Counted from the stretch's first letter, positions 1-64,000 are shown. The stretch is DNA of 64,000 nucleotides from Podarcis muralis (GCF_964188315.1 NC_135667.1:13082001-13146000), one strand, 5' to 3'. Notes: a model not told the origin generated them from the sequence alone. A program made the numbers and translations.

Positions 1-6
1 TATTCC

Positions 7-3000
7 ATGTCAGAGGACGAGCTGCAAGAACTAAAGGAGTTCATAGATCATAATTTGGAGCGCGGTTTCATCCGAGAGTCCAAGGCGGTGGGAGGCAGCC
101 CGGTGTTCTTCGTTAAGAAGCGGGATACGCCCCAAAAGAGGCTCGTAGTGGATTACAGAACCTTGAACAGTGTGACTAAGCCGTCGGACTTCCCCATGCC
201 CCGAATTGACGACCTCCTCGCAAAGGTGCGGAAGGGCAGAGTGTTCACCAAATTGGATCTGCGAGGTGCGTACAACCTCATTCGCATGCGGGAGGGAGAC
301 GAGTGGAAAACAGCCATGTTCACGCCACTGGGGACCTACGAATATAGAGTTATGCCTTTTGGATTGCAAAATGGCTCCCACGTTTTTCAAGCATTCATGC
401 ATCACGTGTTGGCGGGACTTCTCTACAAGACGTGCGTCTGTTTCTTAGATGACATCCTGATCTTTTCGGAGTCGCAACAGGAGCATGACAAACACGTCAA
501 GGAAGTACTGAACAGGCTGAAGCACCATAGGCTCTACGCCAAGCTGGAGAAGTGCCAATTTGACGTGACGGAGGTGGATTTTCTGGGCTACAAGCTGTCT
601 GACAAGGGGCTCGCCATGGACAGCGCCAAGGTTCGAGCGGTGTTGGATTGGAAGAGCCCGCGCAACCGGAAGGAGGTCCAACGGTTTGTCGGCTTTGCGA
701 ACTTCTATCGCAAGTTTATCAAGGGCTTCGCTATGCAGACGGCGGCCATCACTGACACGCTTAGCTCCAAGAAAAAGAAGTTCATTTGGACAGAGCAGGC
801 GGAACAGTCCTTTCAGGCACTCAAGCGTCTCTTCGCGTCGGAAGAGCAGCTGCTTCATGTCAACCCCAGCAAGCCGATGAGGGTGGAGACTGACGCCTCG
901 GACAGAGCCGTGGGGGCGGTCCTGCTGCAGAAAGACCCGCAGGGGGTGTGGCGACCGGGAGCGTTTTACTCCAGGAAGCTCAGCAAGTCCGAGCAGAACT
1001 ACACCATATGGGACAGGGAGTTGCTGGCCATTCATGCAGCGTTCAAGGCGTGGAGGCACTTTCTGATCGGCGCCAAGCACACGGTGCAGGTTTGCACGGA
1101 CCACAAGAACCTAGAGCACTGGCGCACGGCACAGTTCCTGAACCAGAGGCAGATACGTTGGGCTGAGTTCTTTGCGAACTTCGACTTCCGAATAGAGTAT
1201 GTCCCGGGGGACACCAACATCATGGCGGACGCTCTCTCCCGCAAGCCACAGTATCTGGAGGAAGCAACGCCAGCGGCCGCCATGCACATCTTCGCACCAA
1301 CAGTGTGGGCGTGCGCCGCGGCAACCGTGGATCTGGAGGCGGTGCGACGAGCGTTGCAAGGGGACTCCTTCGCGCAAGCAAAGATCTCAGAGGTGCAAAG
1401 GGGCAAAGCAGCGGCCGACGGTTTCCAGCTAAGAGATGGATTGCTCATCCGTAAAGGGGCCATCTACGTGCCGGGAGACGAACTTCGCGCCAAGGTGCTG
1501 CAGCAGCTGCACGACGCGCCCACTGCAGGGCACTTCGGCAAGGAGAAGACGGTGGAACTAGTAGCCAGGGATTTCTGGTGGCCTGGAATGAGAAGGGAGG
1601 TCGCGGACTACGTGGCGAGGTGTGACACCTGCCAGAGGGCGAAGCCAGTGCTTAGACCGCCGGCCGGACTGTTGGAACCGCTGCAAACTCCGGCCGAACC
1701 TTGGGAGAGGGTGGCCCTGGACTTTGTCACGGATCTGCCCAGCTCGAGGGGCAAGACGGCAGTGCTGGTGGTGGTGGACTTGTTCTCCAAGATGGCACAT
1801 TTCATTCCGTGTGCGAAGGTGGCCACGGCGGAACAAACCGCCAAACTGTTCATAGACCACGTGTTCAAGGTTCACGGTCTGCCACGGTCTATTCTGTCCG
1901 ACCGGGGGCGGCAGTTCATATCAAATTTCTGGCAGCGGCTGATGGGCTTCCTGAACGTCAAGATCAACCTGGCGTCGGCGAGACACCCGCAAACCAACGG
2001 GCAAGCAGAACGGGTCAATGCCATCATGCAGCAGTACTTGAGGTGCTATGCAAATCAACAGCCTGCGACGTGGGTGGATTACCTGCCGCTCGCCGAGTTC
2101 GCTTACAACAACACGAAGCACGTGTCCACGGGGGTCACACCGTTCTTCGCCAACAACGGGAGGCACCCCAGAACCTTCCCGGGACTGGAAAGGCTGGGGG
2201 AAGGGGAGCCGCAGACGGCAGATGCGTTCGCGTCGGAACTGCAGGAAGTCCACGATCAGCTGAGGCGCCACCTGGAGCTGGCCAAGCACGCATACAAGGT
2301 ACAAGCGGACAAACGCAGAAGGGTTGGCGAAGAGCTACACGTGGGGGACTGGGTCTGGTTAGCAGCCCACGCAGTGCCGGCCAGGTCGTTGGCCAAGAAG
2401 AAACTAGGGCATAAGCAACTGGGGCCCTATCAAGTCGAAGAGCAGGTCAACCCGGTGGCCTTCAGGCTGGCGCTTCCGGAGGGTTCCAGAATGCATCCGG
2501 TATTCCACAGATCGGTGCTCACGCCCTACAAGGCACCGCACAGGTTTCAGGAACCCGGAACGGCGCAGAGTCCGGCCAGAGACAGAACAGGGCACGCAGG
2601 AGTGGCACAGAAGGAGCGCATCAACGAAGTCACAGAGATTTTGGATTCCAGATGGGGGGAAGAAGGGGTAGAATACCTTCTCGCCAGGGAGGGCACCCCG
2701 GCCAGTGCGAACAGTTGGGTGCCGGACTACGCCTTGGACGAACCTCTGCTCAAAGACGAGTTTCATGCCCTCTTCCCACATAGACCGATGCCAGCAGACT
2801 TTTTCGACGACTGGCTTTTCACACCCACGCTTTCGGGCAGCACGTTCCGGGGGTTCGACTCTGACGAGGACCCGATACGAGACGTCCGTTCCCCGGAGGG
2901 GTCGCCCTCGGGATCTGCCTCAGAACCCTCGTATTGGTGGGACGACAAACCAGAGGAACAGTGGCGCAGGAAGTGGCAAGAAGGTCCAGGCCGAGCAACG

Positions 3001-3888
3001 CCGCCTGGAGGAAGCGAGGGAGAGACGGACATGGACATTTTCGGGGACGATCCAGGTTTCGAGCACGGCGGCACAGAGATGGAAGCAGAGGTGACCGTCG
3101 TCGACGAGAGAAGGGAGGAAGAACCGGAAGACTTCGGAGGGAGGCCCGCTACGGGAACCGAACGGTACCCGACATTCGTCTCCTTGAAGCAGCAGCACCC
3201 AGCTCCAGCACCGGAAGGAGGGGAAGGGGGAGTGGGGGGCTTCGAGGGGGGGATGGATGTCAGGGGTTCAGGAGCAGAGGCAAGGGCAAGGGAGGAAACA
3301 GAGAGCGAAGGGGAGGAGGCAGAAGAAAGGATGAGCGATGACGACGACCCGAGATCTCCGAGTCTCTCCAGTGAGTCGGAGGATTCACAGAAAGGAGCAC
3401 CAGTGGCCAAGGCAAGGGGGGAGTTTAGGGGGGCACCCCAGGGAGATAGAGCCAGAGGGGAATCAGAGGAGAGCAGTTGGAGATCGGGTCCAGCGTCACC
3501 GCCAGAGAGCAGGGAAGAGGAAAGGAGCCAGGGGGCAAGCGCTGGCAGCTCACAGCAGGAGGGAGGGCACGAGTCAGGGGTGGCCACACCTCCATCTGGG
3601 AGCGAAGAAACGGTTAGACGGAAGGTGGAAGGTTGGGCGCGCGCGCCAAGTTCAAATGCACAGGAAGGAGGCGCAGTAGGCAGCCCGGAAAGAGAGCCGG
3701 GTCCTAAAGCCCGGCGCAAGGAGACAGGAGAGTCCGGGGGGTCAGCGTCCGAAGAATCCCGGAAGGAAGAGACCCAGGGGGGCAGAGGGACCCAGAGAAG
3801 AACAGTCAGGCGGAAAAGGTGGAGCAGGGCTAGGATATTAAGTTGGTGTACGAGGGGCGGAGATTCAGACGGAGCTTCGCCGATCTAG
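7..3888 (+). CDS. pol: Gypsy Pol polyprotein (5'-truncated by window edge): RT, RNase H, integrase, chromodomain-like region, long acidic tail
   Basis: RT motifs KLDLRGAYNL, YRVMPFGL, CFLDDILIFS; RNase H TDASD, DRELLAI, TDHKNL, ADALSR; integrase HDAPTAGH..CDTC, LDF, SDRGRQF, GQAER, LGPY; chromo-like EILDSRWGEEGVEYLL..SWVP. ATG at 7 is probably internal. Confidence 0.95.
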   Translation: MSEDELQELKEFIDHNLERGFIRESKAVGGSPVFFVKKRDTPQKRLVVDYRTLNSVTKPSDFPMPRIDDLLAKVRKGRVFTKLDLRGAYNLIRMREGDEWKTAMFTPLGTYEYRVMPFGLQNGSHVFQAFMHHVLAGLLYKTCVCFLDDILIFSESQQEHDKHVKEVLNRLKHHRLYAKLEKCQFDVTEVDFLGYKLSDKGLAMDSAKVRAVLDWKSPRNRKEVQRFVGFANFYRKFIKGFAMQTAAITDTLSSKKKKFIWTEQAEQSFQALKRLFASEEQLLHVNPSKPMRVETDASDRAVGAVLLQKDPQGVWRPGAFYSRKLSKSEQNYTIWDRELLAIHAAFKAWRHFLIGAKHTVQVCTDHKNLEHWRTAQFLNQRQIRWAEFFANFDFRIEYVPGDTNIMADALSRKPQYLEEATPAAAMHIFAPTVWACAAATVDLEAVRRALQGDSFAQAKISEVQRGKAAADGFQLRDGLLIRKGAIYVPGDELRAKVLQQLHDAPTAGHFGKEKTVELVARDFWWPGMRREVADYVARCDTCQRAKPVLRPPAGLLEPLQTPAEPWERVALDFVTDLPSSRGKTAVLVVVDLFSKMAHFIPCAKVATAEQTAKLFIDHVFKVHGLPRSILSDRGRQFISNFWQRLMGFLNVKINLASARHPQTNGQAERVNAIMQQYLRCYANQQPATWVDYLPLAEFAYNNTKHVSTGVTPFFANNGRHPRTFPGLERLGEGEPQTADAFASELQEVHDQLRRHLELAKHAYKVQADKRRRVGEELHVGDWVWLAAHAVPARSLAKKKLGHKQLGPYQVEEQVNPVAFRLALPEGSRMHPVFHRSVLTPYKAPHRFQEPGTAQSPARDRTGHAGVAQKERINEVTEILDSRWGEEGVEYLLAREGTPASANSWVPDYALDEPLLKDEFHALFPHRPMPADFFDDWLFTPTLSGSTFRGFDSDEDPIRDVRSPEGSPSGSASEPSYWWDDKPEEQWRRKWQEGPGRATPPGGSEGETDMDIFGDDPGFEHGGTEMEAEVTVVDERREEEPEDFGGRPATGTERYPTFVSLKQQHPAPAPEGGEGGVGGFEGGMDVRGSGAEARAREETESEGEEAEERMSDDDDPRSPSLSSESEDSQKGAPVAKARGEFRGAPQGDRARGESEESSWRSGPASPPESREEERSQGASAGSSQQEGGHESGVATPPSGSEETVRRKVEGWARAPSSNAQEGGAVGSPEREPGPKARRKETGESGGSASEESRKEETQGGRGTQRRTVRRKRWSRARILSWCTRGGDSDGASPI

Positions 3889-4013
3889 CTACTAGACGTA
3901 GGGTTGCACGCAGCAGCTTGAGAATGGAAACTGTAACTCAATAAAGACTTTTACTTAATGACCGTTGGCTAGCGTGATCCTCTGTGAGCTAGGATCTTGA
4001 AGCAACCCTGACA
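3258..4013 (+). repeat. 3' LTR of the Gypsy element (~756 bp)
   Basis: Begins TGTCAGGG just after the purine tract and ends CCCTGACA (8-bp inverted termini); TATA-like GATATTAAG ~3834; AATAAA at 3940-3945. Confidence 0.85.
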
Positions 4014-4202
4014 CATACCAAACCCCTTCATCCGTTCCTCATAAGTTTTGGTTTCCAGACTATCTTTGTAGCCCTCCTCTGCACATGTTCCAGCTTGTCA
4101 ATATCCTTCTTAAATTGTGGTAATCAGAACTGGACACAGACTTCAGGTGACCAAGGCAGAATAGAGCAGGACTATTATTTCCTTTCATCAGGACACTATA
4201 CT
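4014..4202 (-). mobile_element. CR1-like LINE remnant (continues at ~10073-10160 beyond the L1 insertion)
   Basis: Resembles reverse-strand CR1 RT sequence (CAGAACTGGACACAG..GCAGAATAGAG..GGACACTATAC|TTCTGTTGATGCAG); contiguous across the L1 TSD. Confidence 0.6.
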
Positions 4203-4977
4203 CAGCGGTGCTGAGAGTCAGCTGCTTCTTCCGTGGAGTGAAGCCGCACAGCAGTTGCCGGAGAGCGCTGACCTTTTTCCTGTGACAATTCAGCTATTAA
4301 ACAACTACCCGTGAGTAGGTTAACTTTGAAGATCGGGATTTAAGGGGGGGGGGACTAATTTGGCACTGAAGCGGGAAGGTGCAAACAGGAAGTCCGCCTT
4401 CCGTTTCTGTAAATAGATCAAAGCGAAGACTGTCTAAGCTTAGACCCAGAAAATCGGGTTGGAAAAGACTTAAATCTTACATCAACGAAAAGAGAACTCC
4501 CTCCCTGAGGTGCGGGAGAGGGGAGGGAGAAGGGGAAGTACTTTCTACCCGCAAAAAAAGAAGAGAGAAAGGGAATAAAGACCATCACTTAATGCCTGGG
4601 AACGGACTGTCAAGGGACAATGGAACTGCCGTACTGGGAAACGCACTGCTAAAGGATAATGTAACTTTTTGACAGCTAACTCTGCAAGAGGGGTACTTTG
4701 TTTTGGAAGGGTCTCTCCTGACTTGAAACTGTTGCTCCTTTGGGCTAAAGGGGGGATTTCTGAAATTTGGAAAAGTCATTTTATTGTTACAAGTTGGAAC
4801 TGTTACTGTGTACCCCTAGAGGAACTTTGAAATTGCTACAACTGGCCAGGGAATTTTCCACTTTAAACTGGCCACACTAAAGGGGAATTTTCCACAATAA
4901 ACAAGTAATCGTGGGACTGACCTTGAGCCTTAGATAAAGTGTTATGGCAGACTTGACTCAGGAAAAAAACAACAAGA

Positions 4978-6006
4978 TTGGGCAAAATTAGACAGCAGCT
5001 GCAGCAGCGTAGACCGTCAGCACCTGGCCTCTCTGCCCCACCAGGGGAAGACTTAACCCAGGGGGCAGCTAAAGGAATGGCAGCTGAAGGAGGTTTAGCT
5101 CCAGCCCTAGATAAAATTTTTGAATCTTTGGAAAAGTTAAGCAAACAAGTGGCTGAAGCGACAACTAAAATTGATCAAAATACTTTAAGCATCAATAATT
5201 TGGGGCATAAAGTGAACTCAAATGCAGAATCTATGGAGAGACTGCTGCAGGAATCTACTTCGAATCGAAAAACAGCTGAAGAAGCCAAGGAAAAAGCATT
5301 GGCTGTAGAGGAAAAGATAGAGGAAAAGATACCACCGATATGTAGGCAGTTGGAGGATCACAAGTCATTGCTGTCTATGATTGAATTAAAAGAAAAACAG
5401 ATAAATCTAAGGATCATGGCTGTACCTGAACTCGAGAAAGATAACTTGAGTGAATTTCTCACGCAGGAATTTGCAGACTTTTGGAACTTAGGTTCAGACA
5501 AGATAGATTTAAAGATAGTAAGTGCCTTTAGACTTGGAAGAGGGGGGAGAAAGAACAGGGTGAGAGACTGTTTGATTACCCTCCGATCAAGAGAGGAGAG
5601 AGACAGAATATTGAGTCTGCACTTCCAGAAGACCTTGGAAATAAAGGAATCAAGAGTGGAGATATTTAAGGACATTCCTAAACATCTTTTCGATTTTAGG
5701 TCCAACTACGGTGATTTGGTGGCCCTGTTAAGAGGAAACAGAACCATTTTCAGGTGGGAATTCCCCCAAGGCCTATCCTTTACCTTTAAAGGGAAAAAGT
5801 TTAAAATAAGATCAGTGGAAGATAAAGAAAAATTTCTGAAAGATCACGGAGAAGACCTGCAAAAGGAAGCTGAAAAAGAGCCAGGAGCTTCAAAAACAGG
5901 AATACGAGACATAGTACCACTACCTTTGGGATTGGACAAGTTGAAGGTGATACCACCAACAGAACAAGAACAATTACTTGGCGCAGTAGGACGAAAGGTA
6001 AAATAA
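4978..6006 (+). CDS. L1 ORF1p (coiled-coil plus RRM/CTD-like RNA-binding protein)
   Basis: Heptad-rich N-half, NLRIMAVPE and IEIFKDIP/RWEFP motifs typical of L1 ORF1; first in-frame ATG at 5077, probable ancestral ATG at 4944 out of frame by one A. Confidence 0.85.
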   Translation: MGKIRQQLQQRRPSAPGLSAPPGEDLTQGAAKGMAAEGGLAPALDKIFESLEKLSKQVAEATTKIDQNTLSINNLGHKVNSNAESMERLLQESTSNRKTAEEAKEKALAVEEKIEEKIPPICRQLEDHKSLLSMIELKEKQINLRIMAVPELEKDNLSEFLTQEFADFWNLGSDKIDLKIVSAFRLGRGGRKNRVRDCLITLRSREERDRILSLHFQKTLEIKESRVEIFKDIPKHLFDFRSNYGDLVALLRGNRTIFRWEFPQGLSFTFKGKKFKIRSVEDKEKFLKDHGEDLQKEAEKEPGASKTGIRDIVPLPLGLDKLKVIPPTEQEQLLGAVGRKVK

Positions 6007-6013
6007 ATACACC

Positions 6014-9000
6014 ATGTCTCTGCAACTATTAAGCTGGAATATTCATGGACTCAATTCCCCGGAGAAAAGGAAAAAAGTCTTTCATTTATTGAAAAAGGAA
6101 CCATTGGACTTGATTTGTTTGCAGGAAACACATGTGATAAGGCTCCATAGGAAAGTATTGATTAATAAAAGACTGGGTCAAGAGTTTATTTCATTGGACA
6201 AGGTTAAAAAGAGAGGAGTTGTAATTTACGCGAAAGAGAGCCTATCACCGAAATTTATTTTTAAAGATGACCAAGGAAGATATGTGGCAATTGAAATCCA
6301 AACACAAGGAGAAAAAATTCTGATAGTAGGAGTATATGCACCAAATGAGGGGAAATCTGAATTTTTTAAGAAGTTGCATGAGACATTGTTAAACTATATG
6401 GATTACAACATTATCATGATGGGAGATATGAATGGAGTGGTATCCACAAATATGGACAAGTCGCAGAGACAGGTAGTTACCAAAGATGGCAGACTACCAA
6501 AAACTTTTTTTGAAATGACTGACAATATGGACTTGATTGACATTTGGAGAATAAAGAACCCCTTGGCTAGAGAGGGAACCTTCTTCTCTGAAGCCAAAAT
6601 GACATGGACAAGAATTGACCAAATTTGGATTACTAGAGGACTGGCACCTAAGACTCGAAAAGTGGAAATTTGCCCTAAAACCTGCTCCGACCATAACGCT
6701 GTGAAAATGGAGATGAAACTAACACCTACAGGTTCCTTCAGATGGAGGATGAATGACACCCTGTTTAGAGATCAAGAGGTTATCAAGAAGGCCCAAAAAA
6801 CCTTGAGAGACTATTTCAAGATAAATATGAATACCACCATTGAAAAAAGAGTAATCTGGGATGCAAGTAAAGCAGTTATGAGGGGGTTTCTAATTCAACA
6901 GAACGCAATAAAGAAGAGAACCCAAAATGAGAAAAAAGAATTTTTTTTGGAAAAAATAAAAGAGGGTGAGAAGAAACTGAGAGTGAAACCAAAGTCACAA
7001 GAGATTATGAGAGAAATAAAGTTATACCAAGTTCAATATATGAAGATGATGAATCAGGAAATAGAATGGAAAATTAAACAGATGAGACAAAGGACATTTG
7101 AATTGGCTAATAAATGTGGAAAACTGCTAGCTTGGCAAATGAAAAAAAGACAAAAACTTAACACTATTACTAACTTGGAAGTGGAAGGAAAGAACATTCA
7201 GAATCCAGTGGACATTAGAAAATGCTTCCAGAGGTACTTCAAACAGCTATATACACAAGGGCCACAGAAAGAGTTTGATCTAGACCAATTCTTAAAAACA
7301 AATGGATTACAAAAAAGCTCTCAAGAAAACAAGTTAATGTTGAACTATAAAATAACAAAACAGGAGGTGGAAGGTGCCATTCAGAACATGCAGCTGGGCA
7401 AATCTCCAGGGCCAGATGGCTTAACCTCCAAATACTATAGACCCTTGAAGGACTGGATAATTCAACCACTAAAGGAGGTTTGTAATGAAATCTTGGAGGG
7501 GGGAAAAGTGCCAGAGTCGTGGAAGGAAGCTTATATTACACTAATACCAAAAAATGAGTCTGAAAAGACGCAACTTAAGAACTACCGACCCATATCCCTG
7601 CTTAATGTGGATTATAAAATTTTTCCAGACATTTTGGCTAAAAGGTTAAAGAAAGTATTAGTAGAAGAGATTCACAAAGACCAAGCTGGCTTTCACCCAG
7701 GTAGACACTTGTCTGACAACACGAGGAATATAATTGACATTTTGGAGAAGTTGCAAGTGAATATCAACACTAAAGCAGTTTTAATTTTTGTAGATGCAGA
7801 GAAAGCCTTTGATAATATTTCTTGGAGTTTCATGAAGAAAAATCTTCAGGGGATGGGGGTTGGTCAAGGGTTTGAAAATGGTATAAGTGCAATATATTCA
7901 GAACAAAAAGCCAAATTAATAGTTAACAATGTGGTAACAGAGGAATTTAAGATAGAGAAAGGGACACGACAAGGCTGCCCAATTTCCCCATTGCTTTTTA
8001 TTTCGGTCCTGGAGGTTTTGCTAAACATGATCAGAAGGGATCGTCTGATTAAAGGTATACAGGTCGGGGCCAAACAGTACAAATTGAAAGCTTTTGCAGA
8101 TGACTTAGTATTGACGTTACAGGAACCAGAATCTAGTACCAAACGAGTTTTAGAATTGTTCCAAGAATTTGGACATGTGGCAGGATTTAAGTTGAACAAG
8201 TTAAAAACTAAGGTGCTCGAGAAAAATTTAACACCGATTGAGAAAGAAAGGTTTCAGAAGGAGACAGGTTTAACATTGGTTAAGAAAGTAAAATACCTGG
8301 GGGTTAATATGACAGCTAAGAACTTAAACCTATTTAAAGACAACTATGAGAAATGTTGGTCAGAAGTCAAAAAGGATCTAGAGATATGGTCAAATTTGAA
8401 GCTTTCCTTGTTAGGTAGAATTGCTGCTATAAAGATGAATGTACTGCCAAGAATGTTATTTTTGTTTCAATCATTGCAAATTCTGGACAAAATGGACTGT
8501 TTCAAGAAGTGGCAGAGAGACATTTCTAGATTTGTCTGGCAGGGCAAGAAGCCTAGAATAAAATTTAAAATACTAACAGATGTAAAGGAAAGAGGTGGAT
8601 TTGCCCTGCCAGACCTTAAACTTTATTACGAATCAGCAGCATTTTGCTGGTTGAAAGAATGGCTACTTCTTGAGAACACAGACATTTTGGATTTAGAAGG
8701 TTTTAATAATGTCATTGGGTGGCATGCATATTTGTGGTATGACAAGATTAAAGCACATAAAGCATTTAAAAACCATATTGTCAGAAAAGCATTGTTAAAT
8801 GTCTGGATAAGGTATAAGGACTTACTTGAAAATAAAACCCCAAGGTGGTTGTCACCGATGGAAGCAAAGGCTCAGAAAAAGCTCAATATGGAGGCCAAAT
8901 GGCCAAAATATTGGGAAATTTTGGAACAAGAAGGAGACAAATTGAAATTGTAGAGCTTTGAGAAATTAAAAGACAAAGTGCGAGACTGGCTTCACTATTA

Positions 9001-9750
9001 TCAAATAAGGGAGGCCTACAATTTGGACAAAAAATTGGTTTCCAGGTGGAAAAATCAAAATTAGAAACAGAACTGTTAGAACCCAAAACTAAGATTTTGT
9101 CAAAGATGTATAACTTGCTGTTGAAATGGAATACGCAGGATGAAACGGTGAAATCTGCTATGATTAAATGGGCATAAGATGTTGGACATAACATTATGTT
9201 TGCTGACTGGGAACAGTTGTGGACCACTGGTATGAAATTTACGGCATGTAATGCCCTAAGAGAGAATATTATGAAAATGGTATACAGGTGGTACATGACA
9301 CCAGTCAAGCTTGCAAAAATCTATCACTTGCCCGATAATAAATGTTGGAAATGTAAAGAAAACGAAGGTACATTCTTTCACCTTTGGTGGACGTGCCCAA
9401 AGATTAAGGCTTTCTGGGAGATGATCTATAATGAAATGAAAAAGGTATTTAAATATACCTTTCTAAAGAAACCAGAGGACTTTCTGCTGGGCATAGTCGG
9501 CCAATTGGTGCCAAAGAAGGACAGAACTTTCTTTATTTATGCCACAACAGCAGCAAGAATACTTATTGAAAAGTACTGGAAGACACAAGATCTACCCACT
9601 CTGGAAGAATGGCAGATGAAGATGATGGACTATATGGAACTGGCGGAAATGACTGGCAGAATCCGAGACCAGGGAGAAGAGTCGATGGAAGAAGATTGGA
9701 AAAAGTTTAAAGACTATTTACAGAAGTATTGCAAAATTAATGAATGTTAG
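6014..9750 (+). pseudogene. L1 ORF2 (APE endonuclease, RT, C-terminal zinc knuckle), disrupted
   Basis: EN motifs SWNIHGL, CLQETH, GDMNG, RID, SDH; RT KSPGPDG, YRPISLLN, DAEKAFD, GTRQGCP, FADD, KYLG; CWKC..H..C knuckle. TAG at 8951-8953, 1-nt loss in A-run 9029-9034, TAA at 9175-9177. Confidence 0.92.
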
Positions 9751-10139
9751 AATGATGTTGGATAGAAACTAAGTGGTTTTTAGCAGTAATGTTATGAACA
9801 TGAAAAACTGGATTATTAATAGGTAAAAATTTAAGGTTACAATAAATTATGATTAAAGACTAGGATCTACAAAGAGGGGAGGGATTTGCTGAATTAACAA
9901 ACTGAACTGGAATACAAAAAAGGGAGGCGTGAGGAGGTCCGGGAAATAAGCAAATGAAAGACAAGTAATGGAAAGAATGAATTGTTTTTAACCATTTTTA
10001 TTTTGTATTTTTCTTCTTTCTTTTTTCACTTTGTAATATCTGGAAAATCTTAATAAATATCTTATAAAAAAAAGGACACTATACTTCTGTTGATGCAGAT
10101 CTCTTGAACCTTTTCACATGTACTACTGGCAAGCCAAGT

Positions 10140-12130
10140 TTTCCTCATCTTAGATTTGTGTATTTGTAGGTACCGCTCTTACTTTTGTCCAAGTTTTTAA
10201 ATATTTTAAACTCAGTAGTATCTAGAATAGGGGTTGCTAATGTGGGGCTCATGGGACGTCTTCCCTTACATGTCTGAGGTCTTTTTCTGACACTTACAAA
10301 GTCTCTGGTCTCTCTGGTCTCTCTCTGCAGTGACTTCCTTTTCGTGAGTCAGTGCTGGTCGTTCTATACTTCATAATAAGTACCTTTCAGTGCTGAAACA
10401 AAGCTTAGTCTAAGTTCAGAAAATGAAAGCATAAGGACATTCAGCCTCAGAACAGGTTTTTAAAAATACATTCTTACTAATAGTCTAGTAGTTCAGATAA
10501 AGTCTAGCAAAATGGGCTGCTTATAAGGCCTCTCCCAAACACACAAACATGCCTACATACATTTCAATACATTTATATTCATTTCTCTATCCAGAAATGG
10601 GAATTTCTCCTATATTCTCTTAATTCACAAGACATTTGTTCCTTTTTTTTTTGCACCAGCACAAGTACCATTCATATCTAAAGTGGATTCCCCCAGATAA
10701 AAGGGTAAACATTTGCTGCCTCACTCATTATTCTAAGGCTGCAACTCTAGGTTTGATCATTCTTTTGATGTAATACAATGAGTGGCTTAGTTCTTACATG
10801 AGCTCTTCAGGCAGTGCTGGTGGGGGTTCCTCAGAGAATGTTGCTGGAGAGGCGATGAAGCCACCATGGGAAACAATGCCACCAATGAGGAACTCTCCTG
10901 GTTGATGATACGTGTGAAGTGGATGGTGTGGACCTTGGAGCCTGCATTTCTCTAAGTGAGCCTGACATACTTTGTAAGAAAACAGTTCCAGCAGCAAGAC
11001 CACTAAAATCACCATTCTCAATTAAAAGGCAAGTGTTTGATCTACACAGAAACCACTATTTCTCTGGCAATAGTATAATTAACTTCTCCAAGATAAAAGC
11101 TGTCTCATTTGAATGGTACTTTATTTACCTGAAGCGATACAATCTGGGAGTATCCAAGATCAGACTTGAGGCTCCCAGACCCTATTTAAATTATTCTGGT
11201 AATTTTAGTATCCCTTGCGTTACTTTTGCCAGTGGCCACTGAAAGTCCACAGGGGTTTTTGAGAAGCCACAGCTTTAATTATAGCCCTGTTAATAACCAA
11301 GCTGGAATGTAGTTATTTATTCAATGCTTGCAAACCCCTGTGGTATTGCAGAAGAAAATGTGTTTATCTCATATATGGAAATATTGTGTTAAATTCCCTT
11401 TCAGTGGATAATAAGGGGCCAGTGGTGTATTGGTGAAGTTAGAAATTCATAGTAGAAGACCTTGTAAACAATGGAGACTCCAAAATGTAGTACGGCGTTG
11501 TCAGCATCTTGAAATTTAACTGAGTGGACCTGGATTCACATCAACCACGTGGCATGAGAACAATGGCTGCTCACCACTTTTCCAGGGGGCGAGAGTTGTG
11601 TTCCCTCACTCTCAGACTCCTTCCCCGATAGCCTAGGCACACAAATTTGCTGGCCTTTGAAGGGAAATTCTCCTTGGCCGGTGGATCTCAAAAGGGATGG
11701 GTCTTTCCAACCCAAAGGCACTATAAATGAGCCGCTCATTGGTGTCTCCTGGAGGGCACTGCCTTCCTGGCTGTAGGCATTGGCTGCTGTCTCATCTGGC
11801 CTGGCAGTGAGGCTTAAAAGGGCGGTTGCAGGAGGCTCTCGCAGCACGGCTGGGTCAAGAGCAACACCCTCCCACCCTCCTTTTTTATTTCCAATTACAA
11901 TTCACAATTCCAATCACAATTCATAACACACACATCTATACTAAAAATGCAATCCGTGCACAGCAATCAAAGTTTAATTTATATTTTGTGTGTTATTTCA
12001 TATATTAAGAAAGGAGATGATTTGTCCCCTTCCTCCGCCCCCAGATGAGAACAGGAATTGAATCCCGATGGGTGCTGTTTGCCTAGGAGCACCCTGAAAC
12101 TAGCTGGCTCATACCATACCATACCAGCTG
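10140..12130. repeat. Segmental duplication, paralogous to ~20240-22900 (V2R exon 1, flanking intron, upstream region)
   Basis: Long collinear matches, e.g. GGGGTTGCTAATGTGGGG, GTACCTTTCAGTGCTGAAACAAAGCTTAGTCTAAG, CTAAAAATGCAATC.GTGCACAGCAATCAAAGTTT in both; the A copy has an extra ~700 bp. Confidence 0.9.
10798..11015 (-). CDS. V2R paralog B, first coding exon (rest of gene presumably left of window)
   Basis: 218-bp exon ATG..GT donor, same length and phase as V2R-A exon 1; signal peptide then HQPGEFLIGGIVS. Confidence 0.85.
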
Positions 12131-13494
12131 CTAAGCAGAAGTTTCTCCTTTCTGCATGGGGGGCATAATCTTACAGACACTCATTAACAAACCTAGTTAG
12201 CTTGCTGTATAACAGTGCAGATGTCTATGCAGAAATAAGTGTTTTAAGATTTAATGGGCCTTACTCCCAGAAAAGTGAGCACAAGCTGGCAACGTAGGCT
12301 CTGGTTTATGGTTGAAACTAAGAGAAAGCTGTGGCTTTGTGCCCTTAAGAGCTGTATAACAGGAGGTATTATTCAGAGGTTAAGCCTGGGTTCGGGAAAG
12401 TTGAGGTCCATTATGGGAATACAGATGCAATCTGAAGATTCTCTTTGTCCTCTTTGATTCTGCTTTCAATCTGATTAAGCTCTGGTTTACTTGTATTCTC
12501 CATTCATCATGGTTAGGTCTAATCAATTTTATCTGCTCATCAAACATTTACTGAAGGATGCCAACAGTCAGTGGAAAGTCCAAAAATATACTATCCACAA
12601 ATACAATACATATTTGTATTAAGAATATAGAGTTCTGACTCATCACTTGTGTTGGTGAAAATAAAATGTTTCAGTTGTGGCTTTGTCGAATGCTTTGCCC
12701 AGTGAACTGTGCATGGTTCTTTGTTGCCATCTTTTTCAAGCACCAGGGCAGAAATCATTCACACTTTCTTATCTAGTTCTCTGATTTTCACCAAGGAGAC
12801 CTGATTCAGACAAAATCTTGGGGGGAGGGAAGCCAATTCAATGGGGGGTATGTTATTTCACAATACATAGATAATCTATGGAACTTGCTGCCATAGGAAA
12901 GAATGGTGGAGACAGAGAATTTGCTTTTGGATACGGCTTGAAGGTTTAATCTCACTGTAAACAAGTGGTACAGTGACAATAAAGTATTTCTATTTCCCAC
13001 AGCAATCTGGTTAGTCAGTGTGAGTACAGGCTACCGTACAAGATGTGCCATTGGCCTGACTCAAGAGAATCATCTTACATTTCTACGATCTTGAGTATGG
13101 ATAGGTTGGTGATGAAATCTGACGGTGAGCAGTAGAGAACAATAGACCATAAATGAATACTCAAATATTCCATGGCCTGCAATAGTACAGTTTCACATTA
13201 TGCTGAAAGCCATGAGAATTAAGGCTAGATACAGATTTCCTTACATGTATATTTTGACAAGAATTGCTCTGAGTCTTCTTGTCAACACATGCTGCAACAG
13301 AATAATGTATGTGTAAATGTATGATTGTTTTCCTCAAAGCAAATAAGTCAATTTTACAAAAGAAATTTCAACTATGAGAATTTGGAGTCTAGAAAAAATT
13401 ATAAAAAGGAGCAGGTGAACTTATATTTCCAACTATTCTACTGTAAACACAGAGAAAAACACAAAATACAGCAGATGACAGGTTTCTCATTTCT

Positions 13495-14396
13495 TTAATT
13501 TTTCTTCCTTATTAGCTGTTCCCTATTGTTCAGCTCAGGCCTCAGAATGATTATGTAACATTTGGGGAAGAAGATGCAACCCAGCAACCCACCACCGGAG
13601 GCTAAGATGGAGAAGATCTCCACAGCTACCATATATTTTCCCTTGGTGCTCAGGTAGGAGGGAATAAAGGACAGCCAAACACTGCAGAAGACCAACATGC
13701 TGAAAGTGATAAACTTGGCTTCATTGAAACTGTCTGGTAACTTCCTGGCAAGGAAAGCCACAGCAAAACTTACAGTGGCCAGGCAGCTCATGTAGATGAG
13801 GACACAGTAAAACATGGCCACAGACCCTTCATTACATTCTAGTATCATTTGTTCTGTCATTGAATGCATGTCCACATCAGGGTATGGGGGAGAGGTTGCC
13901 AGCCACACAGTGCATATGCCTGCTTGAACTATGGAGCAGGAAAGGAGAATGGAGTGGCCTAGTCCTTTCCCCACCCATTTCCTCATCCTGGATTCTGGTT
14001 TTGTAGCCATGAAGGCCAAAACCACCATGAAGGTTTTTGCCAGGATACAAGAAACAGCGGTTGAGAAGATGATACCAAAAGCTGGTTGCCGGAGGAGGCA
14101 CGTCACCTTCTCAGGTCGGCCAATGAAGAGCAAAGCACAAAGGAAGCAGAGCAGGAGAGAGATGAGGAGAGCGTAGGTGAGGTTTCGGTTGTTTGCAATG
14201 ACCATGGGAGTGTTGTGGTGCTTCATAAATATACCTAGTACCAGAACTGTGATCAGGGAAAGGAGAAGAGAGAAGCAGGCTAAACTGATGCCCAAAGGTT
14301 CTTCATAAGACAAGAAGCTTATATCCTTGGTTAGACATGCATCCCGGTTCTTGCTTGGATAGTCTTTGTCTGGGCATTTATGACAGTCATTCATAT
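13495..14396 (-). CDS. V2R-A exon 6 (7TM domain, 902 bp)
   Basis: [45 protein letters not shown] motifs. Confidence 0.95.
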
Positions 14397-17300
14397 CTGG
14401 GGGGAAATAAAGAAATTAGCTCATATCATGTCAACTTTCTGAAATGTTTACTTTCTGTCTGAGAAGAAAAGATCTCTCTTTAAATCAAAACACATATCTA
14501 GTACTGTCTGGTGCTCTGCAAAGTGCTATTACTGATTTTAATTGGTTCAGAGCTATGTGGTGCCAGAGCCAGGGCCATTGACATCTGAATGATGCAGCCT
14601 GTGTAAGTCAGAAGGAGTGACAAGGCCCCCTCTAGATATGATTTGAACCACATACCATTCAATTACTCTCAATGCATAGTCATTGTCATTTGATTGGCAT
14701 ATTTAAACTACAGTGGTACCTCAGGTTAAGTACTTAATTCGTTCCTGAAGTCCGTTCTTAACCTGAAACTGTTCTTAATCTGAAGTACCACTTTAGCTAA
14801 TGTGGCCTCCTGCTGCTGCTGCGCCGCCAGAGCCCAATTTCTGTTCTTATCCTGAAGCAAAGTTCTTAACCTGAAGCACTATTTCTGGGTTAGCGGAGTG
14901 TGTAACCTGAAGCGTATGTAACCTGAGGTACCACTGAAAGGCAATGATCACAAAGAGGCAGGATAATGCATACAGTAGATTATCTATTTTGAAACGTAAA
15001 CTCAGTTATTCTTAGAACACCGTTCAATTATTACTGCTGAGTCTGGATCTATTTAATCTATTTATTTCTCTTACCATCCTGGTTTGCAATCTTCCCCTCT
15101 GCACATGGGATGCAATCGTAGCAGCAAGGTGGCTGTCCCTCCTTCACTTTCTTGCTGGATCCTGGAAGACATCTCTCAGTACAGACAGAAAGAGGCTGAG
15201 TCTATACCATAAATGAAAAAGCAGAAGGTAACTCTTTTTTAAACTTTAAGAAGATAACTCTTTTTTAAAGACTAATGTATCCATTCCTAATGCGCAGTCA
15301 CTTGCTCTTTACACCTTTCTTCTCAGCTCTCTCCTTCACTCTCTCAATCTTCACCACTTCTCCTGCTTCCTCCTCTTCCTCTTATGAACTTAGAAGACTA
15401 GCGGTCTCCTGCACCTGCTGCTGTCGGTTCCCATTTTCTTGCTCTGGTATTATTATACCTCCCTTTCCCAACCAGCTCATTCCTCCACCTTTTAGCAAGA
15501 AAGGTGAAATCTTGGGGCTTATCTATTAGTGCATCCTCTTTAAAAAGGTAAAGGTACCCCTGCCCGTAAGGGCCAGTCTTGCCAGACTCTAGGGTTGTGC
15601 GCTCATCTCACTCTATAGGCCGGGAGCCAGCGCTGTTCGAAGACACTTCCGGGTCACGTGGCCAGTGTGACAAGCTGCATCTGGCGAGCCAGCGCAGCAC
15701 ACGGAACGCCGTTTACCTTCCCGCTGGTAAGCGGTCCCTATTTATCTACTTGCACCCGGAGGTGCTTTCGAACTGCTAGGTTGGCAGGCGCTGGGACCGA
15801 ACGACGGGCGCGCACCCCGCCGCGGGGATTCGAACCGCCGACCATGCGATCGGCAAGTCCTAGGCGCTGAGGCTTTTACCCACAGCGCCACCCGCGTCCC
15901 GCATCCTCTTTAACTCAGTTTAAAATCAGTATTTTGTAAATGTAAAGATATCCTAATTCTTATGTTTATATTAATATAGATTTCTATTTTTACTTAAGAT
16001 TCACATTGCAGTGCTCCAGAGGAAAGGAAAACCCATTAGTTACTCCAACTAACCACTTATGTGCACTCTCTGATGTAAGATTGCTTCAAGGTCAAACAGA
16101 TCATCCACTTCATAGTTTCCTGGTCTTTCACCACGTACACCCTCTTGTGCAGGCAAAACAAATGCAGAGGCCCTGATTGGCTGGGAAAAAACCCTGCACT
16201 CCTATCTCCAGGCCTTTTCATAGAAAAACTGGTATTTGACCTAGATCAAAGCACCCATATTCACATGAAGGCACTCTGTGTTCTGTTTTGTATCATCCTT
16301 AATAAAATATTTTCCTTTACTCCTATAGTGGCTTCTAGCAGCAAGCTTTTGGCTCTTAATCTAGTACTTGGATGCATTCGCCATGTTCAACATAGTAACT
16401 TGCAGTTTAAAAGACAGTGAGTAGACATGCAGGTGAATGATCATTGCTTATGCAAGATTGAATCTCTTTGGAATTATCTAACAATTCGGCCCTACCTCAT
16501 TAAACCAACTGTGCCATGTTATGGCATCTTCATCAAGGATGAATGATTGGTCTGGAGGAGCCTGTGGATCTATCCTCCCAACTTTCACTCTGTGCAAACT
16601 TTGGTTGGAGAATATAATGCAATTGACAATATCCAAGCTAGATGCTGCCTCTCCATTCTGGTTGATGAAGACCACATCTCCTGCAGTATTGTTAAATGAG
16701 ATACTTCTCAGAAAGTGATGAAGCTAGATTGAATACAGAAGAGGCAATTGTTTGGAAAAGACTGCAGTTCTTATACAAGACTGGGGTATCTTTTTCCTGT
16801 GGGCAGGACCTACAGCAAGATGTGGGTGGTGATACAGTCAACTGTGAGTAGAGTCAGGTCCAAGGATGGAGAGACCACCAATTTTCTCTCTCCCACACCC
16901 CTCTCTCTCCCTCTCCCCTTATTTACAACCTTTCTTTATCTCCCCTGCCCCACACCAGTTTTCCTCTGTCCCTCTTCATCTCAGGAGACACCACAGTGGT
17001 GTGCAACCACCTGCTCTGAGGGAGGATTTGATGTATATGGGATAGAGAAAATGCTGAGCATCTCTCTCGGCCATGACTACTGCTTGTTATCTGTGAATAC
17101 AGTGGCATCTCAGTGACCTCCAAACTTCTGTCATACAAAACCTTTTTTTCTCTGAGAGGAATGAGCAACATTTTGGAAACGCATACTTTATCAGAGAATA
17201 ACAGGTCTCTTCCAGTTGAGGTTGTTCAGCCTATTACCTGCCAAAACTGTAGATTCGGATTCTTCCCTCTCCCTCCATACGCCATTCCTCTGTGCCTGAG

Positions 17301-20300
17301 TCTGGATGTGAACATGGCATGTAAAGCATGGGCAATGGCGTAGACAGCACTGTGGATGCTGTAACTGTGGCCTGTCATGCTCATTTCAAAAAATGATCCA
17401 GGAAGGCTCTCCAGCTTCTCTTCCCCGGTGCAAATATTCCCCTCCACCTTGTCTGAAGTCATATCTGGGAATACACATTCAAAGGCCTGTTGCCAGAAGT
17501 CCCTGATAAAACCGTCCCCATCTGTGCTGGAAGGGTTTCTGTGCACAACATACTGATGAAATCCTGGTGGGTTTCTGAAGTGAATCTCAAAGGCTATAGC
17601 ACCATTGAATACTCTTGAATCCCAGCTCCTTTGAAAGACAAATGAAGCAAACTCAATCTGGGCAGTTGTTATCCATAATTTGCTTTTTATATTGTTTATC
17701 ATGTCATCCTGTTCTGATAGGTATGGAAGCCATCTAAAAGTTGCCATGGAATAAGATTCTCCATTTGCCACCATAACATTAGCTTTGCTGCTAAGAATTT
17801 TATGGTTTATAATTGCCCCCTGTTCTAGCATGCCATTAATTTCAGAAATAAAACTAAAATCAGGGATTCTTTCTAGGAATGCAAAGCAGACACCACTCTT
17901 GGTAAACATTGGGAAAATGGTTTGCACAAATCTTTCTCCGTTGTCATTGTCCATTGCAATGACTCCAATCCACGTCCACTTGAAATGCAGAAGCAAAGAG
18001 AGAATTCCCTCATACTGAAGGGCTTCTGAGGCTGCCATCTGGTAGAAGGGAAGCCCTGGGCTTTTATCATTCATCACCGGAGCAGAGCCATAAATGAGCT
18101 AAAAAGTAAATGGAGGAAGAGAAGAGACAAAGTAGAGCTCTTTCACAGTATTCATAATCATTTTGTGGAGATCCCTTTTAATCAAATCTGCCCTTTCCCA
18201 TCGTTTCAGTGTTTGTTTGCCTCTCTCTCAGTTTTACAAAGAAGACCCATGCAGATGGGCTAAAAACTGGGATCATCTCCCTTTTCTCATTTTTCAACCT
18301 TTCCCTTGATGACTGGAGAGGGGACTGTGTATGTTTTAGTTTTGGAAATTTTGTTAACACTTTGATGACTGGAGAAGGGCATTGTTTCTATTTTACTTTT
18401 AAAAACCAAACATTTTTTGAGTAGTTGCAAAATTCGGCAAGGTCTTGTACAATGGATAAAACTGAATGGGGAACATACCATGCCCCAAGCAGCAGATTAC
18501 CTAAACATTATCTGGCTTTGTCAAAATCGCAAGTTGGATCAGATACATATTTCTTCTCTGGAGCTTCTTTCGTCTTCATGATGCACATAACCCACCCCAC
18601 AGCAAAACTGTGCTGATTCTTCTTAGACTTTATTTATGAACATCTATTTCACTTGTAACTCAGCTGCTTTTTATTATTATTGTTCTTCTGCGGAACTGGA
18701 TTGTATCTTCAATTTTCCATAACTTCTTTGTGTTTGGTGCAATAAAGAATAATTATGGTACAGGCACCTACCTGTCAGTTGTTTTGGCTATAAGCAATCC
18801 CCCCCCCCTCTTCCCCAGTAGCTTTTTTGAGATGCCCTGATCACTAATTTTACTATAGGCACCTCCCTGTCAGCTTTTATCCTGTAAGCAATTTCCCCTT
18901 TACCCCAGTTACTCAATTCAAATACCCTCCGCACTAAACAGAAAATACTGCATAACCAAAAAGCAGCTGGTGATGGAGAAGCCCACTTTCCCACTGGCCT
19001 CTGGGATATCAGTGTTTTAGATGTGTGTATAAGACAGGGGGGGGAGTGACATATTTTTCTGGTATTGCACATTTCCCCTTATTGATGTTTGCTTGTTTAT
19101 ATTATAATTATGTACCACCTTTATTTCCCAAGGATCTCAAGGTGCTGTACATGGTTCTCCTTCCAATTTCATCTTCACCCTGAACTGCTGATACACCCTG
19201 AACTGATGCCGAGGAACCTGCCTCTACCTCTATGCAAGCTGTTAGAGGTATAGTACATGGGTGTCTTACCTGTGGAATCTTAAAGATATCCAAAACAGTG
19301 GCCACATAAAAGGAGATTTCAGAATCAAGTCCTCCAATGACCCCAGTCAGATTATTTTCAACATCACATATATAGTTAGGGACAAATTTCTTCACTGTGG
19401 ATAAAAGCAGCAGTGTGGCGAGATATGTGCTCCTTGCATTCTTATAGCTGTCATATAAGTGGAAGCCCAAGGTGATATTGGGTAGGATGTGAGGGTCTTC
19501 ATTGACCTCCTTGACTGTAAATGCCAAGGCTAGGATGTGCTGGTAAATCTTAGGCACCACCCTAGAATGAGAGTTGCAAACAGTATCAGCAGGAACTTCA
19601 GCAGATCTACCCTTTTACATAACAACACAGCAATTAATTATATTGTGTTCATTTGGATTAACTCACAGTCCATTCTACTATTCAACAGCTCTTATCAATG
19701 AAAAATTCTTCCTGATGTTTAGTTGAAATCTCCTCTCTTGTAACTTAAAGAAGCTAATTTGATTCCTAACCTCTGGAGCAAGAGAAAACAAGAGTGTTAC
19801 ATCTTCCTGGTGACAGCCCTTGAGATATTTGAAAATGGCTATCATTCCTCCCCAGGGACGCGGGTGGCGCTGTGGGTTAAAGCCTCAGCACCTATGACTT
19901 GCCGATCGAAAGGTCAGCGGTTCGAATCCCCGTGGCGGGGTGCGCTCCCGTCGCTCGGTCCCAGCGCCTGCCAACCTAGCAGTTCGAAAGCACCCTTAAG
20001 TGCAATTAGATAAATAGGGACCGCTTTCTAGCGGGAAGGTAAACGGCGTTCCGTGTGCTGCGCTGGCTCGCCAGATGCAGCTTGTCACACTGGCCACGTG
20101 ACCCGGAAGTGTCTCCGGACAGTGCTGGCTCCCGGCCTATAGAGTGAGATGAGCGCACAACCCTAGAGTCTGTCAAGACTGGCCCATACGGGCAGGGCTA
20201 CCTTTACCTTTATCATTCCTCCCCTCATTCTCATCATAAGTGTTCCTCATCTTAGCTTTCTGCATTTGTCCCTATTGGAATTCTTCGGTCATTTTTGTCC

Positions 20301-21116
20301 CAGTTTTCCAATATTTTAAGGTGTATCTAGAGCAGGGGTTGCTAATGTGGGGCCCATGGGGCATCTTCCCTTACATGACTGAGGTCTTTTTCTGACACTT
20401 ACAAAGTCTCTGGTCTCTCGCTGCAGTGACTTCTTTTTCATGAGTCAGTGATGGTCGTTGGAATTCACTGAATTGTATACTTCATAATAAGTACCTTTCA
20501 GTGCTGAAACAAAGCTTAGTCTAAGTTCAGAAAATGAAAGCATAAGGATATTCAGCTTCAGAACAGGTTTTTCAAAAATGTGTTCTTATTAACACTCTAG
20601 TTCAGATAAGGTCTATAAAAATTAGCTGATCAAATGGCTCTCCCAGACACATAAACATTCATACATTTCAATACACTTATATTTATTTTTCCTATTGAGA
20701 AATGGGAGCTTCTTCAGTATTCTCTTAATTCACAAGACATTCTTATGCATTTTTACATCAGCCTCTGTCCCACTGATTTGCAAAGTTGTTATTCCTAGGT
20801 AAATGGACAGAAGTTTGCAGCCTTAGTCATTATTTTGAGGCTGCAACTCTAGGTTTGATCATTCATCTGCTGTAATAAATGAGTGGCTTAGTTCTTACAC
20901 AAGCTCTTCAGGCAGTGCTGGTGGGGGTTCCTCAGTGAATGTTGCTGCAGACGAGATGAAGCCACCATGGGAAACAATGACACCAATGATGAAATCTCCT
21001 GGCTGATGATACGTGTGAAGTGGATCGGGTGGACCTTGGAGCCTACATTTTGCTATGTGAGCCTGACATACATTATAAGAAATCAGTTCCAGCAGCAAGA
21101 ACACTAAAACAAGCAT
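13495..21116 (-). CDS. Vomeronasal type-2 receptor (class C GPCR), intact 6-exon gene A, 875 aa
   Basis: Exons 20899-21116, 19270-19561, 17238-18098, 16496-16723, 15075-15201, 13495-14396, all GT-AG, sum 2628 nt with matching phases; Venus-flytrap, 9-Cys and 7TM domains. Confidence 0.93.
14711..14936. mobile_element. Tc1/mariner-type MITE
   Basis: TIRs CAGTGGTACCTCAGGTT / AACCTGAGGTACCACTG, TA on the left flank; same family at 44119. Confidence 0.8.
15075..15201 (-). CDS. V2R-A exon 5 (127 bp, Cys-rich domain)
   Basis: My translation: [42 protein letters not shown]; not in the ORF track. Confidence 0.92.
15544..15900 (-). mobile_element. Sauria SINE (tRNA-derived), in V2R-A intron 4
   Basis: GGGACGCGGGTGGCGCTGTGG head, GGTTCGAATCC B box, ACCTTT tail; 13-bp TSD GCATCCTCTTTAA at 15531 and 15901. 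Confidence 0.93.
16496..16723 (-). CDS. V2R-A exon 4 (228 bp)
   Basis: [25 protein letters not shown]; AG/GTAGG boundaries. Confidence 0.92.
17238..18098 (-). CDS. V2R-A exon 3 (861 bp)
   Basis: [39 protein letters not shown]; AG/GT boundaries. Confidence 0.93.
19270..19561 (-). CDS. V2R-A exon 2 (292 bp)
   Basis: [34 protein letters not shown]; AG/GTAAG boundaries. Confidence 0.93.
19854..20210 (+). mobile_element. Sauria SINE, same subfamily as the 15544 copy, in V2R-A intron 1
   Basis: A/B boxes, ACCTTT tail, 14-bp TSD TATCATTCCTCCCC at 19840 and 20211. Confidence 0.93.
20899..21116 (-). CDS. V2R-A exon 1 (218 bp)
   Basis: ATG at 21116, signal peptide [20 protein letters not shown] donor. 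Confidence 0.9.
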
Positions 21117-23291
21117 TCTAACTAAAAAACCAACTGTTTGTTCTACACAGAACCCATGATTTCTCAACCAATATTATAATTAGCTTATCCAGGATAAAAT
21201 TGTATCATTTGAATGGTAGTAACGTTTCCTGAGACGATGCAATCTGGGAGTATGTAAGAACAGACTTGTGGATCCCACACCCTATTAAAATAATTCTGGT
21301 TAATTTTGGTTTCTTTTATGTTACTTTTGCAAGTGGCCACTGAAAGTCCACAGGGTTTTTTCAGAAGCAACAGATTTAATTATAGTCCTGTTAATAACCA
21401 AGCTGGAATTTAGTTATTTATTCAATGCTTGTGAACCCCTGTGGAATTGCAGAAGAAAATGTGTTTGTCACATATTTGGAACTATTGTGTTAAATTCCCT
21501 TTCAGTGGATAATAAGGGGCCAGTAGTGTATTGGTGAAGTTAGAAGTTCATAATAGAAGACCTTGTAAACAATGGAGACTCCAACATGTAGTACAGTGTT
21601 GTCAGCATCTTGAAATTTGACTGAGTGGACCTGGATCCACATCAACCATGTGGCAATGACCCCTCACCACTCCAGGGGGCGACTGTTACATTTCCTCACT
21701 CTCAGCTTCCTTCCCTGATGGCCTAGGCACACAAATTTGCTGGCCATTGGAGGGAAATTCTCCTTGGCCGGTGGATCTCAAAAGGGACGGGTCTTTCCAA
21801 CCCAAAAGGCACTATAAATGGGCCGCTCACTGGTGTCTCCTGGAGCGCCATGCCTTCCTGGCTGTGGCTATTGGCTGCTGCCTTGTCTGGCCTGGCAGTG
21901 AGGCTTAGAAGGGTGGTTGCAGGAGGCTGTGGCAGCGCTTCTGGGTGAAGAGCGACACCCTCGCACCCTCCCTTTTTATTTCCATTGACAATTCAGGTCA
22001 ATTAATTATCATGCTTGTAAAATGTATTTTCCTTTTCAGGTCATGATCTAACATAGCTTTTCTCCCTAAGGGTCATTCCATCTAACCATTTCATTTTTCT
22101 TGTACCTGCTGACCTTGCTATGGTTGATAACGGTTGCCATATTTGGAGCTGGGAAGGAATTTGCCTGTAGACAAATTGGCTGGCCTTGAAGTTTAGACTC
22201 CGTAATAGCAAAACATCAAAACTTTTGGTGGTTAAGCCATTGGGTGGAATCTCAGTCTTCAACCACTGGGTGAAGTAGCGCCTCACCCAGTACCATACCA
22301 GCGATGTATTCTGGGTACCCTATTAGCTCTACCTGCACCCAAAATTGGCTTGAGTCCTGGCTGATTGTTCACCCCAGGTTGAGGGTGATGGAACTTTGCA
22401 AAGCCCTCATATTTGTGCCATTTTCTGCCCCCATTACCCAAATGACTTCACCAGCCACTGGTGCCTAAAGCTCTGTACAAACTGGGACCCAGAAACCTGA
22501 AAGATTGTCTAATGTTGTTTTAAACTGTTTTTAATAGGGTGAAGGATGAATGATTAATACTTAAATATCCCTGCTGTAACCAACTGGCAATTGCAGGTAC
22601 AGGGAACCTGTGGCTGTTTAGACAGAACACTCTCCCGGAATATGGAGAGGCAATTGTTTTTGAATAAAGGGAGAATGATATTATAGCTTAACACACACAT
22701 ATTCTAAAAATGCAATCTGTGCACAGCAATCAAAGTTTGATTTGTAATATTTTTGTGTTATTTCATACGTTGAAAAAGGAGATGATGTGTGCTCTTCCTC
22801 CACCCCCAACTGAGAATAGAAATTGAATCCTGATGAGTGCTGCTTGCATAGGAGCACCCTGGAACCAGCAGGATCAAACCCTGCCCTAACCAACTGCTGA
22901 ACAGAGGTTTCTGCAGGGGACATGGTGGTGAAATAGACCCTGGCAGCCTTCCCATCCACCACTCAACCATTCAAAACTCCAGATCACTCCACGTGGCCCA
23001 TCTCAAAATGGGACAATCTTCACTTGTCTTGGCCCAAGCTTTACATGATCCAGTTTGGATTGGTCTTCATCCAAACAGCTGACAATCCCTTGTGACAGCA
23101 AAGTCTATTGTTCAAGAATGTGCAATATTTCAGCTCCATTGGATCAGCCTGGGTTATACAATCAGGAGACCGGGGAAATTTCTCCTTATTAACTTTTCCC
23201 ACCATGTATAAATGCATATTAAATAACTGACCATTTACTATTATTCTGTGACAGACAAAATCAGCTGTTAGAGGTGGCCTCCTCATGCTAT

Positions 23292-24162
23292 CTAATGTTG
23301 GGAATGTCCCTGAGTGGAAACCTGCCCAGAAAGCCTCGCTGAAAGGCTTCTAATGGTAGCCTTTATCTCCTTGTTCTTCAAAGCATAGATGGTTGGGTTT
23401 AGCAAGGGGGTGACACAGGTATAGAAGACAGAAAGCACTTTATCAATCATGAACCGGGCTGATGGACGCAAGTAAATAAACAAACAGGGCCCAAAGTACA
23501 TGGTGACCACAATGAGGTGAGAGGTGCATGTGGAGGCAGCCTTGGTGGTCCCTTCAGAGGGACCCCTGGAGTGGATTGTGTAGAGGATGAATCCATATGA
23601 GATGAGCAGGCCAATAAAAGAAACTAGTGACAAAATTCCACTGTTGGTGACCATCATGACCTCCAAGGGATTTGTGTCAATGCAAGCCAACTTGATGACC
23701 AATGGGAGGTCACAGAAGAAACTGTCCACTTGATTGGGCCCACAGAAAGGCACATTAATAATGAAACCCAGTTGCACAGTGCCATGGAGGAGCCCACCAG
23801 CCCATGAAGCAAGGAGAAGTGCCATGCAATGAGGCCGGCTCATAAGTGAGGCATAACGGAGGGGATGGGAAATGGCCACATACCGGTCAATTGCCATGGC
23901 TACCAGCAGGAGCATCTCACTCCCTACAAACACATGGAGAAAGAATATTTGTGCCATGCAGCCCTGGAAGGATATGATCTGATGTTGGGCAATGAAATCC
24001 AAGAAAATGCCGGAAAATGGCTGAGAAAATGAGAGTGTTGCTGAAGACAGTGGCCATGTAGAGGACGAGGAGGAAAACAAATAAGAAGAGTTGGATTGCC
24101 CAGGTTTCAGAAAGGCCAAGCAAGACAAACTCACTCACCATTGTCCGGTTTACACCCAGCAT
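23292..24162 (-). pseudogene. OR4-family olfactory receptor pseudogene (OR-1)
   Basis: OR motifs MAIDRYVAI, FCGPNQVDSFFCD, KAASTC, PLLNPTIY; ~89-nt frameshifting deletion near 24011 removes the IC1/TM2 segment relative to the paralog at 43051. Confidence 0.88.
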
Positions 24163-25049
24163 TCTTTTTTTGCATATCACTGTGAATATTGGAAAGGGAG
24201 AAAGGAGACAGTAATGAGATGCTTCCATCACAGTCTTTGGTGAAATCAGCAAAAAGTGCATCTTTGTGTTATCTGCCATTATTCTTTTTTTATTATTCAT
24301 TTTTATTTGATATTCTTTTGTTAGACAGTTACATATTCCGATCCATATTTTAACATATATTAAATATAAAACAAATCCAAACAATATCCACATTTCTTCA
24401 CCCATGACATCCCACTACCTCATTGCAGCTTCTTCTTGACTGGGTCCTGAGACTCCAATCCCAGTGGATCATACATTGTTCATAGGAACACCTGAAGGTG
24501 ACTTATACGGATCAAAGCCATTGCTCCAACTAGCTCACTAATGTTTGCAGTGGAGATGGGAAATCTGAAAGTCTTGTTCCCTTTCCTACACCCACACCCA
24601 CACACCTGCCTTTCATTGGAGACCTACAGTCTATTTTACTCAGCACCATAGAAGCCCACTCCTGGGGGCTGTGGGGGCTTCAGCCCCCACAATAAAATAT
24701 TTGAGGGTGCCATTCTAACACAAAGTTGATGGAAATTGCCATTCAAATGGTTTGTGAGCACTTATGCAAGATGGGGCTTACCTGGGCATCCTCAATATTT
24801 TATTCAAGTTGGCAGTCCTGCTCAATACTATCTACACTGACTGATAGTTGCTTTTCCGTGTTTTAGACACAATAAATTCACAAACTTACCCGGAGATGCC
24901 AGGAATCGAACCGCACCAACCGAATGTAAACAGATGCTCTGAACCCCCTCTCCATTCTATCAACTCGGCTAAGATATGCTGCCCTTCTGCCCAAACTTTT
25001 GTACGCACCCTAACCCACCACTACCCCCACCAATTATTTAAATGATCAA

Positions 25050-25750
25050 AGGTTCCCTATCCTTGATTTAGACACAGGGTTATTGTTTTTTAGGATGATA
25101 GGAACCTGCTTTATATTGAATCAGAGTTGGAGTGACAAGGAAATCAAATATGCCACAAAAAAGGCCAAACAATCCGAGGTACCGTTTGCTTACGTTCATC
25201 AGTCCATGTGTCAAAGAACCCACTAGTTTTAGGGACTGGGTAAGAAAGAAATAGCTTCTAAATGGGGACCATATTGAGAGACTTGCAATCATACTCCCTC
25301 TTGTTTTGAATAAAAGAAGGGAATTGAATTTTTAAAAACATCTCTACTCAAACAATAAGAGATCAAGTACAAATGGGGCATAGCTTTTAAGCTAATTGTA
25401 TATTGGGATGGAGAATGGAACGCCATAAAATCTATTCAGAATGCTTATGGATTCAAAGAGGCTAGACATTAGTGTATGCAGGGGAAATATGAGAAGGCAC
25501 TCTGTACCAGGTCTTGTAACTTTAATGGAGAAAAAAAGATGTATGTCAAATCAATATTTGAAGAATCTGGAAATAATGTAGCAGAAAGTAGATGAACAAA
25601 AGAAATAGATGCAGGTTCAAAAAGGAGTCGATTTGCAAAACTTAAACACAAAAACCTAAACTGAGATACAGCAATAACTAACTAACTAACTGAACGGAGT
25701 TTCAGAAGTAAATTCTCAACAGGTGTTTTTTTTTTTTTTTTTGCCCCTCT
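25050..25750 (+). mobile_element. Possible decayed L1-type ORF1 fragment
   Basis: KYKWGIAFKLIVYWD resembles L1 ORF1 C-terminal motifs; A-rich and heavily interrupted. Confidence 0.3.
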
Positions 25751-27348
25751 TCCTTTTTGTCTTTTAAAATTATTTTCTTGTGAGTTATTTTCTTTATTTT
25801 GAGTTATCTAAGTTAATTATGAAATTATTTTCTCTGAACACAAAAGTGTGAAATTCCCCTAATAAAAGTTGCTGGTATGCATGTTCATTAGCAAATGAAA
25901 AAGCTGGTTTTATTATTTCTTCGGAAACTAGTACAATTCTTGTGTCCGTATGTGTTTGTGTGTGTGTTTTAGCAAGATAGGAAGCTCCTTATACTGTGCC
26001 AGACCATCGATCCATTTAGCTCAGTCAGGGTGTCAGACAGGAGAACATCCACAACCCTTTCTTGAAATGCGGAGGGATTGAACCTGAGACTAGATGCATG
26101 CAAAGCAGATGCCGTCCCCTTCTGCATCTCATCAACTCCTCTAAAATATGCTATCCTTCTGCCTAAAGTTTTGTATGCTCACCAACTATTCCCTTCCTAA
26201 GAATCAGTTCATATTCCAATACACAATGTGAGGTGCTTGGAGCACAGCTGTTTGGGGTTCCTCAGAGTTACTGTAGAAGGAAATTAGAGGAGATTCTAAG
26301 AAGAACTTACCCTCCAGAGGACACTGTAGAAAAGAAAGCTGGAGGTACTCTTTGTCCTTTCACAGCAGGTTCCAGCAGCTGCTCCTTCCCTACTAGGGTG
26401 TGTGACAAAAAGTGGATCGTAGCACTGTGTTTGCAGAGAGTTCATCCAGACTTCCTTTTGTGTCACATTTCTAGTCACAGGTCCGGGTGTTAAATCTCTA
26501 TGCTCGAGGCAGGAGGGAAAACACCAGTGGCAGAATGATTAACAGACCATATGCCACTATCACTATTTTGTGATTCCCTTCCAAATAAGAATCTGGGTAG
26601 GCACTGTCAAGAGACTGAGTCCTCAGCTAGATAGTCAGAGTCTGGCGTGGAATGGTAGACTGGATTTCTCAAGTTTTTAAGTTTTTCCTTAGCAAAGAAC
26701 ACAACTTCTCTAACCTCAGTATTCCAACAACATGCTGGGAATGATCTATTCCAGATCAGGCTCCAGCCATCTGGTTGAGCCTTCTGACAGTGGTTAGACC
26801 AGATGCCTATGGTAAACCCATAAAAAGAACATGGGTGCAATAGCCCTCTCCTGCTGTCCCCCCAGCATTTAGAGCCACACCACCTCCGAAACTGAAGGTA
26901 CTAAATATAATCCCCAAGTTCTTGATGGACAATTGCATCCTTACAATGCTGACCAGTTCTGAGAATAAACTCGTGTCCATCAGTAAGCTAGTCACCAAAA
27001 GGCATGTGGAGCGCTGGAGTTAGAGAGGGGGAAAGGGAAGATTAGCAGATGGAAACTGCTGGACAGCTCCTTGGAGCAGTCTCCAAAATGTCACTTTTCC
27101 CAGAGTTTCGCACCTGCCTGTTGGAAAAATCTAATACACCCCCAACTATTTTTTTTCCACCCACCTGCAAATCCCAGCAGATATTCCTTGAGGTTTTCTG
27201 CAGCAACTTATTCTGTAAAGCTCAGCATCAGTATGGATAACTTTGTTCTCATTCCATCTGTTGTCTATGAGTGGTGACAGGATGAGATACCTGTGTGGAT
27301 GAGATCTCTGCTTAAAAGGCAGGATGAAGAGCAAATCAAGAGTTAGTG

Positions 27349-27350
<2 letters not shown>

Positions 27351-27386
<36 letters not shown>
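27351..27386. repeat. (GT)n microsatellite directly beside the candidate OR-1 promoter homeodomain site
   Basis: Direct reading. Confidence 0.95.
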
Positions 27387-27389
<3 letters not shown>

Positions 27390-29069
27390 TAATTGCTCAT
27401 TCTTTTTGAAATGCATTAGCTGGTGCATTTTCTGCTTCAAGGGAGCTAGGAAAAGAAGCAATACTTTGTCACTAAGGTACACAGCTGTCCTCAGGGGTGT
27501 ATTGCGTGTTGATTTGACTTCTGGTTTGGTTTTCTGGTTAGATGGCAAGGGAGAACAAAAGATGGGGATAAAGAGGGTTTGATTTTCTACCCCTTTCTTG
27601 AATGTGTGATTCCACCACCTCCAGCAACTGAATAATGTCCAACTGTACCGATCAAGAGGAAAGGAAGAGCAAGATATTAAGTGGGTTAACAAGATTAGCA
27701 AGATGATTTGTGGCTAAACTATTTTCCAGCTGCCACCATTATTACACGTGCCTCTATGAACATGCACCCATGAACCTCAAAACAGGCATATGTGAGAGGT
27801 GGAACTTTTGTGTGAGTCAAATACAAATGCCAGAAATTCACAATACAATTTAAAAATTGAACTTTTAAAACTCGTTTTGGAAAATTGAGATTTAAGTTAC
27901 TACAATGCAATCAATGTGATGCAAGACAATAATGGGTTCATTTTAATAATAATACATTCACAATGCTTAATCTAAAGAAAAAGAAAAAGAGTTGTTTTAA
28001 AGTAGAAAACAAAATGATGGAGCATAACCCTAAGTTACTGAAACCCCAAGAAAATAGGAAAGAATACAATGACCTAACTTGGGCCTTGCAACTATCTTGC
28101 TGTATGTGAGTTGTCTCTGGGCTAAGCACTGGTCCAAGTGTTTTTCTGTTTGCTCCACAGCTTTCCCCAAGAAAGTCCATTGTTTACTGCTTAGGACTTA
28201 TCCACCCCTCTGTTTGCCCTGCAACTTTCTACCGGGGAAACCCAATCTTTAGTGCTAAATTGGAACAAAAGGCAATCAGATTTTCCAGGAGCAAAGGAAA
28301 AACTGCTCAGACACAGGCCTAGAAAGCACTGAACGAGCAGAAAAATGCTCAGACCCATTGTTTCTAGGTCCAGGACAAGCAGAAATGTGGGCGAGACCTC
28401 AATCAGAGCGAACGTAAATTCATGGAAAACCTAATTTATGTCTGCTCCAGTTCAGAGGTAAAGATCAGGTTTCCACAAGGAAAAGTGTTGGGACAAGGAG
28501 GAAATGTGGGTGAGCCTTCAGTTAGCAAGAAATGAAACCTGAGAACTCAGAGTCTCTGTGTCACTAGAGTCAGCAGGCAGGGAAGAGACCCAGCTCAGCA
28601 TGTAGAGAGAAGGAGCTCCCAGCATGTTGGAGGAGAAGCTAAATTTCACAATTGTGAACCAGCATGTTGCTTAAGGTCACTCTCTCTGGGGAGAGAAACT
28701 GGATGTAATAGAACCATCTATAGTAGAAGTGGGGCTTTTTTCAGGGGGAACTCACAGCAACTCTGTTCCAGCACCTCTCTGGGGGGCTCCATTACCATTC
28801 TAAGAGAATAAAGGAAGTGTTCATTGTGAGTTCCAGCACCTCTTTTTCTAGAAAAAACACTGAGTAGTAGCCACTGATAGCCCTATCCTCCATAGATATG
28901 TCTAATCCACTAAAGATACCCAAGCTGATGGTCATCCCATATGGTCATAATTTCCATTGTTCAGTTGTGTGATGCGCAAAGAAATACATCCTTTTCAGCT
29001 CCACTGGTAGAGTCTGGGTTCTAGAATTAAAAGGGGAGGGAAATGTCTCTCTATCTACTTTCTCTACAC

Positions 29070-29290
29070 CAGGCATGTCCAAAGTCTGTTTCGGGGCCCT
29101 AATCCGGCCCGTTGGTTGGTTTACTCATGCTCCTGTGGCAATTTATTTCCTGGGGTAAATCCTAAAAAAACCCTCAACAACTTCAATCCTAAAAAAAGGT
29201 TAACACCTTTGGTTGGCCCTTTGGTCAGCCCTCACGGCCCTTCACTTCATCAAATCTGGCCCTCTTTGAAAAAAAGTTTGGACACCACTG
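29070..29290. mobile_element. hAT-type MITE
   Basis: 8-bp TSD CTCTACAC at 29062 and 29291; imperfect CAG..GTCCAAA TIRs. Confidence 0.85.
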
Positions 29291-29390
29291 CTCTACACTG
29301 TGTATAAATGCAAGTAATTAAGTAACTAGTGATTTGAGACTCCATAGTGACAGCCTAAATCCAGTGCTAGAGGAGACCATATCAAGCTGC

Positions 29391-30347
29391 TTAATGGTGG
29401 GGATGGCTCTGAGTGGAGACCTGTCCAGAAAGCCTAGACAACAGACTTCCAAGGGCAGCCTTCATCTCCTTGTTCTTCAAAGCATAGATAGTTGGGTTCA
29501 GCAAAGGGGTGATAAAAAGGGAAACAATGTCAAGCACTTTATCAATCATGAGCATGGTGGATGGACAGAGGTAAATAAACATAATTGGCCCAAAGTACAT
29601 GGTGACCACAATCAGGTGAGAGGTACATGTGGAGGCAGCCTTGGTGCTCCTTTCAGAGGCGCTCCTGGAGTGGATCGTGTAGAGAATGAAACCATATGAG
29701 AGAAGCAGGCCAATGAAACACACCAGTGACATAATGCCACTGTTGGTGATCATCATGACTTCCAGGAGGTAGGTGTCAGTGCAGGCCAACTTGATGACCA
29801 AGGGGAGGTCACAGAAGAAGCTGTCCACTTGATTGGGTCCACAAAAAGGCGCATTAATGATGAAACCCAGTTGCACAGTGGCATGGAGGAACCCACCAGC
29901 CCAGGAAGCAAGCCCAAGCCCCACACAATGGTGCCGGTTCATGAGTGTGGCATAACGGAGGGGATGGGAAATGGCCACATACCGGTCATAGGCCATGGCT
30001 ATCAGCAGGAGCATCTCACTGCCTGCAAAGAGATGGAGAAAAAAGATTTGTGCCATGCAGCCATGGAAGGAAATGACATGGTGTTCGGAAAGGAAATCAA
30101 AGAAATTTGGAATGGCAAAAGAGGGCAAGCAGAGGTCCAGAAAAGCCAGTTGACCCAGCAGAAAAAACATAGGTGAATCTGAAAGGTGGTGATCGCTGAA
30201 AATTGCTGAGAGGATAAGAATGTTGGTGAAGACACTAGCCACGTAGAGGACGAGGAAGAAGAGAAATATGAATAGTTGGACTTCCCAGGATTCAGAGAGG
30301 CCCAGCAGGATAAATTCGGTCACCATTGTCTGGTTTGCCTCCATCAT
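29391..30347 (-). CDS. OR4-family olfactory receptor OR-2, intact, 318 aa
   Basis: ATG at 30347 after a CAG acceptor; SPMFFLL, MAYDRYVAI, FFCDLP, STCTSH, PLLNPTIY. Confidence 0.93.
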   Translation of the reverse strand: MMEANQTMVTEFILLGLSESWEVQLFIFLFFLVLYVASVFTNILILSAIFSDHHLSDSPMFFLLGQLAFLDLCLPSFAIPNFFDFLSEHHVISFHGCMAQIFFLHLFAGSEMLLLIAMAYDRYVAISHPLRYATLMNRHHCVGLGLASWAGGFLHATVQLGFIINAPFCGPNQVDSFFCDLPLVIKLACTDTYLLEVMMITNSGIMSLVCFIGLLLSYGFILYTIHSRSASERSTKAASTCTSHLIVVTMYFGPIMFIYLCPSTMLMIDKVLDIVSLFITPLLNPTIYALKNKEMKAALGSLLSRLSGQVSTQSHPHH

Positions 30348-31914
30348 CCACTTCTTGCATATCACTGTGAAAATCGGTGAGAAAGAAGATGGTAATAAGA
30401 TACTTCCATCAGAGTCTTAAATCAGTGAAGAGGGGCATCCTTTTGTCAGTTTCCGCTATTCTTGACTGTGTCCTGAGACTACAGTCATAGTGGATCATAT
30501 GTTATCATAGGAATATAGTGAGTCAGACTGCTGCTCCATCTTACTCAGCAACAACTGCCCAAGGGATAGGGAACCTGTAGCCTTTCAGACCACAATGGCT
30601 GAGACTGATGGGAACTGTAACCCAAAGGGCCGTAGGTTGCCTGTATTTATGATTTACACCCCTACCTCCCAAGCCCACCCCTTTCAGGAAGACAGCAAGG
30701 TGCCTTATATTGATCATTGGTCCATTTAGCTCTGTTATAGTCTGCAGCAACTGGCAGTGTTTCTTCAGGGTTTTAGACACAAGAAAATTCACATGTTGGG
30801 CACTGGATCTGTGATGTTCTGAATACAAAGCAGATGCTTTGCCTCTGAGCTATGATCCTTCCCCATCTTATCAGCTCCTCTAAAATATACTACCCATTTC
30901 CCCACGTTTTATATAGACACATGCAGCTGAAGTCACCAACTATCAGTCCTCCTAAGAAGTAGACCACTTTGCAAAATGCAATGTAATAAGCGTCTTCAGA
31001 GCTGCTGCAAAAGGAGATTGCAGGAGATTCTAAGGAGAAGTTATCATCCATTGATTAGTATGAAGAAAGCACAATCAGCTTTGTGTCCTCTCACACCTCT
31101 TTTATTTAGCAGTAGCTCCACCACCAGAGACTGCATCTCCGGACTCCTTTTATAGACACAAGGAGTAGTCTGAATGTATCCCTTTGTCTATCTTCATTAC
31201 TTAATTGTATCTATGAATGCTGTGTTGTTTAAAGGCTTATCTTACAGTGGAATGCCTCTCCTCTTTTCATGTCTTTCTAAAATCCATCCTAGTCCTTGGT
31301 TTCACCCCACCCACCATTTGAATAAGTTTTCCACCCCCACCTCTTTTTCAGGAAATGTGGGCTGGTGGACTGATGTTCCTCTTCCTTACCCATTCTATTC
31401 TTAGTGTCTCTCAGATAGGTCTAACCATTTCTGTAAATGTTAATGGAAGAGAAGGGAAGAGAAGGGAATGTTACAATGAGGAGTGCTTCACTGTCCCACT
31501 TAGCCATCTCTTCTTCCTGTAAACTCCATTGTAGTCTCACTCTTCTAGCTCACCATCTTTCCACCCCCACCTTGAAAATAGCAAGAGGCAGTTAGCTTTC
31601 TGTGACCACTGGACATGAGCACAAGAGCACTCTTCTCTGCTGTGGATTCCAGCAACTGGTATTCAGAAGCATACTGCCTCCCACCATGGAGGTAGAGTTT
31701 GGCCATCATGACCAGTAGCCATTGATGGCATTGTCCTTCATAAATCTGTCTAATCCTTTTTTAAAGCTATCCACATTGGTGACCATTGCTGCTTCCTGAA
31801 TTACTTTCCTTCATCCATCCTGAATGATCATTCAGTTTCATTGGTGTTTACTGTTTTTTTATATATGCTGTAAGGTTCACAGAGTCGCTGGGGTGTCACA
31901 GCTGGATGGGCGGG

Positions 31915-31915
<1 letters not shown>

Positions 31916-31955
<40 letters not shown>
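31916..31955. repeat. (TAT)n microsatellite
   Basis: Direct reading. Confidence 0.9.
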
Positions 31956-31956
<1 letters not shown>

Positions 31957-34571
31957 TCCTGAAAAAAAAATTGTTTTCACTTTTGATGACCTTGGGGTTC
32001 CACTGAGGATGCTGACCCTTCCCTTTCATTTCTCAGTGGTCCTGTTTTCGCTACATCCCTTTTGGTGCCAAGCTCACTCTTAGACAGGACCACAGATGTT
32101 GCAGCCATGATATTCCATTATGCAAAGTAAAAAGAACCAGCTAGAGAGCTCATGGGTAGCTTGTGAGATTTATTGCTTCAGCATATTGTAATGTTCAGTA
32201 ATAATGAATTGCACAAATGCACACAAACACACAGACTTTGTAAACCACACTGAGAGCTTTTTTATGATCAAGTAGTATATAAATAGATATCTCAGTGACT
32301 TCCACCCATTGCATCATGTTTAGAGTACCAGGTGTAGGAATTCTGGAAGAATTATTAATAGGTGTTCAGCGAGATGATCACGGTGTGATCTGGAATAGCA
32401 GTTCTAATTCATCAAATTATTATATTTTGCTTAGCAAGGAATATCACTTCCCTAACCTCATTATTCCAAAAGCACGCTGAGACTGAACCATTCCAGATCA
32501 GGCTGTAGCCATCTAGTGGAATGTTCTGTGTTCTGACAGTGGTCAACCAGACACCTATGGGAAACCCACAAAAAATACATGCGTGTAATAGCCCTCTCCT
32601 GCTGCCTTTTCCCAGCATTTAGAAGCATGCCACCTGTTTCTGGAGGCATTATATATAGTCTTCAGTGTTCTGGGTGGACAATTACATCCTAATAATGCTG
32701 ACCAGTAGCCATATTACCCCTATCACCAATCTACCCACCAAAAGGCATGTGGAGTGCTGGAGATAGAGAGGGGAGATTAGCAGATGAAACTGCAGGAGAG
32801 CTCCTTGGAGGAGTCTACAAAGTAATACTTTGCAGAATTTTGCACCCTCCTTTTTGGAGAAATCTAATGCATCCTCAACTGGGTTTTTACTCACCTGCAA
32901 ATCCGAGCAGAAGTGTCTTGATGTTTTCTTGATGTTGGAGGAGACCCCTGACTAGCTCAGAATCAGCGTGAACCTATTTGATCCAGTTTCTTCTTCTGCC
33001 TGTGAGTGGTGTGGGGCTGTGAATAGCTGTGTGGATGATATAGCTGTTTGAGAAGCAGGATGAAGAGCAAATTAACAGTCAATGGAATGTGCAGGATTAA
33101 TTGCTCATTCCTTTCGAAAGGAGACTGCTGAGGCTGGTGCCTTATCCGCTCCTAGGGAGCTAGTGGAAAAGGTAATGCTTTGTCACTGTGGCAAATGTTA
33201 CATGATGTCCCTCAAGGGTGCATGGTGCTGGTTTAAGTTCTGGCTTGTTTCCCTTGGTAAATGACAAGGGATCAAAGAAGATGGGAAGAGAGAAGGATGC
33301 GATTTTCTACCCCTTTCTTGAATACATGATTTCACCAACTCCACCAATAGAATCATTTCAAACTGTTCCATTCTGGGTGGAAGGAAGGATAGGATTCCAA
33401 GTGAATAACAAGATTAGCAAGATTTCTGAGAGGTAGATCTTTGTGTGAATCAAATGGTCCTTGCCTGAAAAATGTACCTAAACAGTTCTCAATCCAGAAA
33501 TTCACAAGACAGGACAATTTAAAAAACATATTTTTATTACACCGGGGAGGGAGAAAACGAGGTTTCAGTCACAATGGTCTAATCAATGCAATGGAATACC
33601 TCCATGAATCCATTTTAATTCTAATTTCCTGATACATTTGTACTCCTCAATCTGAAGAAATAAAGGGCCTGATACATTTGTACTCCTCAATCTGAAGAAA
33701 TAAAGGGCCCTTTCCAAGTGGAGAAGAAAGTAGTGAACTGTAACACTTAGCTATAGAAACCACAAGAAATTAGAATAGATGTCATTGAACTATCTCAGGA
33801 CTGGAGATGTGTTCCTGAAGCTCTGTGAATGCGTGTAAGTTGAAGTCAGAAGTCAAGACCAGGAACTCTGAGTCTTCTGGACTCATAAAACTGCCCTTGC
33901 AATTGTTTTGAGTTTCAGGGCTGCAGGACTGAAACCCCGGGTAGCCATAGCCAGCTGGTATAGACAATACTGTGGAGATGGACTAATGGTCTGATTCAAT
34001 ATAAGGTAGGTTCCTGCCTTCCTATGAAGAAGGTGTGGGATAACCAGCCTCATGTAACCAACATGCTTAAGTCTAATTGATGCATGAAGGGGTTAAAACC
34101 ATAAAGTAAGCTGTCCTGCCAGGTTTAACTAGAGTCACTCACCATCTCCTTTGTAGGAAAGGTTATCAAGCCCCTTGTTCTGCTTTCATTCCACCATGTG
34201 AACCCTACTAGTAAAGAGGTCTGAGTTGGTTGTATCAAACTCAGACCACATGGGTTAAACAATATATATACAAATGATTTATATACAAATGATTAAAAAA
34301 TACTCACCACTTTGAAACCTAAGTTTTAATGCCCATGTTTTCAGACTGCTGTATGGACAAGCACATGAACCTGACCTTTGAAGTGTTTGTAAGCAAACCA
34401 TGTGTAACTTAACAAATGTGTGGACTCTTTCTATGCTGAGGGAAGATGGAAACTTTGGGAGCAACTCAAAAGGGGACATTTAAAAAGTCTAACAGGCTAT
34501 ATCACCACATTTTACTTTGCTGCATATCTTGTGATTTTAAAACTCTGTTGGGGTTCTCTAACCAATGAGTA

Positions 34572-36269
34572 CCGTATTTTTCGCTCTATAACACGCACCT
34601 GACCATAACACGCACGTAGTTTTTAGAGGAGGAAAGCAAGAAAAAAATATTCTAAACAAAACAGTGGATGTATGATTTTTGTGGTTCATGCTGTGGCCAC
34701 AAACGTGATCTGACGGTGAGTTTGGGGTAGCCCAATGCAAAAATCCTGTGGATCCATGTGGATCCATGCTTTGTAACCACGTTTTTGCGCCATTGCAGCC
34801 CCATGAAACAGTGGGTGCATGATTTTTTTGGTGCAGGCTGTAGCCATGGACATTTTATGTGATCTGATGGTGAACCTGGGGTGACCCAGTGCAAAAATCC
34901 TGAGGATCCATGTGGATCCGTGCTTTGTAACCACGTTTTAAGTAGGGAGGGAAGGAAAAGCATTCAAGGGACAAGGAGCATGCGTGGGGTGTGTAGAGAA
35001 GGATGTGGCTAATGATGCAGGCGAGCGGTTAAAGGGGAGAAGGAACACGCGTGGGGTGTGTAGAGAAGGATGTGGCTAATGATGCAGGAGAGGGATTTAA
35101 GGGGAGAAGGAACACGCGTGGGGTGTGTAGAGAAGGATGTGGCTAATGATGCAGGAGAGGGATTTAAGGGGAGAAGGAACACGCGTGGGGTGTGTAGAGA
35201 AGGATGTGGCTAATGATGCAGGAGAGGGATTTAAGGGGAGAAGGAACACGCGTGGGGTGTGTAGAGAAGGATGTGGCTAATGATGCAGGAGAGGGATTTA
35301 AGGGGAGAAGGAACACGCGTGGGGTGGGTGGAGAAGGATGTGGCTAATGATGCAGGAGAGGGATTTAAGGGGAGAAGGAACACGCGTGGGGTGTGTAGAG
35401 AAGGATGTGGCTAATGATGCAGGCGAGCGGTTAAAGGGGAGAAGGAACACGCGTGGGGTGGGTGGAGAAGGATGTGGCTAATGATGCAGGAGAGGGATTT
35501 AAGGGGAGAAGGAACACGCGTGGGGTGTGTAGAGAAGGATGTGGCTAATGATGCAGGAGAGGGATTTAAGGGGAGAAGGAGCTCGAGTGGGGTGTGTGGA
35601 AAAGGAGCTTTTCGGCGAGCTGAGAGGGGAGGGGGGAGGGAAAGAGCACTGTTGCTTTAAAGGAGCCAACCAGACAGCAGCCACTTACAGCAGTGTAAGC
35701 AGCTCCTTTCCTCTCCCACTTTGCTCCTTCTCTCCCTCTTTGCTGCTTTACGCAGCTAATGGCGAATCCCCTGCAACCCAAGTCCTGCTCAGCGGATCAG
35801 CTGAGACGCTGGGAGAATCGTAATTTCCCTCTCTCCCTCATCCCGTGCCCTCCTGTCCCCAGCAGCCTTTTTAAAAACTTTTTTACTGGTTTTCACTGCG
35901 CTCGTGGCTCAGAGCCCTCCTGTGCCCTGCCGTCCCTCTGCAGCCTCATTGCTCCGTTTAGAGAGCGTTGCTAGCTGAGGCTGCAGCAGCTGTTGCTGGC
36001 TACGCGGCGCTTTTCCGGCTCCCTATGGCTCCCGTCTGTCCCTCCTCGCGTGTAAGCGGCTGCTGCCCGCTTTGCTGCCATGGCTCTCCTTCCCTCCCTC
36101 CCTCCTCGGCTCCTCCCCCTCCTCCTGGCTGTAAAGCAAGCAAAGCTTGCTTTGCTTGACTGACGGCAGCCATGGATCCAGTCGAGTGCATTCGCTCCTT
36201 AACACGCACAGGCATTTTACCTTACTTTCTAGGAGCAAAAAAGTGCGTGTTTTGGAGCGAAAATTACGG
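34572..36269. mobile_element. Non-autonomous Tc1/mariner-pogo (Tc2-like) DNA transposon, ~1.7 kb
   Basis: ~27-bp TIRs CCGTATTTTTCGCTCTATAACACGCAC / GTGCGTGTTTTGGAGCGAAAATTACGG, TA on both sides, no transposase ORF. Confidence 0.88.
34982..35600. repeat. 67-bp tandem minisatellite, 9 full copies plus a partial
   Basis: Units start at 34982, 35049, 35116 ... 35518, 35585. Confidence 0.95.
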
Positions 36270-36971
36270 TACTTGCCCCAAACCTAGATGACTGAGGAGT
36301 ACAGTGAGATAAAACACAAGCTGAACAACTCTGTATGTGGTTTATAAAAGTTCATTAACAGTAATAAATGTCATTTCAGCACCTTCTAATACATGGAATT
36401 TTAAATATCTCCAATGCCAAAATAATAATGGCATATGCAACTAAATAACTCAAACCCAAACAGTCCAAATACTTCTAAAATAAGTCTGTAAGAACAACTC
36501 TACATGTGTATACTTGTGCTGGTGCGATCCAGACGGAACTCCAACAATGGTGTTAACATTCTTGTGTGATTCACCTCATGTTCAACATATTGGTAATTAC
36601 CATAGAATTTTCTGGATACTGCAGGTAATGTAGCTATCATCAGCAGTAGCCATTGATAGCCTTATCATCCAGGATTTTTTCTAATGCATTTAAGGCATCC
36701 AAAGTGGTGGCCATCCCTTGTAGTAGCAAAATCTATTGTTCAATTGGTTGCTGTGCAAAGAAGCACTTCCTTTCCTCATTGATCAGATAAGCCCAAGTTC
36801 TACAATTACAGGAGAAGGAGAGAAAAAATGCACCCTATACACTTTCTCCACATCATGTATAAATGCAACAGGAACAGTAAAATAAACAACTAAAACAATT
36901 TACTGCTCTGTTGTGACAATCAAAATCAGTTGCTAGAGGTGGCTGCCTCAAGCTGCCTAACAGTAGGGCCA

Positions 36972-37910
36972 TCAATGAGTGGAAACCTGCCCAGAAAGCC
37001 TTGCCAACAGATTTCCAAGGGCAGCCTTCATCTCCTTGTTCTTCAAAGCATAGATAGTTGGGTTCAGCAAGGGGGTGACAGACATGTAGAAGACAGAGAG
37101 CACTTTATCAATCATGAACCGGGCATACGGACGCAGGTAAATAAACATAATGGGCCCAAAGTACATGGTGACCACAATGAGATGAGAGGTACATGTGGAA
37201 GCAGCCTTGGTGCTCCTTTCAGACGCCCCCCGAGAGCGGATTGTGTACAGAATAAATCCGTAGGAGAGAAGTAAGCCAACAAAAGTCACCAGTGACATAA
37301 TACCACTGTTGGTGATCATCATGACTTCCAGGGGGTAGGTGTCAGTGCAGGCCAACGTGATGATCAAGGGGAGGTCACAGAAGAAACTGTCCACCTGATT
37401 AGGCCCACAGAAAGGTGCATTAATGATGAAACCCAATTGCACAGTGGCATGGAGGAGCCCACCAGCCCAGGAGGCTAGCACAAGCCCCATGCAATGCCAC
37501 CGGCTCATAAGTGAGGTATAACGGAGAGGATGGGCGATGGCCACATACCGGTCATAGGCCATGGCTATCAGCAGGAGCATCTCACTGCCTGCAAAGAGAT
37601 GGAGAAAGAAGATTTGTGCCATGCAGCCATGGAAGGAAATGGCATGGTGTTCGGAAAGAAAATCAAAGAGATTTGGGGTGGAAAAGGAAGACATGCAAAG
37701 GTCCAGGAAAGCCAGGTTACCCAGAAGAAAGAACATGGGTGAGTCTGAAAGGTGGTGATCCTTGAAAATTGCTGAGAGGATGAGGATGTTGGTGAATAGT
37801 GTAGCCATGTAGAGGAGAAGGAATAAGACAAATAAGAAGATTTGGACTTCCCAGGTTTCAGAGAGGCCCAGCAGGAGGAACTCAGTCACCGTTGTCTGGT
37901 TTGTTGACAT
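36972..37910 (-). CDS. OR4-family olfactory receptor OR-3, intact, 312 aa
   Basis: Full OR motif set; close paralog of OR-2. Confidence 0.94.
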   Translation of the reverse strand: MSTNQTTVTEFLLLGLSETWEVQIFLFVLFLLLYMATLFTNILILSAIFKDHHLSDSPMFFLLGNLAFLDLCMSSFSTPNLFDFLSEHHAISFHGCMAQIFFLHLFAGSEMLLLIAMAYDRYVAIAHPLRYTSLMSRWHCMGLVLASWAGGLLHATVQLGFIINAPFCGPNQVDSFFCDLPLIITLACTDTYPLEVMMITNSGIMSLVTFVGLLLSYGFILYTIRSRGASERSTKAASTCTSHLIVVTMYFGPIMFIYLRPYARFMIDKVLSVFYMSVTPLLNPTIYALKNKEMKAALGNLLARLSGQVSTH

Positions 37911-40900
37911 TCCTTACAGTACTTGCGTATCACTGTGAAAATTTGGAAGGGAGAAAGGAGACAATAATGAGATACTTCCATCACAGTTTTCGGTTAAATC
38001 AGCAAAGGGTGTGCCTTTGTATCATCTGACATTATTCTTGACTGAGTCCTGGGATTCCTAGCCTAGTGCTTCATGCATTATCCCAGGAACATATGTAGGT
38101 GACTTATAATGAGTCAGACCATCAGTTCATCTAGCTCACTATTGTCTTCACAAGGGATGGGGAACCTGTGGCTCTTCAGATGTTGGTGTTATTCACCTCA
38201 CATCATCATCCCAAAAACTGAGCATGCTAGCTGGGACTCATCAGAGTTGGAGTCCCCTGCAACCACAGAGAGACCAACCTTTTTGGATGACAGCAAGCTG
38301 TCTTATTTCAGGTCAGATCATTGGTCTTTTGAACTCAGTATAGTCTGTAGTAACTTGGAGTAGTACTTCAGGGTTTTTGACAAAGGAAGAATGCTGGAGA
38401 TTGAACCTGGAACTTTCTACCGCTGAGCTATGACCCTTCATCTTATCAGCTCATCTAAAATATACTGCCCTTGTGCCCATAGTTTTGTGCATACACCCCA
38501 ATTCCCTAATTACCCATCTTCCTAAGAAGTAGACCACTTTCCAAAAAAAAAACACACTGTGTGAACAGAGGGAACTCACTGGAACTCAGTTCTGGCACCT
38601 CTCAGGTGTGTTCCAGAACAATGACAATGGGTGTCATTGCCATTCTAAGAGAAAGAGTGAGTTCATGGCGAGTTCCAGCACCTCTTTTTCTAGAAAAATA
38701 GCACTGCCTGGAGCACAATCCCTTTGGGTTCTTTAGATCTGGTGCAGCAGAGATTAGGGGATATTCTAAGAAGAAGTTATCATTCAGAGAAAACTGTGGA
38801 GAAGAAAGCATAAGCTGCATGGTGCCCTCCACAGCTCTTAGTGGCAGCTCCACCACCAGGGTGTGTGGCAGTGACTACATGTTAGGATTTTAGTTGTCAC
38901 CCTCCACCTCTTTTTTAAGGAAATGTGAGCTGGTGAGCTGAAGCCCTGGTCTTTCTCTTCCTCACCCATTCCATGGTTCCTTGCACATGAAGTGTAAGTA
39001 GAGTTACAACAATCACCCTGTTCTCACAGTGGCCAACCAGATTCCTGCGGGAAACCTGTAAGCAGAACCTGAGCACAAGAGCACTCTCCCCTGTTGTGGC
39101 TTCCAGCAACTAGTATGAAGAAGCATATTGACTCTGACCATGGAGGCAGACCATAGCCATCATGACTTGCAGCCTCTGATAGCCCTGTCCTCCATGAATG
39201 CATTGAATGCTCTTTTAAAGCCATCCAAACTGGAGGCCATCATTGCCTCCAGAAGTACTTTATTTCATCTGTTTCCCCTTTCAGCTTCATTGGTGCTTCC
39301 CTATTTTATTTGTGGCACTTCTGTTAACCTTGGGGTTCCATTGAGGGTGCTGATACACTCTTCTTCCTCAGCAGCCCTCTTTAGGCTGAGCCCTGTTGGT
39401 GCCAAGATCACTGTTAGACGGCATTATAGATATTACAACCATTGTGTTCTGCTGTGCAAAGTAAGAAGAACTAGCTAGGCAGGTCATACCCTAGGAGTTA
39501 TTGTCTCAGAATATTGTAATATTCAGTAAGAATAGAATAGACTAGAAGAGATGAGAAGAGAATAAAACTTATATTCACACACACACATACATACACACAC
39601 ACACACACACACCCAGGTATCTCAATGACTTCTATCCATGACACCATGTTCAGAGGCAGAAACAAACTGGCAGAATCATTAACAGGTTCAGATGCATTAT
39701 CATGTCTTATTTTGTTATTCTCTTACAAAGCAGCATCTTGTTAGGCACTGTCAGAAAACGGAGTCCTCATCTAGATGGTCACCTTTTCCAATGTTTCTCT
39801 AAATGTTAATTTTCACATTACCTTTGAGTCTTCATACATTGCAAAAGGCACTTTCAGACCTACACTAGAATATGGCACAAACTTTAGTGCTAATTTCTAT
39901 GTTATTTGCTGCCAGGGGAAAAATAAATCATTGGAAATAGTATTGAAATAAGTGGTAAACCTAGGCTATATTTCTCTATAATTTTGGAAGTGGATTTTGC
40001 ATCATGTGAAAGCTCAAATTTAATGTAAAAAACAACAGTTAGGGAACTGTTGGGAAAGTGGAATAAACATGCACATACAAGCCACAGTCTGATCTGGAAT
40101 GGTAGCTCTGATTTCTTAAGATCTTATATTTCGCTTTGCAGGGAGCACCAGTTCCCTAACCTCAGGATTCCAACAACATGCTGGTCCCAAACCATTATTG
40201 ATCAGGCTGTGCCCATATAACTGAGTGCTTTGCCTTCTGACGGCACCTATGGGAAACCCACAAAAAGGACATGAATGTAATAAGCCCTCTCCCGCTGCTG
40301 TTCCCCAGGAATCAGAGGCATGTCACCCCAGTACTCAATGTAATATATATTCTCCAGTCTTCTAGATGAATGAGTATGTCGTAACAATGCTGACCAGTTC
40401 CCACATTGCCCCATATTCCATCAGTAATTCAACCACCAAAAGGCATGTGGGGTGCTGGAGTTGGAAATGAGAAGTTTAGGTGACAGAAACTGCTGAAGAG
40501 CTCCTTGAAGGAGTCTGCAATGTGTCATTCTTCCCAAAGGCACTTGCCTTTGGACAAATCTAACACCCCCTCAAATGGTCTATATCACCCACCTGCAAAT
40601 CCCAGCAGAGATTCTTTGAAGTTTTCTGGAGCAACTTCTTCTGTTCAGCTCAGCATCAGCATGGAGCTGTTTGATTCAGTTTCGTCTTCTGCCTATGAGT
40701 GGTGTGAGGATGAGTTATCTATGTGGATGTGATCTCTGCTTGAAAGGCAGGCTAAAGAGCAAATCAAGAGACAGTGGTATGTGTGTGTAATTAATTGCTC
40801 ATCCCCCCCCCCGGGGGGCTGCTTTAGTTGGTGCCTTATCTGTTCTCACAGAGCGGGGGGGGGGGGTAATACTTTTGTCACTAAAGCAAGATTTACACAG

Positions 40901-42124
40901 CTGCCCTCAAGGATGCATTGTGCATTGGTTTGACTTCAGGTCTGGTTTTCTGGGTAGATGGTGAGAGATAAAAAGGGGGGGATAAATAGGGGTGTGATTT
41001 TCTTTCCCTGTCCCAAGTGTGTGTGATTCTACCACCTATCCCAATGGAATGATATCCACCTCTAATTAGGGGAGGAGCTTCTTTTTCATTAATGCTAATG
41101 CCCCTATAGGAACGGCATCAATTTCTATATCCTCGAGTGTTGTCCACTGGTTTCACTTACTTGATGACATTGACTTGTCTTGAGAGACAATGGAAGAGTG
41201 TGACATCTGGGCTAAAGTCAATCAATCAGAGGCATCGTGTGGTGTGGAGCTCCGGGGTGGCTTCTCTGACCCCAGATTTCTGAGGGGGTGCATCCCAGTG
41301 GCCCTACAACAGGCTCCCTTGCCAAGGCTCCCTTTCAGAACCACAGGGAGATGAGCTGTGCATGGGCTGGGCCTTCAGGTCTGTGCTGGCATTGCTTCCC
41401 CCTCATGGCTGGTGATGGGAGGCCTCCCACTTGACGTCCACAAAGACTCCTGGCTCTTCCACTTCTGCACCGGCAAGATCACTCAAGAAGACATGTTAAA
41501 TTCTTCTCACCCATTCTCTTTCCTCTTCCTCTCTTTCCTCCCCTCCCTCCAATCCCACCATTGTCTCTTTCTTGTTTCAGTTTGATCACTGCCTTCCTGG
41601 TCAAAATCACCTCTCAGTCAAGCCAAGACAAGCCAGCTGGCTAAATCAGTTGTGGGTAGCCAATCAGTCTTAAGTTCTTAGTAAGCTAGGGACTTGTTAC
41701 CCACTGCATGGGAAGACATCTGCAGATTGAGCGGATGAGAGCAATAATGGGTCCAATGGGTCAAGAAGGTGTTTTCTAAATTTGCTGTAGAGGGAAATAA
41801 GGGGCAGACCTGGAAAGGTAGCCCACCCAGGAAGGGGTGGAAGGTTTACAGGGTTTTCAGTAGACAACAAGATCAGCAATAAGATTTTTGTTTATACTTT
41901 CCCCCTTCTATTTTATTTTTCTGTTGCAAAATTGTACACATATAAATAACAAAACATGACATGACTGACAAAAAATGGGTAGGTAAAAAATAAATTATGG
42001 TGCAGGTAAAAAATAAATTATAGTACATAATGATGACGTGATTACAGTTAACCAGTGCAATGGATTTTTCAATAAATCAATTTGGTAAACACAGAACAAT
42101 AGGAGTGAGCTAAGGGGTATTGCC

Positions 42125-42620
42125 TGCACCACCAAGTTATGTCTCTGCTCCTTCACAGGGAGAGTAACCCCCCCCCCCCAAGGAAGCAGTCTCCCATCCA
42201 TCCTGTCTAGGGAACCACCTACTAACAGTACCTCTGTCTTATCTGGATTGAGGTTCAGCTTACTGGCTCTCATCCAGTCTATTACCAAAGCCAGACACTG
42301 GTCTAATAGAATATTTATTAAAACGTCAATAAATACTGATTGGATTAAAAACAATATTCAGGACCTCCTGATAAGATGATGCCCTGGCATAGTAAATAAG
42401 GGGTGTGCTGGTCTTTCCGGTATCCTGGTCCCCAAGCTGCATAGGTCTTTGCGTACCAGTGGCTGGTCAAGTTATTTTGGTAGCTGAGGTAGAAAATCAA
42501 AGAAATCCTAGGGTGGCACACAGCACCTCATTTGACCTGAGACCACCCAGAGAACATCTGGTCTACATCCAGGCGCAAATCAGTTTAGGGGTGGGTGGAG
42601 CTAATGTTGAATGAGGTTTC
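42125..42620 (-). mobile_element. L2-type LINE fragment
   Basis: DWMRASKLNLNPDKTEVLLV matches the L2 RT C-terminal signature. Confidence 0.6.
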
Positions 42621-42867
42621 TTAAAAAGACTTTTAAAAACTTAGCTTCCCCACCCATCAGCTGTGTGCTGTGTAAGGAAGCACTTCATTTTCAGCTCCAC
42701 TGTATGAGCCCGGGTTCTAGACTAAGGAGAAAAAAACTTCTCTCTAACTGCTTTCTCCACCCCATGTATAAATGCAAGAAGATCAGTAAATTAAATTTGT
42801 TGTTCTTTCGTGACACCCAAATTCAATTTCAAGAATTGCCTTCTGCTGCCTAGTGGTAGGTTCATCC

Positions 42868-42957
42868 CTAAGTGGAGACCTGTCCAGAAATATTTGCCAA
42901 CAGACTGCCAATGACAGCCTTCATCTCTTTGTTTTTTAATGCATAGATACTTGGGTT
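42868..42957 (-). pseudogene. Relic 3' end of an additional OR gene
   Basis: Translates NPSIYALKNKEMKAVIGSLLANISGQVST*, ~95 nt downstream of the OR-4 stop. Confidence 0.8.
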
Positions 42958-43050
42958 CTCCACACTGTGAGCAGTAAATTAAATAACTATTGATTTTGCC
43001 TCTTTTGTGACAACCAAAATAAGCTGCCTGAGGTGGCCATCTCATGCTGA

Positions 43051-44010
43051 CTAATGATAGGGCTGGCCTTGAGTGGAAACCTTCCCAGAAAGCCTTGCCA
43101 GCAGGCTTCCCATAGCAACCTTCATCTCCTTGTTCTTCAAAGCATAGATAGTTGGGTTCAGCAAGGGGGTGAAACAGGTGTAGAAGATGCAGAGCACTTT
43201 ATCGGCCATGAATTGACTGTATGGCTGCAGGTAAATAAAAATACAGGGCCCAAAGTACATGGTGACGACAATGAGGTGAGAGGTACATGTGGAAGCAGTC
43301 TTTGTGGTCCTTTTAGAGTGGGGCATGGAGCAGATGGTATGAATAATGAATCCATACGAGAGAAGCAGAGCGACGAAAGACACCAGTGACAAAATGCCAC
43401 TGTTGGTGACCATCATGACCTCCAGTGGGTAGGTGTCAGTGCAAGCCAACTTGATGACAAAAGGGAGGTCACAGAAGAAATTGTGCACAAGATTGGGCCC
43501 ACAGAAAGGTGCCTTAATTGTAAAAACCAATTGCACAGTGCTGTGGAGGAGCCCACCAGTCCAGCAGGCTAGCACAAGCCCCATGCAATGCCGCCGATTC
43601 ATGAGTGTGGCATAATGGAGAGGATGGGAGATGGCCACGTACCGGTCAATTGCCATGGCTACCAGCAGGAGCATCTCACTGCCTCCAAAGAGATGAAGAA
43701 AAAAGATTTGTGCCATGCAGCCATGGAAGGAAATGACATGGTGTTGGGCAAGGAAATCAAAAAGAGATCTTGGAGTGGCAAAGGAGGACAGGCAGAGGTC
43801 CAGGAAAGCCAAATGAGCCAGGAGGAAGAACATGGGTGAGTCTGAAAGATGGCGACATCTGAAAATAGCTGAGAGGGTGAGAATGTTGATGAAGAAAGTA
43901 GCCATATAAAGGAGGAGGAAGAAGACAAAGAAGACCAATTGGACCTCCCAAGTTTCAGAAAGGCCCAGCAGGACAAACTCAGTCAACATTGTCTGGTTTC
44001 CCCATGCCAT
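43051..44010 (-). CDS. OR4-family olfactory receptor OR-4, intact, 319 aa
   Basis: ATG at 44010; full OR motif set. Confidence 0.93.
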   Translation of the reverse strand: MAWGNQTMLTEFVLLGLSETWEVQLVFFVFFLLLYMATFFINILTLSAIFRCRHLSDSPMFFLLAHLAFLDLCLSSFATPRSLFDFLAQHHVISFHGCMAQIFFLHLFGGSEMLLLVAMAIDRYVAISHPLHYATLMNRRHCMGLVLACWTGGLLHSTVQLVFTIKAPFCGPNLVHNFFCDLPFVIKLACTDTYPLEVMMVTNSGILSLVSFVALLLSYGFIIHTICSMPHSKRTTKTASTCTSHLIVVTMYFGPCIFIYLQPYSQFMADKVLCIFYTCFTPLLNPTIYALKNKEMKVAMGSLLARLSGKVSTQGQPYH

Positions 44011-44118
44011 TGTCTTCTTGCAAATCACTGTAAAAACTGGAAAGGGAGAAAAAGGTGGTAATGAGATACTTCCATCGTAGCCTTAGCAAAGGGTGTAGCT
44101 ATGTGTCAGCTGCCATTA

Positions 44119-44359
44119 CAGTGGACCTCGGGTTAAGAACCTAATTCGCTCTGGAGGTCCGTTCTTAACCTGAAACTGTTCTTAACCTGAGGTACCACTT
44201 TAGCTAATGGGGCCTCCTGCTGTCACTGTGCCACTGCCACACAATTTCTGTTCTCATCCTGAAGCAAAGTTCTTAACCCGAGGTACTATTTCTGGGTTAG
44301 CGGAGTCTGTAACCTGAAGCGTCTGTAACCTGAAGTGTCTGTAATCTGAGGTACCACTG
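44119..44359. mobile_element. Tc1/mariner-type MITE in the OR-4 5' intron
   Basis: TA..TA flanks; paralogous units show the empty site CATTATTCTT with a single TA. Confidence 0.88.
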
Positions 44360-44611
44360 TATTCTTGACTAGGTCCTGGGACCCCAATCCTAATTGTTCA
44401 TACATTAGTCATAGGAAGTTAACATATACTAAGTCCATTCCTCTATCCAACTCAGTATTATCTGCACCAGGAGTTGAGAACCTGTGGCCCTACAGAGTCC
44501 AGCTCCTTGCCCGTGACCATTGTCCAAGCTAGCTGGGGCTGATGGGAGTGGGAGCTCAACAGATATCTGAAGGGCTGTAGTGCACACACACACCTCTTTT
44601 AGGGAAACAGC

Positions 44612-44780
44612 AAGCTGCCTTATATTGAGTCAGACTATTAGTTCATATAGCTCAGTATAGTTTACACTGACTGGCAGTGGTTTTTCAGAGTTTTAGAGGA
44701 TAAAATTCACACTCCTACTTGGACTGAACCTGGGACCTTCTAAATGGAAAGCAGATGCTCTACTAGTGGGCTATGAGCCT
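44612..44780 (-). mobile_element. Decayed tRNA-head/CR1-tail squamate SINE (Squam3-like); related remnants ~24830, ~30690, ~38300, ~59515
   Basis: AAGCTGCCTTAT..GAGTCAGAC..AGCTCAGTAT..CACTGACTGGCAG tail plus GAACCTGGGACCTTC box region. Confidence 0.55.
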
Positions 44781-45203
44781 TCCCCATCAATGCAGCTCCT
44801 CTAAAATATATTGTCCTTCTTCAACACACACACACACACACACACACACACCATCTTTCCAACTATCTATCTTCCTAAGAAGCAGACCACTTTCCAAAAT
44901 ACAATCTAAATTTGTGGAATATCTGAAGAACTACCCATTTGGGTACTCCAGATCTGCTGCAGAAGGAGATTCCAAGGAGAATTTACCACAGAGAAGAGCC
45001 CATGGAGAAGAAATAAGTAGCTGCCTTGTGCCCTTACACAGTGGTTTCATTTAGCATCAGCTCCACCGGCAGGGTGTTTGACTGAGACTGCATCAAAGGA
45101 CTGTGCACACACACAAAGGTGGATATGATAGATCCATTGTCTATCTTCATTACTGAAGTGTATCCACTTTTTTGTTGTGCAAAGACTTAACTTAATATTG
45201 TGT

Positions 45204-45805
45204 TACAGATAGGTAGCCGTGTTGGTCTGCCATAGTCAAAACAAAAAAAATTCCTTCCAGTAGCACCTTAAAGGAATTTTTTTTGTTTTGACTATGGCAG
45301 ACCAACACGGCTACCTATCTGTAACTGGAACTATGGAAGGCACCACATTGAGCCGCATGAAATGGAAGTCCATCAACCTCACCAAGAAACTTGCACAGGT
45401 ACAGACTGATATCTTCTTTCTTACTAAATGCAAGAACCTGGACATTCTACCCAAGGGTCTTAGAATTAAGAACCCTCTACAATCCACGTATCCCACTGAA
45501 TATGCAAGAAAACTATTATCTCATTATACATGACAAAGCCATTTTTCACCTTCTCACCCCTTGCTTTTTCCTGTAAGACCTATTGCAGTCGTTAAGAGTC
45601 GTCAACAGGCTCATCACAGCTATCTGCCAATCACCCATTCCCACCACCCTTCTGAGTAATACCCCTCCCCACCTTCTCACTATATAGAAGGATCTGGCAA
45701 CTTCTGTTTCAGTGTATCTGAAGAAGTGTGCATGCACACGAAAGCTCATACCAAGAACTAACTTAGTTGGTCTTTAAGGTGCTACTGGAAGGAATTTTTT
45801 TTGTT
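45204..45805 (+). mobile_element. Internally deleted Penelope-like element
   Basis: 12-bp TSD TTAATATTGTGT (45192, 45806); inverted terminal copy at the 5' end; N-terminal ORF piece KLAQVQTDIFFLTKC..PKGLRIKNPLQSTY joined directly to the 3' terminal repeat. Confidence 0.8.
45714..45751 (+). ncRNA. Minimal type-I hammerhead ribozyme motif
   Basis: GUAU-CUGAAGA-A-GUGUGC(AU)GCACAC-GAAA-GC-UC^AUAC: helix I GUAU/AUAC, complete catalytic core, CUC cleavage triplet at 45745-45747. Confidence 0.75.
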
Positions 45806-47597
45806 TTAATATTGTGTGTTGCTCTGATTGAATTATTAATAGGCCAGATGCATTAGCTCCCCCCATTTTGTGATTCCTTTCCAAAGTAACATCTGGTTAG
45901 TCACCATAAGAAGTGCTCAGCTTGATGTCACAAGCTGAAATCACACTGCAGTTTAGTCCATTTTCCCATTTCACGAACTGTTAATTTCTGCATTCACATG
46001 ATGCAAATATCACTTCCAGAACTATAGTGCCATTTAGTCCTAGTTTCCATGTTATTCCTTTCCAGAAAAAATAAAAATCATTTGCAACTAATATGGAAAT
46101 GAGCACTAAATATTCCCTATATTCCCCTATAGTTCTTGAAGTGGCTTTTATGTCATGTGAAAGCTCTAATTACATGCAGAAATTAACAGGGAAGCATCAG
46201 GAAAATTGAATAAACTGCCATGGGTATGTAGCTGCTGTCTGATGTAGAATGACAGTTCTAATTTCTCAAATGTAACACAAGTGCAGTAGACCTCTCCCAC
46301 AGCTGTTCCCCAGGATTTAGAGGCCCATCATATCAGAAACTGGGTATAGTATGTAGTCTTCAGTGTTCTGGGTGGACAATTACACAATAATAATGCTGAC
46401 CAGTCCTCACACTACTCAGCAATCTATCCACCAAAAGGCATTTGGAGTGCTGGAGTTAGAGAATGGAAAAGAGAAGATTAGTTGATGAAAATGGCAGGAG
46501 AGCTCCTTGGAGATGTTTGCAATATGTCATTCTTCCCATTGTTTCGCACCTGCCTTCTGGAAAAATGCAATACATCCTCAAGTGGTTTCTCACCCACCTC
46601 CAAAATCCAACAGAAATTCCTTGAGGTTGCTACAGCAACTTCTTCTGTCCTGATCAGCATGGAGCTGCTTGATCCAGTTCCTTCTTCTGCCTGTGGCTGG
46701 TGTGGGGATGACAATATCTATGTGGATGATATATCTGCTTGACTGCATCTGTTGGTGTGTTATCTGCTCCAATGGTGCTAGAGAAGAAAACAATACTTTG
46801 TCACTAAGGGATGTGATACACAACTGTCCTCAGGGGTGCATTGCTTATTGGTTTGACTTCTCATTTGGTTTCTTGGGTAGGTGGCAAGGGATCAAAAACA
46901 GGGTAATCTCCAAACTGTGCATGTGCACTCAACCAATTGAATGATCTCCAATTCTATTAATCTTCAAAGAAGGAAGGAAGGTTGTATATGATATTAATAT
47001 TATCAATACATTTTGTGGCTATATCATTACCCAGGTGCTCAGCTAATCTGGCAACCCTGTTACATATGTCACTAGGAACATGCATGTACCCATGTACCCA
47101 AAACACAGACCTCTGAGTGGTAGATCAAATGTTCACTGCTCTCAAAATGTGCCTAGCCTTAAACCATTTGGTCTGTGGGGAAATGGGGAATCATTGTTGC
47201 CCTTCCATTAATTCTATATCAACAAATACTGGACCACTACATTTAAATGATTCCATGTTCTGCCTCCAGAATCTTACCTTGAAGATCTACTTAGATCAGA
47301 GCTTTGTTTACCCAAGAGTATGGTTATTTTCGAAGGAGATAAAAATGTGTAATCCCAGATCCACATATTTTACACAGTCCAGGCATCTATAAGCCATTTG
47401 ACTTTCCAATGCCATTTTGATGCTTTGTAATAATATGCCAATTTATCTTTATCCTGAATGGGGACTCTGGCTACATACACACTATACCTTTAAAGTACAT
47501 TCAAAGCACATTGTTTCCCACAAATAATTTGGGGCACTGTTACTCCTCACAGTTATAGCTCTCAGTAAAGCCTCTCCTCCTCCCGGAGGGGAGGGGT

Positions 47598-48562
47598 TGT
47601 GATCTGGAGCCGTTCCCACACTTTGCAGGGGGCGTTCCGGCCCCTGCTTGCCGTCATTGCTGCTTTGCCACGCTTCCCGGTCAGTCTTCCAATTGGAGGG
47701 AAGCTCGGGGGCGGGGTTTAGCCGCTCAAATGCAGCCACAGCAGCTCTTTCCCCTCATTGCGCTGCCAGGTTTCAACGGGTCACCCACCCACCCACCCTT
47801 CCCTTTAGTTCATCGCTTCGTGCTTGACCTTACTATGGACCTCTGGTTGGTCGCCTTGGTTGCCCAAGGGGCCTGGTAGGAATTTTTACCCAATTGGCAA
47901 ATTGGCACCGGCCACTTGGTTTTTTGCCTACCTCATAGCAAATTGTCACAACTTTCTGGTATTGGCGGTTGGGCATTGGAATATGTTGTTGGTGTATGGA
48001 AGGGCAGGGTGTGGCCATGGCCTACCCCTTCACTTTATGGGTATTCCGTTAAAAGAATCCGGCGGTCATGGATCCTGTCTGATGCCCTGCTGGTGGCTGG
48101 GGGCCATGGCACGACTCCCGGTGACATCAGGGGAGAGCTTTCAGTTGTATTTGCATCAACAGGCTCCCCCTACTGGTGGTTAACCCTTGTTAGACTCACC
48201 CAATCCTGAGGGGGTGGAGTCAGTGGCGTAGCGTGGGGGGTGCAGGGGGGGCCGGCCGCACCGGGCGCAACATCTGGGGTTAGGGCAAATCCACAGGTTA
48301 GGGGGCGCAAATCCACGGGTTAGGGGGCGCAAATCCACGGGTTAGGGGGCGCAAATTACTTGCCTTGCCCCGGGTGCTGACAACCCACGCTACCCCACTG
48401 GGTGGAGTCAAGCTCTGCTGTTTATCCAATGCCCAAGCCAATGCCTCTCACATGCTGTAATCAATAAAGTTGTGGCCTTTTCTAGCCCATTAACCTAATA
48501 TACTGTGTCCTTGTGTCTTTCTTATCCCCAAGCGGGGGGGGGGGGGAGGTCCTCGAATCACA
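47598..48562 (+). mobile_element. LTR-like sequence (solo or orphan 3' LTR)
   Basis: TGTGAT...ATCACA termini, AATAAA ~48464, purine run immediately 5'; no TSD found. Confidence 0.45.
48221..48400. mobile_element. hAT-type MITE nested in the LTR-like sequence
   Basis: 17-bp TIR with one mismatch (CAGTGGCGTAGCGTGGG), 8-bp TSD GGTGGAGT, internal 22-bp tandem repeats. Confidence 0.9.
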
Positions 48563-49000
48563 ACTTATTCCCTGTTCTACAGGGCCCATTATTCATTGAG
48601 GGGAGAAATGTGGTTTAAATGCACTTTTAAAAAATACATGTTGCACATATCCTCAGTGACCAGCTTGTAACTGTTAAGGAAAAATTAATGAAATATCAAT
48701 TTTACCAGTAAAAATTCCCTGAGCTGAAAACAGATAGCAATACAACAGCCATGTTTAATCCCTAGTGAGCATCGAGACTCCTCAAGCCACATAGCAGGAA
48801 ATTCTCCCCGAGCTTCCCCTCTGGATTAACAAGTATTGATAACTATCCCCACAGACTTGCCCAAAGAGCAGCTATCTATGTATGAATGAAACAGGTTCTT
48901 GATAATGGATTCTGGAGTCAATGTATTCACTATTTCAAAGGGTATCTCAAACTGGTTTGGAAAAGGAAAATAGCAGGTATTGCAGGGATCTTGATTAACA

Positions 49001-49352
49001 GCGGGTGGCGCTGTGGGTTAAACCACAGAGCCTAGGACTTGCCAATCAGAAGGTCAGCGGTTTGAATCCCCGCGACAGGGTGAGCTCCCGTTGCTTGGTC
49101 CCTGCTCCTGCCAACCTAGCAGTTCGAAAACACGTCAAAGTGCAAGTAGATAAATAGGTACCACTCCGGTGGGAAAGTAAACGGCATTTCCGTGCGCTGC
49201 TCTGGTTCGCCAGAAGTGGCTTAGTCATGCTGGCCACATGACCCGGAAGCTGTACTCCGGCTCCCTCAGCCAGTAAAGCGAGATGAGCGCCGCAACCCCA
49301 GAGTCGGTCACGACTGGACCTAATGGTCAGGGGTCCCTTTACCTTTACCTTT
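49001..49352 (+). mobile_element. Sauria SINE, second subfamily
   Basis: CGGGTGGCGCTGTGGGTTAAACCACAGAGCC head, ACCTTT tail; no clear TSD. Confidence 0.9.
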
Positions 49353-49859
49353 AAATATGCTGGAGAAACATGAACTCTGAGCATGACCTGATTTACAGGC
49401 ACAACCCTTTTTGTGCCATTTAAAGCTGCCATTTGGGGGGTAGCTTTTCTCTTACAAGGGTGGGTAGTATCTGAGGGTTAAAAAATTGTAACATGTTTTT
49501 TGTTCTGAGCTTCTTGTCCATCTCCTTGCATGGGCAGTGGGAGACTGCTTGCAAACAGAACAATAATGATCAACAGCTTGCCTTGCTTTCTTTGTTTTAT
49601 CTCTGACTAACATAGCTGAAGTGCACTGCAACACCCCTGCCTTGTGGCAAAACTGTGGGCCCAGGATCTTGCTCATATCACACTTCTGTGGCAGCATGGG
49701 CTTACACATGAGTTAACACATAATGCATGTGTGATCAGGGATGTGTGAGTGAGGACAAAATGCTTTTGATTGTTGAAGATCTAGCCCTGAAACCTGAGAA
49801 AATAATAACTAACATCTGAACATTGTGAGGAAAGAAAGAAAAAAGAACGAATTCCTTAT

Positions 49860-50110
49860 TCTTCCTCTGGGGTAAAGGGCAGTGAAAAGGGTCACATTCT
49901 TTTCCTCTTTGGGAAGAACAAAATACTTCCCTGCTCATCTAAAGGTCTTGGCACACAGACACTGGAAGCTGCCATAGTAAGAGCTCCAGAGACTCAAGGC
50001 AGAGACACCCCAGCTATCAGTCTTAAGGGAGCTCATTAAAAAGTTTGCATTGTGCATCAGAGAGAGCGAGAGTGCAGGTGACCTCTGGGATGGAAATGGA
50101 AATGGTGAAG
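49860..50110. promoter_or_regulatory. Candidate OR cluster enhancer (H/P-element-like homeodomain + O/E motif cluster)
   Basis: TCATTAAAAAGTT at 50033-50045 = AACTTTTTAATGA on the minus strand; adjacent TCCCTTAAGA (50021-50030) and other O/E-like sites at 49863 and 50081. Confidence 0.55.
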
Positions 50111-51030
50111 CAGTAGGCCTTGATCTGGGCCCTAGTCCAACAACCATTTATCCAAGGAATAAGGCAGAAGAGCGTGTCCATGGAGAAAAATTCACAACCA
50201 TTTGTGCACTGTTTCAACTAGCCATGCCTTATTTCAGGGTATTCCATTCCTTCCCCTTTCCACTCAAAAAGGAATTTAGAATCCCTTGGCTGGTGAACAT
50301 GCTCAGTACTTATTCAACAGGGTTTTTTTTTGGGGGGGGGCTGCCTTCCCCAAGGCTATTTTGCATTTTATAGTTGTACTTTTGCAAACGTGGCGGTTCT
50401 CCCAGACTGATGATGATGATGTAAAAATTAGAATTAAACTTGAATGCAAAGCTCACATTTCTTCAGGTTTAAAGTACATACTGTAGCTTCCTGGGAGCTC
50501 TAGTTCCATCTCACAGATCTACAGTTCCTATCATCCATAACAAACTACAGTTCTTGGGATTCTTTGGAGGAAGTCATGTGCTGTAGATGTGTGCTGAATG
50601 TGCTTTAAATGTATTGTCTGAATCTATCTTCTCAGTTAGGGTTGCTATGTCTCCTCTTTTTCCAGGCCATGTGCTCTTTTTTAGGGGTAAAGTTTCTGTC
50701 CGAATGGATTTTTTAAATTTGCAAAAATGTCTTTGGCTATAATTTCTGCATGAGACATAGACTTAACTGGTGCTTGAAGACTTGCTTTCCTCTTCTCTTC
50801 TCCTGTCCCCCTGAGCAATATATCACAGCTTCTATAGCCTACATATAGCAGAGGTATTTAAAATAAGAGTTGTTCTAGAGTCCTTTTCTTTGCTCTTCAA
50901 AACATGTACTGTTAATCTACTGTTGTCTTTGGAATTCACTAAGCAAAGGGTGTGTAAGAAATCTAATGAATAATGATTAAGTGCAAGGAAGCATAAGAAT
51001 AAAAGCAAGTATAGCAATGCTATGCCATAG

Positions 51031-51972
51031 TTATCTTTCACTTGTCTGGAAATTTTGTATTTTTTTCAGCAGTTTCCACATAGCAACTTTGACCTCCCTG
51101 TTCCTCAGTGTGTAGATCATGGGGTTCATCACAGGGAAGATCACTGTGTGGAAAAAGGCCACCACCTTGTCAAACGGGTGGTCCTGGAAAGGACGGCAAT
51201 AGATATAGATAGCTGGGCCAAACATAATGAAGATAATGATGATGTGGGTCATGCATGTAGAGGAGGCTTTGTTCTTCCCTTGGCTTGAGCCCTTCCTCAC
51301 CTTGACAAGGAGGGCCACATAAGAGATGAGGAGGAAGATGAAACATCCAGTAGTGACCAGACCACTGTTAACAAACATGACAAACTCTAATGTATTAGTG
51401 TTGGTGCAAGCCAGCTTGATGATCTGGGTTGTGTCACAAAAGAAGTTGTCCAACTCATTGGGGCCACAAAAAGGCAGTGGGGCAATGAGAATGACCTGGA
51501 TCATGGTGTGTATGAAACCTGCAGCCCATGCACACACCAGCATAGCCCAGCAAACCACCCTGGTCACCACAGTGACATAGTGCATTGGGTGGCAGATGGC
51601 CACATAGCGATCCACAGCCATGGAAATAAGGAGAATGATCTCTGCCCCACCGAGGAAATGAATGAAGAAAAGCTGAGCCATGCAGTCTCTGTAGGAGATG
51701 GTTCTGCAGCCAGCCAAGAAGTTGGCTATGATCTTCGGAGTTGTGACACAGCTGTAGCAGATGTCCATGAAGGCCAGGTTGGCCAAGAAGAAAAACATGG
51801 GGGATCCCAAATGGGGGTCATGCCTAATTGTCATAATGATGAGGACATTTCCAGGTAGGATGATGGCATAGAAGAGCAGGAGTAGGGTACAGAAAAACAG
51901 CTGCACCAACCAGACCTCTGATATTCCCTGGAGAACAAACTCGACCACTACTGTATGAGTCCCATTTTCCAT
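51031..51972 (-). CDS. Olfactory receptor OR-5 (OR4 family, second subgroup, OR4N/4M-like), intact, 313 aa
   Basis: HLGSPMFFFL, MAVDRYVAICHP, FCGPNELDNFFCD, KASSTC, PVMNPMIYTLRN. Confidence 0.94.
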   Translation of the reverse strand: MENGTHTVVVEFVLQGISEVWLVQLFFCTLLLLFYAIILPGNVLIIMTIRHDPHLGSPMFFFLANLAFMDICYSCVTTPKIIANFLAGCRTISYRDCMAQLFFIHFLGGAEIILLISMAVDRYVAICHPMHYVTVVTRVVCWAMLVCAWAAGFIHTMIQVILIAPLPFCGPNELDNFFCDTTQIIKLACTNTNTLEFVMFVNSGLVTTGCFIFLLISYVALLVKVRKGSSQGKNKASSTCMTHIIIIFIMFGPAIYIYCRPFQDHPFDKVVAFFHTVIFPVMNPMIYTLRNREVKVAMWKLLKKIQNFQTSER

Positions 51973-53737
51973 CCTTGCAGATTATAGCCTTGAAGTGGAA
52001 CACTGATGAAGACATTAAATAGAAAACAATCACAGAATTCCCTCCCCCTCACTTGTATGCGTTCCTCTACATGCAGCCAGTTAGTAGACTGGCCAAGAAA
52101 AAATCTTCTAAGTTAGTAGACTGGCCAAGAAAAAATCTTCTAAGTTATGTCTGGATCAACTCAATTTTGCACAGAGAAGTGTAGATGTTCTAGCACATCT
52201 CTGTGGGATGTCATTTATGGAAAAGGAAGGGGTGAGTTGGCAGATAAGGAGACCTGTACAATCTGTTTTAGAACTTCCAAAATCTTATGCTTCTTATAAC
52301 TCCAGAACATATTTTAAAAATGGAGAGAGTTTGGATCATTAGATCAGGGTTAGGTAACCTGTGATCCTCCATATGTTGTTAGTCTACAACTTCCATCAGC
52401 CATGTTGTCAGTGAATGACAGGAGCTGTAGTTCAGAAACATCAGGAAGAGCAAAGGTTAACTAATGTGGAATTCATAAACTATATGCTCTTTCCTGCCTG
52501 TTGGTAAAATTTATTCTCCTCTCTGCAAATGAGCCCTCACCTTCCTCAAAGCTCCTTCATAAGTGCCCTTAATTCTTAAACCTGATCATGTTTGTGTATT
52601 GCCAAACAACACTATTTATATAAATCAGGAAGTGATGGCAGCAAGACACTAGTAACACAGACAAAACTATAAATTAACATAGACAAAACCATAAAGTTGC
52701 CACCCACTTCAAACGTCCCCACTTCCTCTCAAGGTCTAGATGTGGTAATGAAAGAGTGTGTTCCTTGGCCTTTCTCACAGGTACTCCAGTGGTGCGGTTG
52801 ATTATTCTTTTGTGTGCTCCACCCAGGTGCAAAAGTTGAGATTGTTGCAAGTTATACCATTCTAGCAAGTGCCAGCAGGAAGCTCTGATCAATTCCCCCC
52901 AAAATGGCTGTGTTGTGGTACTCCAAGCAGCAGGGAGCAGGAAAAAGGCTCATGTTGATCCATTTGGTCTCTGCAGCTTTAGCTCATAAATACAGTAGGT
53001 CAGGATCACTCTTGTGTAATTCCAGCACCCATGTGTGATTCCTGTCCACAGAAATGGACAAACCTTCTTAGCAGTGATTTCAGCCCAAAACAAGTGTGTG
53101 ATTTCAGTCAACAGGAACTACAGCACAAGGATCTCTATGGCATAACTTAGCAAATCTAGCATTTGAAACAAGGACAGTTCAGCTCTTAGACACCCTGCAT
53201 CAATACGACCTAACAACAGCCAATGGGCTCCTCATTATAAGGGAAGAAAATGATCCCTAGTTTCCTTCCTGATCAGATCTTCACTCTTGTATGCTTATGC
53301 TCTGGGTAACCTAGAAATGGATAGATCTGTTGATTTTTCTTTCTCTGATGCTTATTTCACCAGTATTAAATTCATTCCCCCAATTTCCAAACCAGTATGT
53401 GAACTCTCCTTAACAAAAGTTCACATGAAAATTTGTACACATTTTTCTATGTATTTCTCCCACTTTTCACATTTATGCAAGTATTCTCCCCCCCCCCCCC
53501 AATATCTATGCTTTCTTTTGTTTAAAAACGAGGTGCCAATACTCATATACTGTATGGGTGAAAGTGTTGTGGGTGCTTGTCCAGAAAGTCCTTGTCCAGA
53601 AGGGAATGTGCCTGTTCCTTGAAGGGCTAAAGTGGCAGAAAGAATGGAGCAAAAAAATAATAATCAGTTTACCTCATTCCTCCGCCAGTGGCCCAACCTA
53701 CTTTCCTTCCTCTTTAGTTGTGACTAGTGAGAAGGAG

Positions 53738-53904
53738 GGAGAAGGGGACGACAGAGGACGAGATGGTTGGATAGTGTTCTTGAAGCTACCAGCATGAGTT
53801 TGACCAAACTGGGGGAGCCAGGGGAAGACAGGAGTGCCTGGCGTGCTCTGGTCCATGGGGTCACGAAGAGTCAGACACGACTAAACGACTAAACAACAAC
53901 AACA
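53738..53904 (+). mobile_element. Bov-B (RTE) LINE 3' end, 5'-truncated
   Basis: GTCCATGGGGTCACGAAGAGTCAGACACGACTAAACGACTAAAC(AAC)n tail; 12-bp TSD AGTGAGAAGGAG. Confidence 0.9.
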
Positions 53905-54712
53905 AGTGAGAAGGAGAAGAAGGGGTAAGAAGAGCTGCAGAAGAACAAGGAAGGATAAGAAAAGGGCTGTAGAATTGAGAGAAAGCTGCCTCTTACCAGT
54001 TCCCAATTGCCCTCCCTAATTTTCTAGCAGTCCTTGAGGCACCACTAGGCTCCCTCATCCATCTCCATGGCTATATGGCTTCTGGCCCTAGGAGAGCCAA
54101 AAGTGGGGAGAAGAAGTTGCCTATTCAAGGACATCCAGGGCCCTTAGGAGCAGCTCCTTCCATTGCCTCCCAAGGACCTTATTAAAAAGTTAGCATCAAG
54201 AACTTTATTAAAAAGTCAGCTTTGGAGCTTCAGCTGCCAGGACTTCAAAGTACAATGCAGGGAAGTTTGGAAGTCCTATAAATTATCAGTTTTTGGAGGT
54301 TTGGAAGTAGCATGGGGCTGTTTAAAGCAGGGATTTCAAACAGCTCGTGCTGCCCTTTGAATCTTCAGGCAATATGCTGACAAAGCAGACCCCCAACAGG
54401 ATTGAACCCCACTGTTCCACCCATCAGGTGATGTCACCCAATTATATCAGATGATGGACAGGTGGGTGTGGTTTGCAGAATATGGCCTCATGAGTCATCT
54501 TGGACTCCCGGGAGGGGCAAGACTGACCCATGGGACAGAGGTTTCCTACCCCTGAGTTAACATTTGCCCAACAACACTAGATACTGAAAAATCCTTGGTT
54601 TTGCTGACATGATTGTGATAGCATTTTATCTGAACAATCTCTTCCTTTGGTAGACATGATTGTTGCATTACTGTTAATTTCTCTCATCTACTTTTGATCA
54701 GCTTACTGCAAC

Positions 54713-55033
54713 CAGGGCCAGATTTTGGTTTGATGAGGCCCTAAGCTACTGAAGGTAATGGGGCCCTTTATATGTCTAGCTGTCCTTTATCAACAACAAA
54801 TTGTTGCTGTTTTGTGTGTGTTGAATACATGCTATATGGTAATTTATGGACCTAATAGGTCGATACACAACACAAAACACTTTTCCTCTATGTAGGTTTT
54901 ATTTTATTTGTTTTTTATCTTATATTTTGGAAATGTACATCCAGTTGTTTTTTTTCTTTACATTTTTTGAGGGCCCCAAGAGAGTGGGACCCTAAGCTAT
55001 AGCTTGTTTAGCTTATACGTAAATCCGGCACTG
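54713..55033. mobile_element. hAT-type MITE
   Basis: TIR CAGGGCCAGATTT / AAATCCGGCACTG; 8-bp TSD ACTGCAAC. Confidence 0.88.
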
Positions 55034-56481
55034 ACTGCAACTGTTAGCTGGATTGTTACTCTTTGACTCCTGCCTTTCTTGATGATTCTGCTTTTGCTTG
55101 ATGGGCTCTGAAATCCTGTCAGGCCTGCCCTGGATTCTTATCAGCAGTGAAGAAATTTGCTCTTTTCCACGTTGACAGAATGCCAGTTATTAACTGGCAC
55201 TGCAACATGTTCATGTAGAATCAGAAGAATCTTTATTTGCATCAGCCACTAGCCAAAGCATTAAAATAAAATGTACTGAAGATAGAGGTAAAAACTTAAC
55301 AATAAAAAATACATTTTGGGGATTTACATCAATAATCAAATAACAGATCTTATTCTAATTGCCATATCTTATGTAGCCATATCTTACAGGGAAGTTGTGT
55401 GATTGGTTATTTAGATTAGTGTTGCCTAATTTGGCTTTGTGGTGCTGTTAAATAGTAAAATATGACTGGCTATTGTCATGAAATTCTACTCAATATCACC
55501 CAGAGCAGAAGTCCAATGTATAGTTAGCAGAGTAAAAACTTGTAGAATTGCAGGATTCCCAGTAAATAGACAAGAGGCAATTGTATTTCATCCAGCAGAG
55601 CTTTACTGCTATTGAAGGTAAAGTAGCACAATGGTCACAAATCCAATACATTCAGGACTGGCACTGTCCATAAGAACTCTAGTTGCAGCAGACTTAACTT
55701 AAACTTATAATAAATTATAATAAGTCTAAACCTTAACACTAAGCATACTATGTAGAGAACACCACACCAAAGGGAAAGAAAGACAGAAAGGAAAGTGAAA
55801 CCCAGGTTCAGCTTCTCTGAAGGAATAATCCAAACATCATGAACCTTCTGCTTGTTTCTTTCACACAGAGAAGCTTCCAGAAACCATCTTGAATTAATTA
55901 GAATAAGAAAGATCTCTACATATCAGATCAATACTTTCTGTACTAAGAAATGCAAACTCACAGCTATATGGTAAAATAATATCAGGGCATTCAATATAGG
56001 TAGATCATGTGTTTGGATTGCACAGAAATGTATCAGGTTTTTTTGTTTTCTGTGCAATTTTAATAATACAGGGTTCCTCTATAGGAGGCTTGGACACATA
56101 AACCCTAAATATGTCACTGGACACCAACTCCCATTAGCTTCAGCCAGCATGGCCATTGGTCAGGAATGATGGGAGTTGGAGTCCAGCAATGTCTTGAGGG
56201 TCACAACGTACCCACCTCTGCTCCATAGATTACACTTGAATATTCCTAGAATGTCTAATGATTGGAACAAAAGTAGATAACTTATTACAAATACTCATCA
56301 TTATTAGGAGAATGTTCTCAACATTTCCAACACTTGGAAGTGTGTGTAAGTAGGAAGATGTGAAGGAAACAAATGTGCTTGAAGTGTTTCCTGTTAGTTT
56401 TGTACTGTATTTTACAAAGAAAATGTATTTTACAAAGCATAACTTGTATTGCCTTTTTAACTTGTTAACTGCCTTTAAAAA

Positions 56482-56482
<1 letters not shown>

Positions 56483-56557
<75 letters not shown>
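56483..56557. repeat. Compound (GT)n(GA)n microsatellite
   Basis: Direct reading. Confidence 0.95.
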
Positions 56558-56560
<3 letters not shown>

Positions 56561-57209
56561 GTGAGGATGGGGGTGTTTGCTGTTATTTTGTTGCCTGAGA
56601 ACATGGGAGTGTGAAGACTTCAAGCAGGCTCTGTCTGGAAAAAATTATGAAGACAGGCAAGCAATGGACTAACGATTTATGCATTGCTATGAAAGTCTGT
56701 ATTTTTGGAGCAAGAAGACCAAACCCTCTCTTGGGCTCAAGGGAGAGAAATAAATTGTATTGAACTCAATATATAAATTATACAGCTTGTTCAGTTGTTG
56801 CCATCCTGACAAGATTCATCTTCAAGTTTTGTTTAAGGAGTCTATTTTACCACAAAGGTTTGGGGGTGAAACTGCAGCACAAATCTGAATGAATCAAAAA
56901 TAGCTAACATTTTCCAGCATGAAGACTGGTTTTGGCAAGTTATTCCAAAGTTATTTAAAAATATGTGCTAGCTTTACTACACAGTTAATTAGACTACAGT
57001 GTTGAAAATCAATTTCACTCACTTATATCACTTTATTTCATAGAAATACTTCATTTCAAATAAACCTTAAAATTTACCTTTGATGATATGCACTCACTAT
57101 AAAGACACTACTGTGTTACTACAACATTAGTCAAAGAAAGTGGGATGATAAAGTAAAACATAAAGTGATCACTGAAGCACTACACTCTATTTTCCTTTCA
57201 GATATCTGC

Positions 57210-58160
57210 CTAAATTTTATACTTCATCATCAGTCTCCACATAGCAACTTTGATCTCCTTGTTCCTTAGTGTGTAGATCGTGGGGTTCATCAAAGGGAAG
57301 ACCACAGTGTGGAAAAAAGCCACTATCTTGTCAAAGGGGAAATCTTGGAAGGGGCGGCAGTAGATGTAGATAGCCGGACCAAACATGATGAAGACAATGA
57401 TGATGTGGGTGATGCACGTAGAGGAGGCTTTGCTCTTCCCTTGACCAGAGCCTGTCCTCACCTTGACCAGCAAAGCCCCATATGAAATGAGGAGGAGGAT
57501 GAAACATCCAGTAGTGACCAGCCCACTGTTAACAAACATGACAAATTCTAATGCATAAGTGTTGGTGCAAGCCAGCTTGATGATCTGGGTGATGTCACAA
57601 AAGAAATTGTCCAGTTCATTGGGGCCACAGAAAGGAAGTGGTATGATGAGAATCACCTGGATTATAGAATGTATGAATCCTCCTGCCCATGAACCTACAA
57701 CTAACATCCAGCAAACCACTCTGGTCATCACAGTGGCATAGTGCAGTGGGTGGCAGATGGCTACATACCGATCCACAGCCATGGCAATAAGGAGGTTGAT
57801 CTCGGCCCCACCCAGAAAATGAATGAAGAAAAGCTGCGCAATGCAGCCCCTGTAGGAGATGGTTCTGCAGCCAGCCAAGACGTTGGCTATCATCTTTGGA
57901 GGGGTGACACAGCTGTAGCAGATGTCCATCAAAGCCAAATTGGCCAAGAAGAAAAACATGGGGGATCCCAGATGGGAATATTTCAAAATGGTCACAATGA
58001 TAAGGATGTTCCCAGGTAGGATGATGACATAGAAGAGCAGGAGGAGACAACATAGGAACAGCTGCAGCTCCCAGATCTGTGATAATCCCTGGAGAACAAA
58101 CTCTGCCACTACTGTGTAGTTCAGTTCCATCTCCACTACTGTATGGTTCCATTGTTCCAT
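57210..58160 (-). CDS. Olfactory receptor OR-6 (second subgroup), intact, 316 aa (306 aa from the second ATG at 58130)
   Basis: Full OR motif set; duplicated N-terminal decapeptide. Confidence 0.93.
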   Translation of the reverse strand: MEQWNHTVVEMELNYTVVAEFVLQGLSQIWELQLFLCCLLLLFYVIILPGNILIIVTILKYSHLGSPMFFFLANLALMDICYSCVTPPKMIANVLAGCRTISYRGCIAQLFFIHFLGGAEINLLIAMAVDRYVAICHPLHYATVMTRVVCWMLVVGSWAGGFIHSIIQVILIIPLPFCGPNELDNFFCDITQIIKLACTNTYALEFVMFVNSGLVTTGCFILLLISYGALLVKVRTGSGQGKSKASSTCITHIIIVFIMFGPAIYIYCRPFQDFPFDKIVAFFHTVVFPLMNPTIYTLRNKEIKVAMWRLMMKYKI

Positions 58161-60670
58161 TTTTAGAGTGCATAGCTCTGCAGTCAAATAATGATGAAGA
58201 TATTAAACAGGAAAAATCTACAAGGTGGGTTTCCCCTCTCCCCCTTTCATCTCAAGGTTATATAAACAGTGCATACAGCCCATTGATTGGCTGGTTTGTA
58301 AGAAACCAGTGGTCCAGTTATTGTTTGGGTATCTTGTCCAGCTATTGCTTTTTCAAAAGGCAAATGAAAAGTCAATTTCAAATGAAAAGAAGTTTATCAT
58401 ACTGGTATAGTTTTCAAAGTGCCAGGAATAGATGCACTTTCTTGACTAAAGCTTGGTAATCTCTTTTTTTACCACACATATATTTCCTCTAATAAACACT
58501 GGCTTCCTTGTTTTCCTAAACCCAGAGTCTCAGTGTGATTATATCTGGGGTAAAGCATGCTTCTCCAAGAGGGGTTCAGTATTCAGTTCAGCTTCGGCTG
58601 AGCATTCACCTCCACATGCCAACAACATAATCTGGGACCATTGTCCATACTGTCTAGGCCTTGATGCAGCCCAGCAACACCAAAAGGACCACAGGTTTTC
58701 CTTCCCTGTTCTAGTGAAAGAATTTCAAGGAGGGTTATTCTCTACTGGTCATTGACTGAAATAAAAAAATGAGAAAGATAGAGTGGTGGAATTTCTATTT
58801 AATAAGCATCAGTTTGAGGCTCATCTGTGCATTTCATATTTTAGTGCTCTTTCGCTTGCTGCCCAAATTAATGCAGTAGAAATAATGTTATGATTGGCTA
58901 CTAATGTCCTCCTTGTTAGGTTACTGGTGTGCTAATAGTTTAGGCTGAGTGCTCAGTGTGTAACGAACGAACTCTGGGCAATATATATATGAGATATATA
59001 CATCTTTTCAATTAGATACCCATCAGATCAGGAAGAGATAAGAAATATCCAGCTGTGGGCAGAAGTGGGTAGAGAGAACGAGCAAAAATATTTGATTAGA
59101 GAGATCCTGTGCTTATAGTGCCTAAATGGAGTTAAGAGAGTACAGAAGTTGTTCTCTGAAGATTTATTCCCTGCTTTAGGAGCGCCTGCTTGCTTCCATC
59201 ATTCTTTGCCTGGATAAATAATGGGACTGAATAATCACAGGAAATAGATACACACACACATAAAGGTTCTCTCTCAGATACCCACATTATGGACCCGTGA
59301 AGTAGAAAATATGCAAACACATGAGTTTTCCAGAAGAGGGACCTCAAAATATTACCTTTCTTTTTCTGAAATCCGGTCCCTCCAAGAGAAAAGGCATGAT
59401 TGTTCTCTCATTAAAATGGATGCAAGTTTTAGACTATCTTTTGCAACATAGAAAACAATGAATGTATGTTTCCTTTTAAACTACTAATGAGAGGAAAAAC
59501 AGTTTAGATAAAGAACATAAGAACATAGGAACATAAAGAACATAGGAAGCTGTCTTATACCGAGTGAGACCATTCATCTATCTAGCTTGGTATTATCTGC
59601 ACTGACTGGCAGTTGCTCTCCAGGATTTTAGACAGGAGTCTTCCCTACCTGGAGAACCCAGGGATTGACTCTGTGGCCTCTGTACCACTTCACTATTGGT
59701 AGCAGAGAGAATTCAGAACCTTGCCCATCCCATCAAAGACCTTGTGGCTAAAGGAGTGAATACAGTCACTTCAGCTCCCTCACCCTATTCCTTTATCACT
59801 CCTCTTGCTTTCTTGCAGAAGGAAGGAAGGAAGGAAGGAAGGGAGGGAGGGAGGGAGGGAGGGAGGGAGGGAGGGGGGTATGATGGGAGACAGAGAAGGC
59901 TGAAGTGTGAAGATGTAGCTGTCACTTACCCCCTGCTGCCACCAAGTGTATGACAGCCCTTGAGGCAGCGGCAGGTCTGCTCATCCTCCCTAGCTATATT
60001 ACTTCTGGCCCTGGGAGAGCTGAAGGTGAGGAGGTGTGTATCAAAGGATAAGCTGGGCTCTTGGGTACAACCCTTCCACAGGCTCCCAAGGGCCTTATTA
60101 TAAACCAAACTTCTTTTTCATTTATTTCCAATGCTTCAAGGCTACTTCAAGGATGTTGATTGGAAGCTTGTGGCTGACAACCCCATTTTGCAATCCTAAC
60201 TACACTTATTGGGAAGTAAATATATTTGCATGAACATGCTTAGGAAAGTATGGTAAGGTGGGGATGCCATGATGATTTTCTGGGGGCAGTACACAGGCTA
60301 TGGATTTTCTCTTCTGCTACATTCCTCAAAGGAGACACATATTTGAGAACAATGAACAAAACACCAGGAGTTCTATTGCTTTTATTTTGTTTTTGTTTTT
60401 ATATAAAGGTTTTGCTTTCTCAGTGAAAAATTGGTGTTTTTTATTTGGAAATATTTATATATGATTTTATATTAATATGTTTTTTGGTCATGTTAATACC
60501 ATGGTTCATCCAAGGAACACGAAACAGTATCCATGTTCCCCAATGTACATTCATTGGAGTGTCAGAAAGCGATGATGTCTACCCTATTTGCATAAGATCT
60601 ACACATCCATGAGAACCTTGTGCCCCATGAATCTTGGGAAGAGGGACTGATTGTGAAATCACTAATTTCT

Positions 60671-61585
60671 TTATTTCTTCATCAGTTTCCACATAGCAAC
60701 TTTTATCTCCTTGTTTCTCAGTGTATAGATCATGGGGTTCATCAGAGGGAAGACCATGGTGTGGAAAAAGGCCACCACCTTGTCAAAGGGATAGTCCTGG
60801 AAGGGATGGCAGTTGATGTAGATGGCTGGACCAAACATAATGCAGGCGATGATGATGTGGGTGATGCACGTAGAGGAGGCTTTGTTCTTTCCATGGTTAG
60901 AGCTTGTCCTCACCTTTATTAGCAGGGCCCCATAAGAGATGAGGAGGAGGATGAAACATGCAGCACTTACCAGGCCACTGCTAACAAACATGAAAAATTC
61001 TAATATGTAAGTGTTGGTGCAAGCCAGCCTAATGAACTGGGTGACATCACAGAAGTAGTTGTCGAGCTCATTGGGGCCACAGAATGGCAGAGGGATGATG
61101 AGAATGACCTGGATTATGGAGTGCAGGAATCCTCCAACCCATGAACATACCAGCATACCCCAGCAGACTACTTGGGTCACCATAGTAGCATAGCGCAGTG
61201 GCTGGCAGATGGCCACATACCGGTCAATGGCCATGGCAATGAGAAGGAACATCTCAGCTGCACCAAGAAAATGAATGAAAAAAATCTGAGTGATACATCC
61301 CAGGTATGATATAGTCCTGCGTCCAGAGAATATGTTAGCCATGAGCTTTGGTGGGGTGACACAGCTGTAGCAGATGTCCAAGAAGGCCAGGTTGGCTAAG
61401 AAGAAAAACATGGGGGATCCCAGATGGGGGTCCTTACAGATTGTCACAATGATGACAAAGTTTGCAGGTAGGATGATGATGTAGAAGAGCAGGAGAAGAA
61501 CACAAAGGAACAGCTGCATCTCCCGGAGCTGTGACAACCCCTGGATAACAAACTCTTTCACTACAGTGTGATTCCCATTTTCCAT
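60671..61585 (-). CDS. Olfactory receptor OR-7 (second subgroup), intact, 304 aa
   Basis: ATG at 61585 after a TTTTGCAG acceptor; full OR motif set. Confidence 0.93.
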   Translation of the reverse strand: MENGNHTVVKEFVIQGLSQLREMQLFLCVLLLLFYIIILPANFVIIVTICKDPHLGSPMFFFLANLAFLDICYSCVTPPKLMANIFSGRRTISYLGCITQIFFIHFLGAAEMFLLIAMAIDRYVAICQPLRYATMVTQVVCWGMLVCSWVGGFLHSIIQVILIIPLPFCGPNELDNYFCDVTQFIRLACTNTYILEFFMFVSSGLVSAACFILLLISYGALLIKVRTSSNHGKNKASSTCITHIIIACIMFGPAIYINCHPFQDYPFDKVVAFFHTMVFPLMNPMIYTLRNKEIKVAMWKLMKK

Positions 61586-62830
61586 CCTTGCAGATGTAGT
61601 CCTGCAAAACAATTATATTCGGATTGTTAAACAATAAATGATTGCAATCCCACCGCCCCCATTTATACACCTTATTATAAATGCAACCAATTGGTAGGCT
61701 GGCCAGGAGCAGATCAAACTAGCTCACAAGTTCATGTTACATTCAGGTTCTGTGGCTTTTGCGCAGAGAAATGAAGATTGCCTAACAGCACTGTATGGGA
61801 TAGATGTCTCAGTGATATGTGGTCCAGCTGGACTGGATGGCTATAATATGTTCAGAAAACTAAACCCAGGAGATGAGTCATATGGACTCCTGTGTCCATA
61901 TGATGTCACTGATAGTGAAGAACATGATGTCACTGATAGTGAAGAGGAGAAATTCATTTCAGTGTGCAGTTAAAGCCAAATCGATCACATTTGCACTTTC
62001 AAAATCAATTCATGGTTTTTTAAAAAAGAAAACCACATAGATATTTATCATCATTTTATTGCAAATTTCTCCTAATATAAATATTTTTGTATGCAATTTT
62101 GCAAAATATACAGAGATTTCTGCAAAACAATTTCCTTTGATCTAATCAATTTCTTTAAATATTATTTTCACTTATGTGCATTTTAATGCACATTTTGCTG
62201 TAATATAAGCTATTCTCTACATATTACTTAGGTGTAGGACTAGGATGGTATTCACCTCTAGTCCTACTCAGTGCAGATACATTGAAATTATTGGACATGG
62301 CAATCTTTTGTTCATTAATTTCAATGGGTCAACTCTGAGTAGGACTTAGGTGACTATAATCCCTACACTGCAAAATTCAAACAGGTGCGAATTTCAAAGG
62401 TTGTCTTTTCTTTGGTTTGCATATTGTTCAGAAAACTAAACCCAGGAGATGAGTTACATGGAGTCCTCTGTGATCTGAACATGATATCACTGATAGTGAA
62501 GAGGAGAAATTCAATTCAGTGTGCAGTTAAAGCCAAATCGATCACATTTGCACTTTCAGGAACAATAAACAAACCACAAGACAACTATTGTTTGAAACTT
62601 GCACTTATCTGAATGGATTGAGCCTGAAACCTTCTGAAGTGCAAAACAGATTACCACTGAGTTATGGCCCATTTCCCAAATCTAAGGATAACAAGACTGA
62701 GATTCAGTGCTGCTGCTGCTGCTTCTGGACCCTATATCTTCCTTCCTCCAACCACAGAGATTCTCAAGACCATGATAGAATGATCAGATCTGACTGAAAA
62801 CCTTTTGCTGCCTGAAATGAGGAATAAGAT

Positions 62831-62966
62831 CTGGCTTCCTCAACCTCTGCCCTCCAGATGTTTTGAGACTATAATTCCCACCATCCCTAACCCCTGGTCC
62901 TGCTAGCTAGGGATCATGGGAGTTGTAGGCCAAAAACATCTGGAGGGCCGAGGTTGAGGAAGCCTG
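62831..62966. mobile_element. Short hAT-type MITE (related decayed copies ~30570, ~44475, ~52345, ~56090, ~63750)
   Basis: TIR C.GGCTTCCTCAACCT, 8-bp TSD AATAAGAT. Confidence 0.85.
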
Positions 62967-63404
62967 AATAAGATGGTGCCCCCACCCCACAATACCACAC
63001 TCAGCTGCTGACAAAACTGGCAGCTTAACTTTGCTTTGATTCCAGAGAATCCTCAACTACACCTCAACTACAACTAGCTTAGGATGCAAAGAGCAGGCCA
63101 TATGGAACACACAGTTCTGCCCTCTACATTTTGCAGCATCCAGCATTTGCCACCTGAAGCAGCTTCCTCAATTTGCATAAAGGGTAGTGCTGGCCATACT
63201 TGCAGAGCTCAGCGACTAGGGACAGAAGGAGTTGTCATTTTCAGTTTTGTGGTTTCTCATTTTTCCAATTTTAAATTCCATTCCCCACATTTCAACATCA
63301 GTTTGATATTTGTTTTAAAAAGAGCCATAATCAAAACCAATCAGCATTTTAATACAAATTCCTTCTAATTTTTTGCATTTAAAGTAATGACTACCCCCTT
63401 AAAG

Positions 63405-63731
63405 GGGACACAGAGCCTAGGACTTGTCGATCAGAAGGTCAGCAGTTTGAATCCCTGCAATGGGGTGAGCTCCCGTTGCTCGGTCCCTGCCCCTGCCAAC
63501 CTAGCAGTTCAAAAGCACATCAGAGTGCAAGTAGATAAATAGGTACCGCTTCAGCGGGAAGGTAAACAGCGTTTCCGTGCGCTGCTCTGGATCGCCAGAA
63601 GCGGCTTAGTCATGCTGGCCACATGACCTGGAAGCTGTACGCCAGCTCCTTCGGCCAATAAAGCAAGATGAGCACTGCCACCCCAGAGTCGGTCACGACT
63701 GGACCTAATGGTCAGGGGTCCCTTTACCTTT
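63405..63731 (+). mobile_element. Sauria SINE, second subfamily, A-box region deleted
   Basis: 13-bp TSD TACCCCCTTAAAG; head reads GGGAC|ACAGAGCC, lacking ~24 nt present in the 49001 copy. Confidence 0.9.
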
Positions 63732-64000
63732 TACCCCCTTAAAGCAAGAATAGGGAACCACTAGTCCTCTAGATATTACTGGACCACAACTGTCACCATC
63801 CCTGACCACTTGCCATGGTATCTGGAGCTGGTGAGAGTTGAACAACAGCTGGAGGGCTGCAGTTTAGCCAACTCTGCCATAAAGGTTTGAGGCAGTCAGA
63901 AAAAAGCAGCCACCATGCCACCCAGCCTGATCCTCCACCAGACCCCTCCTCCGTGTTCTCTTTGCTTCCTTAGTATTGATTAGCATGGAAGATAAGAACA

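Follow-up and report, generated by a model that had tools for sequence, protein, structure and literature searches.

Does a short sequence that is shared with the OR gene-choice elements of mouse, and lies between two groups of OR genes in a lizard, belong to a regulatory element, and if so, to what kind? Mouse is, to our knowledge, the source of everything known about such elements (H, P, J and the Greek Islands), and the literature that we searched yielded no paper on an endogenous OR regulatory element in a reptile. The 64-kb stretch of Podarcis DNA analyzed here (hereafter, the window) contains an exact match to the 13-mer AACTTTTTAATGA. The initial annotation of this DNA proposed that the match marks a squamate OR gene-choice enhancer and that the enhancer grammar of mammals is older than the mammal-reptile split.

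The motif and the conserved element around it

All seven OR coding exons of the window lie on the minus strand. Those of OR-1 (23292-24134), OR-2 (29391-30365), OR-3 (36972-37910) and OR-4 (43051-44039) are OR4K3-like; OR-4 has its ATG at 44010, preceded by a pyrimidine tract with a CAG acceptor at 44039-44037, and its stop codon is included at 43051. The protein encoded by OR-4 shares 98% identity with a P. muralis entry. OR-5 (51031-51972) is OR4N2-like, and OR-6 (57210-58187) and OR-7 (60671-61612) are OR4N-like. The motif lies 986 bp past the OR-5 stop codon, at the boundary between the OR4N-like group (OR-5 to OR-7) and the OR4K-like group (OR-1 to OR-4), in agreement with its earlier placement about 1 kb past this stop between two OR subgroups. 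Two V2R-type (family C) vomeronasal receptor exons (13495-14394 and 17226-18077, minus strand; 7tm_3 and ANF_receptor) are found, co-oriented, at the end of the OR array. The window also contains a Ty3/gypsy pol ORF (7-3888, plus strand; 1293 aa with RT, RNase H and integrase), which runs off the window start, and a LINE (4978-8953, plus strand) with a 342-aa ORF1 and a 979-aa ORF2 (endonuclease and RT); both look young. A SINE-like repeat of ~350 bp is present in four window copies that are 80-90% identical (49001-49352, 63409-63735, 19860-20217 and 15544-15895), and an old repeat fragment at 50489-50603 matches several places in Rhineura.

On the minus strand, positions 50046-50021 read AAACTTTTTAATGAGCTCCCTTAAGA. 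The 13-mer, an extended homeodomain (HD) or Lhx2-type site, occupies 50033-50045, with its TAATGA core at 50038-50033, and 2 nt further on the O/E-like site TCCCTTAAGA occupies 50030-50021, giving the side-by-side pair TAATGA-GC-TCCCTTAAGA (50021-50038). The initial annotation had read the strand in the same way, as the 13-mer followed after 2 nt by an O/E-like TCCC site, and had correctly noted that 14 nt match the 21-mer ACATAACTTTTTAATGAGTCT. Two of its statements on the mouse literature are borne out by the papers: H, P and the P3 promoter share the 13-mer as their "extended homeodomain site" (PMC7804114, PMC5638857), and the 21-mer, when multimerized, serves as a 21-bp gene-choice enhancer (PMC8213819; bioRxiv 10.1101/2021.09.28.462154). 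The window contains a single exact match to the 13-mer, whereas 100 dinucleotide-preserving shuffles gave no match; composition predicts ~0.006 matches per 64 kb on both strands (~0.6%), close to the ~1% estimated before. The DNA carrying the motif has no second copy in the window, consistent with its description as non-repeat DNA. A (CT)n microsatellite (50050-50072, minus strand) lies directly upstream of the motif; its length varies among four lacertids and is much expanded in P. raffonei.

The further O/E-like sites that had been claimed are both present, one on the plus strand at 49863-49872 (TCCTCTGGGG), of which only the TCCC half is partly conserved, and one on the minus strand at 50081-50090 (TCCCAGAGGT), which is moderately conserved. 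Since sites within 2 mismatches of TCCCNNGGGA occur ~7 times per kb in the window, these two alone carry no weight, and such loose sites are not enriched in the conserved element described below (6 observed versus ~3 expected). Similarly, the local 17-mer fits the degenerate composite pattern WWAHDRRBHHHHNDRDD (PMC11643329) at 17/17 positions, but this adds little because the pattern has 147 matches in the window and is too permissive by itself.

We obtained orthologous loci from public assemblies using the OR-5 and OR-4 proteins. When the 7-kb interval between OR-5 and OR-4 was compared with distant squamates by blastn, only two blocks could be aligned. One, which we call CNE-1, is a non-coding element of ~400 bp (~49730-50170, minus strand) with the 13-mer at its conservation peak; it starts ~0.9 kb past the OR-5 stop codon, is deeply conserved and present once in the window, and lacks a coding exon or a conserved splice donor. 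The other, CNE-2, lies upstream of OR-4 and is described in the next section. CNE-1 was identified by blastn in Elgaria (L005:14707-15101; E 1e-25, with the exact 13-mer), Eublepharis (L006, two copies, the better with E 6e-14) and Sceloporus (L007:15436-15734; E 4e-10), and by nhmmer, using a profile built without the two species in question, in Tiliqua (L011:5742-5924; E 1e-20) and Thamnophis (L010:5405-5624; E 2e-16). Syntenic orthologues, each with the exact 13-mer, are also present in the lacertids Lacerta, Zootoca and P. raffonei, such that all four lacertids including Podarcis retain the motif. In every case CNE-1 has the orientation of the genes, with CNE-2 and then an OR4K3-like coding exon downstream of it, and an OR4N-like gene precedes it wherever the sampled locus extends far enough. 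The element thus occurs in Gekkota, Scincoidea, Lacertoidea, Anguimorpha, Iguania and Serpentes, which we take to represent the whole of crown Squamata, roughly 200 million years.

In the seven-lineage alignment, the top 20-column stretch is 50041-50022 (TTTTAATGAGCTCCCTTAAG; mean majority fraction 0.92), where the HD and O/E-like pair lies. The runner-up, 49992-49973 (0.81), includes a second conserved O/E-like site, TCTCTGGAGC (49983-49992, minus strand), which lies 38 bp beyond the first in the CNE-1 core and reads TCCCTGGAGA in Eublepharis copy a. The first O/E site reads TCCCTTGAGA/G or TCTCTTGAGA in other squamates; TCCCTTGAGA/G, with 1 mismatch to TCCCNNGGGA, is the ancestral form. In lacertids its right half-site TTGAG has changed, to TGAAG in Zootoca and to TTAAG in the others, so that the site differs from TCCCNNGGGA by 2 mismatches. 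A position matrix of the core scored 40-51 bits, with one match per locus, against a null maximum of 7.6.

Conservation, by which the enhancer proposal was to be judged, is accordingly evident across squamates, where it peaks exactly on the motif, and is not elevated among lacertids alone: in the four-lacertid comparison CNE-1 did not exceed its flanks (89% versus 87-91% invariant columns, p = 0.41). The lacertid comparison is uninformative, because the whole interval is ~90% identical and CNE-1 does not stand out from it. Outside squamates, neither the profile nor the matrix detected CNE-1 above the null at the alligator locus, although the exon-1 module of the OR4K genes was detectable there (E 1e-5), or in hare within 10 kb on either side of the OR4N2 gene. 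The best alligator candidate (L009:6211, TTTTCAAAGAGGTCCTGGGAC) was rejected, its score being under the null maximum. The Rhineura and Hemicordylus loci proved to be wrong paralogues with no OR4K gene downstream and are uninformative on CNE-1.

Promoter modules of the neighboring OR genes

CNE-2 (~46540-47124, minus strand) appears to be the promoter and non-coding exon 1 of OR-4, since it contains an invariant splice donor block that is followed by the CAG acceptor and ATG of OR-4. Its exon ends at 46598, with the donor GT at 46597-46596, and an O/E-like sequence, CACCCCTGAGGA, lies near 46835. Paralogous modules, which we call k-type, are found upstream of OR-3 (40541-40937), OR-2 (32843-33240) and OR-1 (27110-27521). 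Identity among the k-type copies is 65-73%, and one copy is located 2.2-2.7 kb upstream of each of the genes OR-1 to OR-4. They contain the O/E-like sequence CACCCYTGAGGR, and their donor, TTGSAG/GTRRGT, was invariant in 7/7 sequences compared. The k-type HD site, AATGAGCAATTAAT, is kept in the three window paralogues and in the Elgaria orthologue, and the lacertid OR-4 orthologues are without ~75-80 bp of the k-type promoter that include this site (window ~46743; L001:16168-16488; L003:17754-18073). OR-4 may lean on CNE-1 for a homeodomain site. In the OR-4 intron, an exact 36-bp inverted repeat pair (45238-45273 and 45772-45807, 500 bp apart) possibly represents the ends of a small DNA transposon.

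The OR4N genes have modules of another, n-type, kind, which lie 1.7-3 kb upstream of each OR4N coding exon both in the window and in every species. They consist of AACTTTTTAATAA-GG-YCCTTGGGAG, a TATA-like ATATAGC and, ~190 bp after the HD site, a donor, G/GTRAGTG, that is invariant among them; a Hemicordylus gene model has its coding start inside an n-type module and splices exactly at this donor. The OR-5 module (53912-54261, minus strand) has the TATA-like ATATAGC, a donor GT at 53996-53995, AACTTTTTAATAA-GG-TCCTTGGGAG at 54191-54167 and a second ACTTTTTAATAA at 54216-54205. The OR-6 module (59847-60180, minus strand) carries TAATAAG-GCCCTTGGGA. OR4N promoters thus contain the extended HD motif with 1 mismatch, directly abutting an O/E site, and in OR-6 and the gecko the register, TAATAAG joined to GCCCTTGGGA, is that of the mouse composite. 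In the OR-5 promoter (54167-54217, minus strand) the extended homeodomain motif occurs twice in tandem, as GACTTTTTAATAAAGTTCTTG and AACTTTTTAATAAGGTCCTTGGGAG at a distance of 26 bp; sites of this type, duplicated naturally here, have been multimerized artificially in mouse transgenes.

CNE-1 resembles these n-type promoters. Its nhmmer profile matched the n-type core upstream of every OR4N gene over 70-140 positions (E 5e-4 to 0.05), and on the CNE-1 matrix the n-type cores scored 9-21 bits, above the null maximum. Any likeness beyond this ~70-140-bp core is tentative, as it was seen in one multiple alignment only. At the place aligned to the n-type donor, CNE-1 has no conserved GT donor, and lacertids read AAGGAATT there. 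No OR coding remnant was found between CNE-1 and the OR4K gene in any species examined, and the extra gecko copy of CNE-1 is not adjacent to any exon module. A proximal promoter would be expected to come as one module per coding exon and to have been duplicated with its gene; CNE-1, by contrast, is present as a single copy and is not part of the OR4K tandem-duplication unit, whose end is near 47124.

What CNE-1 may be

The motif had been described as lying outside any promoter position. This holds for the lacertids and the snake, in which 2-3.2 kb separate CNE-1 from CNE-2 (in Podarcis, CNE-1 lies 2.9 kb upstream of the nearest inferred exon-1 module), but not for Sceloporus (about 0.1 kb), Eublepharis copy b (about 0.3 kb), Tiliqua (about 0.7 kb) and Elgaria (about 0.8 kb), and the core itself is promoter-like. 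The lacertid gap holds the inserted SINE at 49001-49352, between CNE-1 and CNE-2, and other DNA; insertions account for the distance between CNE-1 and the next exon-1 module in lacertids and in the snake, and the non-promoter position is a lineage-specific state. In Sceloporus and for gecko copy b, where CNE-1 abuts the exon-1 module, it may simply be part of the promoter. The distance to the upstream OR4N stop codon varies between 0.9 and 4.5 kb, and in Sceloporus a decayed OR4N-like pseudogene (L007:13310-14609) intervenes between the OR4N gene and CNE-1. Because this distance varies while the downstream gene stays close, CNE-1 is tied to the downstream rather than to the upstream gene.

Taken together, CNE-1 is most likely a functional cis-regulatory module of the OR cluster that has been kept in all sampled squamate lineages. 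We assign a probability of roughly 0.55 to the reading that it is an enhancer-like module, either a promoter-derived upstream enhancer or a distal promoter element. The promoter-derived, upstream character is suggested by a core that resembles OR4N promoters in an element without a coding exon of its own; on these sequence comparisons, a promoter-derived upstream Lhx2/Ebf module is most likely, and CNE-1 probably originated as the distal part of the regulatory region of the first OR4K gene. The enhancer side of this reading is partly supported by the lack of a coding exon and donor, by the location outside the OR4K unit and by the fact that each OR4K gene has its own promoter and exon 1. The original proposal of a squamate gene-choice enhancer therefore survives in part: a deeply conserved HD and O/E module with a mouse-like 13-mer and layout is indeed present, but its core is promoter-like and in several squamates it sits near an exon-1 module.

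If CNE-1 works as the mouse elements do, its TAATGA core would serve in olfactory sensory neurons as a site for Lhx2, and its O/E sites as sites for Ebf/Olf-1 proteins; Lhx2 and Ebf, with Ldb1, would keep the element accessible and raise the odds that a nearby OR promoter is chosen. The likeliest target would be OR-4, the first OR4K-like gene, whose own promoter and exon-1 module lie just downstream, and the other three OR4K genes of the array could be targets too. Two modes of action are conceivable: CNE-1 might be a proximal enhancer, which the four genes of the OR4K array possibly share, or it might be an alternative promoter.

The last of these options, taken as a separate explanation, would have the transcription of the first OR4K-like gene start inside CNE-1; a first exon arising there would be joined by splicing to either the k-type exon 1 or the coding exon, and the effect would concern that gene only. 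We consider it rather unlikely, although several observations fit it: the core resembles n-type promoters, at the same relative position ahead of every OR4N gene, the orientation of CNE-1 equals that of the genes in every species, the k-type exon-1 module is within 0.8 kb in four of the genera, the lacertid OR-4 orthologues are short of ~75 bp of their own promoter including the HD site, and the mouse P3 promoter has the same 13-mer (PMC7804114). Against these stand the absence of a conserved donor where the n-type donor would be, the complete exon-1 module with its invariant donor that OR-4 already possesses, the second gecko copy, which adjoins no exon module, and conservation that peaks at factor sites rather than over an exon-like block. 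Another role, for which the match to the mouse motif would be incidental, seems improbable; CNE-1 would then belong to the OR-5 3′ UTR, act as a boundary element separating the OR4N and OR4K sub-clusters, or be regulatory in a non-olfactory tissue. The 1.5 kb downstream of the OR-5 stop codon (49500-51033, minus strand) contain neither AATAAA nor ATTAAA, so OR-5 transcripts could run through CNE-1 and the OR-5 3′ end may extend that far. Moreover, CNE-1 sits exactly at the OR4N/OR4K boundary in every species. Three RNA-labelled runs from two other organisms contained 7-14% of the sampled words of 49900-51972, a figure for this whole stretch; the words may stem from the OR-5 coding exon, from the 3′ region including CNE-1 or from DNA carry-over. 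A tie to OR-5 is, however, hard to reconcile with the variable distance from the upstream stop codon and the intervening Sceloporus pseudogene while the downstream gene stays near; the conserved core is an HD and O/E pair like those of the neighboring OR promoters, and CNE-1 matched no Rfam family.

That the motif is a chance match in neutral DNA, or part of an interspersed repeat, is very improbable. The lacertid conservation, no better than in the flanks, would be compatible with it, as would the repeats nearby (the SINE and the old fragment at 50489-50603), but deep syntenic conservation effectively refutes it: the locus aligns with those of a gecko, a skink, an anguid, an iguanian and a snake (E 1e-10 to 1e-25), the motif stands at the conservation peak, and the ~316 kb examined contained a single copy in the window and, at each further locus, a single syntenic copy (two in the gecko), with none of the multiple dispersed copies of an interspersed repeat. 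CNE-1 is thus very probably a real and old control element. Within the preferred reading of an enhancer-like module, a more specific version is that CNE-1 is a Greek-Island-type gene-choice enhancer that arose, by the time of the squamate ancestor, from an OR4N-type promoter that lost its coding exon and was retained as an enhancer common to the OR4K array; we regard this version as possible but well short of even odds.

Relation to mouse elements and significance

The 13-mer of CNE-1 is identical to that of the mouse class II OR gene-choice enhancers H and P, and 14 nt match the 21-mer that forms the multimerized enhancer 'x21'. As in H and P, whose cores measure 187 bp and 317 bp, respectively (PMC7804114), HD and O/E-like sites cluster within a conserved core that spans a few hundred bp and lies in an OR cluster. 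Recognizable homology with H and P does not go beyond the motif. CNE-1 belongs to a squamate OR4N/OR4K cluster and is gene-proximal, with 0.1-3 kb to the next exon-1 module, in contrast to H, which is distant from its genes. The extended motif is common to H, P, P3 and J (PMC7804114). J resembles CNE-1 in its deep conservation, from platypus to human (PMC5638857, PMC7804114), in its HD1 site, AAACTTTTAATGA, and in having a composite motif. It acts over 3 Mb on class I genes, has no detectable zebrafish or Xenopus counterpart (PMC5638857, PMC7804114) and bears no relation to the cluster of CNE-1.

The nearest sequence-level relative in the literature is the composite EMSA probe from Sfaktiria, AAACTTTTTAATTGA joined to TCTCCAAGGAATAG (PMC5608512, supplementary file 7) and also given as AAACTTTTTAATTGA joined to TCTCCAAGGA, which has the same extended flank and side-by-side layout as CNE-1. 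In both, the flank is the extended AACTTTTTAAT, the HD site directly adjoins an imperfect O/E site, and ATAG(A/C) follows. The O/E site of CNE-1 begins 1 nt further from TAAT than that of the Sfaktiria composite; a 2-nt insertion impairs the Sfaktiria probe in vitro (probe: PMC5608512, supplementary file 7). Composites in mouse are reported to be enriched in enhancers and depleted from OR promoters (PMC5608512, PMC12547500), whereas the squamate OR4N promoters carry a composite. Like CNE-1, the mouse P3 promoter (Olfr713) and OR proximal promoters contain HD and O/E sites, P3 with the same 13-mer. The core of CNE-1 is similar to that of the squamate OR4N promoters, which have a TATA-like box and a non-coding exon 1; in contrast to OR proximal promoters, CNE-1 has neither a conserved donor nor its own coding exon and is not duplicated with genes.

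In mouse, we take the OR cluster on chr14 to correspond to this lizard OR cluster; Lesvos is its only Greek Island (PMC5608512 supplement). The comparisons support a motif grammar shared across amniotes, and to this extent the claim of a grammar older than the mammal-reptile split stands; a common origin of CNE-1 with the mouse elements does not follow, as no counterpart was found in the alligator or hare loci. Such an age is in any case not new: a pre-amniote grammar was already implied by the reporter activity that the mouse elements H and Lipsi show in the olfactory neurons of zebrafish (PMC5638857).

CNE-1 is a short, deeply conserved element with defined sites, and it occurs in species that lend themselves to genome editing and olfactory-tissue genomics. 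It bears on the origins of OR enhancers, since it looks promoter-derived, and the squamate OR4N promoters, with their HD and O/E pair, bear on how general the mouse rule is that composite motifs mark enhancers and not promoters. If CNE-1 is indeed a Greek-Island-type enhancer born from a promoter, it would provide a dated, sequence-level case of an OR enhancer arising from an OR promoter, and it would mean that reptiles, too, use the Lhx2/Ebf composite system for singular OR choice.
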